From positions 182 through 64,181 of the forward strand of contig VGEN01000005.1 of assembly GCA_016869285.1 (NCBI GenBank): a DNA stretch of 64,000 nucleotides. Direction: 5' to 3'. Source of the DNA: Alphaproteobacteria bacterium. GTDB lineage: Bacteria; Pseudomonadota; Alphaproteobacteria; SHVZ01. Made by a program: the position numbers and the translations under genes. A model generated the notes under the pieces. That model searched no databases, had not been told where the DNA came from, and worked only from the letters and a program-made list of their open reading frames with translations. This document shows, piece by piece, positions 1 through 64,000 of this stretch. Numbering within the stretch: the stretch's first letter is position 1; every line of letters starts with the position of its first letter.

Positions 1-152
1 CCGCGTTGACCCCGATTGCGGCGCAGCTCTCGGCTGACCGTGCTTTGGCTTAAACCCAAAACCCTGGCAATAGCTTCTTGGCAGGCACCGTCCTGGCTCA
101 GCGCATAAATCTGGCAGCGGTCCTCATAGGTAACTCGCCGGTATCGGCTCAT
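1..152 (-). CDS. IS30-family transposase, N-terminal HTH (partial; not in ORF track)
   Basis: Hand translation from ATG at 152: MSRYRRVTYEDRCQIYALSQDGACQEAIARVLGLSQSTVSRELRRNRGQRG. It carries the ST(V/I)SRE(L)RRN signature of IS30 transposases, with a GAGG RBS upstream. Confidence 0.9.
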   Translation of the reverse strand, partial: MSRYRRVTYEDRCQIYALSQDGACQEAIARVLGLSQSTVSRELRRNRGQR

Positions 153-228
153 CAGTAACCTCGCGTGAGTGCAAGAGGTTACCCCTTCGCCCTTCCATAA
201 AATTATGCACTGGCTACTTGAATCCGCG
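1..228 (-). mobile_element. IS30-family insertion sequence, left end (continues off the window)
   Basis: The minus strand from about 228 reads CGCGGATTCAAGTAGCCAGTGCATAA, which resembles IS30-family terminal repeats (recalled from memory). A transposase N-terminus follows. GC is visibly lower than in the flanking genes. The exact end is approximate. Confidence 0.75.
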
Positions 229-279
229 AAAATTAACTGGCGCTCAGAGAAGAAGGATTGCTCAAGGCGTAATCGTGCG

Positions 280-430
280 CCCTCTCCCGGCGAAGCCGGG
301 GGAGGGTTGGGGTGGGGGCCGCTCCGCGCAAGCGGAGTCGTGGCGGACAATGCCGATCTCGTTGTTGCTGCCACCCTCGCTTCGCTCGGGCCCCCACCCT
401 GCCCTCCCCCGCGCTTCGCACGGAAGAGGG
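280..430. repeat. REP/RIME-like palindromic intergenic element (family A, copy 1)
   Basis: CCCTCTCCC..GGAGGGTTGGGGTGGGGGCC..GGGCCCCCACCCTGCCCTCCCC..GAAGAGGG with nested inverted arms. The arms are near-identical to those at 60499-60638. Confidence 0.8.
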
Positions 431-445
431 TTCTCCGAACGAGGT

Positions 446-1426
446 CTACGTCCCCGCCGCCAGCACCGACTTGCGCTCGTCGGTCGGGGTGCGACCGAAG
501 ATGCGGCGATAGCATTTGGTAAAGTGCGAGGCCGAGACGAAACCGCAGGCCATCGCCACGTCCAAGATCGAGGCGCTGGTCTGGGTCAGCAGGCGCCGGC
601 CGCGCTCCAGGCGCAGCTTCACGTAGTAGCCGTGCGGCGTGGTCTTGAGATAGCGGCGGAACAGCCGTTCGAGCTGGCGCGGGCTGAGCTCGACCGCATC
701 CGCGAGCTCGTTCATATCGAGCGGCTCTTCGATCGCGCTCTCCATGCGGATGATCGTCGTGAGGAGGCGCGGATGCGAGATGCCGAGCCGCGTCTGCAGT
801 TCCATGCGCTGGCGGTCGTCATGCTCGCGGATGCGCGGGTGGATGAAGTTCTCGGCGACGCCGTTGGCGAGCGCGCGGCCCTGCTGGCCCGCGATCACGC
901 TCAGCATCATGTCGAGGGCGGCGATGCCGCCGGAACAGGTCAGCACGTTGCCGTCGATCACATAGATGCCCGAGGTGGTCATGGCGGCAGGGAACCTCTC
1001 GGCGAGCGAGGCAACGTGCTCCCAATGTACGGTGCAGCGCTTGCCGTCGAGGAGGCCGGCGCGGCCGAGGATATAGGCGCCGGTCGAGAGCGCGCCGACC
1101 TTGACGCCCGATCGCGACAGGCGCCGGAGCCAGGCGAAGACGCGCTTGTCGTCATAGCTCTCCGGATTGTACCCGGCGCAGACCAGCATCATGTCGACTT
1201 GCGCGTGCTCCTCGATGCCGCCATGGACGTCGAAGCCGATGCCGTTGCTTGCCAGCACGCGTTCGCCGTCGCGCGAGAACAAGCGCCAGCGATAGAGCGT
1301 CGACTGCTTGATCCGGTTGGCCGAGCGCAGCGGCTCCAGCGCCGCGGCGAAGGCCATCATCGAGAAGTCGGGAATGAGGAAGAAGCCGACCGTGAACACA
1401 TCGGCTTCGGCCCGGCCGCCGTCCAA
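446..1426 (-). CDS. GlxA-family transcriptional regulator (DJ-1/PfpI-like domain + AraC HTH)
   Basis: GFFLIPDFSMMAFAAALEPLRSAN N-terminus; LSPRQLERLF and VAMACGFVSASHFTKCYR HTH motifs. Start re-picked to TTG at 1426 after a GAGGGAG RBS. Confidence 0.9.
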   Translation of the reverse strand: MDGGRAEADVFTVGFFLIPDFSMMAFAAALEPLRSANRIKQSTLYRWRLFSRDGERVLASNGIGFDVHGGIEEHAQVDMMLVCAGYNPESYDDKRVFAWLRRLSRSGVKVGALSTGAYILGRAGLLDGKRCTVHWEHVASLAERFPAAMTTSGIYVIDGNVLTCSGGIAALDMMLSVIAGQQGRALANGVAENFIHPRIREHDDRQRMELQTRLGISHPRLLTTIIRMESAIEEPLDMNELADAVELSPRQLERLFRRYLKTTPHGYYVKLRLERGRRLLTQTSASILDVAMACGFVSASHFTKCYRRIFGRTPTDERKSVLAAGT

Positions 1427-1524
1427 ACGCGCGCTCCCTCTGGTCAAAATCCGACATAGGAGAGCATGCGGCGACGGAAATGGAAATCGTCTTTGAGCAA
1501 GAGGCTCGGCGGTCGGGTCTAAAG

Positions 1525-1654
1525 CCCTTCTGCCACCGGAGAAAGGCGGGGACGAGGGGCCGCGGCAGCGGCGAGACTGTGCGTGAAACGCAGAGCGGGT
1601 GAGAGAAAGCCCCTCACCCGCTCGGCTTCGCCTCGCCCCCCCGGTGGGAGAGGG
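1525..1654. repeat. REP-like palindromic element (related family B) between SBP and regulator
   Basis: CCCTTCTGCCACCGG..CCGGTGGGAGAGGG outer arms; internal perfect 11-bp inverted repeat GAGCGGGTGAG (1593-1603) / CTCACCCGCTC (1613-1623). Confidence 0.7.
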
Positions 1655-1668
1655 TCGTAGATACTGAC

Positions 1669-3351
1669 TTAAGCCTCGAGCCAGATCTCGTTGCACTCGA
1701 TGTACTGGGTCGGGTGCATCCGAAAGCCCTTCATCTTCTTGTCGCAGTAGGTGAAGACCTTGCGGAACAGCGGCTGCACCAGCGGCCCGTCATTCTGAAG
1801 GATCTCCTGCAGCCGCTTCACATGCACGCGGCGCTTCTCGACATCGGCGGTTGCTTCCGCCTGGTCGAGGACCCGGTCGAACTCGGCGTTCGAGAATCCG
1901 GACTCGTTCCAGGGAACGCCGGTGCGGTAGGCGAGCGCCAGGCACATGACGCCGAGCGGCCGGTGGGACCAGTCGCCGCACGCGAAGGGCGCGGTGTTCC
2001 AGACCTTGTTCCATTCCGGCGAGGGCAGCACTTCGAGCCGGGCCTTGATCCCGACCTCGGCCCATTGCTGGATCATCACCGTGGCGACGTCCTTCGTCCA
2101 GTTGTTGGAAACGGTGAGCGGGATCGGGATCTCGAGCCCGTTCGGATAGCCCGCCTCCGCCAGCAGCTTCTTCGCCAGCGCCTTGTCGTGCTTGAACGGC
2201 GGCATCGGCGCGTATTCCGGGTGCACCGGGGCGACATGATGATGCTCGGCGCGCGAGCCGATGTCGCCGAAGGTGATCTCGGCCACCCTGTCGTTGTCGG
2301 TCGCGTGCCGCATCGCCTTGAGGACGCGGTTGTCGTCGAAGGGCTTCACCGGATACGCCCGCGCATGAACCGTGGCGCCGGTGCCGACCGAGTAGAAGTC
2401 GAGATCGGGCAGGCGCTTCAGGATCGGCAGCTGCGAGGGGTTGGTGGCGACGATCGAATGGACCTGCTTGGAGGCCTGGGCCGCGACTTCTGCGGCCGGG
2501 TCATCGCCGAGATCGACGAAGATCACCTCATCGAGATACGGCCCCTTGCCCCAGTAGTCCTTCCGCGCCTTCATCACCGCGCGCTTCGAGATGTCGTACT
2601 CGACCAGGTCGAAGGCGCCGGTGCCGTTCATGCCGACACCGAGCTTGCCGTTTTCGGTCGGGTCGACGATGAAGAAGGGATAGTGGAAGAAGTGCTCGGG
2701 CACCGCGAGCTGCGGCGCGCGCAGGTTCATGCGGACGGTGAAGTCGTCGACCTTCTCGATCGCATTCGCATCCCAGAGCTGAGAGGACATCCGGGGCTTG
2801 CCCTGCGCGTCGTTCTCGCCCGTCGGCACATCGACAGTCATGTAGCCCTTCATCAGGCCGAGCACCGACGACCCGGTCTTCGGATCGAGCACGCTCTTGA
2901 TGTTCCAGATCACCTGGTCGGCGGTGAGCTTGCCGCCCTTGCGCCAGGTCACGTCCCGGCGGAGCTTGAGCGTCCAGGTCTTGAGGTCCTCGCTCGGCTG
3001 CCAGCTTTCGAGCAGCATCGGCCGCGTGACGTTGTCGGGGCCGGTGTTGGCAAGGTACTCGACCATCTGGCGTGCGAGATTGCTCGTCGGCACGTTGCCG
3101 GTACGATGCAGATGCGCAGTCTCGCGCACGCGCGCGCAGAGCCGGAGCGAGCCGCCCTTGCGCGGTGCGCCCTGGGCATAAGCCGCAGGCGCGACCGCGC
3201 CTTTGTCGATCTTGCCCGCGAAGGCGTAAGCGGCCGAAGCGCTGACGCCGAGCAGCGTCGCGGTACGCAGGAACTCGCGGCGGTCGCATTTGCCCTCGGC
3301 AAAGAGGGTCTTCAGCTTCGGGATGTAGGAATGCTCGCGGTCACGGGACAT
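1669..3351 (-). CDS. ABC transporter substrate-binding protein, family 5 (peptide/nickel), Tat-exported
   Basis: DRREFLRTA twin-arginine motif; PMLLESWQPSEDLKTWTLKLRRDVTW and GTGAF(D)LVEY family-5 motifs. Start re-picked to MSRDREH at 3351. Confidence 0.9.
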   Translation of the reverse strand: MSRDREHSYIPKLKTLFAEGKCDRREFLRTATLLGVSASAAYAFAGKIDKGAVAPAAYAQGAPRKGGSLRLCARVRETAHLHRTGNVPTSNLARQMVEYLANTGPDNVTRPMLLESWQPSEDLKTWTLKLRRDVTWRKGGKLTADQVIWNIKSVLDPKTGSSVLGLMKGYMTVDVPTGENDAQGKPRMSSQLWDANAIEKVDDFTVRMNLRAPQLAVPEHFFHYPFFIVDPTENGKLGVGMNGTGAFDLVEYDISKRAVMKARKDYWGKGPYLDEVIFVDLGDDPAAEVAAQASKQVHSIVATNPSQLPILKRLPDLDFYSVGTGATVHARAYPVKPFDDNRVLKAMRHATDNDRVAEITFGDIGSRAEHHHVAPVHPEYAPMPPFKHDKALAKKLLAEAGYPNGLEIPIPLTVSNNWTKDVATVMIQQWAEVGIKARLEVLPSPEWNKVWNTAPFACGDWSHRPLGVMCLALAYRTGVPWNESGFSNAEFDRVLDQAEATADVEKRRVHVKRLQEILQNDGPLVQPLFRKVFTYCDKKMKGFRMHPTQYIECNEIWLEA

Positions 3352-3613
3352 CGTGCGTCTCCCCAGGGCGCAAAGCCGGGGACGGCCACCTCTCGGCCGC
3401 CCTCCTTCTTTCTGATCCGAAAGCGTCGCCTCCGGCGCCAACCGAAAATATATCAAAGACGACGTTTCGTGGTCGAGAGGCGACCACGGTAGGCTTGCGA
3501 AGTGCGAAGCCAGAATCCGACACCGGGCCGTCGCATTCGGCTGACCGACGCAGACCACCTAGCGTAACATCCGCCGGGTTTCCGATCGGGGAAAAGGGGG
3601 GCGAGTCCCGGCG

Positions 3614-4555
3614 ATGGCGCGGCTGATTGCACAGCGCTTGTTCAACTCGGCCGTCTCGATCGCGCTTGTCTCGATCGCGCTCTTTCTTATCTTCGAGCTC
3701 TCGCCGGAGACCGTCGCCGCCGACGCCCTCGGCCAGTATTCGACGCGCGAGCAGCGCGACCTGTGGCTCGCCGCCAACGGCTATTTCGAGCCGATGCACG
3801 TCCGCTTCCTCGACTGGGTCCGCCGCTGCGTGACCGGCGAGTTCGGCCAGTCGCGCCTCTACAACCGCCCGGTCTCCGACGTGCTCGGCCCCCGCCTCGC
3901 CGCCTCGGCGACTCTCGCGGCCCTGTTCTTCTCGGTCCTGATTCCGCTGTCGCTCGGCCTCGGCATCGCCGCCGGCATGCGCGAGGGCTCGATGCTCGAC
4001 CGCGGCATCTCCTTCGCTTCGATCCTCACCACTTCGGTGCCGCCTTTCGCGAGCGCCGTGCTGCTGACTGCGATTTTCGTCTTCTGGCTCGGCCTGCTGC
4101 CGGGCACCTCGAGCATGGTCGACGGCTTTCGCTGGAAGGAGCTGATCCTGCCGGCGGCCGTGCTGCTGCTCTACGATTTCGGCTACCTTGCGCGCATCAC
4201 GCGCGCCTCGATGGCCGATGTCATGCAGACCGCCTACATCCGAACCGCGGCACTGAAGGGCCTGCCCGACTGGTGGATTATCTTCAGGCACGCGCTCAGG
4301 AACGCGCTGATTCCGCCCTTCACCGTCATCATGCTGCAGATCAACTGGCTGATCGGCGGTGTCGTGGTCGTCGAGTTCTTCTTCGCCTACAAAGGCTTCG
4401 GCTCTCTGATCCTCGAAGCCTCGCTCACCCACGACCTCTTCCTGCTGCAAGCCTGCACCGCCGTCTCGGTTCTGCTCGCCGTCGGCACCCAGACCATCGC
4501 CGACATCGGCTATGGCCTCCTCAACCCCCGCATCCGCGTGGCCGCGGCCAAATGA
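3614..4555 (+). CDS. Dpp/Opp-type ABC permease (DppB-like)
   Basis: Hydrophobic segments; YIRTAALKGL..HALRNALIP EAA loop; LIGGVVVVEFFFAYKGFG. Confidence 0.92.
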   Translation: MARLIAQRLFNSAVSIALVSIALFLIFELSPETVAADALGQYSTREQRDLWLAANGYFEPMHVRFLDWVRRCVTGEFGQSRLYNRPVSDVLGPRLAASATLAALFFSVLIPLSLGLGIAAGMREGSMLDRGISFASILTTSVPPFASAVLLTAIFVFWLGLLPGTSSMVDGFRWKELILPAAVLLLYDFGYLARITRASMADVMQTAYIRTAALKGLPDWWIIFRHALRNALIPPFTVIMLQINWLIGGVVVVEFFFAYKGFGSLILEASLTHDLFLLQACTAVSVLLAVGTQTIADIGYGLLNPRIRVAAAK

Positions 4556-5412
4556 CCGACGCGACCAAAGCGCAGACGACACCGACGCTCCGCTCCCTGC
4601 TGGCGGAGAGTCCGATCCTGATTGCCGGCCTGTCGATACTCGGGTTCTGGCTGATGGTGGCGATCCTCGCGCCGTGGATCGCGCCCTTCCGTCCCAACGA
4701 GAACCTGGTGCCGATGGCGCTGCCCGGACAACGCACGCCGGACGGCCGGCTGATGTTGCTCGGCGCCGACCATCTCGGCCGCGACGTGCTTTCGCGCATC
4801 ATTTATGGCGGCCGCACGGTGCTGACCTATGCGCCGCTGGCGACGCTCTGTGCCTACTCGGTCGGCGTCACGCTCGGGCTGATCGCCGGCTACAAGGGCC
4901 GCTGGATCGACGAGCTGCTGTCGCGCTTTGCCGACCTCGTGCTCGCCTTCCCGGTGATCGTCCTCTACATCGTCATCATCCAGAAATTCGGCGCTTCCGG
5001 GCTCAATATCCTGATCGCGGTCACGCTCGCCTCCAGCCCCGGCATCATGCGGCTGGTGCGCGGCGTCGTGCTCGATCTCCGCACCCGCGCCTATGTCTCG
5101 GCAGCGCAGATGCGCGGCGAGTCGACTTTCTACATCCTCTTCGTCGAGATCCTGCCGAACGCGCGCGGCCCGCTGATCGTCGATGCCTGCCTGCGCCTGG
5201 GATACGTCACCATCACCATCGGCACGCTGGGCTTCCTCGGCCTCGGCATCCCGCCGCCAACGCCGGATTGGGGCAGCATGATCAACGAGTCCCGCCACTT
5301 CGCCCTGGTCTTCCCGCACATGGCGGTGTTCCCGTGCCTCGCCGTCTCCTCGCTCGTGCTCGGCTTCAACCTGATCGCCGACGGCCTGCGCGAGCTGTCG
5401 CTGGCGGATTGA
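4552..5412 (+). CDS. Dpp/Opp-type ABC permease (DppC-like)
   Basis: LGADHLGRDVLSRIIYGGR; YVSAAQMRGES..EILPN; PPTPDWGSMI. ATGA overlap with the upstream gene. Confidence 0.92.
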   Translation: MTDATKAQTTPTLRSLLAESPILIAGLSILGFWLMVAILAPWIAPFRPNENLVPMALPGQRTPDGRLMLLGADHLGRDVLSRIIYGGRTVLTYAPLATLCAYSVGVTLGLIAGYKGRWIDELLSRFADLVLAFPVIVLYIVIIQKFGASGLNILIAVTLASSPGIMRLVRGVVLDLRTRAYVSAAQMRGESTFYILFVEILPNARGPLIVDACLRLGYVTITIGTLGFLGLGIPPPTPDWGSMINESRHFALVFPHMAVFPCLAVSSLVLGFNLIADGLRELSLAD

Positions 5413-7457
5413 TGACCGAGCCTCTTCTCCAGCTCGACGGTCTCTCGGTCTCCTATCGGACGCGGCGCGGACCGGTGCCGGCTGTTGTCGACGTCTCTCT
5501 CAGGCTCAACCGCGGGGAGAGCCTCGGCCTCGTCGGCGAGTCCGGCTGCGGCAAGTCGACGATCGCCTTCGCCATCATGCGCTGGCTCGCCGGGCGCGGA
5601 CAGATCGTCGGCGGCCGCGTGCTGTTCGAAGGCCGCGACATGGCCGGGATCTCGCGCGAGGAGCTGCGGCGGATCCGGGGCAAGCGCATCGCCATGGTCT
5701 TCCAGGAGGCCATGTCGGCGCTCAACCCGTGCCTGACCATCGGCGCGCAGCTGACCGAGGTGCTGAAGTTCCACGAGAATGTCGTCGGACCGGGGGCAGA
5801 GCGGCGCGCGAAGGACATGCTCGCGGAGGTCCGCATCCCCGATCCCGACCGCGTCTTCCGCGCCTTCCCGCACGAGATCTCCGGCGGCCAGCAGCAGCGT
5901 GTGGTGATCGCGATGGCGCTGCTCGCCAATCCGGCGCTGCTGCTGCTCGACGAGCCGACCACCGGCCTCGACGTCACGGTGGAGGCCAGCGTCGTCCGCC
6001 TGATCGCCGAGATCAGCCGGCGCTTCGGCACCTCGCTCCTCTACATCTCGCATAACCTCGCGCTGATCTCGCGCGTCTGCGAGCGGATCGCCGTCATGTA
6101 TGCCGGCGAAATCGTCGAAGAAGGCCCGACCCGACGTATCCTGACCGCGCCCATCCACCCCTACACGCGCGGCCTGATCCGTTGCCTGCCGGAATCGGGC
6201 GCCGACAAGATCGCGCGACCGCTCTCGCCGATCCCCGGTCAGATCCCGGCGCCATGGGAACGTGCCGCCGGGTGCTTCTTCCAGCCGCGCTGCGGCTATG
6301 CGAGGGACGGGCTCTGCGACGCCTCGCATCCGCCGCTCATCGGCTACGGCAAGGGCTCGACCGTGCGCTGCCTCCGCGCGAGCGAGATCGAGCCCGGCCG
6401 CATCGACGCCGTCGCCGGTGAGGCGCCGCCCGCAGCAGACGGCGTCGCCGTCTCCGTGGATCGGCTCAGCAAGGACTACCGGCTGACACCACCGGGCCTG
6501 CGCGGCCTCCTCCCCTTCGCCGATCCGCTCAGAATTCGCGCCAACGATCACCTGACCTTCAACGCGGCCTCCGGCCGGACGCTTGCCATCGTCGGCGAGT
6601 CAGGCTGCGGCAAGTCGACCTTCGCGCGCGTCCTGACCGGCCTCGAGCGTGCCACCGGCGGCCGTATCGAAGTCGCTGGCACCGATCTCGCGCAGCTTTC
6701 GGTCATCGATCGCAGCCGCGAGCAGCTTCGCGCGCTGCAGATGGTGTTCCAGAACCCCGACGAGACCCTGAATCCGAGCTATCGCGTCGGCCGCCAGATC
6801 GCACGGGTCGCCAGCCGCCTGCTCGGCCTTGGCCGCAGGGAGCGGGCGCAGCGCGTCCGCGACCTCTTCGCCGAGATCCGCCTCCCGGCCGGCATCGCCG
6901 ACCGCAAGCCGCGGCACCTCTCCGGCGGACAAAAGCAGCGGATCGCCATCGCCCGCGCTTTCGTCGGCAATCCGGAGATCGTCGTCGCCGACGAGCCGGT
7001 CTCGGCGCTCGACGTCTCGGTGCGCGCCGCCGTGACTCAGCTCCTGATGGAGATCCAGCGCGCGCATGGCACGACGCTGATCCTGATCAGCCACGACTTG
7101 GCTCTCGTTCGATATGTCGCCGACACGGTCGTCGTCATGTATCTCGGCCAGGTGATGGAGGTCGGCACGACGAGCCAGGTGTTCTCGGCACCGCACCACC
7201 CCTATACCGAAGCGCTGCTCGCGGCACAGCCCAAGCTCGAAGACGACCGCGGTCTGCACGCGCCGGTCGAGGGCGAGACGCCGAGCCCGCTCGATCCGCC
7301 GCAGGGCTGCCCCTTCCATACGCGCTGCCCGCGCAAGGTCGGGACGATCTGCGAGATCTCGCGTCCGTCCGAGCAGGTGACGCCGGCCGGACACCGCATG
7401 GCCTGCCACATCCCGATGGACGAGCTCGTCCGCGCCCAAGAGAGAGCGACGACATGA
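5412..7457 (+). CDS. Fused double ABC ATPase (DppD/DppF-like)
   Basis: Two GESGCGKST Walker A motifs, ISGGQQQR and LSGGQKQR signatures, DEP Walker B motifs and two C-terminal Cys-rich tails. Start at 5412 overlaps the dppC stop. Confidence 0.93.
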   Translation: MTEPLLQLDGLSVSYRTRRGPVPAVVDVSLRLNRGESLGLVGESGCGKSTIAFAIMRWLAGRGQIVGGRVLFEGRDMAGISREELRRIRGKRIAMVFQEAMSALNPCLTIGAQLTEVLKFHENVVGPGAERRAKDMLAEVRIPDPDRVFRAFPHEISGGQQQRVVIAMALLANPALLLLDEPTTGLDVTVEASVVRLIAEISRRFGTSLLYISHNLALISRVCERIAVMYAGEIVEEGPTRRILTAPIHPYTRGLIRCLPESGADKIARPLSPIPGQIPAPWERAAGCFFQPRCGYARDGLCDASHPPLIGYGKGSTVRCLRASEIEPGRIDAVAGEAPPAADGVAVSVDRLSKDYRLTPPGLRGLLPFADPLRIRANDHLTFNAASGRTLAIVGESGCGKSTFARVLTGLERATGGRIEVAGTDLAQLSVIDRSREQLRALQMVFQNPDETLNPSYRVGRQIARVASRLLGLGRRERAQRVRDLFAEIRLPAGIADRKPRHLSGGQKQRIAIARAFVGNPEIVVADEPVSALDVSVRAAVTQLLMEIQRAHGTTLILISHDLALVRYVADTVVVMYLGQVMEVGTTSQVFSAPHHPYTEALLAAQPKLEDDRGLHAPVEGETPSPLDPPQGCPFHTRCPRKVGTICEISRPSEQVTPAGHRMACHIPMDELVRAQERATT

Positions 7458-9160
7458 TCCGGAGCGAGATGATCGCCACCCGTACCGAGGTCTCAGGAAC
7501 CAGGGGGGTGTGCACGGGCGGCCATCCGGCCGAGGCCGCTGCCGGCATCGCCATGATCGAAGCCGGCGGCAACGCCATCGACGCGTTGGTCGCCGCGGCC
7601 TTCGTCGGCTTTGTCGTCGAGCCTTCCTCCTGCGGGCTCGGCGGGTACGGTCACCTCGCCGTCTGGCTCGGCAAGGAAAAGCGCTTCGTCACCTTCGATC
7701 ACTATGTCCGGGCACCGGGTGCCGCCCGGCCGGACATGTTCGAGATCGATCGCACCAAGCCCATGAAATACTACGGCTTCCCCTACACGGTCGGCATGAA
7801 GGCGGAGCAGGGGCCGCTGGCGCCGGCGGTGCCGGGAGCGGTCGCCGGGCTCTGCGATGCACACCGCCTGCTCGGCAGGCTGCCTTTGTCTCAGGTGCTG
7901 GAGCCGGCGATCGCCGAGGCCGACGCCGGCATCGAGGTGACATGGCAGCTTCTTCTGCCGATCGGCGACCGGCTTGCCGCAATCCAGGCGCTGCCGGATA
8001 CCGCCGCCTGGCTCCTGCGCGGCAACATGCCGCCCAAGGCCGCGGGCCAGCTCGGGTCCGGCGATCGCCTCGATGGCACCGATCTCGCCAAGACGCTGCG
8101 GCGCATCGCCGCCGAAGGCAAGCGCGGCTTCTATGACGGCTTTGTTGCCCAGGCGATCGAGCGCGCCTGCGTGAGCCAGGGAGGAGTCCTCACCGCCGCC
8201 GATCTCGCCGCGTACAGGACGCGCATCCTGGAGGAGAAGCCGACACGCTATCGCGGCCTCGGCTGCAACACGGCCTACGACCAGGTGACCTATGAGGCGC
8301 TGAACATCCTGCAGTGCTTCGACTTGAAGGCGCTCGGCGCGGACAGCCTCGCCTTCCGCCATCTCGTCGCCGAGGCGTTGGCCTGCGGCTTCATCGACAG
8401 CATGACCCATTACGGCGACCCGGATTTCGAGCGCGCCCCTGTCGAAGGCCTCGCCAGCCCGGAGTTCGGCCACATGCGCGCCCGGCAGCTCCGCATGGAC
8501 AAGGCGCTGCCGCGCCCGGTCGCCGCCGCCGATCCCTGGCCCTTCGACAATTCGGCCGAGCGGCCGACGCGGATCGCAGGCGAGCCCGGGATGGCGAAGC
8601 TCTCCGGCACCAGCCAGATGGCGGCGGCCGATGCCGAAGGCAATGTCTGCGCTCTGATCACCAGCCTCACCAGCGGTTTCGGCTCGCTGATGCTGGTGCC
8701 GGGCACCGGCGTCGTCCTCAACAACTCGATGCAGAACTTCGACCCGCGCCCCGACCAGGCGAATTGCATCAAGCCCGGCAAGATGCCGATTTTCGCTGCG
8801 CCGTCGCTTGTCGCCGAGAAGGACGGCCGCGCCGTCTTCGCAGGATGCGGCTCCGGCGGCTATCGCATCACCACGGGCGTGCTGCATGCCTTCCTGCACG
8901 CAACCGATTTCGGCATGGGGCCGCAAGCCGCCATCGACGCGCCGCGCGTCCACTGCCAGGGCCAGGAGACCTTTGTCGACCCGCGCATTCCGGCCGAGCT
9001 CCGCGACGGCCTTGCCGCCCTCGGCCATAAAGTCGTGGTGCAGGCGGAGTCGCCGGGGCTGAACGCCTTCGGCCGCGTCAACGCCATCACCGTCGCAAAG
9101 GACGGCACCTTGCGCGCCGGCACCGGCCCCGCCTGGGCGACGGCGGCAGCAGCGTGCTGA
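7454..9160 (+). CDS. Gamma-glutamyltransferase-family Ntn hydrolase, atypical (copy 1)
   Basis: GGNAIDALVAAAF, VEPSSCGLGG, AVPGAVAG, GTSQ (putative Thr nucleophile), GSGG, AAIDAPRVH. Confidence 0.85.
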   Translation: MIRSEMIATRTEVSGTRGVCTGGHPAEAAAGIAMIEAGGNAIDALVAAAFVGFVVEPSSCGLGGYGHLAVWLGKEKRFVTFDHYVRAPGAARPDMFEIDRTKPMKYYGFPYTVGMKAEQGPLAPAVPGAVAGLCDAHRLLGRLPLSQVLEPAIAEADAGIEVTWQLLLPIGDRLAAIQALPDTAAWLLRGNMPPKAAGQLGSGDRLDGTDLAKTLRRIAAEGKRGFYDGFVAQAIERACVSQGGVLTAADLAAYRTRILEEKPTRYRGLGCNTAYDQVTYEALNILQCFDLKALGADSLAFRHLVAEALACGFIDSMTHYGDPDFERAPVEGLASPEFGHMRARQLRMDKALPRPVAAADPWPFDNSAERPTRIAGEPGMAKLSGTSQMAAADAEGNVCALITSLTSGFGSLMLVPGTGVVLNNSMQNFDPRPDQANCIKPGKMPIFAAPSLVAEKDGRAVFAGCGSGGYRITTGVLHAFLHATDFGMGPQAAIDAPRVHCQGQETFVDPRIPAELRDGLAALGHKVVVQAESPGLNAFGRVNAITVAKDGTLRAGTGPAWATAAAAC

Positions 9161-9183
9161 GAACGAGGATGGCCTCTGACGCC

Positions 9184-9228
9184 TTCATGCCCCCTCTCCC
9201 GTGCGAAGCGCGGGGGAGGGGGCATGAG
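9184..9228. repeat. Strong hairpin / minimal REP between the two GGT-like genes
   Basis: TCATGCCCCCTCTCCCG-TGCGAAGCG-CGGGGGAGGGGGCATGA, sharing the CCCTCTCCC..GGGAGGG arms of family A. Confidence 0.75.
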
Positions 9229-9237
9229 GACGGTTTC

Positions 9238-10917
9238 GTGCTGAAGCCCGGCTCGGTCTTCCTCAGCCGCACGCCAATCGCCGGCCGCAAGGGCGCGGTC
9301 GCCTGCGGGCATCAGGAAGCGGCGGAGCTTGGCCTCGATGCGCTAAGGCGCGGGGGCAACGCCATCGATGCAGCGATTGCCGGCGCCTTCGCCTCCTTCG
9401 TCGTCGAGCCGCAGATGTGCGGCATCGGCGGCCATGGCCGCCTGTCGGTCTATCTCGCCGACAGAGGGCAGGCGATCGGCATCGACCACTTCATCCGCGC
9501 GCCCAAGGCGGCGACGCCGGAAGTGTACGCGGCGGCGCTAACGCGCTGGCGCAACGCCGGCTGGGGCGGCACCGAGGGCGCGATCAACACCACCGGCCAC
9601 CTTTCGGTCGGCATCCCCGGCACCGTTGCCGGCCTTTGGGAGGCGCATCGCCGCTTCGCCAGGCTCCCCTGGCGCTCGCTGGTCGGCCCGGCGATCGAGC
9701 TCGCCCGTGCCGGCATTGCCGCCGATGCGCGCCTGACCCTTTCCATTGCCGGCCGCACCGGGGAGATCCGCCAGCATCCGGAAGCAGCGGCGCTACTGCT
9801 GCCGGACAATGCGCCGCCGCGACCGGCAAACGCCGGCGGCGCGCTTCATCGCTTCGACTTCTCCGACATGGCAAAGACGTTGGAGGCTATCGCCGAAAAG
9901 GGCGCTGCCGCCTTCTATGACGGCCCGCTCGCCGCCGCGATCGATGCCGAGATGAGAAAGGCCGGCGGGTTGCTCACCGCCGAGGATTTGGCCGGCTACA
10001 AGCCCGACACCTTCCAGCAGCCCTGGTACGAGTATCGCGGCCGCGGCTATGTCACCTGCGGCGATCTGATATTCGCCGAGACGCTCAACATCCTCGAGCG
10101 CTTCGACCTCGGCAGCCTCGGTCAGGGAAGCGCCGAATCCTTCCACCTGATCGCCGAGGCGCTGGCGCAGTCTTTCGCCGACAGTTTCGCGCACGCCGCC
10201 GACCCCCGGCACCTGAAGGCACCGCTCGAAGGACTGGCGAGCAAGGCCTTCGCCGCTGTGCAGGCGGCGCGCATCCGCACGGATCGCGCGCAACGGACGT
10301 ACGCCCCGGGCGATCCCTGGCCGCATCAGGGCCCGACGCCCTCGGTCCCGCCTCCGCCCTTCGAAGGCACGACCCAGATCGCCGCCGCCGACGCCGACGG
10401 CAACATGGCGAGCCTGATTACCAGCCTCGGCAGCGCCTTCGGCTCTCTGGTTCTGATCCCCGGCACCGGCGTCTTCCTCGGCAATGCCATGCAGTGGTTC
10501 GACCCGACACCGGGGCGGGCCAACTCGGTCGGTCCGGGACGCATGCCGCTCTATGCCGCGCCGGTCGCGATCTTCCGCGAAGGAGGACGAGCGCTCGGCG
10601 CCATCGCCGGCTCCGGCGGCTACCGGATCCAGCCCGCGGTCCTCTTCGCGGCAATCAACCGCCTCGACTACGGCGTTGATCCCCAACGTGCGATCGACCT
10701 GCCGCGAATTCACACCGAAGGTGAAGGGCTGGAGGTCGACACGCGCATCGCCGCATCCGTAACCGAGCGGCTGAAAGCGCTGGGCCATTGCGTGCGGCCC
10801 GTCGACGGCTCCGGCTTGCCTACGGCCTTCGGCCGTCCTTCGGCCGTGTGGCGTGCCGCCGATGGCAGCCTGATTCCGGCCAGCGACGCCCGCTCCGGCG
10901 GCGTCGCCGCCTTCTGA
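9238..10917 (+). CDS. Gamma-glutamyltransferase-family Ntn hydrolase, atypical (copy 2)
   Basis: GGNAIDAAIAGAF, VEPQMCGIGG, GIPGTVAG, GTTQ, GSGG, AIDLPRIH. Start re-picked to GTG at 9238 after GAGGA. Confidence 0.85.
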   Translation: MLKPGSVFLSRTPIAGRKGAVACGHQEAAELGLDALRRGGNAIDAAIAGAFASFVVEPQMCGIGGHGRLSVYLADRGQAIGIDHFIRAPKAATPEVYAAALTRWRNAGWGGTEGAINTTGHLSVGIPGTVAGLWEAHRRFARLPWRSLVGPAIELARAGIAADARLTLSIAGRTGEIRQHPEAAALLLPDNAPPRPANAGGALHRFDFSDMAKTLEAIAEKGAAAFYDGPLAAAIDAEMRKAGGLLTAEDLAGYKPDTFQQPWYEYRGRGYVTCGDLIFAETLNILERFDLGSLGQGSAESFHLIAEALAQSFADSFAHAADPRHLKAPLEGLASKAFAAVQAARIRTDRAQRTYAPGDPWPHQGPTPSVPPPPFEGTTQIAAADADGNMASLITSLGSAFGSLVLIPGTGVFLGNAMQWFDPTPGRANSVGPGRMPLYAAPVAIFREGGRALGAIAGSGGYRIQPAVLFAAINRLDYGVDPQRAIDLPRIHTEGEGLEVDTRIAASVTERLKALGHCVRPVDGSGLPTAFGRPSAVWRAADGSLIPASDARSGGVAAF

Positions 10918-10994
10918 CCGATGCCCGTCGCTTTGCGGCACGTTCCGGCCACCCACGCGACGTGAGATGAACCGACCCACCAAGAGGAATTGAG

Positions 10995-12341
10995 ATGGCC
11001 CTTCCCGCCAAAGCCAAATATGTCGTCATCGGTGCCGGCGTGCACGGCTTGAGCACCGCCTACCACCTGGCGACCGAGCTCGAATCGAGCGGGCGCGGCT
11101 CGGGCAAGGATATCGTCATCCTCGACAAGACCGGGATAGCTGCCGGCGCCTCCGGCATCGCCTGCGGCGTCATCCGCAACAACTACTTCCAGCCGGCGAT
11201 GCGCGAGCTGATGGCCGAGTGCGTCGCGGTCTGGGAGAGCGACCCGAAAGCCTTCAGCTACCACCCGGTCGGCTACATGCAGATCTCTCCTGAAGTGATG
11301 CATGAGAATGTCGGCACGATCGCGAAGCAGCAGAAGGACATCGGCTACGACTCTGTTTTCATTGAGGGCGAGGTAGACTGCACGAAGTACATGAAGGGCC
11401 TGTTCGACGATTGGCAGGCCAAGGGCATCACTTCGGTCCTGCACGAGAAAAAGGGCGGCTACGCCAATAACCGCGCCTCGATGTACGGGCTGGCGAAGAA
11501 GGCCGAGGCCAAGGGCGTCCGGATCGTCGCTCCCACGAAGGTCACAGGCTTCAAGTTCGGATCGAACAGCAAGGCAGTTTCGGCGGTCGAGACCGATCGC
11601 GGCACCATCGCCTGCGACTATGTCGTGGTCGGCGTCGGCCCCTGGATCAATCAGATCTGGGGGATGCTGGAGCTGCCGAAGAGCGTCGACATCAAGGGCC
11701 GGGACGGCAAGATGCACAAAGGCGTCGGCATGTGGACCTATTGGTGCCTGGAGGAAGGCACGCTCGGCGTCGATCCCAAATACGGGCTCATGAACGACGG
11801 CAGGATGGGCCCGGTGATGCATGTCGACACCGACGCGCCGCTCCACTCCGATGAGGACGGGTCCCTCATCACCGACAAGCTCTGGGGCATCTACTACAAG
11901 CCCGACTTCAACTTCGACGGCATCCAGGGCGGCGCCATGCCGTACAAGGTGGAGACGCCCGTCGACCAGGTGAAGATCGACCCCTATGGGCCTGACTCGC
12001 CGGAGTTCATCGTCGATGCGAACTTCGCGCATATGTTCACCTCGGCGCTCGCCTTCTGCCAGAAGCGCTACTCTGGGCAGGCGCACAAGTGGAAGCACGA
12101 GCCCTCGGGCGGTCTCGGCTGCTTCACCCCGGACAGCTTCCCGGTTTTTGATGTCTTCCGCGAGAACGTCTATGTGCTCGCCGATTCGAACCATGGCTAT
12201 AAGATGATCGCGGTCGGCAAGCTCGCCGCCGGAGAGATCGTCAGCGGCCAGAAGAATCGGCTATTGGAACCCTTCCGGATCTCGCGCTTTCCAGAAGGCA
12301 AGCTGCATCCGGTGTCGAATTCTCCATTCCCTTGGAGCTGA
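10995..12341 (+). CDS. FAD-dependent oxidoreductase, DAO/sarcosine-oxidase-beta-like
   Basis: VVIGAGVHGLSTAYHL dinucleotide-binding motif; GASGIACG; FTPDSFPV; SNHGYKM..GKL. Confidence 0.85.
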   Translation: MALPAKAKYVVIGAGVHGLSTAYHLATELESSGRGSGKDIVILDKTGIAAGASGIACGVIRNNYFQPAMRELMAECVAVWESDPKAFSYHPVGYMQISPEVMHENVGTIAKQQKDIGYDSVFIEGEVDCTKYMKGLFDDWQAKGITSVLHEKKGGYANNRASMYGLAKKAEAKGVRIVAPTKVTGFKFGSNSKAVSAVETDRGTIACDYVVVGVGPWINQIWGMLELPKSVDIKGRDGKMHKGVGMWTYWCLEEGTLGVDPKYGLMNDGRMGPVMHVDTDAPLHSDEDGSLITDKLWGIYYKPDFNFDGIQGGAMPYKVETPVDQVKIDPYGPDSPEFIVDANFAHMFTSALAFCQKRYSGQAHKWKHEPSGGLGCFTPDSFPVFDVFRENVYVLADSNHGYKMIAVGKLAAGEIVSGQKNRLLEPFRISRFPEGKLHPVSNSPFPWS

Positions 12342-12342
12342 C

Positions 12343-13737
12343 ATGACCAGCCGCGCCGTCGCCTTCACCCGCAAGCTCCGCTTCCAGGACCTGCCGGAGA
12401 CGGTGGTCGAGCAGGCCAAGCTCTGCCTCGTCGATCTGATGGCAGCGGCAGCCGCGGGCATGGAAACCGCGATGTCGCGGATCATCCGCAAGCACGCGGC
12501 GGAAGTGTTCGGCGGCGGCAAGGCCGGCGTTCGCATGCTGCTCGACGGCAGACGCACGAGCTGGCCGGGCGCGGCGCTGGCCGGCGGCATCACCATCGAT
12601 GCCTTCGACTCCCATGACGGCCATGTGCTGACCAAAGGCCATGCCGGCGTCGCTATCCTGCCGACCCTGCTGGCGCTGGCCGACGGCGAGACGAGAGTCT
12701 CCGGCCGCGAGTTCCTCACCAGCCTCGTGATGGGCTACGAGATCGCGATCCGTGCCGGCATCGCCACGCACCGGACCTGCAAGGACTATCACACCTCCGG
12801 TTCCTGGAACGCGCTCGGGGCCGCTGCGGTGGTCGCCCGCTGGCTCAGGCTGTCGCCGGCGGTGACGCGCGAAGCGCTCGGCATCGCCGAATATCACGGG
12901 CCGCGCAGCCAGATGATGCGCTGCATCGACTTCCCTACCATGGTCAAGGACGGCTCCGGCTGGGGGGCGATGGCCGGCGTCAGCGCCGCGCTGCTGGCGC
13001 GCGACGGTTTCACCGGGGCGCCGTCGCTGGTCTCCGAAGCCGAGGATGTCGCCGACCTCTGGGCCGACCTCGGCACGCGCTGGCGGATCATGGAGATGTA
13101 CTTCAAGCCCTATCCGGTCTGCCGCTGGGCGCAGCCGCCGATCACCGCGAGTCTCGGACTCCTGGCGCAGCACGGGATCAAGGGCGCCGACGTAACGGGG
13201 ATCGAGGTCGAGACCTTCCACAATGCCGTCAGGCTCGCGACCCGCGCCCCGAAGACGACCGAGGAAGCGCAGTACAGCCTCCCCTTCCCGGTCGCCGCCG
13301 CGATCGTCCATGGCCGCGTCACCGCGCGCGAGGTCGACGGTGCTGGATTGCGGCACCCGCGCGTGCTCAAGCTCGCCCAGGAGATGACGCTGACCGAGGA
13401 CCTGGCACTTACCGCGGAGTTTCCGGCCCGCCGCATCGCCCGCGTGAAGCTCACGACCAAGGACGGCCGCGTACTAGCTTCCGAGCCGACCGAGGCTCTC
13501 GGAGATCCCGAGCGCCCGCTCGGGCCCGAACGCATCCTTGCCAAGTACCGCGAAACCGCCGAGCCGGTGCTCGGCGCCGCTCGTGCCGGGAAGATCCTCA
13601 AGGAGGCGATGCAAATGGATGGCGCCAAGGCCGATGCCCGCGCCTTCGTCGACCTGGCGCTGGCGCCGGTGAAAGCTCAGCGTGCGACAAAGCGCCCCAG
13701 CAACAGCCGCACGCTCGCCATCGCTGCCGACGACTGA
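12343..13737 (+). CDS. MmgE/PrpD-family protein
   Basis: AKLCLVDLMAAAAAG; DAFDSHDGH..GHAG; FKPYPVCRWAQ; AQYSLPF; GDPERPL. Confidence 0.88.
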   Translation: MTSRAVAFTRKLRFQDLPETVVEQAKLCLVDLMAAAAAGMETAMSRIIRKHAAEVFGGGKAGVRMLLDGRRTSWPGAALAGGITIDAFDSHDGHVLTKGHAGVAILPTLLALADGETRVSGREFLTSLVMGYEIAIRAGIATHRTCKDYHTSGSWNALGAAAVVARWLRLSPAVTREALGIAEYHGPRSQMMRCIDFPTMVKDGSGWGAMAGVSAALLARDGFTGAPSLVSEAEDVADLWADLGTRWRIMEMYFKPYPVCRWAQPPITASLGLLAQHGIKGADVTGIEVETFHNAVRLATRAPKTTEEAQYSLPFPVAAAIVHGRVTAREVDGAGLRHPRVLKLAQEMTLTEDLALTAEFPARRIARVKLTTKDGRVLASEPTEALGDPERPLGPERILAKYRETAEPVLGAARAGKILKEAMQMDGAKADARAFVDLALAPVKAQRATKRPSNSRTLAIAADD

Positions 13738-13743
13738 CAGTCC

Positions 13744-13893
13744 CTATTCGGCCGGCCCCTTCGACGGCGCAGCGGCACCCTGATCGAGCATCCGGTCACG
13801 GTCGGCCATCCAGCCGTGGAAAATCCAGACCAGGCCGAACATCGTCAGAAGAGTGAAGATCATGACCATGATCAGCAGAAACAGCTCATGCAT
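13744..13893 (-). CDS. Small single-pass membrane protein, 49 aa (not in ORF track)
   Basis: MHELFLLIMVMIFTLLTMFGLVWIFHGWMADRDRMLDQGAAAPSKGPAE*, with a GAGGAGG RBS 4 nt upstream. It fills an otherwise empty intergenic gap. Confidence 0.7.
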   Translation of the reverse strand: MHELFLLIMVMIFTLLTMFGLVWIFHGWMADRDRMLDQGAAAPSKGPAE

Positions 13894-13955
13894 GAACGCC
13901 TCCTCAACAATTTGAGAAGGCTCTCGCCGCGCGGGCCGATCGTCATTGACTCAGA

Positions 13956-14455
<500 letters not shown>

Positions 14456-15346
14456 GATGGTCGGCACATGGTCCGGCATGACCATGTATTTGTACCCGGC
14501 ATCCCGATAGAGACGGAGCGAGGCCGGCATGTCCATGTCGTCGTCGTCGGTAAAGGTCTCCATGAAGTCGAGCTTGCGCCCGCAGATGTTGAGGAAGTGG
14601 ACGTTGAAGATCTTGCCGCGGCTGCCGAACCAGCGGATGACCTCCCCCACCTCCGATTTCGGGTCGTCCAGCATCTCGCCGATCGTGCCCTGGCAGAAAT
14701 TGCGGCCGTGATAGGGGCTCGCCTCGATCTCGACGAAGCGCTTCAGGCCCTCGACCGTACCGAGAACGCGCGTGACGCCGCGCCAGCCGGGTGGCGTGTA
14801 GGGATCGTGCGGATGGCAAGCGAGCCGCACCTTGCTGGATGTCGCGACCGGCACGACGCGCTTCAGGAAGTATTCGATCCGCGCCCAGTTCTCCTCGGGA
14901 TGGACGATGCCGGCGACGCCCGGCGGCGCCTTCTGATCGGCCTCCGCCCAGCGGAAGGACTCGTTGCGCGATCCTCCGCGCCCTAGGGAGGGCTTGGTAC
15001 GCGGGATGCCAATGATGTTGAGATTGTACTTGGCGGCCGGGATTCCGGCTTTTCCGATCCGCTCGATCAGCGCGCAGATCGAGTCGATCTGGCGGTCGCG
15101 ATCGGGGCCGGCGGTCAGGATGTCTGGGCTGTCCTGCTTCTCGATCGGCAGCGAGTTCATCGGCAGCTGCACCATGTCGAGGACGAGGCCGAAGCTCTCG
15201 ACCTTTTCGCGGTGCCTGTTCAGAACGTCGAGCGACCAGTGATGCGGATTCCCCTCGGGGTCGGCGCAGATGTGGCGCACGCCGAGCTGTGCCCAAACGC
15301 GATAGTCGCTATCGTCGCGAGCCTTGACCTGGGTTCCGAGATACAC
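14456..15346 (-). pseudogene. Mannonate dehydratase (UxuA)-family gene, 3'-truncated and fused in frame to the ABC fragment
   Basis: [12 protein letters not shown].., [40 protein letters not shown] motifs. The sequence switches to ABC ATPase immediately after DHVPTI. GTG start at 15346 follows GGGAGGGG. Confidence 0.75.
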
Positions 15347-15480
15347 CGCCCCTCCCCGCCGCTCCGCTTGCCGCCGAGGATAGCGGACATGCCCGAGGCC
15401 CGGCACCGGGCTTTCGGACCGTTGCAAGGCCTGCACGGATGGTAGGCTAGGATCGACGCCCGTTGACACAGGGGAGCCCC

Positions 15481-16185
15481 ATGGATGTAGAGGCGCTGGT
15501 CTTCGATGTCTTCGGCACCTGCGTCGACTGGCGCGGCACCATCATCCGCGAGGCGGAGCGATGGGCGCGCGCGTATGGCCGCCCCATCGACGGCGCCGGC
15601 CTCGCCGATGCCTGGCGTGCCGCCTATCAGCCGGCGATGGAGGAGATCCGCAGCGGCCGGCGGCCTTTCGCCCATCTCGATACGCTCCATCGCGAGAACC
15701 TCGACCGGATTGCCGCCCGCTTCGGTCTTTCCGGCCTCGACGAAGCGACGCTGTCTCATATCAACCGTGTCTGGCATCGGCTCGATCCCTGGCCGGACAC
15801 GGTGCCGGGACTCCGGCGGCTGCGCGCGCGCTTCCTCCTGGCGCCGCTCTCCAATGGCGGCGTCGGCTTGCTGACGCGCATGGCCAAGCGCGCCGGCCTG
15901 CCCTGGGACCTGATCCTCTCCGGCGAGCTGTTCGAGGGCTACAAGCCCGAGCCCAAGGTCTATCTCGGCGCCGCGCGGCTTCTCGACCTGCCGCCGCAGA
16001 AGGTGATGATGGTCGCTGCGCACAATGGCGACCTTGGCGCCGCCGCGGCGCTCCGCCTGCGAACCGCCTTCGTGCGCCGGCCGACCGAGCACGGCCCGGC
16101 CCAGACGACCGATCTCACACCCGCGCAAAAGTGGGATTACGCCGTCGACAGCATGGAAGACCTGGCCGACGCGCTCGGCTGCTAA
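15481..16185 (+). CDS. Haloacid dehalogenase type II (HAD superfamily)
   Basis: [36 protein letters not shown]. Confidence 0.9.
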
Positions 16186-16739
16186 CCGAGCTCGAACTCC
16201 GCGAGCGCGCGCGTCACTGCCTGGTCGACGATATCGCCGATCGTCTTGGGCTGGCGCGCGAAATCCGGCACGGGCGGCATCACCGTGGCGCCGTAGCGGG
16301 TCACGCGCTCGATCAGCTCGATATGCCCCAGGTGCAGCGGCGTTTCGCGCAGCATCAGCACGACCCGACGACGTTCCTTCAGGCAGACATCGGCAGCGCG
16401 AACGACGAGGTTATCGTCGTAGGAGTTGGCGATGCCGCTCAGGGTCTTGATCGAGCACGGCACCACCAGCATTCCGAGCGTGCGGAAGGAACCGCTCGAC
16501 ATCGAGGCGCCGATGTCCTTGTAGCTGTGCACGACCGAGGCGAGCTTGCGGACCTGAGCGGCGCTGCGATCGGTCTCCTCCTCGATGGTGCGGAGCGCCG
16601 AGGGCGAAACGATCAGATGTGTCTCGACGAGCTGCTTCTTCAACAGCTCCAGCGCACGGATGCCGAAGATGGCGCCCGAGGCGCCGGTGATCGCGACGAT
16701 AAGGCGCCTGGGCGCCGGCGCTTCCGCCTTCCTCGCCAT
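16182..16739 (-). CDS. ubiX: UbiX-family flavin prenyltransferase (short C-terminus)
   Basis: VAITGASGAIFG, SSGSF, VPCSIKTLSGIA, RAADVCLKERR, RETPLH. Confidence 0.9.
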   Translation of the reverse strand: MARKAEAPAPRRLIVAITGASGAIFGIRALELLKKQLVETHLIVSPSALRTIEEETDRSAAQVRKLASVVHSYKDIGASMSSGSFRTLGMLVVPCSIKTLSGIANSYDDNLVVRAADVCLKERRRVVLMLRETPLHLGHIELIERVTRYGATVMPPVPDFARQPKTIGDIVDQAVTRALAEFELG

Positions 16740-16744
16740 GCCGC

Positions 16745-17125
16745 CTAGCCGACCTCCTTCACGAGCTCATCAAGCGCGTGAAAAGCGGCGTTGGCGGCCG
16801 GCACGCCGCAATAGATCGCCTGCTGCAGCACGATCTCCTTGAGATCGGCAGCCGTCATTCCGCCTTCGGTCAGCGCGGCACGCGCGTGCATCCTGAACTC
16901 GTCCCAGCGTGACAGCGCCAGCAGCGTGCCGATCACCAGTATCCGGCGGGTGCGGACATCGAGGCCGGGACGCGTCCAGATCTCGCCCCAGGCGTAGCGG
17001 GTGATAAGGTCCTGGAACTCGCGCGTAAGATCGCTGGTTTTCGCCGCCGCCCGGTCGACATGGGCGTTGCCGAGCACCTTGCGGCGCAGGCTCATGCCGG
17101 CGGCATGGCGCTCCTTCTCATCCAT
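16745..17125 (-). CDS. pcaC: 4-carboxymuconolactone decarboxylase
   Basis: GMSLRRKVLGNAHVDRA, FQDLITRYAWGEIWTRPGL, AIYCGVPAAN. Start re-picked to MDEKER at 17125. Confidence 0.93.
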   Translation of the reverse strand: MDEKERHAAGMSLRRKVLGNAHVDRAAAKTSDLTREFQDLITRYAWGEIWTRPGLDVRTRRILVIGTLLALSRWDEFRMHARAALTEGGMTAADLKEIVLQQAIYCGVPAANAAFHALDELVKEVG

Positions 17126-18464
17126 CCTTCTTCTCCCGAGCCAGCGCGCGTGCAACGTACGCCGCTGCCATGCCAAGATAGGCTTCCGGCATCAGCGCCG
17201 TCTCGATATCGATCGGGCTCAGATATCGGCTGACTTGCGGATCGGCGGCGAGCACCGCTTCCAGGGGCATTTTCTCTTCGACCGCACGGCGGCAGGCCGC
17301 CGCGACCACCGCGTGAGCCTGGACCTTACCCATTCGGCTCGCGAGGGTCGCCGACACCGACTCCGCGAGCGCGAGACCATTCGTGGCATCCAGGTTCGCG
17401 CGCATGCGTTCGGCATCGACGACGAGGCCGGTCAGTGCCTCCGCCATCGCGCGCGCCGCACCGCCGACAACGCGCACCAGCTCGGGCAGCGTCTCCCACT
17501 CGGCCTGCCAGCCGCCGAGGCCGCGCTCATGCTCCTGGTCCATCGCGCCGAGCAGCGTGGCGACCAGCCCGGGCGCACGTTTCGCCGCAGCGAGCACAAC
17601 GGCAGCCGAGACGGGGTTGCGCTTGTGCGGCATCGTCGAGGAGCCGCCCCGACCCGCGGCCGGCGCCTCATAGGCCTCGCCGATCTCGGTCTGACCCAGC
17701 AGCGCCAGGTCATGCGCGATCTTGCCGAGCGTTCCGGCGGCGATGCCGAGCGCGCCGGCAAGACCGGCGAGCCGGTCGCGATGGCTGTGCCAGGGCATGT
17801 CCGGAACCGGCAAGCCGAGCCGCTTGCCGAGCTCCTCGGCAAGATCGAGCCCTTCCGATCCGAGCGATGCCAGCGTGCCGGCAGCGCCGCCGAGCTGAAG
17901 CACGCAGGCGGCGTCGCATTCGGAGGCGATCCGTACGCGGACGCGGCGGAGCGCCGAGAGCCATCCCGCCGCCTTGAGCCCGAACGTGACCGGAACCGCC
18001 TGCTGCATCCAGGTGCGTCCGGCCATCGGCGTCGTCGCATGCTTGCGCGCATGACCGGCGGCGGCAGCGGCGGCGCGATCGAGCTGCGCCAGGATCGGCG
18101 GCGCGGCGCGGCGAAGCTGCAGCACGAGCCCGGTATCGATGATGTCCTGGCTGGTCGCGCCGACATGCACGAAGCGCGCGGCATCCGCGTCGGCCTCGGC
18201 TACGCGCCGGGTCATCATTCGGACCAGCGGGATGAGCAGGTTGCCCGCCTTCGCTGCCTCTTCAGCCAGGGCGCCCAGATCATAGAGCGACGCCGTCGCC
18301 GCGGCCCGGATCGCCGGCAGAGCGTCGCGCGGCACAAGCCCGATCTCGTTCGCGGCTTCAGCAAGCGAGACCTCGACATCGAGCATCGCCTGCACGCGGG
18401 CTTCGTCGGACAGCGCCTGCTCGACCTCGGGATCGCCGAACAGGCGGGCGTGAATCCTGCTCAC
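17118..18464 (-). CDS. pcaB: 3-carboxy-cis,cis-muconate cycloisomerase
   Basis: HVGATSQDIIDT, MAGRTWMQQA, GGSSTMPHKRNPV, QEHERGLGGWQAEW; located in a pca operon. Confidence 0.93.
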   Translation of the reverse strand: MSRIHARLFGDPEVEQALSDEARVQAMLDVEVSLAEAANEIGLVPRDALPAIRAAATASLYDLGALAEEAAKAGNLLIPLVRMMTRRVAEADADAARFVHVGATSQDIIDTGLVLQLRRAAPPILAQLDRAAAAAAGHARKHATTPMAGRTWMQQAVPVTFGLKAAGWLSALRRVRVRIASECDAACVLQLGGAAGTLASLGSEGLDLAEELGKRLGLPVPDMPWHSHRDRLAGLAGALGIAAGTLGKIAHDLALLGQTEIGEAYEAPAAGRGGSSTMPHKRNPVSAAVVLAAAKRAPGLVATLLGAMDQEHERGLGGWQAEWETLPELVRVVGGAARAMAEALTGLVVDAERMRANLDATNGLALAESVSATLASRMGKVQAHAVVAAACRRAVEEKMPLEAVLAADPQVSRYLSPIDIETALMPEAYLGMAAAYVARALAREKKDG

Positions 18465-19015
18465 GGCGCGAAGAACACCGTCTCGTCTTCGCCCTGCAGG
18501 GCGAGGTCGAAGCGATAACGGCCGTCGCCGGTGCGCTTCGCCACCAGCGTCTTCACGCGATCGGCGGGGACGCGCTCGAGGATCGGGTCTTGGTCGTTAG
18601 CGGGTTCATCCTCGAAATAGATCCGCGTCACCAGCCGGGTCAGCACGCCGCGAGCGAAGACACCGACGACGAGATGCGGAGCTTGCTGGCGGTTGCCGGG
18701 TCCTGGCACCGCCCCGGGTTTTACCGTGGTCAGAATGAACCTTCCATCGCCATCGGTCGCAGCTCTCCGAAAGCCGTCGAAAAACCTATCGGTCCCGGCG
18801 CGTCCATCCTCGGGATGGTGATAGCGACCGGCTGCATCCGCCTGCCAGGTCTCGATCAGCGCGTCCGGCACGGGAGCGCCGGCACCGTCCTTGACCACTC
18901 CTTCGACGACGATGCGGTTGCCTTCGGTTGCGCCGACCGGTCGGTCGCAGCCCTCGAAGATGAGCCCGAAGCGGAAGAACGGGCCGACCGTCTGGAACGG
19001 CGTCGCTCCGCTCAT
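18461..19015 (-). CDS. pcaG: Protocatechuate 3,4-dioxygenase alpha subunit
   Basis: TPFQTVGPFF, IETWQADAAGRY, QAPHL..FARG, TRIYF, YRFDLALQGEDETVFF. Confidence 0.95.
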   Translation of the reverse strand: MSGATPFQTVGPFFRFGLIFEGCDRPVGATEGNRIVVEGVVKDGAGAPVPDALIETWQADAAGRYHHPEDGRAGTDRFFDGFRRAATDGDGRFILTTVKPGAVPGPGNRQQAPHLVVGVFARGVLTRLVTRIYFEDEPANDQDPILERVPADRVKTLVAKRTGDGRYRFDLALQGEDETVFFAP

Positions 19016-19722
19016 GCCTCGACCTCCGTCGGCGTCGCGTGGCGTCCGCGCAGGATCATGTCGAAGCGATAGCCCAGCGCCCATTCCGGCTTGGCCAGAG
19101 AAAAGTCGAAGGCGGCGATCATGCGCGCACGCGCCGCTTCGTCGCTGAGCGAATTGAAGATCGGGTCGTGCCTCAGCAGCGGATCTCCGGGGAAATACAT
19201 CTGGGTAACCAGGCGCGTGAGGAAGCTCGGGCCGAACAGCGAAAAGTGGAGATGCGCCGGCCGCCAGGCATTGGCGTGATTGCGCCAGGGATAGGCGCCG
19301 GGCTTGATCGTGACGAAGCGGTAGCGCCCCTCCGCATCGGTGACCGCACGCCCGGCGCCGGAGAAGTTGGGGTCGAGCGGCGCGTCGTGCTGATCGGCAT
19401 CGTGGCGATAGCGGCCGGCAGCGTTCGCCTGCCAGAGCTCCACCAAGGTATGCGGGATCGGCTTGCCGTCCTCGTCAAGCACGCGCCCCTCGATGATGAT
19501 CCGCTCGCCCTGGGCCGGCGCCTCATGCTGCATGGTCAGGTCGATCTCGACCGGCCCGAAGCGCTCGAAACCGGAAACCGGGCCGGTGATCTCCGAGAGC
19601 GTCTGCGGGATCGAGACCGGCGCCTGTTTCGGGTGCCGCAGCTTGGTCGACCCGTATTCGACGAAATCGTTCGGCGGGTGCGTTCCCTGGGGGATAGGTC
19701 GATAGCGCCTCAAGCCGGTCAT
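19012..19722 (-). CDS. pcaH: Protocatechuate 3,4-dioxygenase beta subunit
   Basis: WQANAAGRYRH (Tyr ligand), TIKPGAYPWRNH.NAWRPAHLHFS (Tyr/His/His ligands), LVTQMYFPGDP. Confidence 0.96.
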   Translation of the reverse strand: MTGLRRYRPIPQGTHPPNDFVEYGSTKLRHPKQAPVSIPQTLSEITGPVSGFERFGPVEIDLTMQHEAPAQGERIIIEGRVLDEDGKPIPHTLVELWQANAAGRYRHDADQHDAPLDPNFSGAGRAVTDAEGRYRFVTIKPGAYPWRNHANAWRPAHLHFSLFGPSFLTRLVTQMYFPGDPLLRHDPIFNSLSDEAARARMIAAFDFSLAKPEWALGYRFDMILRGRHATPTEVEA

Positions 19723-19852
19723 GGTCCTAATCCTGGGTTCGAGCGTGAGCGCATGTTAGCAGCCCGTTCGCGCTTTGCGCCCGGCAATTGCCGCCCCTTT
19801 GAGCCCGTGGCAGGGTGGCCGCCTTCCACTCCTCCCCTTCAGCGAGCTCTTC

Positions 19853-20947
19853 ATGGCCGAGACGACGCGCTATCACCGGATCGCGCCCGCCGATCTCAAG
19901 CGGGCGATCATGCGGGTTTTCCAGCAGGTCGGCAGCAACGAGCGGGAGCAGCAGCTGACCGCCGATCACCTGGTCGCTGCCAACCTGACCGGGCACGACT
20001 CGCATGGCGTCGGCATGATTCCCGCCTATCTGCAGGCCTGGCGCGAGAAAAAGCTGACGATCAACGGCAAGCACACCGTGGCCGTCGATTCAGGGCCGAT
20101 CCTGACCGTCGATGGCGGCCTGGGCTTGGGCCAAGTCATTGCCTATGACGCGATGAACCTCGCCATGGAACGGGCGAAACATGTCGGCGTCTGCATCCTC
20201 GGCATCCGCAACGCGCATCACACCGGGCGCATCGGCCACTGGGCCGAGCAATGCGCCACCGGCGGCTTCGTCTCCATGCACTATGTCGCGGGCTTCGCCG
20301 GCGTCACCAGCGTCGCCCCCTTCGGCGGACGCGAGACGCGCTTCCAGACCAATCCCTACTCCGCCGGCTTCCCGCTGCCGGGCCGTCCGCCGATCATCCT
20401 CGACTTCGCGACATCGAAGATCGCGATGGGCAAGGTCCGCGTCGCCCTCAACAAGCGCGAGCAGGTGCCGGAAAACACGATGATCGACGCCGAGGGCAGG
20501 CCGACGCGCGATCCCGCAACCATGTACGCGCCGCCCGGCAAGCGCGGCGCCCTCTTCGCCTTTGGCGAGCACAAAGGCTCGGGCCTGGCGATGATCTGCG
20601 AGCTCTTCGCCGGCGCCTTGACCGGCGGCGGAACCACCTATCCAGGCAACTACGAGAACCGGCCGATCATGAACTCGATGCTGTCGATCGTCGTCGAGCC
20701 GTCCCGGCTCGGCGGCGGCGACAAGGTCGGCAGCGAAGCGACGCGCTTCGTCGACTGGGTGAAGTCATCCAAGCCGCTGCCCGGCGTCGATGAGGTTCTC
20801 GTCGCCGGCGAGCCTGAGCGTAAGCGCCGGGCCGAGCGCGAGCGCGACGGCATTCCCGTCGACGTCAACACCTGGAACGGTGTCGCCGAAGCGGCCGAGG
20901 CTGCCGGCCTCAAGCGCGCCGAGCTCGACAAGGCGGCGGGCCTATGA
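19853..20947 (+). CDS. hcxB: Ldh_2-family hydroxycarboxylate dehydrogenase (YbiC/HcxB-like)
   Basis: ADHLVAANLTGHDSHGVGMIPAY, HHTGRIGHWAEQCA, TNPYS, DFATSKIAMGK, EHKGSGLAMICE closely follow E. coli YbiC as recalled. Confidence 0.85.
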   Translation: MAETTRYHRIAPADLKRAIMRVFQQVGSNEREQQLTADHLVAANLTGHDSHGVGMIPAYLQAWREKKLTINGKHTVAVDSGPILTVDGGLGLGQVIAYDAMNLAMERAKHVGVCILGIRNAHHTGRIGHWAEQCATGGFVSMHYVAGFAGVTSVAPFGGRETRFQTNPYSAGFPLPGRPPIILDFATSKIAMGKVRVALNKREQVPENTMIDAEGRPTRDPATMYAPPGKRGALFAFGEHKGSGLAMICELFAGALTGGGTTYPGNYENRPIMNSMLSIVVEPSRLGGGDKVGSEATRFVDWVKSSKPLPGVDEVLVAGEPERKRRAERERDGIPVDVNTWNGVAEAAEAAGLKRAELDKAAGL

Positions 20948-20972
20948 CCGCCGGCTCATCGGGCGAAGGGAT

Positions 20973-22034
20973 TTAGCCGAGCGCGCGGAACGCGGCGGCA
21001 AGCTCGACCGGGCGCTGGGTCCGACCGGCTTCGGTCACCGCCAGCGTGGCCGCCAGCGTGCGCGCGCCGTCCTCGGCCGAGACCAGCGGCGCCTCGCCCT
21101 CCTGGATGACCCGGCAGAAATGCCGCAACTGCTCGATATAGGGGTCGTGCTCCGGCACCTTCATCGGGGTGCTGGCGAGCGGCCTGTCCCAGGCGATCTG
21201 CTGCGGATCGCGCGCCGACCATAGCTTGAGGTTCGGCAGCTCGAGGCTGCCCTCGGTGCCGATGAACCGGTAGGCGTTCTCGGCCGTGTATGCGAAGGCG
21301 GGATTCTCGGCCGTGCCCTGCTCGATCGTCCAGGGCGACAGGCCGGTATCGGTGCACAGGATGGTGCCGAGGGCGCCGCTGGCGAACCGGATCACCGCGC
21401 CGGACGTATCCTCGACCGCAAAGCCGCGCACGCCGTTGCTGACCTGGCCGGCGATGCTCGCGATCTCGCCGCCGAGATGACGCAAGAGGTCGATCTCATG
21501 AATCAAGTTGATCAGGATCGGTCCGCCGCCGGGTTCCTTGCGCCAAGCGACGTCGAAATAGGCATCGGGCTTGCGCGTCGCCCAGATGACGGACACGCCG
21601 ACCAGCCGGCCGATCCGCCCTTCGCTCAGGATCTGGCGGGCGCGACGGACCGCCGGCAGGTAGCGGCGATGATGGCCTGTGAGCGTCTTCACGCCGGAGG
21701 CGCGAACCGCACGCAGCAAGGCGGCCGCGCTCTCCAGCGACTCCGTGACAGGCTTCTCCACGATGAAGTGAACGCCGCGTCGCGCGCAGTCGATGCCCTG
21801 CGGCGCATGCAGGCTGTTGGGCGTGGCGATGACCACGGCGTCGGGTTTCTCCCGGTCGAGCAGCTCGTCCGGCGTCGCGAAGAACGGTGCCTTCACCTGG
21901 GGGAATCTGTCGGGGCCGATGGCGGGATCGGCGACACCGACAAGCACGGCATCGTCGGGACAGGCGAGGATCGTGTCGATATGGCGCCTGCCGATCAGCC
22001 CGGCGCCGAGCACGCCGATTTTCAGTTTTGCCAT
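20973..22034 (-). CDS. Gfo/Idh/MocA-family oxidoreductase
   Basis: IGVLGAGLIGRRH, IATPNSLH, VEKPV, GGGPILINLIHEIDL. Confidence 0.9.
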   Translation of the reverse strand: MAKLKIGVLGAGLIGRRHIDTILACPDDAVLVGVADPAIGPDRFPQVKAPFFATPDELLDREKPDAVVIATPNSLHAPQGIDCARRGVHFIVEKPVTESLESAAALLRAVRASGVKTLTGHHRRYLPAVRRARQILSEGRIGRLVGVSVIWATRKPDAYFDVAWRKEPGGGPILINLIHEIDLLRHLGGEIASIAGQVSNGVRGFAVEDTSGAVIRFASGALGTILCTDTGLSPWTIEQGTAENPAFAYTAENAYRFIGTEGSLELPNLKLWSARDPQQIAWDRPLASTPMKVPEHDPYIEQLRHFCRVIQEGEAPLVSAEDGARTLAATLAVTEAGRTQRPVELAAAFRALG

Positions 22035-22106
22035 GCGCTGGATCTCAATCGGGTAGTCGCTGAGCCTTCTGAAATTCGACAGCATCAAGCGCGCCAGAGG
22101 CGCGCA

Positions 22107-22910
22107 CTACGCCATTCCTGCCAACACTCTCCTCATCCCCACGATCGCCTTTTTCGCCCGTTCCGCCGGCATCAGCCCGCCCGCCATCGGCACTTCGAGG
22201 CTGATCGGAAAATGCGCCGGCACCGCATGCACCAGGGCAGCCAGCGGCAGCGCGCCGTCGCCCGGCGCCCGCCGCTCGCCCCGGGCTTCTCGGAGCTTCC
22301 CCGGATCGTCGCCCGGAATGTCGGCCCCGGCATCGCAGAGCTGGATATAGCCCATCCCTCCTCCGTTCAGGGCCGCGACGTCTTCCGGCCTGCCGCCGGA
22401 GCGCGCGAGGTGCAGTGCGTCCACAAGCAGATTGCCGTTGGGCTGTGCCGCCGCCCGCACCACGCGTACCGCCGCGTCGAGGCTTCGTATGCCGAGGAAC
22501 GATACGAATTCGAGGTCCGCGGTCAGGCCATAGGGCGCAGCCGCACGGCATATTTGCGCGAACTTCTCGGTCATCAACGCTTCGTCGCTTTCGATGCCGA
22601 TCGTCTTGATGCGCTTCGCGCCCAGAGCCGCCGCCGCCTCGAACAACCGCTCATACTTTGGCGCTTCGGTGTCGCGGGTTAGACGGATGATCTCGACATC
22701 GTAGACGCCGACCCCGGTGTCGCTCATGCGGCTTAGAGCCTCTCTGCGCATCGCCGTGTCGCCGAACATTGGGTAGTCGACATCGGTGGGCGTCGCGGGA
22801 GCGAGGCGGAGATCGACCGACCTGTAGCCGCACTCGGCGGCGACCGCGATCATCTGCGGGGGCGCCAGCTCTAGGCAGGTGAGATGGGCGAGTGAGAGCA
22901 GACGGGGCAT
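22107..22910 (-). CDS. Sugar-phosphate isomerase/epimerase-like TIM barrel (AP_endonuc_2 family)
   Basis: LSLAHLT, DLEF, VDALH, QLCD, PGDG.LPL, SLEVP metal-site pattern. Confidence 0.8.
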   Translation of the reverse strand: MPRLLSLAHLTCLELAPPQMIAVAAECGYRSVDLRLAPATPTDVDYPMFGDTAMRREALSRMSDTGVGVYDVEIIRLTRDTEAPKYERLFEAAAALGAKRIKTIGIESDEALMTEKFAQICRAAAPYGLTADLEFVSFLGIRSLDAAVRVVRAAAQPNGNLLVDALHLARSGGRPEDVAALNGGGMGYIQLCDAGADIPGDDPGKLREARGERRAPGDGALPLAALVHAVPAHFPISLEVPMAGGLMPAERAKKAIVGMRRVLAGMA

Positions 22911-23042
22911 GGGCGCCCACTATCCGATACTCTCCGGACGGACTCCAGATCGACCTGGGAGTTTCGCCGACGCGTGCCCGAGCTTGACGAGCTTGCCGTC
23001 GCCTAGCCACGCTTTTGCATACCATAGATGCGGAAGGCGGCA

Positions 23043-24545
23043 ATGGCGAAGCAGGCGCTGTCATGGTCAGAATGGGCGGCGAAGGATGCGCTCGGACTCG
23101 CCGGGCTCGTGCGCACGAAGAAGGTCTCCGCCAAGGAGGTTGCGGCTCAGGCGAAAGCCGGCATCGAGGCGGCAAACCCGACGCTCGAAGCCGTGCTCGA
23201 GATATTCGAGGATGTCGTCGCCGACCCGGATCACGACAAGCCGTCGAAGGACGGCGCCTTCTACGGCGTGCCGCTGCTGCTCAAGGACATCGGCTCCGGG
23301 CTCAAGGGGCGCAAGCAGGAGTCCGGCTCGAAGCTGCTGCGCGGCTTCGTCGTCGCCGAAACCGATCCGCTGGTCGAGAACTTCCTGCAAGGCGGTCTCA
23401 TCCCGATCGGGCGTTCGACCACGCCCGAGTTCGGCATGACCTTCGACACGACCACCCGCTATCTCGACAAGACCATCACCACCCGCAACCCCTGGAACCT
23501 GAAGCACACGCCCGGCGGCTCCTCCGGCGGTTCGGCGGCGATGGTCGCCGCCGGCGTGCTGCCGACCAGCATGGCCTCCGACGGCGGCGGCTCGACCCGT
23601 ATCCCGGCCTCGTTCTGCGGCCTCGTCGGCCTCAAATCCTCGCGCGGCCTCGTCGCGCGCCAGCTCGCCGGCAGCGACTACGCGTCCCGTCACGTCAATG
23701 AAGGCGTGGTCACGCGCAGCGTGCGCGACACCGCCGCCACGCTGGATGCGATCGGGCAAGGCCCGCAGGGCGGCTTCTTCGTCCGCTTGACGCCGGCAGT
23801 GCCTTCCTTCCTCGACTGCCTCAAGGATACGCCGAAGGGCTGGCGGATCGGGCTCTCGACCGGCCCCTGGGGCCGGTCGACGCCGGTCGATCCTCAGGTC
23901 GCCGCGCGCATCAAGGAAGTCGGCAAGCTGCTCGAATCCCTCGGCCACAAGGTCGAGGAGGTGAAGGACAGCCAAGTCTGCGACTGGCAGGCGATGTGGC
24001 GCGGCTACATCGCGCACTGGGTCGCGAGCCGCATGGCGCATCAGGGCTTGGCGCGCAGCCGCAACGTCGATGTCTCACGCATCAAGGACTTCATGGTGCC
24101 GATGGTCTGGCGCCACTTCGAGGCGGCGCAGACATACAAGCTCGTCGACCTGATGAACGCGATGAACGACAACAACTCGGTCACGCGCAGCTTCGGCAAG
24201 CTGATGGACAAGTACGACATGCTGCTGACGCCAACACTCGCGGTCCGCGTGCCGGAAGCGAACGGCCCCTATTCGCTGCTCCGCGACGAGCCGCTCGAGA
24301 CCTGGATGAACCGGCTGGCGGATGCCTGCCGTTTCACCATGCCGGGCAACGAGACCGGCGTGCCGGCGATCTCGGTGCCGGCCGGGCTGGACAGCGAGGG
24401 CCTTCCGATCGGCGCGCAGCTCCACGGCAAGTTCGGCCGCGACGACATGGTGCTCAGGCTGGCCGCGCAGATCGAGGCGGCGAAGCCCGAGTGGTTCACC
24501 GCGCGCCCGCAGAACCACATCGCCGCGGGCACATGGAAGGTGTGA
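23043..24545 (+). CDS. Amidase-signature-family amidase (NylA/AmiC-like)
   Basis: GVPLLLKD (Lys), TRNPWN..PGGSSGGS, SDGGGSTRIPAS (Ser-cisSer-Lys triad). Confidence 0.9.
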   Translation: MAKQALSWSEWAAKDALGLAGLVRTKKVSAKEVAAQAKAGIEAANPTLEAVLEIFEDVVADPDHDKPSKDGAFYGVPLLLKDIGSGLKGRKQESGSKLLRGFVVAETDPLVENFLQGGLIPIGRSTTPEFGMTFDTTTRYLDKTITTRNPWNLKHTPGGSSGGSAAMVAAGVLPTSMASDGGGSTRIPASFCGLVGLKSSRGLVARQLAGSDYASRHVNEGVVTRSVRDTAATLDAIGQGPQGGFFVRLTPAVPSFLDCLKDTPKGWRIGLSTGPWGRSTPVDPQVAARIKEVGKLLESLGHKVEEVKDSQVCDWQAMWRGYIAHWVASRMAHQGLARSRNVDVSRIKDFMVPMVWRHFEAAQTYKLVDLMNAMNDNNSVTRSFGKLMDKYDMLLTPTLAVRVPEANGPYSLLRDEPLETWMNRLADACRFTMPGNETGVPAISVPAGLDSEGLPIGAQLHGKFGRDDMVLRLAAQIEAAKPEWFTARPQNHIAAGTWKV

Positions 24546-24552
24546 GGCCGAT

Positions 24553-25962
24553 CTAAGCCGCCAGCGTCTTGAGCAGCGCCAGGGCTTCCTTCTCCAGCGT
24601 CTCGGCGGCGGTCGGCGCGTAGGGCGTCGCCCACTCGGTCTCGTAGCCGCCTTCCGAATAGGCATCGGCGACCGGCACATAGCCCTGCCAGCCGTTCGAG
24701 TAGCCGGCGAGCTGGACGACCGGCAGCGGCGCCTGCTCGCGCACGCGCGTACCGATGCGCGAGAACGGCTCCAAGGGCGCCCCGACGAGACCGACCGGGC
24801 CGAGGCGGATGCCGTGCAGATCGACGCTCATATGCGTCTGGCCCTGGGTCAGGCGGGCCCAGTGCGCGTTCATCGCCGCACGCTTGTAGCGGGCGTTGGT
24901 GTCGGAGATCTGCTGCGGCGTCGCCTTGCTCTTGTCGAGCGCGACCATCGCCTTGCCGAGGCGTTCCTGCTCGGCCGTCGCATTCTCGGCCGAGCCGTAG
25001 TTGCGCACCGGCAGCTTCGCCTTCCGCGTCGCCACCGCGAGCTTGGTCTCGGCTTCAGGCCCGGTGTCCTCGGCCCAGAGACCGAGCGGCGCCCCCGACT
25101 CCACGACCTTGTCGAAGCGGCGCACGATCGGCCGCGTCCTCAGGGCCATGAGCACGCGCGCCGCTTCGGCGCCAAGCCGCGTGCCGATGCGCCGCGGGAT
25201 CTGCACGTCGCCGGTCAGTCCCTGCTCGGGCATCTGGTCGCCGGCGCAGCCTTGCAGGAAAAGGCAGGGAGCGCCGGTAAGCTGCTCGACCACGCGTTTG
25301 ACCGTTCCGGGATAGTCCGGGCTGATCAGCCGGTTCTGGTGCGCAAGCGTAATCGGATGCGTGCCGTATCCGACGATCGAGGCGATCGGCTTCTCCTCGA
25401 GATCGTCAATGCGGACGACCGTCACCGTCTGATCGATGTACCCGTCACGATTCTCGGCAACGAGCACCGCGCCCGACGGCCCTTTGAAGCGCCGGTTCAC
25501 GGTGACGTCGCTCTTGCCGTAGCCGCCGGTCACGCGTGCTTTCTTCGGCGCCATCATCGCCTGGCGCACCGAGCCGACGAGCTGGGCGCGCACATAGTCC
25601 TGATAGGCCGGCACCAGCTCGGCTCCGGGAAGCTCGCTGTTGCCGCCGAAACCGCCGGCCACCGTCCAGGGCGGCCCGGCATGGGTGTGCGTGTAAGCGA
25701 GCCGCACCGCCTCCTTGGGCACGCCGGCGGTGCTGCCGATCAGCGCTCGCAGCTCGTCGGACTCCTCCATGCCGAAGGAACCGAAATCGACATCGACCAG
25801 CACGACCGTCGTGCGATCGTCGGCGACGATCATCGTCGTCGCCCATAGGTCCAGATCGATGCCCTCGGCGCGATCGTGGATGCGCGCGCCCCAGTTCACA
25901 TGGGCGATGCCGACCGGCGGCGTGATGTCGGTACGGCCGACGCCGACGCGAAGCGAGCTCAT
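24553..25962 (-). CDS. Neutral/alkaline ceramidase-like N-terminal-domain hydrolase, unknown substrate
   Basis: VGVGRTDITPP, THTHAGP, HP..L..QN..ISPDYPG, FLQGCAGD, YSNGWQGYVP..YSEGGYE. Confidence 0.75.
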   Translation of the reverse strand: MSSLRVGVGRTDITPPVGIAHVNWGARIHDRAEGIDLDLWATTMIVADDRTTVVLVDVDFGSFGMEESDELRALIGSTAGVPKEAVRLAYTHTHAGPPWTVAGGFGGNSELPGAELVPAYQDYVRAQLVGSVRQAMMAPKKARVTGGYGKSDVTVNRRFKGPSGAVLVAENRDGYIDQTVTVVRIDDLEEKPIASIVGYGTHPITLAHQNRLISPDYPGTVKRVVEQLTGAPCLFLQGCAGDQMPEQGLTGDVQIPRRIGTRLGAEAARVLMALRTRPIVRRFDKVVESGAPLGLWAEDTGPEAETKLAVATRKAKLPVRNYGSAENATAEQERLGKAMVALDKSKATPQQISDTNARYKRAAMNAHWARLTQGQTHMSVDLHGIRLGPVGLVGAPLEPFSRIGTRVREQAPLPVVQLAGYSNGWQGYVPVADAYSEGGYETEWATPYAPTAAETLEKEALALLKTLAA

Positions 25963-25975
25963 GCTCTTCCCTCTC

Positions 25976-26953
25976 CTAGCTGCGCGGGCGGATGCCCTGC
26001 GCGGCAAGCCGTTCCTTCATGCGGTCGGTCGCCGCGGTGATCGCGGCGGCGATGTTGGCCTCGACGCTTTTGTGGCCGGCTTCCAGCACCCAGGTGAATT
26101 CGGCCTCGGGCCAGGCCTGCTTCAGCTTCCAGGCGATGTAGGGGCGCGTCGTCTGGTCGTAGCGGCCCTGGATGATCGCGCCGGGCAGGTGACGGATCTT
26201 CGAGACGCCGTCGATCAGCTGGTTGGGCTTCAGGTAGAACTTATTGGCGCAGTAGTCGGTCCAGAAGCGCGCCAACGGAATGCAGGCCTCGGGCGCGAGC
26301 AAGGCCGGAAGCGCGCTCGGGTCCTCGCGGAAGGGTGTGGTGAAGCAGCTATAGGTCGCAATCGCGCGCGCCGCCGGCAGGTGCACCGCCGGGTCGGGGT
26401 CGAGCGCGCGCCTGTGATAGGCCTTGAGCAGGTCGCTGCGCTCGGCTTCCGGGATGAAGGTGGCGAGCTCGTGCCAGCGCTCGGGGAACATGTTCTTCTG
26501 GTGGTTCCACCACCAGTCGACCTCGTCGTCGCCGCCGGTGAAGATGCCGCGGATGACGATGCCGTGGCAGCGATCGGGATGGTTCTGGCCGTAATGCAGC
26601 GACATGAAGCTCGACCAGGAGCCGCCGGTCACAAGCCATTTCTCGACGCCCATCTCCTTCCGGATCTTTTCGTAGTCGGCGAGGATGTGCGCCGTCGTGT
26701 TGTTCCTGAGCTCGCCGTTGTTGCTCGACTTGCCGGTGCCGCGCTGGTCGAAGACGATGATGTCGAAGAAGTCGGGATCGTAGTTGCGCCGGTTATCCGG
26801 CACGGTGCGGCCGCCGGGGCCGCCATGGGTGAAGACCACCGGCACGCCCTTCGGATTGCCCGACCGCTCCCAGTAGATCTCGTGAAGATTATCGACCTTG
26901 AGCATGCCGGTCGTGTGCGGCTCGATCTGCGGGTAGAGCGCGGGCGAAGCCAT
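25976..26953 (-). CDS. pip: Prolyl aminopeptidase / proline iminopeptidase family (S33)
   Basis: LYPQIEP..GMLKV, HGGPGG, FDQRGTGKS, GGSWS nucleophile elbow, QGRYD, AGH. Start re-picked to 26953. Confidence 0.85.
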   Translation of the reverse strand: MASPALYPQIEPHTTGMLKVDNLHEIYWERSGNPKGVPVVFTHGGPGGRTVPDNRRNYDPDFFDIIVFDQRGTGKSSNNGELRNNTTAHILADYEKIRKEMGVEKWLVTGGSWSSFMSLHYGQNHPDRCHGIVIRGIFTGGDDEVDWWWNHQKNMFPERWHELATFIPEAERSDLLKAYHRRALDPDPAVHLPAARAIATYSCFTTPFREDPSALPALLAPEACIPLARFWTDYCANKFYLKPNQLIDGVSKIRHLPGAIIQGRYDQTTRPYIAWKLKQAWPEAEFTWVLEAGHKSVEANIAAAITAATDRMKERLAAQGIRPRS

Positions 26954-26978
26954 ATCCGAGTGCCTCCCTGACGTGAGA

Positions 26979-27006
26979 CCGGCGGCGCACCGAAGCGCGC
27001 CGCCGG
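26979..27006 (-). other. GC-rich hairpin (TTCG loop, no U-tract) between SBP and pip
   Basis: CCGGCGGCGCGC-TTCG-GTGCGCCGCCGG on the minus strand. Confidence 0.65.
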
Positions 27007-27030
27007 CTTTAAGCAGACTATGCGACGAGG

Positions 27031-28629
27031 TCAGTTCTTGGCGATGTTGAACAGCACCAGCTTGGAGGTCGGCAGCACGCCGGAGACGTTCTTCCTCCAG
27101 GCATAGGGCTGGTCGTACTGCCCGGTCATGACGTAGGGCACGACCTCCCAGAGCCGCTTGTGCAGCTTGTCGAGGGCCCACATGCGCTGTTCCTTGGTCT
27201 GCGCGGCGATGAAGGCGTTGCGCAGGCTCTCGGCTTCCTCATCCGAGGCCCAGCCGGCCCAGGTGCCTTCCTTGGCCATGTTCACGCCGAGGTTGGTCAA
27301 CGGGTTGTGCCAGGTCGACCACGAGCCCGAGGCCGACCACAGGTGCCAGCCGCCCTGCTCGCCGGGCTTGTTCTTGTTGCCGCCGAAGCGCGTGACCATC
27401 GTGCCCCAGTCCATCATCTCGAGCTCGACGTTGACGCCGCTCTTCCTGAGACCGTCGACCAGCACCTCGGTGATGGCGCCGATATGCGCGATCTCTTTGG
27501 TGCCGATGACGTAGATCTTCTCGCCCTTGTAGCCGGCTTCGGCCAGAAGCTGCTTGGCCTTCTCGCGGTTGACCTTGCGGTAGGGCTCGGAGCCGACCTC
27601 GGTGCCGTAGGCCGACTTGCACACGAAGTAGCTGAAGCACTCGTTCCACCACTTCTTGTCGCCGAAACCGGCGGCAAGGAAGTCTTCCTGCGAGGCGATC
27701 AGCGCCAGGGCCTGGCGGGCCTTGATGTTATTGAAGGGCGGATGCAGCGCGTTCGGGCGGAAGAAGCCGAAGCCGCCGACCGGATGCACCTTCTGGACGA
27801 CGATGTCCTTGTCCTTCTCGAGCAGCGGCAGAATGTCGCCGGCCGGCATGTCGATCATGTCGACCTCGCCCTTGAGGAGCGCATTGGCGGCGGTGTTGGC
27901 ATCGGGAATGACCTTGAAGACGAGGCGGTCGACCTTGGCCTGCTTGCCGCCGGCCATCGCATCGGGCGGCTCGGAGCGCGGTACATAGTCGGGGTTCTTG
28001 ACGTAGACGACCTCAGAGCCCGGCTTCCACTCCGCTGCCACGAACTTGAACGGGCCGGAGCCGATCTGCGAGTCGTTCGGGACGGCGGTGAACGGATCGA
28101 CCATCGCCTCCTTCTCGCGCATCATTGCCGGGAAGTTGCCGGCATGGTTGCCGAGCGAATACTCGACCCAGGCATAGGGCGCCTTCAGCTTGATGACGAA
28201 GGTATTGGCGTCGGTCGCGGTGATGTCAGCGACGCTCTCGCCCATCTTGCGGCCGATCGGGTCGCGCTTCATCCAGCGGTTGATCGAGGCGATGATGTCC
28301 TTGGTGGTGACCGCCGTGCCGTCATGCCATTTGAGGCCGGGGCGCAGCGTCATCGTGTAGGTCAGCTTGTCGGCGGAGACCGTGTGGTTGCCGACCATCT
28401 GCGGCTTCGGCTGCAGGTCGACGTCCCAGGCGAAGAGCTGGTCGTAGATGTTGGTCGCATGCATGGTGGTGATCGTCGCCGCCGCCTGCAGCGGATCGAG
28501 CACGCGAAGATCGGCATGCGGGATGATCGTGAGCGTCTTCTGCGCCGATGCCGGCGTTGCGGCCGCCCCGAGGCCCAAGGCCAGGGACATCGCCGCCAGA
28601 GCGGCAAGCCGGCCGTTGATGAATTTCAT
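27031..28629 (-). CDS. ABC substrate-binding protein, family 5 (paralog 1)
   Basis: Sec signal peptide; PHADLRVLDP, TLRPGLKWHDG, IGSGPFKF, DPFT; ends VLPTSKLVLFNIAKN. Confidence 0.92.
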   Translation of the reverse strand: MKFINGRLAALAAMSLALGLGAAATPASAQKTLTIIPHADLRVLDPLQAAATITTMHATNIYDQLFAWDVDLQPKPQMVGNHTVSADKLTYTMTLRPGLKWHDGTAVTTKDIIASINRWMKRDPIGRKMGESVADITATDANTFVIKLKAPYAWVEYSLGNHAGNFPAMMREKEAMVDPFTAVPNDSQIGSGPFKFVAAEWKPGSEVVYVKNPDYVPRSEPPDAMAGGKQAKVDRLVFKVIPDANTAANALLKGEVDMIDMPAGDILPLLEKDKDIVVQKVHPVGGFGFFRPNALHPPFNNIKARQALALIASQEDFLAAGFGDKKWWNECFSYFVCKSAYGTEVGSEPYRKVNREKAKQLLAEAGYKGEKIYVIGTKEIAHIGAITEVLVDGLRKSGVNVELEMMDWGTMVTRFGGNKNKPGEQGGWHLWSASGSWSTWHNPLTNLGVNMAKEGTWAGWASDEEAESLRNAFIAAQTKEQRMWALDKLHKRLWEVVPYVMTGQYDQPYAWRKNVSGVLPTSKLVLFNIAKN

Positions 28630-28715
28630 GTGCTACGCCTCCCAGTTGAGATCCGTCGCAGCGCCGGAGCTTCTCTCGCCCCGCCTCTCGGATCGGAAAT
28701 CGACCCCAATGCTCA

Positions 28716-28746
28716 ACTGTCCGACCGCCCTCCCCTCCTGTCAATT
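28716..28746 (-). promoter_or_regulatory. Putative sigma70 promoter of SBP paralog 1
   Basis: TTGACA-N17-GACAGT; the same blocks recur upstream of paralog 2. Confidence 0.5.
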
Positions 28747-28778
28747 GCAGCGCGGCAGCCCCGAAATCCGGTTCCCGG

Positions 28779-28820
28779 AAAAGAAAAAGGCCGGCGGTAC
28801 GCGAACGCGCGCCGCCGGCC
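28779..28820 (-). terminator. Rho-independent terminator after SBP paralog 2
   Basis: GGCCGGCGGCGCGCG-TTCG-CGTACCGCCGGCC followed by TTTTTCTTTT. Confidence 0.8.
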
Positions 28821-28835
28821 CGGATCGGCTCTCGC

Positions 28836-30428
28836 CTACTCCTTGCTGATGTTCCAGAGCACCAGCTTGGAGGTCGGCAGCACACCCTTGATGTTGTTGC
28901 GCCAAGCATATTGCTGGTCGAACTGGCCGGTGACGACGTAGGGCATCACCTCCCACATCCGCCGGTGCAGCTTGTCGAGGATCTCCATGCGGGTCTTCTG
29001 GTCCGTCGCCTCGATGAATTGGACGCGGAGCTTCTCGCCTTCAGGATCGGTCGGCCAGCCGGCCCAGCTGCCTTCGGGATTCAGCACGACGCCGATATTG
29101 GTCAGCGGGTTGTGCCAGGTCGACCAGGAGTTGGTCGTGGTGAAGATGTTCCAGTGGCCCGGCTGGCCCACCGGGTTCTTGTTGGTGAGGAAGCGGGTCA
29201 GCGTCGTGCCCCAATCCGCCCACTCGACCTCGGCCTTGACGCCGATTGCGTTGAGACCGGCCGCCAGCACCTCGGCCTGGGCGCCGATCTGCGCGATCTC
29301 GCGGGTCGAGGTGATGACGATCCGTTCGCCCTTGTATCCCGCCTCCTCGAACAGCTTCTTGGCGCGCGCCGGGTCAGCCTTGCGGTAGGGCTCGGAACCG
29401 ACCTCGGTGCCGTAGACCGATTTGCAAACAAAGAAGGAGAAACACTCGTTCCAGTTTTTGTTGCCGAACGCTGTCCGCATGAAGTCTTCCTGGGGGACGA
29501 CGAGAGCCAGCGCCTGGCGCGCCTTCGGGTTGTTGAAGGGCGGGTGCAGCGCGTTGGCCCGGATCGCGCCGAAGCCGCCGACCGGGGCCAGCTTCGAGAC
29601 CGTGATCTGATTCGAACGCTCGAGCTGCGGCAGCACGTCGGAGGCCGGGCCGTCGATGAAGTCGACCTCGCCCTTGAGCAGCGCCGAGGCCGCGGTCTGC
29701 GGATCGGGGATGACCTTGAAGATCAGCTTGTCGACCTTGGCCTGGCGGCCACCGGCCATGCCGTCCGGCGGCTCGGCCCGCGGCACGTAGTCGGCGAATT
29801 TGGCGTAGACGACCTCGTCGCCGGGCTTCCACTCCTCGCGGACGAATCTGTAGGGACCCGAGCCGATCTGCGCATCGGCGCCGACCGCGGTCATCGGATC
29901 GATCAGCGCTTCCTTCTCGCGCATGATTGCCGGGTAGTTGCCGGCATGGTTGCCGAGCGAGTACTCGACCCATGAATAGGGCTGCTTCAGCTTGAAGACG
30001 AAGGTCTTGTCGTCCACCGCTTCCAGCGAGGCAAGCACGCCGGCAAGCCTGCGGCCGATACCATCGCGGATCATCCAGCGTTTGACCGAAGCGACCACGT
30101 CCTTGGTGGTGACGTTCGAGCCGTCGTGGAACTTGAGGCCGGGGCGCAAGGTCATCGTGTAGGTGAGCTTGTCGTCCGAGACCTTGTAGTCCTGGATCAT
30201 CTGCGGCTTCGACTGCAGATTCACATCCCAGGCGAAGATCTGGTCGTAGATGTTCGAGGCATGCATGGTCGTGATCGTCGCCGCCGCCTGCAGCGGATCG
30301 AGGATGCGGAGGTCGGCATGCGGGACGACATACACGACCTTCTGCGCCTCGGCCGGCATGGCCGTCATGGCGAGCGCCGCCAGCGGGGCGGCAAGGAACG
30401 CCAGGCGCTTGCGATTGAATGCCTTCAT
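28836..30428 (-). CDS. ABC substrate-binding protein, family 5 (paralog 2)
   Basis: Signal peptide; PHADLRILDPLQAAATITTMHA, SLGNHAGNYPA; ends VLPTSKLVLWNISKE. It is collinear with paralog 1. Confidence 0.92.
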   Translation of the reverse strand: MKAFNRKRLAFLAAPLAALAMTAMPAEAQKVVYVVPHADLRILDPLQAAATITTMHASNIYDQIFAWDVNLQSKPQMIQDYKVSDDKLTYTMTLRPGLKFHDGSNVTTKDVVASVKRWMIRDGIGRRLAGVLASLEAVDDKTFVFKLKQPYSWVEYSLGNHAGNYPAIMREKEALIDPMTAVGADAQIGSGPYRFVREEWKPGDEVVYAKFADYVPRAEPPDGMAGGRQAKVDKLIFKVIPDPQTAASALLKGEVDFIDGPASDVLPQLERSNQITVSKLAPVGGFGAIRANALHPPFNNPKARQALALVVPQEDFMRTAFGNKNWNECFSFFVCKSVYGTEVGSEPYRKADPARAKKLFEEAGYKGERIVITSTREIAQIGAQAEVLAAGLNAIGVKAEVEWADWGTTLTRFLTNKNPVGQPGHWNIFTTTNSWSTWHNPLTNIGVVLNPEGSWAGWPTDPEGEKLRVQFIEATDQKTRMEILDKLHRRMWEVMPYVVTGQFDQQYAWRNNIKGVLPTSKLVLWNISKE

Positions 30429-30478
30429 CCGTTTCTCCTGAGATCCGTCGGCCGCAAAGCGCGGTCAATCGTGAGCCC

Positions 30479-30510
30479 ACTGTCTAGCCGCCGGCGCTCA
30501 CCTGTCAATT
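30479..30510 (-). promoter_or_regulatory. Putative sigma70 promoter of SBP paralog 2
   Basis: AATTGACAGG..GGCTAGACAGT. Confidence 0.55.
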
Positions 30511-30623
30511 TCGCGGTCGGGCCGGCGAAACCCGGCGTTTCACCCGCCGGGCTGGGGCCTTGCCCGCGTCCTTGAGCGCCCCCTAGGCTCGCGCTCTCGA
30601 ATCCTCCGGAGACCTCCCTCGCC

Positions 30624-31652
30624 ATGGCCCAGACACTTCGTGTCGGCGTGACCCGCGATGCCCTGCTCGACGGCACCAAGCCCTTCTTCGATGCCTCGGC
30701 GCTCAAGATCCTCGACGGCGCCAAGGAGATCGCCTGGGAGTATCTGCCGGATACGAAAAAGGTCCTGACGGCCGACGACGCCGCCAAGTACGACATCATC
30801 AGCGTGGTCGCCGCCGGGATCGGCGCCGATGCGCTCGGCCGGGCGGACCAGAAGCTGAAGCTGGTCGCCGGGTTCGGCGCCGGCTACGACAACCGCGACG
30901 TCAAGGCTCTGACCGCGAATGGCGTGCTGATCACCAACAATCCCGATGCCGTGCGCCGGCCGATGGCGACGACGCAGCTCACCTTCATCCTGGCGCTCGC
31001 GCACAAGCTCAACCACAAGGACCGGATCACGCGCGCCGGAAGATGGACCGATCAGCGCCAGTACTACGGCGTCGGCCTCACGGGCCGTACCCTGGCGACG
31101 CTTGGCTTCGGCAACATCGCCAAGGAGCTGTTCCGCATCTGCAAGCCGCTCGACATGAAGTTCATCGCGCACGACCCCTATGCCAAGCCGGACGACGCAA
31201 AGGCGCTCGGCGTGACGCTGGTCGACTACGACACGCTCTTTCGCGAAGGCGACTTCGTTTGCGTCAACGTGCTCCTGAACGACTCCACGCGGAAGCTGGT
31301 CGGCGAGAGGGCCTTCAGCCTGATGAAGCCGACCGCCTACTTCATCTCGGCGGCGCGCGGGCCGATCGTCGACGAGAAGGCGATGTACAAGGCGCTCTCC
31401 GAGAACCGCATCGCCGGCGCCGGCATCGATGTATTCGAGCAGGAGCCGACGCCGCCGGACAACCCGATCCTCAAGCTCGAGAACGTCTTCGTCTCCCCGC
31501 ACTCGCTCTGCCACACCGACGAATGCAACCGGCTACTCGCCGAAGGCTCGTTCCGATCGGCCACCGCCTATGCGCGCAAGGAGACGCCGCCGAAGCTGAT
31601 CAATCCCGACGCGCTGCAGCATCCGCGCCAGAAGGAATGGTTCGGGAAGTAG
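30624..31652 (+). CDS. D-isomer-specific 2-hydroxyacid dehydrogenase family
   Basis: GAGYDN, LGFGNIA, AARGPIVDE (Arg), DVFEQEP (Glu), SPHS (His). Confidence 0.9.
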   Translation: MAQTLRVGVTRDALLDGTKPFFDASALKILDGAKEIAWEYLPDTKKVLTADDAAKYDIISVVAAGIGADALGRADQKLKLVAGFGAGYDNRDVKALTANGVLITNNPDAVRRPMATTQLTFILALAHKLNHKDRITRAGRWTDQRQYYGVGLTGRTLATLGFGNIAKELFRICKPLDMKFIAHDPYAKPDDAKALGVTLVDYDTLFREGDFVCVNVLLNDSTRKLVGERAFSLMKPTAYFISAARGPIVDEKAMYKALSENRIAGAGIDVFEQEPTPPDNPILKLENVFVSPHSLCHTDECNRLLAEGSFRSATAYARKETPPKLINPDALQHPRQKEWFGK

Positions 31653-31658
31653 GGCCTG

Positions 31659-32201
31659 CTAAGGCGAGCGGAAGAACAGCATCAGCGCCAGGGTCAGCAG
31701 GAAGAGGTTCACCGTGAAGGTGATCTGGACGCCGGGCGAGCGTCCGAGCGAGCCCAGGCGGAAGTAACCTCGCCAATAGGCGAAGCGCGCAACCAGGAAG
31801 ACGACGCAGACGATCGGAACGAGCCGCGCCTCCGCCGGCGTCAGCATCGGCGCCACGGCGAGGAGGCAGATCGAGAACCAGACGAACTGTTCGAGCGTGT
31901 TCTGCATCGCCAGCCGATGCACCTGCAGACGATGGCTCTCCTCGCCTCGCATCGGATCGTGCGAGCCCTCGAAGAAGCGGATGCCGGCGATGACGAGGCA
32001 GACGACAACGTAGGGCAACATCGCGACGACGAGCCAGCGTGCCGCCAGGGCCAGCCGCGCCGCCGGGTCGTCGACGCCGGAGAGCGCTGGCGCCAAACTA
32101 TAGGCGAGCCAGATGACGGCAAGCGTGCCGGGAACCGTGATCCACGCCGGACGGAGGATGATCTGCTTGCGCTCCGCCTTGTCCGGGCCTTCGCCGCTCA
32201 T
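31659..32201 (-). CDS. MAPEG-family membrane protein
   Basis: About four hydrophobic segments; QNTLEQ motif; VARFAYWRGY. Confidence 0.7.
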   Translation of the reverse strand: MSGEGPDKAERKQIILRPAWITVPGTLAVIWLAYSLAPALSGVDDPAARLALAARWLVVAMLPYVVVCLVIAGIRFFEGSHDPMRGEESHRLQVHRLAMQNTLEQFVWFSICLLAVAPMLTPAEARLVPIVCVVFLVARFAYWRGYFRLGSLGRSPGVQITFTVNLFLLTLALMLFFRSP

Positions 32202-32244
32202 GGCGCGAGTGTAGGAGAACGCGAACCGCACCCCAAGGCATCCC

Positions 32245-32790
32245 CTATCGCGATCCGCTCGCGAGCGGTACGCGTTCCACAGGGACCCGCGGTGCCGCAG
32301 CCGGAACGCCCTCGGTGCGGCGGAGCGCCGCCTGCTGCTGATTGACGAGCTCGAGCGCCTCGATCAGGCGGTCGTCGATGGTGTCGCCGGCCGGAAGCCC
32401 CGCGCCGCGGCGGAAGGCGACAATCGACTGCTTGGTGCGTTTGCCCATGACGCCATCCGGATTCCCGGAACCGTAGCCGACCTGTTCCAGCAGGTACTGA
32501 ACGCGGATGATCACCTTGCGGTCGACGACCAGAGGCTCAGGCGGCGGCGGTGGCGGCACCGTCGGCACGGCGGCGACAATCGAGGGTGCGAGAAGCGGGG
32601 CCGGAGGGGCAACCGCCACCGGTGCGGGCGGCGGCTCGGCGCGTGGCGGCGGCTGAGGTGCCTGCGGCGGGACAGCCACGGTCACCGTCGGTGCTGACGG
32701 TTCCGGCAGAGGACGCGGCCAGACGGCCCACAGCGCGATCGACGCTGCGGCGCCCAGAACGACTCCGATGACCCAAGCTGCTCGTCTCAC
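32245..32790 (-). CDS. Membrane-anchored proline-rich protein with a peptidoglycan-binding domain
   Basis: N-terminal TM, a Pro-rich linker, then VQYLLEQVGY..GNPDGVMGKRTKQSIVAFRRGAGLPAG (PG_binding_1 pattern). Confidence 0.75.
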   Translation of the reverse strand: MRRAAWVIGVVLGAAASIALWAVWPRPLPEPSAPTVTVAVPPQAPQPPPRAEPPPAPVAVAPPAPLLAPSIVAAVPTVPPPPPPEPLVVDRKVIIRVQYLLEQVGYGSGNPDGVMGKRTKQSIVAFRRGAGLPAGDTIDDRLIEALELVNQQQAALRRTEGVPAAAPRVPVERVPLASGSR

Positions 32791-32830
32791 GGAGCCATTC
32801 TAACGCGGGACGCGGCGCTTTCTTGTCCTC

Positions 32831-33406
32831 TTACGTCGCCGGCGGCAGGGATCTGGTGCCGACGCCGTCGACCAGCCTTTTCGCCTCAGCCATGTCCATC
32901 TGCGTACCGGCGGGCTTGCACACGATCGCCGTCACCCGCTCGGAGATCTGCGATCCCGACCGGGCATATTGCGCGACCACGCAAGGGCGATCCGTTCCCT
33001 GCGGCCGGTAGGTGAAGAGGCGGAACTTCCCCTCGGCATTGCCGCGGAAGTACGGATGCTCGGCGCGGCTGAAGACGAGGTTCTTGTCGGCGATCCAGTC
33101 CAGGTCCTCGACCACGGCCCGCAACCCCGCATCCCGCCAGGTCGCCGGACTGCCGAGGAATTCGTACCAGAAGACGCCGAGCGTGCCGGCGGCGGCATAG
33201 CCGGCCTTGTCGGTGGTCGGCATCGCCGGCGCACCGTCCTTCGCCGGCTGCCCTTCGGCGCGGTCGAAGTAGGTCGGCTTCGCATCCTTGAGCGCCGGGA
33301 TTGCCACGACCAGAGCGGACTCAGTCGGCTCGATCCTCTTCCACTCCTGGGCCGCCGCGGAAGCGGAGCCGACAAGAAGTGCGAACAGGATGACGAAGGC
33401 GCGCAT
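32831..33406 (-). CDS. Hypothetical secreted protein
   Basis: Signal peptide MRAFVILFALLVGSASAAA|QE, GC3-rich codons, two Cys; no family recognised. Confidence 0.7.
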   Translation of the reverse strand: MRAFVILFALLVGSASAAAQEWKRIEPTESALVVAIPALKDAKPTYFDRAEGQPAKDGAPAMPTTDKAGYAAAGTLGVFWYEFLGSPATWRDAGLRAVVEDLDWIADKNLVFSRAEHPYFRGNAEGKFRLFTYRPQGTDRPCVVAQYARSGSQISERVTAIVCKPAGTQMDMAEAKRLVDGVGTRSLPPAT

Positions 33407-33438
33407 GCGATGACGGTAGCGACGCCCGCTGCTGCTGG

Positions 33439-34500
33439 CTACCGCCTTCCCGCGCGCAGCCTGCCGACGATGCCGGTCGGGAAGAAGTAAACTGAGAGCA
33501 CGAAGAGGATACCGAGCCAGAGCAACCAGCGGTCGGGATGCAGGAGCTGCGGCAGCAGCGGAATCCCCGATGTCGCCGCCGAGAGCTTCGCCATTACGAG
33601 CTGCAGGTAGTTCTGCGCCAGGATGAAGATCACGGCCCCGAGCACGGCGCCGTAAAGCGTGCCCATGCCGCCGATCACCACCATGAGAAGGATGTCGATC
33701 ATGATGGCGAAGCTGAGCGTAGTGTCGGGCCCCGTATAGCGGAGCCAGAGCGCCATCAGCGCACCCGCCAGCGTCGCCATCGCCGCGGAGAGCACGCTCG
33801 CGACAGTGCGATAGACGACGACACGATATCCCAGCGCCTCGGCGCGGAACTCGTTCTCGCGGATCGCCTGCAGCACGCGCCCGAAGGGCGAGTTGACGAT
33901 GCGTAGCGCCGCGAGGAACAGGAGAAGCGAAGAGAAGAAGACGATATAGTAGCTCAGCATCCGCCCGGTGATCGAGACACCAAGCACCGGCTCGTCGAAC
34001 AGGCGGAATGACGGGCGAAGTACCATCGGTACGCTGTAGCTGCGGCCATCCTCGCCGCCGGTGATGTCGCGGAGCTGGGAAGCGAGCACGGCGAAGGCCG
34101 AGGCGACGGCGAGCGTGATCATGGCGAAGAAGATCGCGCGCACCCGCAACGAGAAAAGGCCGATGATCACGGCCAGGATCAGCGAAGCCAGGAGCGCCAG
34201 CGCAATGCCGATGCCCATGGCCCCCCAGGTCGCGCTGATGCCGTGCATGGCGATCGCGATGCCATAGCCGCCGATGCCATAGAACATCGTGTGCGCGAAC
34301 GACACGATGCCGGTATATCCCAACAGCAGGTCGTAGCTCGCCGCCAACACGATGAAGACACAGATCTTGGCGGCGACGTTGAGCGACTGGCTGCCGGGGA
34401 AGAGGAATGGTGCGCCGGCGAGCGCGACAAGGACGATCATGAGCACGGCGCCGAGCGCGTGCGAACGCGGAAGATCGCCCGATAGCAGGTGACGCAGCAT
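33439..34500 (-). CDS. Branched-chain-type ABC permease (LivM-like)
   Basis: LLGYTGIVSFAH, FAMITLA, TGGEDG, SPFGRVLQAIRENEFRA, GGMGTLYGAVLG. Confidence 0.92.
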   Translation of the reverse strand: MLRHLLSGDLPRSHALGAVLMIVLVALAGAPFLFPGSQSLNVAAKICVFIVLAASYDLLLGYTGIVSFAHTMFYGIGGYGIAIAMHGISATWGAMGIGIALALLASLILAVIIGLFSLRVRAIFFAMITLAVASAFAVLASQLRDITGGEDGRSYSVPMVLRPSFRLFDEPVLGVSITGRMLSYYIVFFSSLLLFLAALRIVNSPFGRVLQAIRENEFRAEALGYRVVVYRTVASVLSAAMATLAGALMALWLRYTGPDTTLSFAIMIDILLMVVIGGMGTLYGAVLGAVIFILAQNYLQLVMAKLSAATSGIPLLPQLLHPDRWLLWLGILFVLSVYFFPTGIVGRLRAGRR

Positions 34501-35486
34501 CAGCGCTTCGCCACCGGATAGAGGCCCTGCGGCCGCCACACCAGGATCGCCAGCATCAGCAGAATATTGGAGACCGGCGCCAGCTTCGGCATCAGGAAGC
34601 CGGTGTAGTTGGCGAGCAGCGCCAGGAGGATCGATCCCGCGAAGCAGCCGCCAACCGAGCCCAGCCCGCCGATGATGATGGCGATGAAGATCAGCACCAT
34701 CATCTCCATGCCCATCGAGGCGACCAGGATCTGCCGATAGAGGGCCCAGAGCACGCCGCCGAGGCCGGCCAGCGCCGATCCGGCGACGAAGACGCCGATA
34801 AAGATCTTGCGGATATCGTAGCCCAGCGCCTCGACCATCTCGCGGTTCTCGACGCCGGCGCGGATCAGAAGACCAATGCGCGTGCGGTTGAGTCCGATGT
34901 ACATCGCGGCGAACACCGCGAGCCCGAGCACGATGGCGAAGACGCGAAAACGCTCGACCGCGGCATCGCCGATCAAAAAGGAGCCGCGCAGCGTCTCCGG
35001 TAGGCGAAGCGGAATCGGGTTGGCGCCCCAGAGCGCATGGATCAGCTGCTCGGCAACGATGAGGCCGCCGGTGGTGATCAGGATCTGCTTCAGATGCTGG
35101 CCGTAGACCGGACGGATCACCACCCGCTCGAAGGCATAGCCCAGTGCGCCGGTCGCGGCCGTCGCGACGAGGATCGCCAGTCCGACCAGCGAGAGGTTGA
35201 GCACGAGCGAATCCGCCGCGCCCCAGGCCGCCAGCGGTACAAAGACGAGCAGCGCCACATAGGCGCCGATCGAGATGAAGACACCATGGCCGAAATTGAT
35301 GACGTCCATGAGGCCGAAAACCAGCGTGAGGCCTGAGGACATCACGAAGATCATCATGCCCATGGCGAGCCCGGCCGCGGTCAAGGTCAACCAGGCCGCC
35401 GGATCTCCGACTAAAGGCAGAGCCAGCAGAGCCATGCCGATGATCAGGCCCAGCGGCACCCAGTCGATCTGCTTGAGATCCGTCAT
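34500..35486 (-). CDS. Branched-chain-type ABC permease (LivH-like)
   Basis: GLTLVFGLMDVINFGHG, TRIGLLIRAGVENREM, IIGGLGS. Confidence 0.92.
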   Translation of the reverse strand: MTDLKQIDWVPLGLIIGMALLALPLVGDPAAWLTLTAAGLAMGMMIFVMSSGLTLVFGLMDVINFGHGVFISIGAYVALLVFVPLAAWGAADSLVLNLSLVGLAILVATAATGALGYAFERVVIRPVYGQHLKQILITTGGLIVAEQLIHALWGANPIPLRLPETLRGSFLIGDAAVERFRVFAIVLGLAVFAAMYIGLNRTRIGLLIRAGVENREMVEALGYDIRKIFIGVFVAGSALAGLGGVLWALYRQILVASMGMEMMVLIFIAIIIGGLGSVGGCFAGSILLALLANYTGFLMPKLAPVSNILLMLAILVWRPQGLYPVAKR

Positions 35487-36208
35487 TGATGGCGGTCCAG
35501 GCTGAGACCAAGCAGGCGATGCTGCAGGTCGACGTCCTCGGCAAGCTCGCCCATGGCGCCGGCGTGGACGATGCGACCGTCATCCATGACCGCGACCGTG
35601 TCGCCGAGCGCCTTGGCAGCGGCGAAGTTCTGCTCGACCAGCAGGATGGTCGCGCCGGAGGCCTTCAGCTCGCGGAAGGCCGAGATCATGTTGGCGACGA
35701 TCGCCGGCGCCAGCCCCTTGGTCGGCTCGTCGACCAGATAGAGCGTCCTCGGCTCGATGATCGCGCGTGCGATAGCCAGCATCTGCTTCTGGCCGCCCGA
35801 GAGCGCTCCAGCGGCGAGCTGGAAGAACTTCTCCAGCGCCGGGAACAGGCCGAACACCCATCTCAGGCGCTCCGCATCGATCTCTCCCGAGCGTGCCGCC
35901 AGCACGAGGTTCTCGCGCACCGTGAGGTCGGCGAAGATGCTCATATTCTCGGGAACGTAGGCGAGGCCTGAGCGCGCGATCGCGGGCGTCGGCCGCTGCG
36001 TCACGTCCTCGCCAGACAAAGTCACGCGCCCGGCCGAGGCACGCCATAACCCCATGATCGTGCGCAAGGTCGAGGTCTTCCCTGCCCCGTTGCGCCCCAG
36101 CAGCATGGTGACGCCGCCCGCCGGCACGACGAGGTCGACGCCATGCAGAATGTGATAGCGCCCGACATGGGTGTGGACGCCAGAGAGCGAGAGAAGCGCC
36201 GTGGTCAT
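35483..36208 (-). CDS. ABC ATPase (LivF-like)
   Basis: GRNGAGKTS, LSGGQKQMLAIAR, LVDEPTKGLAP. Confidence 0.93.
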   Translation of the reverse strand: MTTALLSLSGVHTHVGRYHILHGVDLVVPAGGVTMLLGRNGAGKTSTLRTIMGLWRASAGRVTLSGEDVTQRPTPAIARSGLAYVPENMSIFADLTVRENLVLAARSGEIDAERLRWVFGLFPALEKFFQLAAGALSGGQKQMLAIARAIIEPRTLYLVDEPTKGLAPAIVANMISAFRELKASGATILLVEQNFAAAKALGDTVAVMDDGRIVHAGAMGELAEDVDLQHRLLGLSLDRHQ

Positions 36209-36963
36209 GCCACCGCTTGGCCCAGATAGGCTTCCTGCACCACCGGCGAGGCGATCACCTCGGCGGGCGGACCATCGGCGACGAGCTGGCCGTTATGCAG
36301 CACAATGATGCGGTCGGCGAGCGAGCGCACCACGTCCATCTTGTGTTCGACCAAGAGGATGGTCGCGTCTGAGCGCGCCTTGATCCCCTGGATCAGCTCG
36401 AGGATCGTCGGCACCTCATCGACGCTCATGCCGGCGGTCGGCTCGTCGAACATGAAGATGTCGGGTTCGAGCGCCAGCATCAGCGCGACCTCAAGCTTCC
36501 TCTGGTCGCCGTGCGAGAGGGACGCCACCGTCGCCAGACGGCGCTCGGCGAGCCGGACGCGATCCAGCATGGCTTCGGCCTTCTCGATCAGGATCGCGCG
36601 ATCACTCCAGAGGCTCACGAGGTCGAGCCCGACGCCGGCGCGGCTCTGCACGGCGAGACGCACATTCTCGGCGACTGTGAGGTTGGGAAAGAGATTGGTG
36701 AGCTGGAAGGCGCGGCCCATGCCGCGATGCGTGCGGGCCGAGACCGAGAGGCCGGTCATGTCCTCTCCCTTCAGCAGGACCGTGCCGAACGTAGCCTTGA
36801 GCTGGCCGGAGATCAGGTTGAAGTAGGTGGTCTTGCCCGCTCCGTTCGGCCCGACGATGGCGGTCAGCGTACCGGCGCGGAAGCTGCAGCTCACCTTGTC
36901 GACGGCGACATGGCCGCCGAAGCGGATCGTGAGCTCGCGCGTCTCCAGTGCCGGAGCGTCCAT
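36205..36963 (-). CDS. ABC ATPase (LivG-like)
   Basis: GPNGAGKTT, LSHGDQRKLE, DEPTAG, VEHKM, VQEAYLG. Confidence 0.93.
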   Translation of the reverse strand: MDAPALETRELTIRFGGHVAVDKVSCSFRAGTLTAIVGPNGAGKTTYFNLISGQLKATFGTVLLKGEDMTGLSVSARTHRGMGRAFQLTNLFPNLTVAENVRLAVQSRAGVGLDLVSLWSDRAILIEKAEAMLDRVRLAERRLATVASLSHGDQRKLEVALMLALEPDIFMFDEPTAGMSVDEVPTILELIQGIKARSDATILLVEHKMDVVRSLADRIIVLHNGQLVADGPPAEVIASPVVQEAYLGQAVA

Positions 36964-37020
36964 CGTCCTCCCCTGAAGCGAGCGGAGCGGCTCTTGAGGC
37001 CGCCCCTGCCCTTCTCAAGC

Positions 37021-38223
37021 CTAGCGCTTGTTGCGGATCGGCACCGGGATGGCCGAGGCCGGGATCTCCTGCACGAGCTCAAGCAGGTCGTACTGGTCCT
37101 TGCCGTCCTTCTTGACCCGGAAATGATACATCGACTGCATCGCCTGATGGTCATCCTTACGGAAGGTCATCTTGCCCTTGGGCGTGTCAAACTCCATGCC
37201 TTCCATGGCGGCGATCAGTTTCTCGGTATCGGTGCCGCCGGCCTTGGTGATGGCGGCGAGTACCGCTGAGGCCGCGGCCATACCACCGGCAGTGAAGAAG
37301 TCGGGCGGCGCGTTGAAGCGCTTCTGGTGTTCGGCGACCAGCCAGTCGTTCATCAGGTTCTTGGGGAAGCCATAGTAGTAGTAGATGGCGCCTTCCATCC
37401 CCGGATAAGCCTTGTAGGGCGCCATCGCCGGCAGGATGTTGCCGCCCGGCGCGATCTCGATGCTGAAGCGTTCGGGCTTAAGGTCCGCGATCTTGGTCAG
37501 CGGATGCGGTCCCGCCCAGATGATCACGATCACCTTGCGGCCCGGCTTGTCCTTGAGTGCATCGAACAGGCGCTGCGCCGAAGCGGTGAAGTCGGTGGTG
37601 TTCTGCGGCGCGTACTCCTCGAACACGACCTTGGACGGGCTCTTGACCGCTTCCAGCGCCTCCTTCATCGCCTTCACGCCGTCGCGGCCGAAGGCGTAGT
37701 CTTGGGCGAGCGTGGCGATCTGCATCGGCTCCTTGGAGAGCGCGACCGCGGCGGCAATGCCGTCCTGGCTCGAATTGCGGCCGGTTCGGAAGATGTAGCG
37801 GTTCCACTTGTCGCCGGTGATCGAGTCGGCGACCGCCGGCTCGACCAGCAAGACCTTCTTGTATTCCTCGGCGACCGAGAGCGCGGCGAGCGCCGCGGCC
37901 GAGGAGGTGGTGCCGACGGCGATGTCGACCTTGTCGTCGCCATAGGCCTGCTCGAGCAGCGACTTGGAGAGATCGGGCTTTAGCTGGTCGTCCTTGACGA
38001 TGACCTGGATCTTGCGCCCGTTCAGGGTCATCGTGCCCTTGGTCAGGAACTCGAGGCCCATCATGAAGCCGGCCTCGGTCTGCTTGGCATAGGCCTCGAA
38101 CGGACCGGTCTTGCCGGCGATCAGCGCGATCTTGAGATCCTGCGCCGCGGCGGCGCCAAACGAGAGCGCGAGCGCGGCGGCTCCGCCCACGACGACACGA
38201 AGCAATCCGGAAATTTCGCTCAT
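37021..38223 (-). CDS. Branched-chain-type (LivK-like) substrate-binding protein
   Basis: Signal peptide; GKTGPFEAYA, KDDQLKPD, VEPAVADSITG, YIFRTGRNS, TPKGKMTFR. Confidence 0.9.
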   Translation of the reverse strand: MSEISGLLRVVVGGAAALALSFGAAAAQDLKIALIAGKTGPFEAYAKQTEAGFMMGLEFLTKGTMTLNGRKIQVIVKDDQLKPDLSKSLLEQAYGDDKVDIAVGTTSSAAALAALSVAEEYKKVLLVEPAVADSITGDKWNRYIFRTGRNSSQDGIAAAVALSKEPMQIATLAQDYAFGRDGVKAMKEALEAVKSPSKVVFEEYAPQNTTDFTASAQRLFDALKDKPGRKVIVIIWAGPHPLTKIADLKPERFSIEIAPGGNILPAMAPYKAYPGMEGAIYYYYGFPKNLMNDWLVAEHQKRFNAPPDFFTAGGMAAASAVLAAITKAGGTDTEKLIAAMEGMEFDTPKGKMTFRKDDHQAMQSMYHFRVKKDGKDQYDLLELVQEIPASAIPVPIRNKR

Positions 38224-38251
38224 ACTCACCTCCCTAGATGGGCCATCGATC

Positions 38252-38269
38252 ATATGACGACTAATTCAT
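38252..38269. promoter_or_regulatory. Imperfect TetR-type operator upstream of the SBP
   Basis: ATATGACGACTAATTCAT; the first 10 nt are identical to the perfect site at 38352. Confidence 0.6.
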
Positions 38270-38280
38270 GTTTGACTTGA

Positions 38281-38309
38281 ACATAGAATGCCGCGCTGCG
38301 TTGCGTCAA
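38281..38309 (-). promoter_or_regulatory. Putative sigma70 promoter for the Liv-type operon
   Basis: TTGACG-N17-CTATGT on the minus strand. Confidence 0.55.
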
Positions 38310-38351
38310 TAGTGTTGTAAACATTGACTTATGCGCCGTTCGGGCGCAGTT

Positions 38352-38371
38352 ATATGACGACCTCGTCATAT
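38352..38371. promoter_or_regulatory. Perfect palindromic TetR-type operator
   Basis: ATATGACGA-CC-TCGTCATAT, 8 nt before the tetR start and downstream of TTGACT (38324-38329). Confidence 0.75.
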
Positions 38372-38379
38372 TAAATCCG

Positions 38380-38982
38380 ATGACCGCACGCGCGAGCCAG
38401 AAACCCCAGCCCAAGACTGACCGCGGCGAGCGCACGCGGCGGAAGATCCTGGACGCCGCGGCGCTGGCGATCGGCAAGCGCGGTTTCAGTGCGACCTCGA
38501 TCAGCGACATCACCGCCGCGGCAGGTGTCGGCCAGGGCACCTTCTATATCTACTTCCAGAGCAAGGAAGAGGTGCTGCGCGAGATGGTCCTGCAGATGGG
38601 CCGCGACCTCCGCCAGCACCTGACGCAAGCGATCGCCGGCACCAAGAACCGGCTGGAAGCCGAGCGCGAAGGCCTCCGCGCCTTCATCGACTTCGTTCGC
38701 GGAAATCCCGGCCTCTACCGGATCGTCGAGGAATCCCAGTTCGTCGACGAGGCGATCTACCGCCGCCACTATATGGACTTCGCCGCGACCTATCGCGCCG
38801 CGCTGGAGGCGGCCGAGGCGCGCGGCGAGATCCGCAAGGGAAGCGCCGAAGTCCGCGCCTGGGCCCTGATGGGCATGGCGGTCCTCCTCGGCCAGCGCTA
38901 TGGGATTTGGGACGTCGCGACCCCTCTCGACGACGTAGTCGGTCCCGCCGTCGACCTGATCGGACGAGGCATCCGGCCCTGA
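38380..38982 (+). CDS. TetR/AcrR-family regulator
   Basis: GERTRRKILDAA..GFSATSISDITAAAGVGQGTFYIYFQSKEEV. Confidence 0.95.
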   Translation: MTARASQKPQPKTDRGERTRRKILDAAALAIGKRGFSATSISDITAAAGVGQGTFYIYFQSKEEVLREMVLQMGRDLRQHLTQAIAGTKNRLEAEREGLRAFIDFVRGNPGLYRIVEESQFVDEAIYRRHYMDFAATYRAALEAAEARGEIRKGSAEVRAWALMGMAVLLGQRYGIWDVATPLDDVVGPAVDLIGRGIRP

Positions 38983-39003
38983 TCTTGTGTAGCGTTGGCG
39001 GCG

Positions 39004-40479
39004 ATGTTCGACTTCGCCCGCCGACGCGCCGCGCTCTCGCCGGACCGCCTCGCCTTCGTCGAAGCCGCAGGCGGCCGAAGCTTTACCTATCGCGCTTTCG
39101 ACGACCGGGCGGAGCGGGCCGCTCAGCTCCTTCGCGAGCTCGGCATCGGGCCCGGCGACCGCATCGCGCTGCTGATGCTGAACGAGGTTGCCTTCTTCGA
39201 GTTCATTTTCGCGACCGCCCGCGTCGGCGCCATCGCCGTGCCGCTCAACTGGCGGCTCGCCGCAGGCGAGCTTCGCGCGATCCTCGCCGACTGCGCGCCT
39301 CGTCTGCTCGTGCATGACGCAACGCACCGCGATACGGCTGCACAACTTGATCTGCCTTCGCTTTCGCTGGCCGAGTACGAAAGGCGGATCGCGAAGGTCG
39401 AGCCTGACCGTCTCGGCGACAGAGCGTGGTCAGCCGACGGCATCTGGTATCTGCTTTACACCTCCGGCACGACGGGACGGGCGAAGGCTGTAATCCAGAC
39501 CTTCGGCATGGCGCTCGCTAACTACGTCAACCTCTCCCAGGCGATCGGCCTCACCGCGGCCGACCGTACGCTCAACTTCCTGCCGCTCTTCCATACCGCG
39601 GGCATCAACCTCCACACGCTGCCGACGCTGATCGCCGGCGGCATGGTGACGATCCTCCCGAAATTCGACGCCGATCAGGTCCTAGCGGCGATCGAGGGTG
39701 GCGCTGCCACCTGCTTCTTCGGCGTCCCCACCGTCTACCAGGCCTTGGCGCTGCATCCGCGCTTCGCGGCTGCCGACCTCAGCCGCGTGCGCTCCTGGGC
39801 CTGCGGCGGCGCACCGCTCTCGGAGCCTCTGCTCCGTACCTTTCTCGATCGCGGCGTGCGCGTCTGCGCCGGCTACGGCATGACCGAGACCGGCCCGACC
39901 CTCTGCCTGATGGATCCTGCTGCGGTCGAGGCGAGGATCGGATCGTCAGGCAAGGCCCAGATCCTCTCGTGCCTGCGCATCGTCGATGCCGAAGGCAAGG
40001 ATGTCGCGGCCGGTATCTCCGGCGAGGTGCTGGTCAAGGGCAGCAACGTGACGCCCGGCTATTGGAACAACGAGGGCGCGACCCGCGCCGCCTTCACCCC
40101 GGAAGGCTGGCTCAAGACCGGCGATGTCGGCCGCCTCGATGCCGAGGGCTACGTCACCATCGTCGACCGCATCAAGGACATGTTCATCTCGGGCGGCGAG
40201 AACGTCTACCCAGCCGAGGTCGAGCATGCGCTGCTCGCCCATCCTGAGGTGCTGGAGGCCGCGGTGATCGGCGTCGCCGACGAACGCTGGGGCGAGGTCG
40301 GTCGCGCTTTCATCGTGCCACGAGCAAATGCTCGTCCGGAGCCCGAGCGGCTCCGCGCCTTCTGCCGCGAGCGCATCGCCGGATACAAGGTGCCGAAGAT
40401 CATCCTGGTCGTCGCCGACCTGCCGCGCACGGCTGCCGGCAAGGTGCAGAAGCACGTGCTGCGCCAGCAGGCCGTCTAA
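39004..40479 (+). CDS. Acyl-CoA synthetase (AMP-forming)
   Basis: YTSGTTGRAK, GYGMTETGP, GWLKTGDVG, DRIKDMFISGGENVYPAEVE, PRTAAGKVQK. Confidence 0.93.
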   Translation: MFDFARRRAALSPDRLAFVEAAGGRSFTYRAFDDRAERAAQLLRELGIGPGDRIALLMLNEVAFFEFIFATARVGAIAVPLNWRLAAGELRAILADCAPRLLVHDATHRDTAAQLDLPSLSLAEYERRIAKVEPDRLGDRAWSADGIWYLLYTSGTTGRAKAVIQTFGMALANYVNLSQAIGLTAADRTLNFLPLFHTAGINLHTLPTLIAGGMVTILPKFDADQVLAAIEGGAATCFFGVPTVYQALALHPRFAAADLSRVRSWACGGAPLSEPLLRTFLDRGVRVCAGYGMTETGPTLCLMDPAAVEARIGSSGKAQILSCLRIVDAEGKDVAAGISGEVLVKGSNVTPGYWNNEGATRAAFTPEGWLKTGDVGRLDAEGYVTIVDRIKDMFISGGENVYPAEVEHALLAHPEVLEAAVIGVADERWGEVGRAFIVPRANARPEPERLRAFCRERIAGYKVPKIILVVADLPRTAAGKVQKHVLRQQAV

Positions 40480-41687
40480 GCGAGCAGATCCTTCAGCGTC
40501 AGCGAGATCACTTTGGTCGCCGCGTTGAGGTCGTCGAGCTTGATCCGCTCGTCGGCGCGATGCGCATTGGCTTCGAGGATCGAGCGCGGTCCGGCGCCGT
40601 AGAGGATCGTCGGGATTCCCGACTCGGCATAGTGGCGCGCATCGGTGTAGAGCGGCACGCCGGTGATCGGGATCGTCTCGCCGAGAACCTCCGAAGCGCG
40701 CTTCGACAGAGTCTCGGCCATCTTGCGGCTGGCATCGGTCGATGTGAGCGGCCGCGCCAGCAGCACGCGGCGGATCTCGACCGTCGCGCCGGCAACCGCC
40801 ACTGCTTTGGCAATGAGGTCGCGCAGCTCGGCCTCGACCGCAGCGGGGTCCTCCTCGGGGATCATGCGGCGGTCGAGGCGAAGCGCCACCGCGTCGGGAA
40901 CGACATTGGTGTTGATGCCGCCCTTGATCAGCCCGACCGTCATCTGCGCCGCACCAATGCCCGGCGTCTTCGACACACGCGAGGCCAGCCCCTTCCGCCA
41001 GGCATAGAGCGCCGAGAGCACTTGGCTCGCGGCTTCAAGCGCATCGACGCCGGTCGAGGGCGAGGCGGCATGCGCCGAGCGGCCGCGCAGCGTCACTTCC
41101 AGATGCAGGCATCCGTTGTGCGCGGCGACGACGGCATAGGAGAAGCCGGCGCAGATCGCCATGTCGGGCTTCGACAGCCCGGCCTGCAGAAGGTAACCGG
41201 GACCGATCTCGCCACCGACCTCCTCGTCATAGGTGAAGTGAAGCTCGACCGTGCCGCGCGACGGCTTCGCGGCTTCCAACGCCATCAGTGCGAAGGCATA
41301 GGTGGCGAAATCGGATTTGGAGACGGCGGCGCCGCGCCCGTACATCCAGCCATCGACGACCTCCGCGCCGTAAGGATCGCGGCTCCAGCCCTCGCCCGGC
41401 GGCACGACATCGCCATGGGCGTTGAGCGCGATCGTCGGGCCCGGCCCGAACTTTCGGCGGACGATCAGGTTGACGGCGCTCTTCATGCCGTTCGCGGCGA
41501 CCAGATCGGCCGGCACGGGATACGACTCCGGCTCGAGGCCAAGTTTTCCGAGAAGCTGTGCCGCCTTCGCCGCGGCCGGCGCCAGGTCGCCCGGCGGATT
41601 GTCGGAGGGAATGCGCACGAGCTCGGCGAGGAAGCGCTCCGCCCGCTCGCGGTTTTTGTCGATGAAGCCCAGCATCTCCGACGTCAT
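40476..41687 (-). CDS. M20 metallopeptidase / ArgE-DapE-like deacylase
   Basis: NAHGDVVPPG, YGRGAAVSKSD, YDEEVGG, GRSAHAA, GGINTNVVP, AHRADE. Confidence 0.9.
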   Translation of the reverse strand: MTSEMLGFIDKNRERAERFLAELVRIPSDNPPGDLAPAAAKAAQLLGKLGLEPESYPVPADLVAANGMKSAVNLIVRRKFGPGPTIALNAHGDVVPPGEGWSRDPYGAEVVDGWMYGRGAAVSKSDFATYAFALMALEAAKPSRGTVELHFTYDEEVGGEIGPGYLLQAGLSKPDMAICAGFSYAVVAAHNGCLHLEVTLRGRSAHAASPSTGVDALEAASQVLSALYAWRKGLASRVSKTPGIGAAQMTVGLIKGGINTNVVPDAVALRLDRRMIPEEDPAAVEAELRDLIAKAVAVAGATVEIRRVLLARPLTSTDASRKMAETLSKRASEVLGETIPITGVPLYTDARHYAESGIPTILYGAGPRSILEANAHRADERIKLDDLNAATKVISLTLKDLLA

Positions 41688-41829
41688 GCACGCTCCCCCA
41701 TTTGCCGCTGCCATAGCACGATCCGGCCGTCACGAAGCCGTGTTTCCGATCGGGACGATCCCGATTGCCAATCCTCCGACGCGCATCATAGGCTTTCCTC
41801 ATCGATATCTTTTTCGGGGAGTTCGCATC

Positions 41830-43380
41830 GTGTCTAGGTTGACCCTGCTGTCGACCGTAAGCGCTCTTGCGCTTGTGGTCGCCGTATCGCCGGCATTGGC
41901 CCAGAAGAAGGGCGGCAACGCCGTTGTCGGGACCTCGTCGGCGCCGCCGCTGACGGATGCCCAGGCCTCCACGGCCGAGGCTTCGCGCAACATCTCGCTG
42001 CACTGGATCGAGACGCTGTTCGCGCGCGACGAGAACGCCAATGTGATCCCCGATCTCGCCACCAAGGCCGACATCTCGGCCGACGGCAAGACCTACGTCT
42101 TCACGCTGCGCCAGGGCGTCAAGTTCCATAACGGCCAGGAGATGACGGCCGAGGACGTGATCGCCTCGCTCGAGCGCTACGGCAAGGTCGGCGGCTCCGC
42201 CCAGATCATCAAGCCGATCACCAAGATGACGGCGACCTCGAAATACGTCGTGACGGTCGAGCTGTCGCAGCCCGTGCCGGGCTTCCTCGACCAGCTCTCC
42301 AGCCCGCGCGCCCCGGCCGGCATCATGCCGAAGTCGGAAGCCGGCAAGGAGCGCGGCAAGATCGACCATATCGGCACCGGCCCCTACCAGTTCGCAGAGT
42401 TCGTGCCGGACAGCCACGTGCTGGTGAGGCGCTTCGACGGCTATACCCAGAACACCAATTTCCAGAAGCGCGACGGCTTCGGCGGCAAGAAGACCGCCTA
42501 TTTCGACAGCGTGCGCTTCCGCCACATTCCCGAAGGCGGCGCGCGCTCCGCGGCGCTCGAGGCCGGCGAGATCCACGCGGTCGATGCCCTGCCGCCCCCG
42601 GCGGCCAAGCGTCTGAAGGACAACCGCAACATCAAGATCATCGAGGCGATGCCCTGGGCCTTCCAGACCATCATCGTCAACGCCTCCTTCGGGCCTACCA
42701 AGGACCAGAAGGTGCGCCAGGCGATCCAGGCGATCATCGATGCCGAGGAGATCATGGCAATCGCCGGCGAAGGCCTCTATCGCCTGACCCATGGCTGGCA
42801 GCACCCCGGCACCACCTACTTCGCCGGCGACATCGGCAAGTCCGACTACAACGTCAAGGACGTTGCCAAGGCGAAGCGGCTCCTGGCGGAGGCCGGCTAC
42901 AAGGGCGAGGAAATCGTCATCCTCACCGACTCGACCATCGCCAACCACCAGTCGACCGGCGTCGTCGCCGCCGAGCAGCTGAAGAAGGCGGGCCTCAACA
43001 TCAAGCTCAACACCGTCGACTGGCCGACCGCGTTCAACCTGCGCGCCAAGCCGGACGGCTGGAGCCTGTGGACGCTGGGCTTCGGCATCGAGCCCTACGA
43101 GGGCCCTTACAACGTGACCTCGTTCTTTGCCACCGACTATGAAGGCAAGGGCGCTCAGTGGATGGCCGATCCCGAACTGCAGCGCGCCAACACCGCTCTG
43201 AATACTTCGCTCAAGCTCGAAGACCGGCAAAAGGCCTTCGCCGACTTCCAGAAGCGGTTCTTCGAGTTCGTGCCGGCGATCAAGGTCGGCGACCTCGGCC
43301 GCTACCAGGCGGTCCGCGCCAACGTCCAGAACTACGCGCCGGGCCGTATCCCGCGCATGTGGGACGTCTGGTTCGAGTAG
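41830..43380 (+). CDS. Orphan ABC substrate-binding protein, family 5
   Basis: Signal peptide after GTG at 41830 (GGGGAG RBS); FTLRQGVKFHNG, IGTGPYQF, VRQAI. Confidence 0.92.
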   Translation: MSRLTLLSTVSALALVVAVSPALAQKKGGNAVVGTSSAPPLTDAQASTAEASRNISLHWIETLFARDENANVIPDLATKADISADGKTYVFTLRQGVKFHNGQEMTAEDVIASLERYGKVGGSAQIIKPITKMTATSKYVVTVELSQPVPGFLDQLSSPRAPAGIMPKSEAGKERGKIDHIGTGPYQFAEFVPDSHVLVRRFDGYTQNTNFQKRDGFGGKKTAYFDSVRFRHIPEGGARSAALEAGEIHAVDALPPPAAKRLKDNRNIKIIEAMPWAFQTIIVNASFGPTKDQKVRQAIQAIIDAEEIMAIAGEGLYRLTHGWQHPGTTYFAGDIGKSDYNVKDVAKAKRLLAEAGYKGEEIVILTDSTIANHQSTGVVAAEQLKKAGLNIKLNTVDWPTAFNLRAKPDGWSLWTLGFGIEPYEGPYNVTSFFATDYEGKGAQWMADPELQRANTALNTSLKLEDRQKAFADFQKRFFEFVPAIKVGDLGRYQAVRANVQNYAPGRIPRMWDVWFE

Positions 43381-43403
43381 GCCGGACCGCATCGGCTCAA
43401 ACG

Positions 43404-43432
43404 ACGGGGGGCTTCGGCCCCCCGTTCTGTTT
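43404..43432 (+). terminator. Rho-independent terminator
   Basis: ACGGGGGGC-TTCG-GCCCCCCGT followed by TCTGTTT. Confidence 0.75.
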
Positions 43433-43480
43433 CCGGCCTCGGACGATCTAGACTGGTGCCCCACCCGAGGAGGAGGACCT

Positions 43481-44239
43481 ATGTCATTCTATCGAGGCAT
43501 GAGCTGCGAGAACGTGACGCTCAAGGGCCATGGCGGAACCCCGATCACCGCCTATGTCGCCAAGCCGAGCGTTGCCGGCAAGCTGCCGGGTGTCGTGCTG
43601 ATTCACCACCTTCCCGGCTGGAGCGAGTTCTACATCGAGACGACGCGCCGCTTCGCTCATCACGGCTACATCGCGATCTGCGCCAACCTCTATGAACGCG
43701 AGGGCGGCGGCAGCGACGGCAATCCGGACGATGTCGCCGCTAAGGTCCGCGCCCAGGGCGGCATTCCCGATGCGCAGATGGTCGGCGACACGGCGGCCGC
43801 CGTCGCCTGGATGCGCTCCCAGCCCAATCTCAACGGCAAGGTCGGCCTCTTCGGCTCCTGCTCCGGCGGCCGCCACGCCGTCATCTACGCCGCGCAGAAG
43901 AAAGACGTCGATGCCTGCATCGACCTCTGGGGCGGCCGCGTGGTGATGGCCAAGGAGGAGCTGAGCGCCAAGACGCCGATGGCGCCGATCGACATGACCA
44001 AAGACCTCGCCTGCCCGCTGCTCGGCCTCTTCGGCAACGAGGACCGCGCGCCCAGCCCCGAGCAGGTCGACCAGCACGAGGCCGAGCTCAAGAAGCACGG
44101 CAAGACTTACGAGTTTCACCGCTACGACGGCGCCGGCCACGGCTTCTTCTACTGGCACCGGCCGATCTACCGGCCGGAGCAGACCATGGATGGCTGGAGC
44201 AAGGTCTTCGCCTTCTTCGGCAGGCACCTGGCAAAGTAG
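43481..44239 (+). CDS. Dienelactone hydrolase family protein (cytoplasmic)
   Basis: GSCSGG (Cys nucleophile), GNED (Asp), AGHGFF (His). Confidence 0.9.
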   Translation: MSFYRGMSCENVTLKGHGGTPITAYVAKPSVAGKLPGVVLIHHLPGWSEFYIETTRRFAHHGYIAICANLYEREGGGSDGNPDDVAAKVRAQGGIPDAQMVGDTAAAVAWMRSQPNLNGKVGLFGSCSGGRHAVIYAAQKKDVDACIDLWGGRVVMAKEELSAKTPMAPIDMTKDLACPLLGLFGNEDRAPSPEQVDQHEAELKKHGKTYEFHRYDGAGHGFFYWHRPIYRPEQTMDGWSKVFAFFGRHLAK

Positions 44240-44250
44240 GAGGCGCGAGA

Positions 44251-44559
44251 ATGTGCACCTCGATCATCGAGATCGCTCGCGCCGAAGGCATGGCCAAGCG
44301 CGGCGGCGACTGGTTCCCGCTGACCCAGGCGGTGGTCGCCTATGACCATGCGCGCCACGCGCCGCTCGGCGACGTCATCACCCTCGACTTCGTCAACGTA
44401 ACCCTCGATGCCGGCGCGCGGGCCGGCGTCGAGCTGACGCTGGAGTCGGCGAAGGCGCTGCTCGCCGCGCTCGACCGCGTCATCGCCGCGGCCGAGTACG
44501 AGGAAGCGGAGGTGCGGGGCGCGGGCCGATCGGCTGATGCAGTTGTGATCGCCGCATAG
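44251..44559 (+). CDS. Small conserved protein, DUF6295-like
   Basis: MCT..EI..G..K...WF.L..A.V.YDH..HAP....LDF.N....G.R..VEL..ESA..L pattern, recognised from memory. Confidence 0.65.
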   Translation: MCTSIIEIARAEGMAKRGGDWFPLTQAVVAYDHARHAPLGDVITLDFVNVTLDAGARAGVELTLESAKALLAALDRVIAAAEYEEAEVRGAGRSADAVVIAA

Positions 44560-44602
44560 ATCGCGGCTCCGCTTACGATGGGTCAAGACAGGGAGCTGGC
44601 GA

Positions 44603-45361
44603 ATGCGTCGTCTAACCGTGATCCTGGCCGTTATGCTTTCGGCGATACCGGCCCTGGCCGCCGAGATCAAGGTGCTGAGCGCCGGAGCCTTCAAGCCGGT
44701 GGTGGTGGCGCTGGTGCCTGAATTCGAGAAGCAGACCGGGCACAAGGTCGCGGTCGACAACGACACCGCCGGCGGCCTCGCCCGTCGCATCACGGGTGGC
44801 GAGGCCTTCGACCTCGTCGTCATCCCTCCCGGCGGAATCGATCCCCTGGTCAAGGCCGGCAAGGTGGTCGACGGCTCGGCCGTGCGCCTGGCGCGCGTGG
44901 CGATCGGTGTCGCCGTCAAGAAGGGCGCGCCGGCGCCGGACATCAGCTCCGTCGCTGCGTTCCAGGAAGCGCTGCTCAAGGCACGCGCCGTCGCCTATAT
45001 CGATCCTGCCGCCGGCGGCTCGAGCGGCATCTATCTGACGGAGCTGTTCGGGAAGCTGGGCATCGCCGAGCGGATCAAGCCCAAGGCGGTGCTCGTCCCC
45101 GGCGGCCTCGTCGCCGAGCGGCTGGTCAACGACCAGGCCGATATCGCGCTGCATCAGATCAGCGAGATCCTCGCGGTGTCGGGGGCGACGCTGGTCGGCC
45201 CGATCCCGCGCGAGATCCAGAACTACACGGTTTATGCCGGCGCGCTCGGAACCGCCGCGCGCGACGTCGCGGCGACGCGTGCCTTGCTGGCCGCGCTGCG
45301 GGGATCATCCGCCGAGGCGATCCTCAAGGACAAAGGCATGGAGCCCGTCCCCGCCAATTGA
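44603..45361 (+). CDS. ModA-fold (SBP_bac_11-like) orphan periplasmic binding protein
   Basis: Signal peptide; EIKVLSAGA, FEKQTGHKV, DPAAGGSSGIY, ALHQISEI, GPIPREIQNYT. Confidence 0.8.
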   Translation: MRRLTVILAVMLSAIPALAAEIKVLSAGAFKPVVVALVPEFEKQTGHKVAVDNDTAGGLARRITGGEAFDLVVIPPGGIDPLVKAGKVVDGSAVRLARVAIGVAVKKGAPAPDISSVAAFQEALLKARAVAYIDPAAGGSSGIYLTELFGKLGIAERIKPKAVLVPGGLVAERLVNDQADIALHQISEILAVSGATLVGPIPREIQNYTVYAGALGTAARDVAATRALLAALRGSSAEAILKDKGMEPVPAN

Positions 45362-45370
45362 CCCGGCTGC

Positions 45371-47101
45371 CTAGGAACCTCGCGCCTTCCGCGTCGCCTC
45401 GGCGTCGATGCGCGGCGGCTCGCCGGCGATGACGACGCCATAGGCCTCGCGCGCATGCGCGCGCGTGACCTTGCCCAGCCTGACATCCTCCAGCACACGG
45501 TCGGAATCGCGTTCGAACGGCTCCCCCCAGCCGCCGGCGCCGGGCAGCACATGGCGGAAGAGATCGCCCTTCCTCAGCGTCACCGGCTCGGTGATCAGCA
45601 CCGGCAGCGAACGTGCTTCCCTGTCCGGATTGACGATGGAGAGGCACGGTGCCCCCGGCTTGCCGCCGGCGAGCCCGTAGGGCGGGAAACGCCGCTTGTC
45701 GGAGCGCAAGGTCATGGTCCCGGCATCGCCGAGGAAGCGATAGTCGCGGATCATGCTGAGGCCGCCGCGATGCTTGCCGGGGCCACCCGAGTCCGGCACG
45801 AGCCCGTACTGCTCGATGCGGATCGGGTACTCGGCCTCGATCATCTCGACCGGCACGTTCGACTGGTTGGCGCCCATATGGGTCACGCCCTCCTGGCCGT
45901 CGCCGATGGCCGAGCCGCCCCAATTGCCCATGAAGGTCTCGACGAAGACGAAGGGCTTGCCCTGGTGCTCGCCGCCGATCGCCGGGATCGAGGAGCCGCC
46001 ATTGCCGTCGGCCGGCACGCGGTTCGGCACCGCCTGCGCCAGCGCACCGAATACCGTGTCCATGGTGCGAAAGCCGGTGATGCCGCGCGCCCCGCAAGCG
46101 CCGGGAGGCTTGGGATTGACGATCGATCCCAGCGGGGCCTTCACATGAATAGGTCGGGTGAAGCCTTGAGCGTTCGGAATCTCCTCGCCCATGATCGAGC
46201 GGATCGCGGCATAGCAGGCGGCCTTGGTGAAGGGCACCGGCGCGTTGATGCCGGCCGGCACCTGCGGCGAGGTCCCCTCCATATCGACGGTGATCTCGTC
46301 GCCGGCGACGGTCACCGCCGCGCAAAAGCGGATCGGCTCCGGCGTCTCGCCGAAGCCGTCGATCCAGGATTCGAAGCGATAGGTGCCGTCGGGGATCTCG
46401 GCGATGACCGAGCGCGCCAAGCGCTCGGCATGGTCGTGGATCTCGGCGAAGGTCGCGCGCAGCGTTGCCTTGCCGTACTTGGCGAACAGCGCCTGGATCT
46501 CGCGCACGCCGATCGCCGTCGCCGCGATCTGGGCGTTGAGGTCGCCCAGCACCTTCTCCGGCACGCGCACATTGGCGGCGAGAATGTCGAGGATCGCCTT
46601 GCTCTCGACGCCGGCCGAGGCGAGCTTCAGGAACGGCAGGCGCAGGCCCTCCTGGTAGATCTCGGTCGAGCCGATGGAATTGCTGCCCGGCACGATGCCG
46701 CCGACATCGTTGTGGTGCGCCACCGTCGTCGCCCAGGCCTCCAGCGATCCACCGACGAAGACGGGGCGCACGATGTAGAGGTCCGGCAGGTGCTGGCCGG
46801 CGGCGAGGTAGGGATCGTTGAAGAAGAAGACGTCGCCCTCGGCGACATCGCCCTCGAAGCGCCGGATCAGCGCCTGCATCGCGTCGTGGAAGCTGCCGAG
46901 ATGCAGCGGCGTGGTCAGGCCCTGGGCCAGCGTACCGCCCGCCGCGTCGCAGACCGCGGTCGAATAGTCCATCGAGTCGCGCACGATGCCCGAGCAGGCG
47001 GTGCGCAGCACGATCAGCGCGATCTCGTCGGCGATCGCATCGAGCGCGTTGCGGACGATCTCGGTCAGCACCGGATCGGTGTTGGGCTGGGCCGCGTCCA
47101 T
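45371..47101 (-). CDS. Hydantoinase B / oxoprolinase-family subunit
   Basis: RTACSGIVRDSMDYS, HLGS, NDPY..GQHLPD, HHNDVGG.VPGS, EIYQEG, PVEMIEAEYP, DSGGPGKHRGG, GAGGWG. Confidence 0.92.
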   Translation of the reverse strand: MDAAQPNTDPVLTEIVRNALDAIADEIALIVLRTACSGIVRDSMDYSTAVCDAAGGTLAQGLTTPLHLGSFHDAMQALIRRFEGDVAEGDVFFFNDPYLAAGQHLPDLYIVRPVFVGGSLEAWATTVAHHNDVGGIVPGSNSIGSTEIYQEGLRLPFLKLASAGVESKAILDILAANVRVPEKVLGDLNAQIAATAIGVREIQALFAKYGKATLRATFAEIHDHAERLARSVIAEIPDGTYRFESWIDGFGETPEPIRFCAAVTVAGDEITVDMEGTSPQVPAGINAPVPFTKAACYAAIRSIMGEEIPNAQGFTRPIHVKAPLGSIVNPKPPGACGARGITGFRTMDTVFGALAQAVPNRVPADGNGGSSIPAIGGEHQGKPFVFVETFMGNWGGSAIGDGQEGVTHMGANQSNVPVEMIEAEYPIRIEQYGLVPDSGGPGKHRGGLSMIRDYRFLGDAGTMTLRSDKRRFPPYGLAGGKPGAPCLSIVNPDREARSLPVLITEPVTLRKGDLFRHVLPGAGGWGEPFERDSDRVLEDVRLGKVTRAHAREAYGVVIAGEPPRIDAEATRKARGS

Positions 47102-47102
47102 C

Positions 47103-49187
47103 TCAGCGCCCTTCGAACACGACGTTGATGTTGCCGATCGCATCGCGCGACGCCGACGCACCCGGCGGCACCACGGTCGTCCCCTCATACTCTTCGACGA
47201 TCAGAGGGCCGGAGCGTGGGGCCGGGCCCAGCCCGGCTCGGCCGAGCACCGGAGTCGCGACCCAGCCGTGATCCGGCCCGAAATAGGCGCGGCGCGTCTG
47301 CTCGGCCTCTTCGCCGCGGCCTGAGGAGACGCGCAGCGACTCCGCCGATCCGCCCGCCGGCGCCGTTGCCGTCACCGAGAGCGCGACGATCTCTGTCGGC
47401 ACCGTGCCGCGAAAGTTGTGGCCATACGTGGCCTGATGCTCGGCCTCGAAACGTCCCGGCAGCGCCTTCACCGTCTCGGCCGTCACGGCGTCGCCGGGGA
47501 TCGAAACCGGCAGCTCGAAAGCCTGGCTCGAATAGCGCATCGAGGCGACGCGCGAGAGCGTCGCCGTCTTCTGCCAGGGCCCGAGCTTGGCCATGACCTC
47601 TTCTGCAAGCTCGCCAAGCAGGCGCGCAACCTCCTCCGGCTTCGCGTCCAGCGTCTGCTTGAGATACCCGCGCGAGCGTCCGAAGGCGACGTCGGAGACC
47701 AGCAGCCCGATCGCCGAGAGCACGCCGGCGGCCGGCGGCACGATCACGCGCCGGATGCCGAGCTCTTTCGCCAGATGCGGACCGAAGACGCCGCCATTGC
47801 CGCCGAAGGCGACGAGGCCGAACTCGCGCGGATCGCGGCCGCGATAAGTCGAGACCGCCTTGAGCGCACGCATCATCGTCGATGAGGCGACCTCGAAGAC
47901 GCTCCATGCGGCCACCTCGATCGAGCTGCCGAGGCGGTGCGCGACCTTGTCCTGGATCGCCGCCTTCGCCTTCGCGGCGTCGATCGGCACCCTGCCGCCT
48001 GCCAAGGCGTTCGGATTGACGAAGCCCAGGATGACGTTCGCGTCGGTCACCGTCGGCTCGCTGCCGCCGAGGTTGTAGCAGGCAGGCCCCGGCTCAGCTC
48101 CGGCGCTTTCCGGTCCGACCTTGAGCCCCCCGCCGCGGTCGAACCTGACCAGGCTGCCGCCGCCGGCGCCGACCTCGGAGATGTCGATCACCGGCAGCTT
48201 CAGCGCATAGCCGGCACCTTTGACCAAGCGGCTCGACAGCGAGATGCCGCCGCCGACCTCGTACTCGTCGGTATGCGCGATGCGGCCTGCCTCGATCAGC
48301 GATGCCTTCGCAGTAGTCCCGCCCATGTCGAGCGTCAGCACGTCGTTCATGCCGGCCGCCGATGCGACGCGCGCAGCGCCGATCACGCCCGCTGCCGGGC
48401 CGCATTCGACGATGCGTGCCGGCTGGTCCATCACCGTCGGCGCATCGAGGATGCCGCCCGAGGATTGCATCACCAGCAGCCGTCCCGCGACGCCGTCGCG
48501 TTTGAGCCGGTCGGCAAGCGCGCCGACATAGGCTTTGACCGGCGGGCCGACATAGGCATTCACCACCGTCGTGCTGGTGCGCTCGTATTCCCGGATCTCT
48601 GGCAGGATGTCGACCGAGAGCGTGACGAAAGCGTCGGGGAAAGCCTTTCTCAACTTCTCGCCGACGCGCCGCTCATGAATGGGGTTGGCATAGGAGTGAA
48701 GGAAGCAGACGGCGATCGCTTCGACCTTCGCCTTGCCGATCTCGGCGATGACGCGATCGACATCGGCCTCGTCGAGAGGCGTGACCACCGTACCGTCAGG
48801 GCCGAGCCGTTCCGTCACCTCGAAACGGAGACCGCGCGGCACCAGAGGCGGCGGCTTGATCCAGAGCGGATCGTAGAGCTTCGGCACGCGCACGCGGCGC
48901 AATTCCAGCACATCGCGAAAGCCGCGGGTGGTCACCAGCGCGGTCCTCGCTCCCTTCCCTTCGAGGATCGAGTTGGTCGCGACGGTGCAGGCATGCAGCA
49001 CCTCCTCGACCGCTCTGCCCTTGACGCCGCGCCGGGCGAGCAGGTCGCGCACGCCGTCGACCACCGCGGCGGCATAGTCGGCCGGCGTGGAGAGCACCTT
49101 ATGCGTGGCGATGGTGCCGTCGGGAAGCGTCGCGGCGATGTCGGTGAAAGTGCCGCCGATGTCGGCGGCGACGCGGATCGCAGTCAT
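47103..49187 (-). CDS. Hydantoinase A / oxoprolinase-family ATP-binding subunit
   Basis: ADIGGTFTD, TVATNSILE, REYERTSTT, CGPAAGV, DMGGTTA, GAGGGS, GPESAGAEPGPACY, TVTDAN. Confidence 0.93.
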   Translation of the reverse strand: MTAIRVAADIGGTFTDIAATLPDGTIATHKVLSTPADYAAAVVDGVRDLLARRGVKGRAVEEVLHACTVATNSILEGKGARTALVTTRGFRDVLELRRVRVPKLYDPLWIKPPPLVPRGLRFEVTERLGPDGTVVTPLDEADVDRVIAEIGKAKVEAIAVCFLHSYANPIHERRVGEKLRKAFPDAFVTLSVDILPEIREYERTSTTVVNAYVGPPVKAYVGALADRLKRDGVAGRLLVMQSSGGILDAPTVMDQPARIVECGPAAGVIGAARVASAAGMNDVLTLDMGGTTAKASLIEAGRIAHTDEYEVGGGISLSSRLVKGAGYALKLPVIDISEVGAGGGSLVRFDRGGGLKVGPESAGAEPGPACYNLGGSEPTVTDANVILGFVNPNALAGGRVPIDAAKAKAAIQDKVAHRLGSSIEVAAWSVFEVASSTMMRALKAVSTYRGRDPREFGLVAFGGNGGVFGPHLAKELGIRRVIVPPAAGVLSAIGLLVSDVAFGRSRGYLKQTLDAKPEEVARLLGELAEEVMAKLGPWQKTATLSRVASMRYSSQAFELPVSIPGDAVTAETVKALPGRFEAEHQATYGHNFRGTVPTEIVALSVTATAPAGGSAESLRVSSGRGEEAEQTRRAYFGPDHGWVATPVLGRAGLGPAPRSGPLIVEEYEGTTVVPPGASASRDAIGNINVVFEGR

Positions 49188-49335
49188 GACGCCGAGCCTA
49201 GGGCGGCTGCCTGAGCGGGTCGAGTTGGGCTTCTCGATACAACCCGATAAGTTCGGCTGATGGCCCGATAGGCCTCGTTTCGCCTCGGCGCAACGCGCCT
49301 TGGCCGCACGCGCCAGCACAACTAGCCTCGCGCCC

Positions 49336-51363
49336 ATGAAGCCCGTCCGCACCAAATACCCCCGCGGGGTGAAGACGATCGAGAACGTCTTCATTCCGAT
49401 GCCGGGCGGCCATCGGCTTGCCGCGCGGATGTGGCTGCCGGAAGACGCCGAGGCCGACAAGGTGCCGGCGATCTTCGAGTACATGCCCTATCGCAAGCGC
49501 GACCAGAGCCGCGCCCGCGACGAAGCGATCCATCGCTACATCGCCGGCCACGGCTACGCATGCCTCCGCATCGATACGCGCGGCTCAGGCGATTCCGACG
49601 GGCTGTTGCGCGGCGAGTGGGAACAGGGCGAGCTCGACGACGGCATCGCCGCCATTGAATGGATGACAAAGCAGCCCTGGTGCTCCGGCACTGTCGGCAT
49701 GATCGGCAAGTCCTGGAGCGGTTTTTCGGCATTGGCGATTGCCGGGCTCGCTCCGCCGGCGCTCAAGGCGATCGTTCCGGTCTGTGCCGGCGACGACCGC
49801 TATCACCAGTCGCTGCATTGGACGGGAGGAGCCTTTCTCTGCGAGCAACTCTGGTGGACCGACACCATGGTCCAGTTCAACGCCCGCCCGCCCGATCCCG
49901 CCATCGTCGGCGAGCGCTGGCGCGAGATCTGGAAGGCCAGGCTCGCGGACAATCACCCCTGGCTGATCGATTGGCTCAAGCACCAGCGTCGCGACGACTT
50001 CTGGAAGCACGCCTCGCTCTGCGAGCGATTCGACAAGGTGAGCTGCGCCGTCTTCGCCGTCGGCGGCTGGGCCGACTACATCTCGCGCGCGATTCCGCGC
50101 CTGATGGCGAACCTCAAAGGACCGCGCTTCGGCCTGATCGGTCCCTGGGGGCACCACTACCCGCATGACGGCGTGCCGGAGCCGGCCGTCGGCTTCCTTC
50201 AGGACTGCGTCCGCTTCTTCGACCGCTACACCAAGGACATCCTCAACGGCTGGGACGCAGGCCCGAGCTATCGCGCTTATCTTCAATCCTTCTCGAAGCC
50301 ATCGCCGAAATACGCGGCGCAGCCCGGCCGCTGGATCGCGATCGAGGGCTGGCCATCAGAGAAGGTGCAACCGCTCCGCTTCCATCTGAATCGCGGCCGC
50401 CTCGACAAGCGGCCGAAGCCCGAGCAGGCCCTGCCCCACTCCTCGCCGCTCGCGACGGGCCTTGCCGCCACCGAATGGCTCAGCATGGCGATCGAGGGCG
50501 AGCAGCCGCGCGACCAGCGCGAAGATGACGGCCGTTCGCTCGTCTTCGACTCCGAGCCGCTGAAGCGCTCGCTCGATATCCTCGGCCGCGCCAACATCGA
50601 GATCGACCTCGCCGTCGACCGTCCGGTCGCCCAGCTCTGCGCGCGGCTCTGCGAGGTCGCGCCCGACGGCACTTCGGTCCGCGTCGCCTTCCAGGTGCTG
50701 AACCTGACGCACCGGAACAGCCATGAGAGTCCGGAGCGGCTGATCCGCGGCCAGCGTATCCGTGTCCGACTCGGGCTTCCCGATGTCGGCTGGACCTTCG
50801 CCAAGGGCAACCGTATCCGGCTTGCGCTCTCGACTTCCTACTGGCCGATCGTCTGGCCGGCGCCGGAGCCGGTGACGATGACCGTCTTCACCGGTGCCAG
50901 CACCGTCTCCCTGCCCGTGCTGCGCGGTCCTGTCCGGACGCCGAGATTCGGCCCGAACGAGCGAGGCCCGGAGATCGAGGTCGATGTCGTCCACCCGAAG
51001 CAGATCGAGCGCCGTATCATCCGGGACGCGATGACCGGCGAGATCACCGTCGAGACCGAGGGCATCGGCGGCTTCCTCGGGCCCGGACGCCAGTGGCTGA
51101 TCCGCCCGATCGAAACCTTCATCGGCCACGAGCTGACCAAGCGCTTCACCATCACCGAGGGCGACCCAGCCTCAGGCAAGGGCGAGTACAAGCAGACCTA
51201 CGAGCTTTCACGCGGCGACTGGCGCATCCGTCTCGAGACGCGCACGCTGTTCCGCGGCACTGAAACCGATTGGGTACTGACGCAGGAGCTGGTCGCGTAC
51301 GATGACCACGAAGAGGTCTTCCGCAAGACCTGGTCGAACACCACGCCACGGGATCTGATGTAG
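49336..51363 (+). CDS. CocE/NonD-family (S15) serine hydrolase with C-terminal extension
   Basis: EYMPYRKRD, RIDTRGSGDSDG, GKSWSG, GGWAD.Y, IGPWGH, PepX_C-like domain. Confidence 0.9.
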   Translation: MKPVRTKYPRGVKTIENVFIPMPGGHRLAARMWLPEDAEADKVPAIFEYMPYRKRDQSRARDEAIHRYIAGHGYACLRIDTRGSGDSDGLLRGEWEQGELDDGIAAIEWMTKQPWCSGTVGMIGKSWSGFSALAIAGLAPPALKAIVPVCAGDDRYHQSLHWTGGAFLCEQLWWTDTMVQFNARPPDPAIVGERWREIWKARLADNHPWLIDWLKHQRRDDFWKHASLCERFDKVSCAVFAVGGWADYISRAIPRLMANLKGPRFGLIGPWGHHYPHDGVPEPAVGFLQDCVRFFDRYTKDILNGWDAGPSYRAYLQSFSKPSPKYAAQPGRWIAIEGWPSEKVQPLRFHLNRGRLDKRPKPEQALPHSSPLATGLAATEWLSMAIEGEQPRDQREDDGRSLVFDSEPLKRSLDILGRANIEIDLAVDRPVAQLCARLCEVAPDGTSVRVAFQVLNLTHRNSHESPERLIRGQRIRVRLGLPDVGWTFAKGNRIRLALSTSYWPIVWPAPEPVTMTVFTGASTVSLPVLRGPVRTPRFGPNERGPEIEVDVVHPKQIERRIIRDAMTGEITVETEGIGGFLGPGRQWLIRPIETFIGHELTKRFTITEGDPASGKGEYKQTYELSRGDWRIRLETRTLFRGTETDWVLTQELVAYDDHEEVFRKTWSNTTPRDLM

Positions 51364-51368
51364 CCATC

Positions 51369-53276
51369 ATGCTCTACGACCGCGCGCCGGAGAACGGGAT
51401 CGTCGTTGCCGAGGACGTCATGGTGCCGATGGCAGACGGCGTTCGCCTGGCGACAGACGTCTACCGCCCTGCCCTTCCGGACGGATCGGCGACGCCAGGC
51501 CGTTTTCCAGTCATCCTGACCCGGACCTCCTACGACAAGTCGAACCCGGTGATGCAGGTCGAGCCGGTGGCGCGCTTCTTCACCAAGCGCGGCTACGTCA
51601 CCGTGGTTCAAGATCTGCGCGGGCGCGGCAAATCGGAAGGACATGGACAATACTTCCATGTCGCCAATGTCCGCGAAGGGCTCGACGGCGCCGACACCAT
51701 CGCCTGGATCGCGGCTCAGCCCTGGAGCGACGGCCGCGTCGGCATGGTCGGCAGCTCGCATTCCGGCATCGTCCAGAATGTCGCCGCCTTCCATCGGCCG
51801 CCGGCGCTGAAGGCGCTCTGGGTCGATGTCTGCCCGACCTCGGCCTTCGATTGGGAGGCGCGCACCGGCGGCGCCCAGGCGTTGCAGATGTTCGCGGCCC
51901 TCTTCCTCCACGGCTGGGACGTGCCCGAGATCCAGGGCGACGCCGAGGCCAAGCGCCGGATCGAGGAAGGCGTCGAGAACATGCGGACCCTGCTGACTCA
52001 AGGGCCCTGGAAGACGGGTGAGAGCCCGCTGACGGTCGTGCCGAACCTCGAGCAGATCCTGATGCGCTACCAGAACAACGGCATCAAGGACGCGTGGTGG
52101 ATGCAGGAGGTGCTGGAGCACAAGGCATACTTCGACCGCTTCGCCGATATCCCCTGCGTCGTCTCTTCCGGCTGGTTCGATCCCTTCTCCGCCGATGTCG
52201 CCGGGCAATACGTGACCTTGTCGAAGCGCCTCAAGTCGCCGCAGCGCCTCATTCTCGGTCCCTGGGGCCATGCCGGCATGCGCGCCGGCGGCACCGCCTC
52301 GATCGAGGTCGATTTCGGCGGCGGTGCCGACTGGGGCTACCGCGTCTTCAATTCCGAACGGCTGCGCTGGTTCGACCGCTGGCTCAAGGACATGCCGACC
52401 CGCGTCGAGGACGACGCGCCGGTGCATTACTTCGAGATGGGCGGAGGCTCGGGCAAGCGGACCAGGCGCGGCCACTTCGCACATGGCGGCATCTGGCGCG
52501 ACGATACGGCCTGGCCGCCGACCGGGATGATGCCGACGCCCTACTACCTCGCGGCTAACCGTGTGCTTTCGACGACGCCGGCCGATGCCTCGCCGATCGC
52601 CTGGACGCACGATCCCGATCATCCGGTGCCGACCGTCGGCGGCGCCGTCGCAGGCTTCCTCGAATGGGTCAAGGTGCCGGAGGGCATGGACGCCGCCTAT
52701 ATCAGCCCTCGCGCGCGCATGCGCACCGTCGTACCCGACGGGCCGATGCACCAGAAGGAGCGGCCCGACCTCGTCGGCTGCCGCGCGCCCTATCCGCTGC
52801 TCGCCGACCGGCCGGACGTGCTGGTCTTCCAGACCGAGCCGCTGCGCGAGGACGTGGCGATCGCGGGCCCGATCGAGGCGCGCATCTGGGTCGCCTCCTC
52901 CGCCGTCGACACCGACGTGACGGTGAAGCTCCTCGACGTGGCGCCGCCGACCGAGACGGAGCCGGAAGGCTTCCACATGCTGCTCTGCGACTCGATCCGC
53001 CGCGCCCGCTTCCGCAACGGCTACGACAAGGAGGAGCTGCTGAAGCCGGGCGAGGTCGTCGAGTTCGTCGTGGAGCTGCCGCCGGTCGCCAACCGCTTCA
53101 AGAAGGGCCACCGCATCCGCGTCGACATCGCCTCCTCGAACTTCCCACGCTTCGACATCAACCCCGGCACCGGCGAACCGCTAGGCCGGCATACGAAGAA
53201 GATCAAGGCAACGAACACGCTGCACATCGACAAGACGCATCCCTCACGGATCGTGCTGCCGGTTATGAAAGGTTGA
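51369..53276 (+). CDS. CocE/NonD-family serine hydrolase (second)
   Basis: VPMADGVRLATDVYRP, RTSYDK, QDLRGRGKSEG, GSSHSG, GWFDPF, GPWGH, RIRVDIASSNFPRFDINP. Confidence 0.92.
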   Translation: MLYDRAPENGIVVAEDVMVPMADGVRLATDVYRPALPDGSATPGRFPVILTRTSYDKSNPVMQVEPVARFFTKRGYVTVVQDLRGRGKSEGHGQYFHVANVREGLDGADTIAWIAAQPWSDGRVGMVGSSHSGIVQNVAAFHRPPALKALWVDVCPTSAFDWEARTGGAQALQMFAALFLHGWDVPEIQGDAEAKRRIEEGVENMRTLLTQGPWKTGESPLTVVPNLEQILMRYQNNGIKDAWWMQEVLEHKAYFDRFADIPCVVSSGWFDPFSADVAGQYVTLSKRLKSPQRLILGPWGHAGMRAGGTASIEVDFGGGADWGYRVFNSERLRWFDRWLKDMPTRVEDDAPVHYFEMGGGSGKRTRRGHFAHGGIWRDDTAWPPTGMMPTPYYLAANRVLSTTPADASPIAWTHDPDHPVPTVGGAVAGFLEWVKVPEGMDAAYISPRARMRTVVPDGPMHQKERPDLVGCRAPYPLLADRPDVLVFQTEPLREDVAIAGPIEARIWVASSAVDTDVTVKLLDVAPPTETEPEGFHMLLCDSIRRARFRNGYDKEELLKPGEVVEFVVELPPVANRFKKGHRIRVDIASSNFPRFDINPGTGEPLGRHTKKIKATNTLHIDKTHPSRIVLPVMKG

Positions 53277-53291
53277 AAGGCCGAGATACCA

Positions 53292-53391
53292 CCTCACCCT
53301 TCGACAGGCTCAGGATGAGGTGGACTGCAAGGTCGTGCCTGTCGACCCACACTCTCAGTCGCACTCATCCTGAGCCTGTCGAAGGGTGAGG
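53292..53391. repeat. REP/MITE-like element with 28-bp perfect inverted repeats
   Basis: CCTCACCCTTCGACAGGCTCAGGATGAG (53292-53319) and its exact reverse complement (53364-53391), with a 44-nt spacer. Confidence 0.85.
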
Positions 53392-53409
53392 GCGCACAAA
53401 GGATCACGC

Positions 53410-54891
53410 ATGCGCATCGCGACCATTCATGTCGGGCAGGAAACCAACGACTTCAATCCGCTGCCGACGACGCTCGACGACTTCAAGGCCTTCGGCCTGT
53501 TCGAGGGCCAGGAGATCATCGAGAAGATGCAGGGCAAGGGCCAGGTCGGCGGCTGCGTCGACGCCGTCGCCGCCTCCGGCATGAATGTCGAGTGGATCCC
53601 GATCGTCTCCGGCTGGGCGATGGCCGGCGGCCGCATCTCAACCGAGGCCCGCCTGTTCTTCGAGGAGCGGATCGGCACCGGCCTGCGCAAGGCTGGACAG
53701 ATCGACGCGCTGGCGCTGCATCTGCACGGCGCCGCCGCGGCGGAAGGCGTCGACGATGTCGAGGGCGCGCAGCTCGCGATCTGCCGCGCCGTGCTCGGGC
53801 CCGACGTGCCGATCGTGCTCTCCCTCGACCACCACGCCAATGTGACGAAGCAGATGGTCGAGCTCTCGACCGCGATCGTCGCGCATCGCACCCAGCCGCA
53901 CGACACCTACGATACCGGCCGCCTTGCCGGCGAGATGCTGGTTCGTATCCTGCGCAAGGAGATCAGGCCGGTGATGGCGTGGCGCAAGATCCGGCTGATC
54001 ACGCATCAGGAGCAGTTCCTGACCAGCCAAGGCCCGATGAAGGCGTGGTTCGACCAGGCCCGCGCCTGGGAGGCCAAAGACAAGCGCGTGCTGCACGTTG
54101 CGCTCTGCCCGATGCAGCCTTGGCTCGACGTCGCCGAGGGCGGCTGGACAACCATCGTCAATGTCGACGGCGATCGCTACCTCGCCGAGCGGCTGGCCGA
54201 CGAATCCGCCGACTATGCGTGGTCGATGCGAGCGGCGTTCATGAAGAAGGAAGCGGTCTCGGTCGACGACGCCGTGCGCCGCGCCGACCAGGCGGCGAAA
54301 GGCGTCGTCGTTCTCAGCGACACCGGCGACACCGTCTTCGGCGGCACCGCCGGCGACTCGAACCTGATCCTGGAGGCAATCCTCCGGCTCGGCATCAAGA
54401 GCAAGGCGCTGATACCGCTGATCGAGGCCGAGACGGTGGCGAAGCTGGTCGCCGCCGGCGAGGGCGCCGAGGTCACTCTGCGGGTGGGCGGCCACAGCGC
54501 GCCGAGATTCTTCAAGCCGCTGACCGTGACCGGCCGCGTCAAGAAGATCGCCGGCGGCCGAGTCAAGGTGCCGGTGTTCCAGCAGCCCGAACACGAGATG
54601 GGCCGCACCGTGTTCTTCGAGGTCGGTCCCGCGACGCTGATGGTGAGCGAGAAGCCCGGCGCCGCGGGCAACGTGCCCGAGGTCTATCGCTGGTTCGGCA
54701 TCGAGCCCGCCGACTACAAGATGGCGGTGCTCAAGACCGCGTCGAACTTTCAATTCTTCCGGCCCATCACGTCGGAGGTCATCCGCGTCGACACGCGCGG
54801 CCCCGGCCAATCCGACGTCGTGGGTCTTCCCTGGGCCCGCGTACCGCGGCCGATGTACCCGATGGAAGAGCCGAAGAGCTGGCGCGGATAG
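53410..54891 (+). CDS. MlrC-like M81 metallopeptidase
   Basis: HVGQETNDF, LHLHGAAA..DD.EG, LDHHAN, HRTQPHD, SDTGD...GG..GD, VLK. Confidence 0.88.
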   Translation: MRIATIHVGQETNDFNPLPTTLDDFKAFGLFEGQEIIEKMQGKGQVGGCVDAVAASGMNVEWIPIVSGWAMAGGRISTEARLFFEERIGTGLRKAGQIDALALHLHGAAAAEGVDDVEGAQLAICRAVLGPDVPIVLSLDHHANVTKQMVELSTAIVAHRTQPHDTYDTGRLAGEMLVRILRKEIRPVMAWRKIRLITHQEQFLTSQGPMKAWFDQARAWEAKDKRVLHVALCPMQPWLDVAEGGWTTIVNVDGDRYLAERLADESADYAWSMRAAFMKKEAVSVDDAVRRADQAAKGVVVLSDTGDTVFGGTAGDSNLILEAILRLGIKSKALIPLIEAETVAKLVAAGEGAEVTLRVGGHSAPRFFKPLTVTGRVKKIAGGRVKVPVFQQPEHEMGRTVFFEVGPATLMVSEKPGAAGNVPEVYRWFGIEPADYKMAVLKTASNFQFFRPITSEVIRVDTRGPGQSDVVGLPWARVPRPMYPMEEPKSWRG

Positions 54892-54928
54892 CCATCGCGT
54901 ATGATGCTGCCTCGATATGGAGGACTGG

Positions 54929-55120
54929 ATGAGCACCCCTGAACCGATGAACCGAGCCGAGGTCGAAATCTGCCTGAAGCGCGCCGGCCTCACGCTGTCG
55001 CCCGAGCAAATCGACGACATCCACCGCGTCTCCGGCTATGTCCGCGAGTACCTGGCGCAGCTCGGCAGCGACCGGCCGATGGCGGTCGAGCCGGCGCTGA
55101 CCTTCAAGGTGACGCCATGA
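54929..55120 (+). CDS. Small AtzG/GatC-like amidase accessory protein (63 aa)
   Basis: GGAGGA RBS; GLTL.PE and C-terminal EPALTF pattern; ATGA overlap with the amidase start. Confidence 0.65.
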   Translation: MSTPEPMNRAEVEICLKRAGLTLSPEQIDDIHRVSGYVREYLAQLGSDRPMAVEPALTFKVTP

Positions 55121-56526
55121 ACGACGCGACCGAAGTCGGCCAGGTCCCGACCATCGCCGAGGCCTCGCGGCTGATCGAGACCAAGGCGCTGTCGCCGGTC
55201 GAGCTCACCGACCTGCTGCTCAAGCGCATCGAGAAGCTCGACCCGAAGCTGAACAGCTTCCTCCTGGTGACCGAGAAGCTCGCGCGCAAGGCGGCAAAGA
55301 AGGCCGAGGCCGAGATCATGGCGGGCCGCCGGCGCGGGCCGCTGCACGGGATCCCGATAGGGCTCAAGGACATCTACTCGACCAAGGGCATCCGCACGAC
55401 GGCGCATTCGAGGGTGCTGGAGGACCATGTACCGAAGGAGGACGCGACCGTCACCGCCAAGCTGGCGAAGGCAGGCACCGTGCTGCTCGGCAAACTCGCC
55501 ACGCATGAATTCGCCATCGGCGGCCCGTCCTTCGATACGCCCTGGCCGCCGGCGCGCAACCCGTGGAACACCGATCTCAGCCCCGGCGGTTCGTCCAGCG
55601 GCAGCGGCGCGGCGATCGCCGCCGGGCTTGTGCTCGGCGCCACCGGCTCCGATACCGGCGGCTCGATCCGCTCGCCCTCGGCCTTCTGCGCCGTGGCCGG
55701 CATGAAGCCGAGCTACGGCCTGGTCAGCCGCTACGGCATCCTGCCGCTTGCCTTCACCCTCGATCACGCCGGGCCGATGGCGTGGACGGTCGAGGATTGC
55801 GCGATCCTGCTCCAGGCGATGGCGGGGCACGACAAGAGGGACGCCGCCAGCGCCAAGGTGAAGATTCCCGACTATCGCGCGGCGTTGCGCCGGGATCTCA
55901 AAGGCGTGCGCATCGGCTACATCCGCCACTGGCATGACGGCGAGTATCCGGTCGAACCGGAGATGAAGGCGGCGATCGAAGCCGCGCTCGACACCATGCG
56001 CGGGCTCGGCGCCGAGATCCGCGACGCGCCGATGCCGGCGCTTTCCGACTTCGCGCCGGCCGGACGGGTCATCATCCTGAGCGAGACCTTTGCAGTTCAC
56101 GCCAGGACCATGCAGACGCGTTACAAAGACTATGGCGAGCGCTTCCGCAGCAACGTCACGCCGGCCGCGCTGTTCTCAGCCAACGACTACGTCCAGGCGA
56201 TGCGCTCGCGCCAGCAACTGATCGAGCGCACGCGTGCCGCCATGGCGGGCTTCGATGTGATGATCTCCGCCGCGGCGGTGGGGGCGCCCACCAAGATGGA
56301 AGGCTTCGACCGCGACGCCGCCTTCAAGCGCCCGTCGATCACCATGCCGTTCAACCTGACCGGCCTTCCGGTGATGACGGTCTGCTGCGGCTTCACGGCC
56401 TCAGGCCTGCCGCTTGGCATGCAGGTGGTCGGCCATCCCTTCGGCGACGCCGCCGCCATGGGCGTCGCCCATGCCTATGAGCGAGCGACGAGCTGGCGGG
56501 CGAAGCGGCCCGCGATGGCACGCTGA
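55117..56526 (+). CDS. Amidase-signature enzyme (GatA/AtzE-like subgroup)
   Basis: LHGIPIGLKD, GKLATHEFA, RNPWN..PGGSSSGS, GSDTGGSIRSP, GLPLGMQVVG. Confidence 0.92.
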   Translation: MNDATEVGQVPTIAEASRLIETKALSPVELTDLLLKRIEKLDPKLNSFLLVTEKLARKAAKKAEAEIMAGRRRGPLHGIPIGLKDIYSTKGIRTTAHSRVLEDHVPKEDATVTAKLAKAGTVLLGKLATHEFAIGGPSFDTPWPPARNPWNTDLSPGGSSSGSGAAIAAGLVLGATGSDTGGSIRSPSAFCAVAGMKPSYGLVSRYGILPLAFTLDHAGPMAWTVEDCAILLQAMAGHDKRDAASAKVKIPDYRAALRRDLKGVRIGYIRHWHDGEYPVEPEMKAAIEAALDTMRGLGAEIRDAPMPALSDFAPAGRVIILSETFAVHARTMQTRYKDYGERFRSNVTPAALFSANDYVQAMRSRQQLIERTRAAMAGFDVMISAAAVGAPTKMEGFDRDAAFKRPSITMPFNLTGLPVMTVCCGFTASGLPLGMQVVGHPFGDAAAMGVAHAYERATSWRAKRPAMAR

Positions 56527-56544
56527 GACAAAGGAGTCTTCCCG

Positions 56545-57936
56545 ATGGATCGCTGGCTTGGCGCCGCCCTCGACTATGTGCCGAAGTGGATCGACCACCA
56601 GATGCGGCTATCGGAGCAGCCCGGCTGCGTGATCGCCGTCGCCCAGAAGGGGCGGGTGCTGCTGGAGCGCGCCTATGGCTATGCCGATCAGGCGCGCGGC
56701 ACGCCGTTGACGCCGCGGCATCGCTACCGCGTCGCCTCGCACTCCAAGAGCTTCACCTCGGCCGGGATCATGAAGCTGCGCGAGCAGGGCAAGCTCCGGC
56801 TTGACGATCCCGCCGGCCGCCATGTCGAGGGCCTGCATCCGGAGATCGCCAAGGCGACGCTGGCGCAGCTCCTGTCGCACACCAGCGGCATCATCCGCGA
56901 CGGCACCGATGCAGGCCAGTGGACGGAGCGCCGATCGTTCAAGAACGAGGCCGAGCTTCGCGTCGATCTCGGCGAGGCGCCGATCATCGAACGCAGCACC
57001 CGCTACAAGTACTCGAACCATGGCTTCGGCCTTCTCGGTCTCGTCATCGGGTCGGTGACGGGCGAGACCTACAACAAGTGGATCAAGCGCGAGATCGTCG
57101 ACGCCGTCGGCCTCGAGGAGACGCAGCCGGACGTTCCACTCAAGCGCTCGACGCCCTTCGCGCGCGGCCATTCGGCCACGCTGCCGGTCGGCGAACGGCT
57201 GGTCATCCCCGGCACCAACTCGACCCACGCGCTGGCGCCGGCAGCCGGCTTCATCAGCACCGCCGCCGATCTCGCCCGCTTCTTCAACCAGCTTGCGCCG
57301 CGTGCCAGGAAGAGCGTGCTGTCGGCTTCCAGCCGGCGCGAGATGGTGCGCGGTCAGTGGCGTATCCCGCACGTCCCTGCCGAGCTTTACTACGGGCTCG
57401 GCGTCCGCAGCGGCAGCACCGGCGATTGGCCGTGGTTCGGCCATTCCGGCGGCTTCCAGGGCTATGTCACGCATACGGGAACCTACGCACCGCACGACAT
57501 CACCGTCTCATGCCTGACCAACGCCGCCGATGGCCGCGCCGTCACCTGGGTTCAGGGTACCATCCACATTCTCCGCCATTTCGCCAGGTACGGCGCCCCG
57601 TCGCGCCGGCTCGCGGATTGGAGCGGCCGCTGGTGGAGCCTCTGGGGCGCCTTCGACCTTCTGCCCATCGGCGAGCGCGTCGTCGTCGTCAACCCCGGCA
57701 TGGCCGACGGCTTCCCCGACGCCTTCAAGGATGCGACCGAGTTCGAGGTCACCGGGCGCGACCGCGGCCGCATCGTGCTTGCCGCCGGCGGCGCCAGCTA
57801 CGGCGAGAGCGTCAGCCGGAAGCGCAATGCGAGCGGCCGTGTCACCGAGATCATGCTCGCCGGCAACAAGTACCTGCCCGAGGCCAAGGTGGTGGCCGAG
57901 ATGCAGGCGCGCTACGGTAAACGGAAGACGCGCTAA
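56545..57936 (+). CDS. Serine hydrolase, beta-lactamase class C / D-aminopeptidase fold
   Basis: SHSK (SxxK), LLSHTSG, YKYSN (YxN), GHSGG; no signal peptide. Confidence 0.9.
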   Translation: MDRWLGAALDYVPKWIDHQMRLSEQPGCVIAVAQKGRVLLERAYGYADQARGTPLTPRHRYRVASHSKSFTSAGIMKLREQGKLRLDDPAGRHVEGLHPEIAKATLAQLLSHTSGIIRDGTDAGQWTERRSFKNEAELRVDLGEAPIIERSTRYKYSNHGFGLLGLVIGSVTGETYNKWIKREIVDAVGLEETQPDVPLKRSTPFARGHSATLPVGERLVIPGTNSTHALAPAAGFISTAADLARFFNQLAPRARKSVLSASSRREMVRGQWRIPHVPAELYYGLGVRSGSTGDWPWFGHSGGFQGYVTHTGTYAPHDITVSCLTNAADGRAVTWVQGTIHILRHFARYGAPSRRLADWSGRWWSLWGAFDLLPIGERVVVVNPGMADGFPDAFKDATEFEVTGRDRGRIVLAAGGASYGESVSRKRNASGRVTEIMLAGNKYLPEAKVVAEMQARYGKRKTR

Positions 57937-58937
57937 ACACGCTCCGCCATCGCCTGAGCCGTAAGCGCGAGTTCCGTAGCGCGGAAGCAATGCGCCTGCG
58001 ATATCGCGGTTTCGGTGCGGTTCTGGATGTCGTCGAGGAGCTGGCGGCCGTAAGGCGGCGCGATGCCGGAGCAGTCGATGCGCTGCACGCCCTTGCCGTC
58101 GACGAGGAAGAGGTGATCGCCGCCCGGCGCTCCGCCGATATCCAGGTTCTTCCGTAGCTCCATGTAGCCCTCGGTGCCCATCAGCGTGAGCCGCCCGTCA
58201 CCCCAAGTGGGCAAGCCGTCGGGGGTGAGCCAGTCGACGCGGACATAGCCGGTGGCGTCATGCGTGCGCAACAGGATCTCGCCGAAATCCTGGAAGCTCG
58301 GGAACTCTGGGCTCGCGCGGTTGGCGACGCTGGCCGAGACGATCTCGGCATCCGACCCGCCGGTGAAGAAAAGGAACTGCTCGCATGCATGCGAGGCGAT
58401 GTCGGTCAGGATGCCGCCGAATGTTGAGCGCCGGAAGAACCAGTCGGGACGCCGGTCGCGGTTGCGGCGATGCGGCCCGAGCGAAACCGAATTGACGAGC
58501 CGGCCGATGGCGCCGGCCTGCAGCAGCTCTCCCGCCTTGATCGTCGCCGGAGACTGGAGCCGCCCGTAGCAGATCGAGTAGATGCGGCCGGTCTCCGCCT
58601 GAACCTTGCGGACCTCAGCGAGCTGGTCGAGCGAGGTGATGCCGGGCTTGTCGACCATGAAATCCTTGCCGTGTCGCATGACCTCGATCCCCAGCGGGGC
58701 GCGCTCGCTGTTGACCGCGGCGCTCAAGACCAACGCGATGCTGCCGTCCTCGAGGATGCGGCGCCGATCCTCCACCTTCTTCGCCTGAGGGTAGGTCGCC
58801 GCAAAGGGTTTCTTGAAGAACTGCTCCTCGGTGCCGCAATAGGCGACGAACTCGCAGCCCAGCTTCAGCATCAACTCGATCTGGGCGTGGATGTGGAAAT
58901 GATCGAGGCCGATCGCCGCGAACCTCACCGGCTTCAT
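57933..58937 (-). CDS. Gfo/Idh/MocA-family oxidoreductase
   Basis: FAAIGLDHFHI, KDFMVDKPG, GGILTDIASH, VDWLTPDGLPTWGDGR. Confidence 0.9.
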   Translation of the reverse strand: MKPVRFAAIGLDHFHIHAQIELMLKLGCEFVAYCGTEEQFFKKPFAATYPQAKKVEDRRRILEDGSIALVLSAAVNSERAPLGIEVMRHGKDFMVDKPGITSLDQLAEVRKVQAETGRIYSICYGRLQSPATIKAGELLQAGAIGRLVNSVSLGPHRRNRDRRPDWFFRRSTFGGILTDIASHACEQFLFFTGGSDAEIVSASVANRASPEFPSFQDFGEILLRTHDATGYVRVDWLTPDGLPTWGDGRLTLMGTEGYMELRKNLDIGGAPGGDHLFLVDGKGVQRIDCSGIAPPYGRQLLDDIQNRTETAISQAHCFRATELALTAQAMAERV

Positions 58938-59014
58938 CGCATCGGGCTCCGAATCCTCTTGGCGGCCAGCGCCGGGCTGCCGATGATAGGCATAACGCAA
59001 CGCGGAGGGCGAAC

Positions 59015-59425
59015 ATGCCACGCGCCCGCGCCGCCACGGCGCGCAAGCCGGCATCGCCGGAACGTCGTACCACGGTGAGCCATGCCGAGGGGGCTGCCTT
59101 CGATGGCGGGCTTCGCGCCTTCTTCGCCTATCGCGAACTCGGTATCGCCAAGGCCAGCGGCGGCGGCTTCATGGCGCATGTGATCCGCGCGATCCCCGGC
59201 AAGCATGCCGAGCCCAAATGGCATCGCCATCATCTCGACTTCCAGATGGTCTTCGTCACGCGCGGCTGGGTCCGCTTCGAATACGAGGATATCGGCGAGG
59301 TGATGCTGAAGCCCGGCGACAGCGTCTACCAGCCGCCGATGATCCGCCATCGCGAGCTCGCCCATTCCGAGGATCTCGAGCTGGTCGAGATCACCTCGCC
59401 CGCCGCGTTCGAAACCACCGACTAG
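59015..59425 (+). CDS. Cupin-domain protein
   Basis: WHRHHLDFQMVFVTRGWVRF..PGDSVYQPP.IRHRE metal-binding cupin motifs. Confidence 0.88.
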   Translation: MPRARAATARKPASPERRTTVSHAEGAAFDGGLRAFFAYRELGIAKASGGGFMAHVIRAIPGKHAEPKWHRHHLDFQMVFVTRGWVRFEYEDIGEVMLKPGDSVYQPPMIRHRELAHSEDLELVEITSPAAFETTD

Positions 59426-59561
59426 CCGCCACCCACGGTCTCGTGAATGCGCCGCCGGTGCGGGCCAAATCCGCGCCTGCTATGGTTCCTCGTCCCTGGG
59501 GGCAGAGCGGAAGAACCTAGGCTTCACGCTCGGCGTAGGCCGATCACCGGAGGAAACCAGA

Positions 59562-60473
59562 ATGACCGATCAGATGTATGTGGAACAGCCCGAGACGGTG
59601 ACCCAGAGCCGGATCGACCAGCGCGTGTTCGACCTCTATGACGAGTACTGCCACGGCCGCATCGACCGGCGCACCTTCTTCGCGCGCGCCGCGGCGGTCA
59701 CCGTCGGCGGCCTCGCCATGGCGCAGGCGCTGATGCCGAACTACGCCAAGGCGCAGATGGTTCAGTTCACCGACACCCGCATCAAGGCGAGCTATGTCAG
59801 CTACCCCTCGCCGGGCGGCACCTCGGATCAGATGAAGGGCTATCTCGTGCGGCCGACCGCCGGCAACGGTCCGTACGGCGCCGTGCTGGTCGTGCACGAG
59901 AACCGCGGCCTCAACCCCTATATTGAGGACACGGCCCGCGCCGCCGCGGTCGCCGGCTTCTTGGCACTGGCGCCGGACGGGCTCTCGCCGGTCGGCGGGT
60001 ATCCGGGCAATGACGACGACGGCCGCGAGATGCAGGCCAAGCTCGAGCAACCCAAGCTCCGCACCGACATGCTGAACAGCGCCAAGTTCCTGAAGGCGCA
60101 TGCGCTCTCGAACGGCAAGCTCGGCGTCACCGGCTTCTGCTGGGGCGGCGGCACCACCAACTGGCTCGCGGCAACAATGGGCGCCGACATGCAGGCCGGC
60201 GCTCCTTATTATGGCGTCGTCGCCGCGGCCGATCTGGTGAAGGACGTCCGTGCGCCGCTGCTGGTCCACCTCGCCGAGACCGACCCGAACATCAACCCGG
60301 GCTACCCTGCCTATGAGGCGGCGCTGAAGGCCGCCGGCAGGTCGATCGAGGTCCACACCTATCCGGGTACGCAGCACGGCTTCCACAACACCTCGACGCC
60401 CCGCTACAACGAAGCGGCGGCGAAGCTCTCCTGGGAGCGCACCGTCGCGCACTTCAAGAAGCATCTCGCCTAG
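59562..60473 (+). CDS. Dienelactone hydrolase family, YghX-like, Tat-exported
   Basis: LYDEYCHG.IDRRTFF (Tat), HENRGLNP, GFCWGG, AETD, QHGFHN. Confidence 0.92.
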   Translation: MTDQMYVEQPETVTQSRIDQRVFDLYDEYCHGRIDRRTFFARAAAVTVGGLAMAQALMPNYAKAQMVQFTDTRIKASYVSYPSPGGTSDQMKGYLVRPTAGNGPYGAVLVVHENRGLNPYIEDTARAAAVAGFLALAPDGLSPVGGYPGNDDDGREMQAKLEQPKLRTDMLNSAKFLKAHALSNGKLGVTGFCWGGGTTNWLAATMGADMQAGAPYYGVVAAADLVKDVRAPLLVHLAETDPNINPGYPAYEAALKAAGRSIEVHTYPGTQHGFHNTSTPRYNEAAAKLSWERTVAHFKKHLA

Positions 60474-60498
60474 AGTCTAGCGTTCGACGCCTCATCCC

Positions 60499-60638
60499 CC
60501 CTCTCCCGCCGAGGGCGAGGGAGGGTCGGGGTGGGGGCCGGCACGAATCGCCGGTAGGCCTTCACTTCCAACTCGGTTCCCTCGCTCCGCTCGGGTCCCC
60601 ACCCTGCCCTCCCCGTCTGCATCGCAGCCGGGAGAGGG
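60499..60638. repeat. REP/RIME-like palindromic element (family A, copy 2)
   Basis: Shares GGAGGGT(T/C)GGGGTGGGGGCCG and CCCTCGCT(T/C)CGCTCGGG(C/T)CCCCACCCTGCCCTCCCC with 280-430. Confidence 0.8.
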
Positions 60639-60664
60639 TTCCGCATTTCAGAAGAGGTTGAACC

Positions 60665-61579
60665 ATGCCGCTCGCGCCCGAAGCCGCCGCCGGAAAACCG
60701 CGCTGGACCGGCTATGTCGAGCCGGAACCGGGCTTGAGGCTTCCTTGCACGATCATCCGCGGCCGCGTACCCGGCCCGAAGTTGCTGATCACCGCCGGCG
60801 TGCACGGCGCCGAATACACCTCGATCGAAGCGGCACGAAGGCTCTGCGCGCTGGCGCCGGATAGTTTCGCCGGCGAGCTCACCATTCTGCTGATCCTCAA
60901 TATCGGCGCCTTGTTTCAGCATCGCGCCTTCCACAACCCGTCCGACGGCAAGAACGTGAATCGCGTCTTCCCCGGCGATCCCAAGGGCACCGCCAGCGAC
61001 CGGCTCGCGCACTGGGCGGTAAGCGAGGCGATGAGCGGCATGGACGCCTATGTCGACCTCCATGGCGGCGACATCGTCGAGGCGCTGATCCCTTTCTCGA
61101 TCTATCCGGCATCGAGCGCACGCGGCCGCGACCTCGCGCTCGCCTGCGGGCTCTCCTTCGCCGCCGCCAGCACCAAGCGCGGCCACAGCTACGGCGCCGC
61201 CGCCGATCTCGGCATCCCCGCGGTGCTGCTAGAGTCCGGGCAGAACGGGCTGATGACGGAAGAGACCGTTCGTCTGCTCGAAACCGGCGTGAAGAACATC
61301 ATGGCCGAGCTCGGCATGATGGCGAAATCGAACCGCCCGGCAGGACCCGCGCCGCGGCTCTGCCGCATGGAAGTGGCAATGGCACCCGAAGCCGGCTACT
61401 GGCATGTCGAGACCAGGCCGGGCGCCGATGTCGTGAAGGGCCAGCGCGTCGGCATGATCCGCGACCTGATCGGCGAATGGGAGAAGCCGGTCCTGGCCGA
61501 GCACACCGGCCCGGTGCTCTACAACCTCACCAGCCTCGCGGTGAACAAGGGCCAGGCGCTGATCGGCATCGCGGTGTAG
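60665..61579 (+). CDS. Succinylglutamate desuccinylase / aspartoacylase (M14) family
   Basis: GVHGAEY, NVNRVFPG, VDLHGG, LESG, C-terminal biotinyl-lipoyl-like domain. Confidence 0.9.
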   Translation: MPLAPEAAAGKPRWTGYVEPEPGLRLPCTIIRGRVPGPKLLITAGVHGAEYTSIEAARRLCALAPDSFAGELTILLILNIGALFQHRAFHNPSDGKNVNRVFPGDPKGTASDRLAHWAVSEAMSGMDAYVDLHGGDIVEALIPFSIYPASSARGRDLALACGLSFAAASTKRGHSYGAAADLGIPAVLLESGQNGLMTEETVRLLETGVKNIMAELGMMAKSNRPAGPAPRLCRMEVAMAPEAGYWHVETRPGADVVKGQRVGMIRDLIGEWEKPVLAEHTGPVLYNLTSLAVNKGQALIGIAV

Positions 61580-61582
61580 CGT

Positions 61583-63247
61583 TCAGGCGAACTCACGCTC
61601 GATTGCAACCTCGATCAGGCTCGGGCCGTCCTTGGCGAGCCCGGCCTTGATGAGATCCGCGGCCTCCGCGACCGTGCGCGCGCTCTCGGCCTGGACGCCG
61701 AGGGATCGCGCCATGCCGACGAAGTCGATCGCCGGCTTGTCGAGCTCCATGCCGACGTAGCGGCCGCTCTGCGCCGCGTGCCCGCGCAGGTTCTGCACGC
61801 GCTGCTTCAGGATTCGGTACGAGGCGTTGTTGAGGATGACGAAGACCACCGCGACCTTCTGGTTCGCCGCGGTCCACAACGCCTGGATCGTGTACATGGC
61901 GCTGCCATCGCCGATCAGCGCAACGACGGGCCGCTGCGGCAAGGCTAGCTTGACGCCGATCGCCGCCGGCAGGCCCCAGCCGATACCGCCGCCGCGAAGA
62001 CCGTAGAAGCTCTGCGGATCGTCGCTCCGGATGAGCTGGCGCATGCCGGTGCCGGAGGAGAGCGCCTCCTCGACCACGACCGCATCATTCGGCAGCAAAT
62101 CGGCGATCGCCTGCAACAGCGCCAGCGGCTTGATCGGACTCGCACTTGCCCCCGCCTCGGCGCGCTTGCGCAGCCCCTGCCGCTCCGCCAGCGTCGCCGC
62201 GCTCGTCGCCTCGAAGCGCCTGCGACCTTCGGCGCGCGCCTCGACCGACATCGCGCCCTCTATTGCAGCCGTCAACTCCGGCAGGCTCGCTTTCGGGTCG
62301 GCTAGGATCGCGACCGAGGTCGCGAAGTTCTTGCCGAGCTCCCACGGATCGATGTCGAGATGCACGATCGGCAGGCCGGGCGGAACCGGAACGATCTCCG
62401 AGGGCAGCGACTGCGTGAAAAGATCGCCGCCGACCGAGAGCAGCAGGTCGTGGCGGTCGAGCACCTGGCGGATCTGCGGCGCCAGCCGCACCAGCGCGCC
62501 GCGGAAGAGCGGATGCGAGGCCGGAAACGAGGCGGTATTGGCGACCCCCTCGGCATAGACCGGAGCGCCGATCAGCTCGGCCAAGCCGACCAGCTCGGCA
62601 TGGGCGCGGCTCTGCGCCACGGCATCGCCGGCGACGATCACCGGTCGCTCGGACTTGGCAAGCAGAGCCGCCGCGGCCTCGATCGCCTCGCGGTCGCCGC
62701 GCAGCCTGGGCGCCACGCGCGTCGGCGTCGAGAGATCGACCTCGCCCTCCGCCATCAGGATGTCGCCGGGCAGCGACAGGAAGACCGGCCCGGTCGGCGG
62801 CGCCAGCGCGGTCTTGGCGGCGCGATGCACCATCCGTGGCAGGTCGGCCAGGCGATGGACCTCGGCGGCCCATTTGACCAGCGGCCGCGCCAGGGTCGGA
62901 AGGTCGGCCCAGAGGATCGGCTCGGTGACGTTGAAACCCTGCTCGTGCTGACCGGCCGTGACCAGCACCGGCGCCGCGCTCTTCTGCGCGTCGTAGAGCA
63001 TGCCCATGGCGTTGCCGAGGCCGGGGGCGACATGAAGATTGACCACGGCGAGACGGCCGGAGGCTTGCGCGTAGCCGTCGGCCATCGCCATCACGGCCGC
63101 CTCCGACAGGCCGAGCACGTAGCGGATGCCGTCATCGACGGCGAGCGCATCCATCAGCGGCAGCTCCGTCGTTCCCGGATTGCCAAAAAGGATGTCGACG
63201 TCTTCCTGCTTCAGGAGCTCGAGGAAGGCCCGCCGCCCCGTGATCAC
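61583..63247 (-). CDS. Thiamine-diphosphate-dependent enzyme, benzoylformate decarboxylase (MdlC)-like
   Basis: [38 protein letters not shown] ThDP motif. GTG start at 63247 overlaps the metA stop. Confidence 0.88.
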
Positions 63248-64000
63248 GTCTGCCCGATCTTGGCGATGTCGAAGGGCGTGGTCTGGTAGAGGTGGTTGAT
63301 CCAGTTGCCGAACAGAAGATGCGCGTGGCTGCGCCAGCGGTTCTCGGGAGGCTTGCTGGGATCGTCGCCGGGGAAATAGTTGCGCGGCAGCGCGATCGGC
63401 GTCTGCGCGGCGATGTCGCGGAAATACTCGTCGCCGAGCGAGCTCGAGTCGTATTCGATGTGGTTGAACATGTGTAGCGCGCGATGCGCCGGGTCGTCGA
63501 TCATGCAGAGTCCGGCCTCGTCCGACTCCATCAGCACGGTCATGCCGGTGCCCTTCGGGATGTCCTCGCTCCGGCACTCGGTCCAGCGCGACACCGGGAT
63601 CTGGAAGTCGTCGGAGAAACCGCGGAGAAACGGCGAGGCCGGCGCCAGGTTGCGGTGGCGGTAGACGCCGAAGGCCTTCGCCGGCAGCGGGTACTTGGGC
63701 ATGCCGTAGAAGTGATGCACGGCCGCCTGCGCGCCCCAGCAGACATTGAAGGTCCCGTGCACATGCGTCAGGGTCCAGTCGAAGAGGCGGCGGAGCTCAT
63801 CCCAGTAGGTCACTTCCTCGAACGGCATCTGCTCGACCGGGGCGCCGGTGACGATGAAGCCGTCGAAGCGCTCACGCCGCACATCCTCCCAGTCGCGGTA
63901 GAAGGAGATGATATGGTCGTTCGGCGTGTTGCGCGCGACGTGATGGGTCATCTTGACCAGGGTCAGCTCGACCTGCAGCGGCGTCGCCCCGAGCAATCGG
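63244..64000 (-). CDS. metA: Homoserine O-acyltransferase (MetA family, likely acetyl-specific), 5' part off the window
   Basis: [27 protein letters not shown] (Cys), HIEYD (His). Glu in GAPVE is the known acetyl-CoA determinant, versus Gly in E. coli succinyltransferase. Confidence 0.93.

Follow-up and report, generated by a model that had tools for sequence, protein, structure and literature searches.

In E. coli iaaA-gsiABCD (ybiK-yliABCD) and in the B. subtilis dpp operon, which is led by the D-aminopeptidase gene dppA, a Dpp/Opp importer is co-transcribed with a cytoplasmic amide hydrolase, in the former case an Ntn hydrolase. In opine catabolic systems, too, family-5 SBPs occur together with DAO-type oxidases and enzymes that open lactams or amides. 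Class IV cephalosporin (glutaryl-7-ACA) acylases (PDB 2nlz) derive from GGT and possess an acyl pocket independent of the alpha-amino group (compare E. coli GGT D433N). In the GATR amine operons of Pseudomonas (GbdR, CdhR, SouR, ArgR), CdhR was reported to use a half-site of the form GGTCGC-N15, and the sites of the other three regulators were described as similar (PMC5806209).

The locus described here lies in a window of 64,000 nucleotides, the whole stretch of DNA analysed, from an uncultured freshwater alphaproteobacterium. The genes were mapped with Pfam and NCBIfam profile matches and a GC3-based gene call. The presence of the nine-gene set was confirmed, with the following layout:

446-1447, minus strand: GlxA/GATR-type AraC regulator, 333 aa, with a DJ-1/PfpI-like domain and HTH_18 (Pfam); start by GC3 gene call
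1448-1668, no strand: spacer from SBP stop to regulator start, 221 bp
1669-3351, minus strand: family-5 (Dpp/Opp-type) SBP with a Tat signal, twin-arginine motif DRREFLRTATLLG (Pfam SBP_bac_5, E 1e-63)
3352-3613, no strand: divergent control region between the SBP gene and dppB (sequence; alignment of orthologous regions)
3614-4555, plus strand: dppB, ABC permease, DppB/NikB-like (Pfam BPD_transp_1; NCBIfam matches all below cut-offs)
4552-5412, plus strand: dppC, DppC-like ABC permease (Pfam BPD_transp_1 and OppC_N)
5409/5412-7457, plus strand: dppDF, fused DppD-DppF double ATPase, 681-682 aa (two ABC_tran and two oligo_HPY stretches)
7454-9160, plus strand: ggt1, leaderless GGT-fold Ntn hydrolase (Pfam PF01019)
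9161-9237, no strand: insert between ggt1 and ggt2, 77 bp
9238-10917, plus strand: ggt2, second leaderless GGT-fold Ntn hydrolase (Pfam PF01019), 44% identical to ggt1
10995-12341, plus strand: DAO447, 448-aa DAO/SoxB-like FAD enzyme
12343-13737, plus strand: MmgE/PrpD-family protein (two Pfam domains, placement at superfamily level only)

The gene content and tight operon structure proposed earlier from the sequence alone are borne out by this map. Overlaps of 4 nt are found at three junctions (dppB/dppC, dppC/dppDF and dppDF/ggt1), a single nucleotide precedes the MmgE/PrpD gene, and gaps of 77 nt precede both ggt2 and the FAD gene DAO447. A GTG at 9154 is a possible alternative start for ggt2, but its orthologues are 559 aa long and DNA homology to relatives restarts at 9237. 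We note that in the close relative L023 the ggt1 and ggt2 gene calls overlap by 7 nt, versus the 77-bp insert seen here. The divergent arrangement proposed for both SBP and regulator holds for the SBP gene, which is divergent from dppB, whereas the regulator gene lies 3' of the SBP gene on the same strand, 221 bp apart, and does not itself form a divergent pair with dppB.

By sequence, the SBP, DppB, DppC and the fused DppDF are a peptide/opine-type ABC importer. The SBP has only distant solved relatives (best, 5u4o, E 5e-34), and an SBP paralogue of 49% identity is located on contig C1 within a betaine-demethylation island. Similar to iaaA-gsiABCD and the B. subtilis dpp operon, a Dpp/Opp-family importer and cytoplasmic hydrolases share one locus. 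However, the locus differs from both in that it carries two GGT-fold hydrolases with a rebuilt pocket, after which come genes for a flavin amine oxidase and an MmgE/PrpD protein, and in that the scores of its SBP and ATPase fall well short of the Gsi models. Assignment as the glutathione importer GsiABCD was rejected on NCBIfam equivalog scores below cut-off for three of its components (GsiB 79 versus 594 bits, GsiC 147 versus 463, GsiA 426 versus 1077).

Both GGT-fold paralogues match Pfam PF01019 (E 2.5e-101 and 5.6e-107), and alignment to E. coli GGT (2e0w) reveals that ggt1 and ggt2 keep the Thr nucleophile (E. coli Thr391) and the oxyanion Gly-Gly pair (G483-G484). The GGT fold of the earlier "ggt-ggt" label is thus upheld, but identity as gamma-glutamyltransferases is not, with pocket residues replaced in both: in ggt1/ggt2, R114 becomes Y/F, N411 T/G, Q430 S/A, D433 N/W, S462 F/Y and S463 A. 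We take these six E. coli residues to be the ligands of the gamma-glutamyl alpha-amino and alpha-carboxyl groups. Their replacement is common to all 33 ggt1 and 13 ggt2 orthologues and forms part of two clade-specific signatures, Y-R...T-S-T-S-Q-N-F-A-GG-Y for ggt1, kept in the 33 orthologues down to 52% identity, and F-R...T-S-G-A-Q-W-Y-A-GG-Y for ggt2. Because six gamma-glutamyl-binding residues are replaced, neither enzyme is a glutathione or gamma-glutamyl hydrolase. Assignment as gamma-glutamyltranspeptidase/glutathione hydrolase (EC 2.3.2.2, 3.4.19.13) was rejected, since the fold agrees but the pocket, the TIGR00066 scores (285.4 bits for ggt1 and 306.1 for ggt2, cut-off 357.85) and export do not; no hydrophobic leader as expected of periplasmic or secreted bacterial GGTs was found at either N-terminus. 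By alignment, ggt1 and ggt2 are cytoplasmic Ntn hydrolases of the self-processing type that lack the gamma-glutamyl pocket. Similar to class IV cephalosporin acylases, ggt1 has Asn at the Asp433 position; contrary to these acylases, both paralogues also lack the alpha-carboxylate ligands (Arg114, Ser462, Ser463). Both are distant from 2nlz (E 6e-52, a weaker match than that to the true GGT 4y23). Named isolates are absent among the best 120 of 691 homologues at E <= 1e-100. Sources label the homologues gamma-glutamyltranspeptidase/glutathione hydrolase.

Only residues 9-226 of DAO447 align to the DAO model and to SoxB structures. Sarcosine oxidase beta subunit and monomeric sarcosine oxidase were both rejected, given scores below cut-off (TIGR01373, 74.8 versus 529 bits; TIGR01377, 40.7 versus 480) and the lack of a full-length DAO alignment. 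The DAO447 family comprises at least 8000 proteins, with identities of 73-93% among the matches listed. In four of six contexts, a GntR gene stands beside the gene order DAO447-GS-like-GATase-GXGXG-GltB-like-small ORF, and in two of the six a GlxA regulator gene is adjacent. Near-orthologues of 73-80% identity occupy the first position in a GS-like/MgsABC-like operon that resembles the N-methylglutamate pathway (gmaS, mgsABC, mgdABCD); in Zavarzinia and three metagenome-derived contigs, the product of the first gene of this sister operon (DAO-GS-like-GATase-GXGXG-GltB-like) is 73-77% identical to DAO447. Contrary to that pathway, however, the locus has no GS-like or Mgs-like genes, the genome's canonical mgsABC-gmaS lies on another contig, and DAO447 consists of one subunit, with no partners of the SoxA/D/G type. 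The gene has a GC content of 62%, versus 65-70% around it, and DAO447 is 92-94% identical across close relatives, versus 76-90% for its neighbours. Given the differing GC and the 77-nt gap before it, DAO447 may be a later addition.

The nearest solved relatives of the MmgE/PrpD protein are iminodisuccinate epimerase (2hp0/2hp3) and IRG1, the best PDB match being 2hp0, a remote one (E 4e-22). In Agrobacterium tumefaciens BY6, the substrate of this epimerase is a polycarboxylic amino acid bearing an N-substituent. Unlike the setting of the BY6 enzyme and opine operons, the locus contains no C-N lyase or OoxAB pair, and it occurs in free-living MAGs from lakes and sludge, not in plant-associated bacteria. 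The candidate 2-methylcitrate dehydratase PrpD was rejected (26.6 versus 950 and 24.7 versus 575 bits; no prpBC nearby). Only 19 of the 401 genomes in the class have a member of the MmgE clade. Genes of this clade mostly accompany MttB, DMGDH, OpuAC ABC and GlxA regulator genes; other neighbours include an OYE-type demethylase, CN_hydrolase, CoA ligase/ACAD/ECH and hydantoinase A/B.

The regulator has the GATR architecture, a DJ-1/PfpI (PF01965) domain fused to an AraC-type HTH (PF12833/PF00165), as in the Pseudomonas GATR amine operons. Its ORF extends to 1696, and the GbdR model NF052371 aligns from ORF residue 98 onward only. This partial match is strong, yet at 373.7 bits it falls below the cut-off of 480, and the regulator is therefore a GATR but not GbdR itself. 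The genome has one copy of it, and its nearest relatives are encoded beside DAO447. Its own promoter may lie in the 221-bp spacer, where DNA homology to close relatives is broken between 1488-1493 and 1654-1670. The divergent control region contains, read towards the SBP gene, the direct repeat GGTCGC (3484-3479)-N15-CGTCGT (3463-3458), a candidate regulator site in which both CGAC cores are invariant in an alignment of seven orthologous regions. A second conserved block, TCCGAC-N7-CGTCGCATT(T/C)GGCTG (3516-3541), lies upstream of dppB. The one sigma-70-like match (3476-3447, minus strand) does not exceed what is expected by chance; the proximal half-site falls inside its spacer, an arrangement that fits repression as well as activation. 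Similar to the Pseudomonas operons, a GGTCGC-type repeat with a 15-bp spacer thus sits beside a transporter and catabolic operon, here as a candidate site, whereas the genes it adjoins are unrelated to gbcAB, dgcAB, sox and cdh. We infer control of the locus genes by the GlxA regulator from co-conservation in close relatives and the conserved direct repeat only.

Five other MAG species (L023, L025, L026, L027, L043) have all nine genes in the same order, with protein identities of 76-96%, and because this order is kept the arrangement is not due to chance. The five species appear to belong to the same genus as the host. In the three relatives compared (L023, L026, L043), DNA synteny ends at about 440 and about 14462, and rearrangement breakpoints are found on both sides of the locus. 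Host MAGs were sampled from lakes and sludge. The sequence-only reading had made joint conservation elsewhere a requirement: the nine genes do stay together in the five close relatives, but beyond these only sub-modules recur, and the full set therefore reflects lineage-specific assembly of modules, not one widely conserved pathway. The importer with ggt1, with or without ggt2, recurs in several phyla (L024, L033, L035, L037, L044, L046, L054, L082, L083), in Alphaproteobacteria, Hyphomicrobiales and Actinomycetota MAGs and in metagenome contigs. In three other arrangements ggt1 lies within 10 kb of an MmgE-clade member (L031/L032, Gammaproteobacteria; L033; L036, Chloroflexi), and DAO-type oxidases adjoin it in L036, L055, L028 and L033. 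Elsewhere its neighbours are DMGDH-MttB-M24-ECH-CaiB, DAO with a BHMT-like gene, an OoxA-like protein, MR_MLE with Amidohydro_1 (twice) and Pro_racemase, and at such loci other epimerases and amine oxidases may fill the role of the MmgE/PrpD protein and DAO447. Many ggt1 loci are without any oxidase or epimerase (e.g., L082, L083). Across these contexts, ggt1 and MmgE relatives adjoin MttB, DMGDH, BHMT-like, StcD/DgcA-like, OpuAC and GlxA genes.

We give an about even chance to the reading that this is an inducible locus for taking up and breaking down a freshwater compound of the amino-acid type, one that contains an amide and is N-substituted (N-alkyl or N-acyl, possibly N-methylated). The Tat-exported SBP with DppB/DppC/DppDF would import the compound, and ggt1 would cleave its amide bond, a role suggested because importer and ggt1 form a unit recurring across phyla. 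ggt2 might act on another amide or lactam, or else on a different stereo- or regioisomer. A secondary amine would result, most likely an acid resembling an N-alkyl-glutamate, and DAO447 would oxidise its C-N bond, a role suggested by the placement of its near-orthologues in GS-like/MgsABC-like operons. The MmgE/PrpD protein would epimerise, or less likely dehydrate, an N-substituted di- or tricarboxylic amino acid, giving one oxidisable stereoisomer, while the GbdR-like GATR regulator would sense the substrate or an intermediate and act at the conserved direct repeat. Of the scheme put forward earlier, the broad sequence of import, deacylation, oxidative dealkylation and epimerisation survives in part, given the N-substituted-amine neighbours and the N-methylglutamate-pathway-like DAO447 operons, but without its GGT label, the gamma-glutamyl pocket being lost. 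The link to betaines is indirect because there is no quaternary-amine demethylase among the nine genes. As before, no known pathway was found to match the gene set.

Alternatively, the locus might serve catabolism of D-amino-acid or N-acyl-D-amino-acid peptides, such as peptidoglycan or cyanobacterial-peptide fragments with iso-linked acidic residues, which we consider unlikely though not negligible. Fragments would be imported, the GGT-fold pair would cut iso or N-acyl amides, the MmgE/PrpD protein would be the epimerase and DAO447 a D- or N-methyl-amino-acid dehydrogenase. At L028 and L034, sbp-ggt1-ggt2 is indeed joined to an MR_MLE racemase/epimerase (enolase superfamily) and a 477-486-aa Amidohydro_1 enzyme, the classic pairing of N-acyl-amino-acid racemase and D-aminoacylase. 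The Pro_racemase-family gene at L037, the epimerase as nearest solved relative of MmgE, the membership of D-amino-acid dehydrogenases in the DAO family and the lake and sludge origin of the host MAGs point the same way. Against this, the regulator is GbdR-like with its closest relatives beside DAO447, the main DAO447 context is an N-methylglutamate-pathway-like operon rather than D-amino-acid genes, the usual company of the MmgE clade is MttB, DMGDH and OpuAC, and a gamma-D-glutamyl bond would still require the alpha-amino/alpha-carboxyl pocket lost here.

DAO447, MmgE and ggt1 are each found separately in numerous settings that have nothing to do with one another, and the three need not share a single substrate. 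The locus could be a mosaic, an importer and GGT-like amidase operon beside independent amine-oxidase and MmgE/PrpD genes, with the regulator controlling only part of it. The restriction of the full set to close relatives, the flanking breakpoints and the deviating GC, spacing and conservation of DAO447 would agree with this; we nevertheless hold it improbable, as six species keep order and tight spacing while the flanks changed, ggt1 and MmgE are linked independently, and under other gene orders, in further phyla, DAO-type oxidases repeatedly adjoin ggt1, and 1 nt separates DAO447 from MmgE. Gsi-type salvage of glutathione or gamma-glutamyl peptides, in which two GGTs release glutamate after import, is largely refuted and very improbable. 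The Pfam G_glu_transpept matches of ggt1 and ggt2, the source annotations and the family-level likeness of the importer to GsiABCD speak for it, but the pocket replacements in both paralogues and all orthologues, the TIGR00066 scores, the missing signal peptides and the GsiB and GsiA scores all oppose it, and it leaves DAO447 and MmgE without a role.

Finally, we tentatively raise a wider possibility, which we regard as rather doubtful: ggt1 and ggt2 may represent two specificity classes not yet described within the GGT superfamily, found so far almost only in uncultured bacteria, and together with the family-5 importer, the N-alkyl-amino-acid oxidase and the iminodisuccinate-epimerase-like enzyme may constitute a new pathway for a common, unrecognised dissolved-organic-nitrogen compound. 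If so, candidate substrates would be an N2-substituted glutamine or lactam, an opine-like iminodiacid amide, or a methylated-amino-acid amide.

Every gene named in the sequence-only reading is present, as judged from the ORF list together with Pfam and NCBIfam. The nine genes are arranged as follows, with starts set by a GC3-minus-GC2 gene caller.

Genes of the locus (window positions; strand; product; assigned by Pfam and NCBIfam, the SBP row also giving a motif)
446-1447, minus: regulator, DJ-1/PfpI (GATase1-like) domain with AraC HTH
1669-3351, minus: family-5 substrate-binding protein (SBP), twin-arginine motif in the N-terminus, MSRDREHSYIPKLKTLFAEGKCDRREFLRTATLLGVSASAAYAFAG
3614-4555, plus: dppB
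4552-5412, plus: dppC
5409/5412-7457, plus: dppDF, fused double ATPase
7454-9160, plus: ggt1, PF01019
9238-10917, plus: ggt2, PF01019
10995-12341, plus: DAO447, 448-aa DAO-family flavoenzyme
12343-13737, plus: MmgE/PrpD protein

The regulator sits 221 bp beyond the SBP gene on the same minus strand. Along the plus strand, dppB/dppC, dppC/dppDF and dppDF/ggt1 overlap by 4 nt, 1 nt separates the FAD gene from MmgE, and 77-nt gaps lie directly 5' of ggt2 and of the FAD gene. Between ggt1 and ggt2, the gap is a 77-bp insert (9161-9237) absent from the genus relatives compared. We place the ggt2 start at GTG 9238 because the orthologues have 559 aa, DNA homology of the relatives resumes at 9237, and the ggt1 and ggt2 gene calls of a close relative (L023) overlap by 7 nt where our genome has the insert.

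A scan for ggt1 with one genome per species returned 37 loci, all in MAGs from lakes, sludge and oceans, with which the nine proteins were compared by tblastn; our own genome is likewise a MAG, in 331 contigs. All nine genes stand in the same order in five other species (loci L023, L025, L026, L027 and L043), with protein identities of 76-96%; of the five contigs, three are from the same genus. The contig of a sixth locus of this type (L024) ends inside ggt2. Shorter versions comprise sbp-dppBCDF-ggt1-ggt2 without the remaining genes (L033, L035, L046), sbp-ggt1-ggt2 (L028, L034), and the importer with ggt1 alone in a Hyphomicrobiales MAG (L037), two Actinomycetota MAGs (L044, L054) and two further metagenome contigs read with Pfam tables (L082, L083). 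This distribution identifies importer plus ggt1 as the unit recurring across phyla. To it, ggt2 is added in Alphaproteobacteria, and the regulator, DAO447 and MmgE complete the set only in close relatives; the MmgE gene itself was found in 9 of 11 genomes of the genus. As a neighbourhood, the full set is confined to these close relatives, and only parts are found elsewhere.

DNA synteny, followed in three of the relatives (L023, L026, L043), ends on the left at ~440, beside an IS30-type fragment, and on the right at 14462, within the remnant of an ABC ATPase gene which those genomes have at full length; the stop at 14462 indicates that a neighbouring second Dpp-like transporter was deleted or rearranged in our genome. 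The IS30-type transposase fragment (N-terminal, HTH_38; 3-515, minus strand) abuts the regulator stop codon, and genus relatives carry two acyl-CoA dehydrogenase genes at the position of the left break. At 13956-15469 (minus strand), the 3' part of the ABC ATPase relic is joined to a fragment of UxuA (mannonate dehydratase). Further downstream, 16182-19722 holds protocatechuate-branch genes unrelated to the locus, including CMD/PcaC-like (16745-17176) and Lyase_1/PcaB-like (17118-18464) genes.

In E. coli GGT, residues R114, N411, Q430, D433, S462 and S463 bind the alpha-carboxylate and alpha-amino groups of the gamma-glutamyl substrate. A HMMER alignment with the E. coli structure 2e0w reveals that all six are replaced in ggt1/ggt2 (R114 by Y/F, N411 by T/G, Q430 by S/A, D433 by N/W, S462 by F/Y and S463 by A/A), that Thr409 (E. 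coli GGT numbering) is Ser in the alignments of both, and that both keep the nucleophile (Thr391) and the oxyanion pair (G483-G484). The fetched loci supplied 33 sequences of the ggt1 type and 13 of the ggt2 type, among which both signatures are nearly invariant down to 52% and 48% identity, respectively; they therefore represent selected specificities and not decay. The two paralogues are 44% identical to one another, both score under the TIGR00066 cut-off, and the N-termini of both are devoid of a leader peptide. Judged from their sequences, ggt1 and ggt2 are Ntn amidohydrolases outside the glutathione hydrolase role, and the analysis shows them as predicted cytoplasmic GGT-fold hydrolases that would be unable to bind a normal gamma-glutamyl group. 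Of 691 homologues with E <= 1e-100, the best 120 include none from a named isolate.

DAO447 matches the DAO model and SoxB structures only over residues 9-226. Its family is very large and closely conserved, with at least 8000 proteins matched and identities of 73-93% among the 120 matches listed. In four of the six gene contexts read (L018, L060, L061 and L062, from Zavarzinia sp. and three metagenome-derived contigs), the DAO447 gene (447 aa) stands first in an operon of six, ahead of a GS-like ligase (490 aa), a class-II GATase, a GXGXG protein, a GltB-like FMN protein and an ORF of 130 aa, with a GntR gene divergent from it. The ligase scores under the type III GS cut-off (TIGR03105) and the other operon proteins give weak, distant matches, so we regard the operon as a sister of gmaS-mgsABC and not as the canonical pathway; it differs from the N-methylglutamate pathway in having a single-subunit oxidase where mgdABCD would stand. 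In the other two contexts, a GlxA regulator adjoins, 54% and 45% identical to that of the locus. DAO447 is single-copy in our genome, whose canonical mgsABC-gmaS lies away from the locus on another contig (C11). Homology to the sister-operon proteins, at 73-77% identity, indicates that DAO447 probably shares their function, which we infer to be oxidation of an N-alkyl-glutamate-like secondary amine. A literature search on the N-methylglutamate pathway and gmaS with a FAD oxidoreductase found nothing relevant, and a broader one on the pathway listed, to judge by titles and abstracts, canonical-pathway papers only. The gene has a GC content of ~62% (65-70% in its neighbours), and its protein is 92-94% identical across close relatives (76-90% for neighbouring genes), which indicates either very strong constraint or a separate, recent acquisition.

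The MmgE/PrpD protein scores far under PrpD models, and these scores together with the context rule out a PrpD/2-methylcitrate reading. Among solved structures, iminodisuccinate epimerase and IRG1 come closest to it (E about 1e-22). Homologues of ~60% identity occur in cultured Hypericibacter (DAO446-GlxA-MttB-CN_hydrolase-MmgE-Peptidase_S15-OpuAC ABC), Ostreiculturibacter (GlxA-OpuAC ABC-CN_hydrolase-ACAD-CoA ligase-MttB-ECH-MmgE), Rhodoligotrophos and Paralimibaculum, and an Anaerolineae MAG has Dpp ABC-GATase-IclR-Amidohydro_2-DUF6282-MmgE. Among 19 places fetched outside the genus, MttB adjoins MmgE at three (L071, L077, L079); a similar MttB-DMGDH pair lies at L080, where the MmgE match itself was missed by the gene call. 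Other partners there are DMGDH, an OYE-type demethylase, the OpuAC/CoA-ligase/ACAD/ECH set, GlxA regulators, and hydantoinase A/B with an Asp/Glu-racemase-like protein, and most named and annotated contexts have an amide- or lactam-opening enzyme near the clade. These contexts associate the clade with the breakdown of amino acids that are methylated or otherwise N-substituted. Literature searches on MmgE with MttB and betaine, and on the PrpD family with GGT and GlxA, found nothing relevant.

Three further arrangements bring ggt1 within 10 kb of a member of the MmgE clade: ggt1-TonB receptor-TPR sulfotransferase-MmgE-LysR-ggt2 in two Gammaproteobacteria MAGs (L031/L032), an Acetobacteraceae MAG in which MmgE adjoins the SBP, and OpuAC ABC-DAO(398 aa)-BHMT-like-MmgE-ggt1 in a Chloroflexi MAG. 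Since only ~5% of the class has the clade (19 of 401 representative genomes), this recurrence is far above chance. The L031/L032 gene order hints that Gram-negatives without a Dpp importer may need an outer-membrane transporter for the substrate. Elsewhere, other ggt1 neighbours take the same roles with different folds: DMGDH-MttB-M24-ECH-CaiB with MR_MLE and Amidohydro_1 (L028), Amidohydro_1 with MR_MLE (L034), an OoxA-like flavoprotein (L033), DAO with a BHMT-like protein (L055), Pro_racemase (L037), and a StcD/DgcA-like flavoenzyme with M24 (L050, L051, L056).

Our genome also encodes a paralogous Dpp importer on another contig, C1 (SBP 49% identical; permeases and fused ATPase 46-55%), between two MttB, RACo, a pterin-binding methyltransferase, two DMGDH, soxBDAG, MR_MLE, M24 and a BHMT-like gene. 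The surrounding region (C1, ~18000-56000) is a large methylated-amine island, which further contains MTHFR-like, 2OG oxygenase and DMSP-lyase-like cupin genes and whose M24 protein is creatinase-like.

With 374 bits against the GbdR model (cut-off 480), the regulator is, by its sequence, a GATR (an AraC-type regulator with a GATase1-like domain) but not GbdR; its matches among solved structures are at domain level only, and each of the five orthologous loci that are complete retains it together with the operon. An alignment of seven orthologous divergent regions reveals invariant CGAC cores exactly 21 bp apart, within a direct repeat (GGTCGC-N15-CGTCGT, 3484-3458, read toward the SBP gene). 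The same repeat architecture has been reported for CdhR and called similar to GbdR, SouR and ArgR sites (PMC5806209). Upstream of dppB there is another conserved block, TCCGAC-N7-CGTCGCATT(T/C)GGCTG, and we consider both elements candidate operators only. A promoter and terminator scan gave counts not above shuffles, and its single sigma-70-like match is at chance level.

The locus combines a peptide/opine-type importer, two GGT-fold hydrolases, a DAO-family flavoenzyme, an MmgE/PrpD protein and a GATR, conserved together in close relatives. In the mechanism we propose, (I) ggt1 would cleave an amide of the imported compound, (II) ggt2 would cleave a second amide or lactam, or act on a second isomer, (III) DAO447 would oxidise the resulting N-alkyl (glutamate-like) secondary amine, and (IV) MmgE would epimerise an N-substituted acidic amino acid, with the regulator responding to the substrate or an intermediate. 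We give this general scheme of import, amide cleavage, amine oxidation and epimerisation under a GATR, with no substrate named, about an even chance. The parts are compatible with N2-substituted glutamines or their lactams and with amides of opine-like iminodiacids or of methylated amino acids; for the SBP, a search against solved structures found no close relative with a known ligand. As specific substrates, poly-gamma-glutamate, microcystin fragments and NAGGN each fail to account for all parts, as do siderophores (only L031/L032 have a TonB receptor) and creatine or ectoine (M24 neighbours occur only in other genomes).

An importer of this type, a DAO-family enzyme and a relative of epimerases could also be read as catabolism of peptides with D-amino acids or of N-acyl-D-amino acids, which we consider unlikely beside the methylated-amine company of the MmgE clade. 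Somewhat more doubtful still is a mosaic of independent modules, with the shorter versions of the set and the deviating composition of DAO447 on one side and the shared nine-gene order on the other. Source databases label the GGT-type homologues 'gamma-glutamyltranspeptidase/glutathione hydrolase'. Glutathione salvage is very improbable, and we reject a glutathione/Gsi reading on pocket residues and model scores.

The proposed import, amide-cleavage and oxidation scheme resembles iaaA-gsiABCD and the B. subtilis dpp operon in pairing an importer with a cytoplasmic hydrolase, and GATR-regulated amine operons in design. The locus falls in none of the equivalog families tested; it is a variant of a known catabolic operon type and no new kind of biological system. 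If our reading is true, the 'gamma-glutamyltranspeptidase/glutathione hydrolase' labels would be wrong for several hundred environmental proteins, and an importer-linked amidase family in lake, sludge and marine bacteria would point to an unidentified nitrogen-rich substrate. The locus connects three poorly understood families, namely the atypical GGT-fold hydrolases, the DAO family of 447 aa found also at the head of the sister of the N-methylglutamate pathway, and the MmgE/PrpD clade seen beside MttB-type demethylases, with methylated-amine and N-alkyl-amino-acid metabolism, and thereby supplies concrete enzymes to express and screen.

Follow-up and report, generated by a model that had tools for sequence, protein, structure and literature searches.

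The window analyzed here is a 64,000-nucleotide stretch of DNA from an uncultured lake bacterium of the Alphaproteobacteria. It contains two adjacent plus-strand reading frames for paralogous proteins of the gamma-glutamyltransferase (GGT) family, GGT_A and GGT_B, which span 7454..9160 (568 aa, ATG start) and 9154..10917 (587 aa, GTG start), in exact agreement with the interval given in the initial annotation. Of the possible starts for GGT_B (GTG 9154, ATG 9169, and GTG 9238), the last, giving a product of 559 aa, is most likely the true one: the homologs are 557–562 aa long, a GAGGA motif precedes 9238 by 7 nt, and in the structural model of a 582-aa form residues 1–24 are disordered (pLDDT < 50).

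The genes from 3614 to 13737 constitute a single seven-gene operon, with the genes for a binding protein and a regulator divergent alongside it (Table 1). The gene spacing is tight, with the two permease genes sharing a 4 nt overlap and the ATG of GGT_A overlapping the stop codon of the ATPase gene (ATGA). A search of the operon for Rfam elements recovered none, and it has no convincing internal terminators.

Table 1. Genes of the importer–GGT operon and the adjacent divergent genes
Feature	Coordinates	Strand	Domains and profile matches
AraC-family regulator, GbdR-like, with N-terminal DJ-1/PfpI domain	446..1426	-	Pfam DJ-1_PfpI and HTH_18
Periplasmic substrate-binding protein, family 5 (peptide/nickel/opine type)	1669..3351	-	PF00496
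ABC permease 1, DppB/NikB/GsiC-like	3614..4555	+	PF00528 (E 4.3e-32)
ABC permease 2, DppC/NikC/GsiD-like	4552..5412	+	PF00528 and OppC_N; NCBIfam
Double ABC ATPase, DppD and DppF fused in a single chain	5412..7457	+	two ABC_tran and two oligo_HPY domains
GGT_A, predicted cytoplasmic GGT-fold Ntn hydrolase, 568 aa	7454..9160	+	
GGT_B, paralog of GGT_A, predicted cytoplasmic GGT-fold Ntn hydrolase, ~559 aa	9238..10917	+	
FAD-dependent amine oxidoreductase (DAO family)	10995..12341	+	PF01266 (E 1.3e-32)
MmgE/PrpD-family protein	12343..13737	+	PF03972 and PF19305

The binding protein has a twin-arginine-like motif (RREFLRT) at its N-terminus; the DppA, NikA, GsiB, OppA, and CntA models match it weakly, all far below their cut-offs, and its PDB matches are of the OppA, DppA, AgaA, and AccA types. 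Permease 1 has no NCBIfam match that reaches its cut-off. The regulator, which lies downstream of the binding-protein gene in the same direction and adjoins it in the loci L006–L010 as well, scores 374.7 bits against the NCBIfam GbdR model (cut-off 480; E 4.5e-112). The DAO-family enzyme distantly resembles the sarcosine oxidase beta subunit (TIGR01373, 74.8 bits, far below the cut-off), with PDB matches to 1y56_B and SoxB, and the nearest solved relatives of the PrpD-family protein are iminodisuccinate epimerase and IRG1/cis-aconitate decarboxylase (PDB 2hp3, E 3.7e-22).

The GGT fold and the catalytic apparatus

GGT_A and GGT_B, which are 45% identical to each other, match the profile of the GGT family (Pfam PF01019; MEROPS T03 Ntn hydrolases) along its full length, with 340 bits for GGT_A (profile positions 3–505 of 512, E 1e-101) and 359 bits for GGT_B (positions 2–511 of 512, E 1e-107). 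The AF2 models of the two proteins display the GGT fold, with the stacked alpha-beta-beta-alpha arrangement of Ntn hydrolases. The GGT_A model has a pLDDT of 90.4 and a pTM of 0.93, with only residues 378–385 below 50, and a Foldseek search run with this protein returned GGT precursors as the best matches, with a TM-score of 0.83 to both 4y23 and 2nlz; the GGT_B model, computed for the 582-aa form, has a pLDDT of 81.4 and a pTM of 0.87. Canonical GGTs, namely those of E. coli (2DBX/2E0W), B. licheniformis, and B. subtilis, belong to the same Pfam family and fold and are the best matches in sequence and structure, with the B. licheniformis enzyme (4y23) recovered at E-values of 4e-59 (GGT_A) and 4e-72 (GGT_B). 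Profiles and models together support the identification of both proteins as GGT-fold Ntn hydrolases with their catalytic residues kept.

HMMER alignments to the E. coli (2e0w) and B. licheniformis (4y23) enzymes recovered every motif quoted in the initial annotation and placed it opposite its canonical counterpart: GTSQ at 385, GSGG at 466, DHYVRAP at 82, SLT at 404, and KMPIFA at 443 in GGT_A, and GTTQ at 405, GSGG at 486, DHFIRAP at 111, SLG at 424, and RMPLYA at 463 in GGT_B (587-aa numbering). In E. coli numbering, both proteins share with canonical GGTs the nucleophile T391 (T386 in GGT_A and T406 in GGT_B), the oxyanion-hole glycines G483 and G484 (G468-G469 and G488-G489), Arg513, and a hydroxyl at position 409, where Ser replaces Thr; they differ from them in that H393 is replaced by Gln. 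The earlier claim that a putative autoprocessing Thr and the Gly-Gly motif are kept extends to the homologs, a set of 210 proteins (164 A-like and 46 B-like), in which Thr391 and Arg513 are present in 210/210 and Gly-Gly in 209/210.

The predicted autoprocessing site lies between Gly385 and Thr386 in GGT_A (Thr codon 8609–8611) and at the corresponding Gly-Thr junction in GGT_B (Thr codon 10369–10371), whereas canonical GGTs have Gln or Glu before the Thr. The surroundings of the site are conserved, and the model confidence is low in the linker (378–385 in GGT_A; 396–400 in GGT_B, 582-aa numbering). Both proteins are probably autoprocessed, into a large subunit and a small one that begins with the nucleophilic Thr, and active.

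Unlike canonical GGTs, to which they are ~27–33% identical, neither protein has a signal peptide, as the initial annotation had stated. There is no room for one in GGT_A, whose conserved core begins at about residue 15; within its first 60 residues, the sole hydrophobic segment is the conserved core helix, and GGT_B has no hydrophobic stretch at all in this region. These features support a predicted cytoplasmic location for both.

The remodeled donor pocket and its distribution

All six glutamate-binding residues of the E. coli enzyme (R114, N411, Q430, D433, S462, and S463) are substituted in both proteins. The alpha-carboxylate contacts R114/S462/S463 are replaced by Y/F/A in GGT_A and F/Y/A in GGT_B, and the alpha-amino contacts N411/Q430/D433 by T/S/N and G/A/W, respectively. 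The GGT_A pocket comprises Y84, S404, T406, S425, N428, F447, and A448, and in GGT_B the positions equivalent to E. coli 114, 409, 411, 430, 433, 462, and 463 are occupied by F, S, G, A, W, Y, and A. The remodeling of the gamma-glutamyl pocket posited in the initial annotation is therefore evident, and it goes beyond the changes noted there in the loss of the alpha-amino contacts (Q430 to S/A and D433 to N/W) and in the absence from both proteins of the 12-residue lid loop, which Bacillus GGTs also lack.

These replacements are clade-specific: N433 is found in 164/164 and F462 in 163/164 of the A-like proteins, and W433 in 43/46 and Y462 in 45/46 of the B-like proteins. Being fixed within each clade, they are not chance changes. 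The two are sister clades and belong to a well-conserved superclade that comprises 17 representative clusters at 50% identity. However, the initial annotation had overrated how unusual such proteins are: all six canonical residues are missing from 89 of the 131 representative clusters nearest GGT_A, which makes remodeled pockets the norm in its vicinity, and in the sampled family neighborhood there are about 7 proteins with the Ntn machinery but no glutamate contacts for each canonical GGT. At JGI, the homologs carry the label 'gamma-glutamyltranspeptidase/glutathione hydrolase'.

Comparable features are seen in the 'cephalosporin acylase'-like/YwrD-like intracellular homologs, such as B. halodurans 2NLZ, and in the extremophile GGTs (GtGGT and PtGGT), which are likewise intracellular, lack the lid loop, have a Gly-Thr processing site and non-canonical positions 114, 462, and 463, and share Asn433 with clade A. 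The 2NLZ structure ranks second in the GGT_A Foldseek search, with the lowest rmsd of the top matches (3.1 Å). Nevertheless, these proteins differ from GGT_A and GGT_B in having His-Thr at 462/463 (2NLZ) or Ser114 (the extremophile GGTs), at ~28% identity.

Conserved gene order across genomes

The order importer–GGT_A–GGT_B is retained in about a dozen species-level, metagenome-assembled genomes. The binding-protein gene next to a permease–permease–ATPase–A–B array is found in L004, L006–L010, L012, L015, and L016 (the last cut off upstream), and L011, L013, and L104 retain the binding protein and the A–B pair. The conserved tandem order, together with the close packing of the genes, speaks for A and B having a common task. 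A-like genes are also common without B: in L021 and L023 they end the same kind of importer operon, and the contexts of lone A-like genes are otherwise very mixed, with no transporter at all in some (L022, L105, and L106). Clade A may thus serve a general function instead of one tied to a single pathway, which counts against the functional reading proposed below. The DAO gene follows GGT_B in L006–L010, L014, and L020, and a PrpD-family gene occurs near GGT_A in three architectures (L006–L010; L012; L018/L019/L024); these two neighbors are missing from about half of the loci, a further point against that reading.

Functional interpretation and alternatives

From sequence, models, and gene order, we propose, with a probability of roughly 0.55, that GGT_A and GGT_B function in the cytoplasm as active Ntn amidohydrolases whose substrate is an imported amide other than a classical free gamma-glutamyl compound. 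A family-5 binding protein, exported by the Tat route, and a Dpp/Opp/Gsi-type ABC importer with its fused double ATPase would take up a peptide-like or opine-like amide. In the cytoplasm, each enzyme, having cleaved itself at the Gly-Thr junction to expose the nucleophilic Thr, would hydrolyze an amide bond in one or more of the imported compounds via an acyl-Thr intermediate stabilized by the Gly-Gly oxyanion hole. In the acyl pockets, the glutamate contacts have given way to residues that are conserved and either aromatic or small (Y/F114, F/Y462, A463, and N/W433). Given the loss of all charged and polar contacts to the alpha-carboxylate and alpha-amino groups, the acyl group is probably not a free gamma-L-glutamyl moiety; moreover, since the conserved pockets of A and B differ, they most likely differ in the amide bond they cleave or act on a pair of related substrates, and may do so in sequence or in parallel. 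The DAO-type amine oxidase and the PrpD-family enzyme would then process the products in this lineage.

Altered chemistry in the GGT fold has precedents in LmbA/Ant6 (PMC5519988) and in the D433N mutant of the E. coli enzyme, which acquires glutaryl-7-ACA acylase activity (PMC8062742). The oxamate amidohydrolase HpxW (5HFT) is also a GGT-fold Ntn hydrolase acting on a non-glutamyl amide, but the analogy to it drawn in the initial annotation proved loose: of all the GGT-fold matches HpxW is the remotest (E 1.4e-14 and 1.5e-18, behind all canonical GGTs; Foldseek rank 50), and no hpx-type or purine genes were found around GGT_A and GGT_B. With this weak similarity and context, we did not assign them to the HpxW class.

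A different possibility is that the operon imports and breaks down glutathione or gamma-glutamyl peptides, in the manner of GisABCD-Ggt in S. aureus or Gsi in E. coli, with A and B binding the glutamyl group differently. Its layout is that of GisABCD-Ggt, in which an Opp/Dpp-type ABC importer is encoded with a cytoplasmic GGT-family enzyme proven to hydrolyze GSH and GSSG (PMC10355420); the double ATPase is fused as in GsiA; and JGI names the homologs 'glutathione hydrolase'. Further, single replacements of R114, S462, S463, or D433 largely spare gamma-glutamyl hydrolysis: B. licheniformis GGT R109S retains 85% activity, S460A and S461A increase activity, and E. coli GGT D433N retains 82% hydrolysis (PMC8062742). 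Natural variants point the same way, as the G. thermodenitrificans and P. torridus enzymes (GtGGT and PtGGT) carry Ser in place of R114 yet continue to be classed as GGTs, GtGGT has His-Thr instead of Ser-Ser, and some GGTs without R114 and Ser-Ser still hydrolyze gamma-glutamyl substrates (PMC8062742). Both the S. aureus system and these variants count against the non-glutamyl reading; of the earlier proposal of cytoplasmic Ntn amidohydrolases for a non-glutamyl amide, the fold, the catalytic residues, the remodeled pocket, and the lack of export signals stand, whereas 'non-glutamyl' is a conjecture.

In GGT_A and GGT_B, however, all six contacts are gone together and conserved bulky aromatics stand in their place (Y/F114, F/Y462, and W433 in B), and activity is undetectable in the R114L and R114D mutants of E. 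coli GGT (PMC8062742). The scores of GGT_A and GGT_B also fall below the equivalog cut-offs of TIGR00066 (285.4 and 306.1 bits against 357.85) and NF007187 (170.6 and 220.5 bits against 990), and with such scores and contacts the two probably do not classify as bona fide gamma-glutamyltransferases or glutathione hydrolases (EC 2.3.2.2 / 3.4.19.13). All four models of the GsiABCD glutathione importer likewise score far below their cut-offs (GsiA 427 vs 1077, GsiB 79.8 vs 594, GsiC 147 vs 463, and GsiD 196 vs 484 bits), and none of them outscores the Dpp, Nik, and Opp models. The S. aureus system, compared here by layout, differs in having a single Ggt as opposed to two paralogs with remodeled pockets in uncultured Alphaproteobacteria. 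On balance, we regard a glutathione system as unlikely.

Still more doubtful is that A and B, along the lines of the hetero-complex raised in the initial annotation, obligately assemble into a hetero-oligomer made of two processed heterodimers, in which the complex alone is functional or B mainly modulates A. Consistent with it, B genes of at least 51% identity always directly follow A where the upstream flank is on the contig, the A and B genes of L004 share one base at their junction, and B evolves more rapidly than A in each pair of genomes (87 vs 89%, 78 vs 88%, 62 vs 73%, and 51 vs 66%), a pattern typical of an accessory paralog. Yet both clades retain all the catalytic residues and each has a conserved pocket of its own, which fits a pair of working active sites better than a regulatory subunit; A is widespread without B; and within the window 8–77 nt lie between the two genes, with no overlap.

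Finally, although LmbA and Ant6 (6J3A and 6J3I; among the best fold matches at E ~1e-34, Foldseek ranks 7–9), which are autoprocessed to an N-terminal Thr and devoid of gamma-glutamyl activity (PMC5519988, PMC6085292), prove that the fold can cleave C–C bonds (PMC5519988), such non-amide chemistry, or acyl transfer in biosynthesis, is highly improbable here, as these ~600-aa enzymes of actinobacterial antibiotic biosynthesis have an Asp-Thr rather than a Gly-Thr site, low sequence similarity (E ~1e-10), and another gene context, and near GGT_A and GGT_B we found no biosynthetic genes, of 4-alkylproline or otherwise, the neighbors being an importer and catabolic-type enzymes; accordingly, the two were not placed in the LmbA class.

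Returning to the amidohydrolase reading, a tentative extension, to which we give low odds, is that abundant freshwater Alphaproteobacteria have an undescribed catabolic pathway in which A and B provide the two amidase steps or make up the halves of one heteromeric amidase. The imported compound would be a natural amide with secondary-amine or polycarboxylate parts (opine-like, aminopolycarboxylate-like, or N-methylated), and the DAO-type amine oxidase, the PrpD-family relative of iminodisuccinate epimerase, and the GbdR-like regulator would complete the pathway. If true, this would be the first function for the large 'Y/F114, N/W433, F/Y462' GGT superclade.

Altered GGT relatives are common, so the lead is real yet fairly ordinary, would hold little surprise for a GGT specialist, and touches no long-standing question. 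Its significance lies in annotation: PF01019 proteins are routinely labeled 'gamma-glutamyltranspeptidase/glutathione hydrolase', and, with the Ntn machinery kept and the glutamate contacts gone, this label, which JGI gives to the homologs, is probably wrong for the superclade. The conserved importer–A–B module offers a concrete handle on the substrate, and finding that substrate would lead to corrected annotation in many environmental genomes.

The gene pair and its surroundings

The coordinates in the initial annotation coincide exactly with two ORFs, both translated without interruption and both matching the whole of the Pfam GGT profile PF01019 (GGT_A, E = 2.5e-101; GGT_B, E = 5.6e-107). 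Their products share 45% identity over 546 residues, and no further GGT homologue was found within the 64-kb window. The true start of GGT_B is probably the GTG at 9238, since its homologues are 557–562 aa long, this codon has a GAGGA 7 nt ahead of it, and residues 1–24 of the 582-aa form are predicted to be disordered.

Features of the GGT locus and its flanks
Feature	Position	Strand	Remarks
GbdR-like AraC/DJ-1 regulator	446–1426	−	
Family-5 binding protein	1669–3351	−	RREFLRT Tat-like motif
ABC permease 1	3614–4555	+	
ABC permease 2	4552–5412	+	
Fused double ABC ATPase	5412–7457	+	
GGT_A	7454–9160	+	ATG start, 568 aa; ATGA overlap with ATPase stop
GGT_B, longest ORF	9154–10917	+	GTG start, 587 aa
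GGT_B, probable form	9238–10917	+	GTG start, 559 aa
DAO-family FAD oxidoreductase	10995–12341	+	
MmgE/PrpD-family protein	12343–13737	+	
Two odd gene calls	13956–15469	−	
Protocatechuate branch genes	~16.7–20 kb	−	3,4-dioxygenase alpha and beta, Lyase_1 cycloisomerase, CMD decarboxylase, UbiX-like flavoprotein

The simplest reading of the layout is a single seven-gene operon, within which Rfam and terminator scans found neither an Rfam element nor a convincing internal terminator. The divergently encoded binding protein begins with MSRDREHSYIPKLKTLFAEGKCDRREFLRT, a long N-terminal extension whose twin-arginine-type motif suggests Tat-dependent export. Sequence inspection found no room for a signal peptide or N-terminal hydrophobic segment in either GGT-like protein. 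The MmgE/PrpD-family protein has iminodisuccinate epimerase and IRG1 as its nearest solved relatives. The contig derives from a lake-water metagenome, and assemblies at ENA and JGI contain identical copies of the window, as do at least 20 DNA runs from lake water; the sequencing-run search that matched these 20 metagenomes returned no RNA run with the window sequence.

Downstream, one of the two odd gene calls is a 98-aa ORF with an oligo_HPY domain alone, and the product of the other (377/418 aa) is a fusion in which the tail of an ABC ATPase domain is attached to the C-terminal half of a mannonate dehydratase (UxuA). The region resembles a DppF-like ATPase gene left as a rearrangement scar or pseudogene, and it recurs identically in loci L001 and L002. 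The genes beyond it constitute the protocatechuate branch of the beta-ketoadipate pathway and are followed by an Ldh_2-family dehydrogenase on the plus strand.

Catalytic core and substrate pocket

AlphaFold2 yielded confident models for both GGT_A (pLDDT 90.4, pTM 0.93) and GGT_B (pLDDT 81.4, pTM 0.87). Confidence drops chiefly in the linker that directly precedes the nucleophile Thr (residues 378–385 in GGT_A and 396–400 in the 582-aa form of GGT_B), as expected in a self-cutting precursor; in GGT_B it is also low at residues 1–24, 135–143 and 422–425. A Foldseek search with the GGT_A model ranked the Bacillus licheniformis GGT precursor first, followed by the B. halodurans 'cephalosporin acylase' 2NLZ, Escherichia coli GGT, LmbA and a Thermoplasma acidophilum GGT-like protein, whereas HpxW was distant, at rank 50.

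E. coli GGT (2e0w) and B. licheniformis GGT (4y23) served as references for HMMER alignments, through which residues were mapped and then verified one by one. Every motif cited in the initial annotation is present where it was placed, which confirms that observation. Beyond that list, the three alpha-amino contacts are lost too, which extends the replacement to all six glutamate contacts, and the lid loop is missing from both proteins in the alignment.

Catalytic and glutamate-contacting positions (E. coli GGT numbering)
Position	Role	GGT_A	GGT_B
T391	Nucleophile	T (T386)	T (T406)
T409	Hydroxyl partner of nucleophile	S	S
H393	Beside nucleophile	Q	Q
G483-G484	Oxyanion hole	kept	kept
R513	Conserved Arg	kept	kept
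R114	Alpha-carboxylate contact	Y	F
S462	Alpha-carboxylate contact	F	Y
S463	Alpha-carboxylate contact	A	A
N411	Alpha-amino contact	T	G
Q430	Alpha-amino contact	S	A
D433	Alpha-amino contact	N	W

These replacements are not noise, for they are conserved across 164 A-like and 46 B-like homologues. Thr391 is invariant (210/210); the A-like proteins carry N433 (164/164) and F462 (163/164), and the B-like proteins W433 (43/46), Y462 (45/46) and G411 (43/46).

Conserved gene order and proposed function

All relatives of the locus come from metagenome-assembled genomes, mainly of uncultured Alphaproteobacteria. The order binding protein, permease-permease-ATPase-A-B is retained in nine homologous loci (L004, L006–L010, L012, L015 and L016, the last cut off upstream), and the binding protein with A-B in three more (L011, L013 and L104). 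Across the loci with A-B, identity to the window proteins is 64–89% for A and 51–87% for B, with B always the less conserved (for example, 87 vs 89%, 78 vs 88%, 62 vs 73% and 51 vs 66%, B vs A). Wherever B has at least 51% identity and its upstream flank is on the contig, A lies directly upstream. A-like genes are far commoner than B-like genes: some stand alone at the end of the same type of importer operon (L021, L023), others in unrelated surroundings (L022, L105, L106), and a third set in gammaproteobacterial genomes (L018, L019, L024). For loci of 67% G+C, where longest-ORF calling gave spurious ORFs, we used a GC3-based caller, itself still noisy, and counted only recurrent clusters. A metagenome scan with the clade-A alignment returned mainly distant GGTs (78 of 80 loci, 27–36% identity, with a generic GGNA[IV]DA pattern dominant), the useful loci being only L024 and L025.

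In gammaproteobacterial metagenome-assembled genomes (L018, 1446–12074; L019, 7213–17970; L024, 9818–17504), an A-like gene with 74% identity precedes genes for a TonB-dependent receptor, a 580-aa TPR/sulfotransferase-like protein and a PrpD-family member. This is a second architecture in which GGT_A is linked both to an uptake system and to a PrpD-family enzyme; L018 and L019 also have a B-like GGT (47%) nearby. In other alphaproteobacterial metagenome-assembled genomes, inspection by eye, without HMMs, placed dimethylglycine/sarcosine dehydrogenase-like, M24 creatinase/DoeA-like and metal-dependent amidohydrolase genes beside the A-B pair (L011, 11751–14492 and 15876–17135; L015, 1347–2597; L013, 7612–9072), echoing the window's own SoxB-like DAO and its GbdR-like regulator.

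The best-supported reading, to which we give a probability of roughly 55%, is that a peptide-like or opine-like amide would be imported into the cytoplasm and hydrolysed there by GGT_A and GGT_B, two Ntn hydrolases that would first process themselves and whose acyl pockets would no longer fit free L-glutamate. As their conserved pockets differ, the two probably act on separate amide bonds or on a pair of related substrates. DAO-type enzymes oxidise secondary amines and the PrpD family acts on polycarboxylates; together with the GbdR-like regulator, these neighbours weakly hint at a substrate holding a secondary amine or a polycarboxylate, weakly because roughly half of the loci lack them. Rhizoferrin-type citryl amides, Gln-derived opines, carnosine or beta-alanyl peptides, and, given the aromatic pocket and the GbdR-like regulator, quaternary-amine amides are offered as ideas only.

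Use of glutathione or gamma-glutamyl peptides is the main alternative, an unlikely one, though with a precedent: GisABCD-Ggt of Staphylococcus aureus shares the layout of the window operon, an Opp-type importer with a cytoplasmic GGT, and this GGT cleaves both GSH and GSSG (PMC10355420). Missing canonical contacts are not in themselves proof against gamma-glutamyl hydrolysis: Ser occupies the R114 position in both GtGGT and PtGGT, the Ser-Ser pair is His-Thr in GtGGT, the R109S variant of BlGGT retains 85% of its activity, S460A and S461A raise activity, and EcGGT D433N keeps 82% of hydrolysis while gaining glutaryl-7-ACA acylase activity (PMC8062742). However, R114L and R114D are inactive (PMC8062742), all six contacts are gone together here, with bulky aromatics instead, and Gsi models score far under their cut-offs. 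Of the initial interpretation, the assignment of both proteins as cytoplasmic Ntn hydrolases whose pocket is remodelled is supported by the fold, the catalytic residues, the lack of export signals and the six replacements, whereas the 'non-glutamyl amide' is a plausible candidate substrate, weakened by the published mutant and extremophile GGT data.

The same annotation had entertained a hetero-complex. An obligate A-B complex, which would be compatible with hydrolysis of an imported amide, is in our view quite improbable: the strict adjacency of A and B and the faster change of B would suit it, but the active sites are complete in both clades and A often occurs without B. Cleavage of C-C bonds in the manner of LmbA is very unlikely indeed, since the processing site is Gly|Thr and the gene context also speaks against it.

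Place in the GGT family

In a neighbour-joining tree of representative sequences, A and B form sister clades inside a superclade that comprises 17 representative clusters. When 1.84 billion representative proteins were searched exhaustively with HMMER, 1,898 matched at E ≤ 1e-30. Among the 131 nearest full-length representatives, a sample skewed to GGT_A relatives rather than representative of the whole family, nucleophile Thr391 is kept in 130, five or six canonical residues in only 13, and none of the six in 89, making remodelled donor pockets the norm among these relatives. Of the representatives nearest GGT_A (P0214–P0358), a large group shares Trp433 and Asn463 (W-x-N), and the set as a whole is a sizeable collection of uncharacterised GGT-fold enzymes. 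The 'LSS' stretch is known to be highly variable in the non-canonical GGT-like branch (PMC4568574), and many GGT homologues have no assigned function (PMC5519988).

Structure-database comparison found no solved structure or characterised enzyme inside either clade, literature searches yielded no characterised member and no GGT + PrpD + DAO cluster, and a protein search of a plasmid collection gave a best match of 34.6% identity and no annotated cultured relative. The NCBI label of close homologues, 'gamma-glutamyltransferase family protein', fits scores of 285 and 306 bits against the equivalog model TIGR00066, below its 357.85 cut-off. GGT_A and GGT_B are GGT family members by fold and catalytic residues that depart from bona fide gamma-glutamyltransferases in equivalog score and in all six substrate contacts, and the part of the family to which they belong is very large and poorly characterised.
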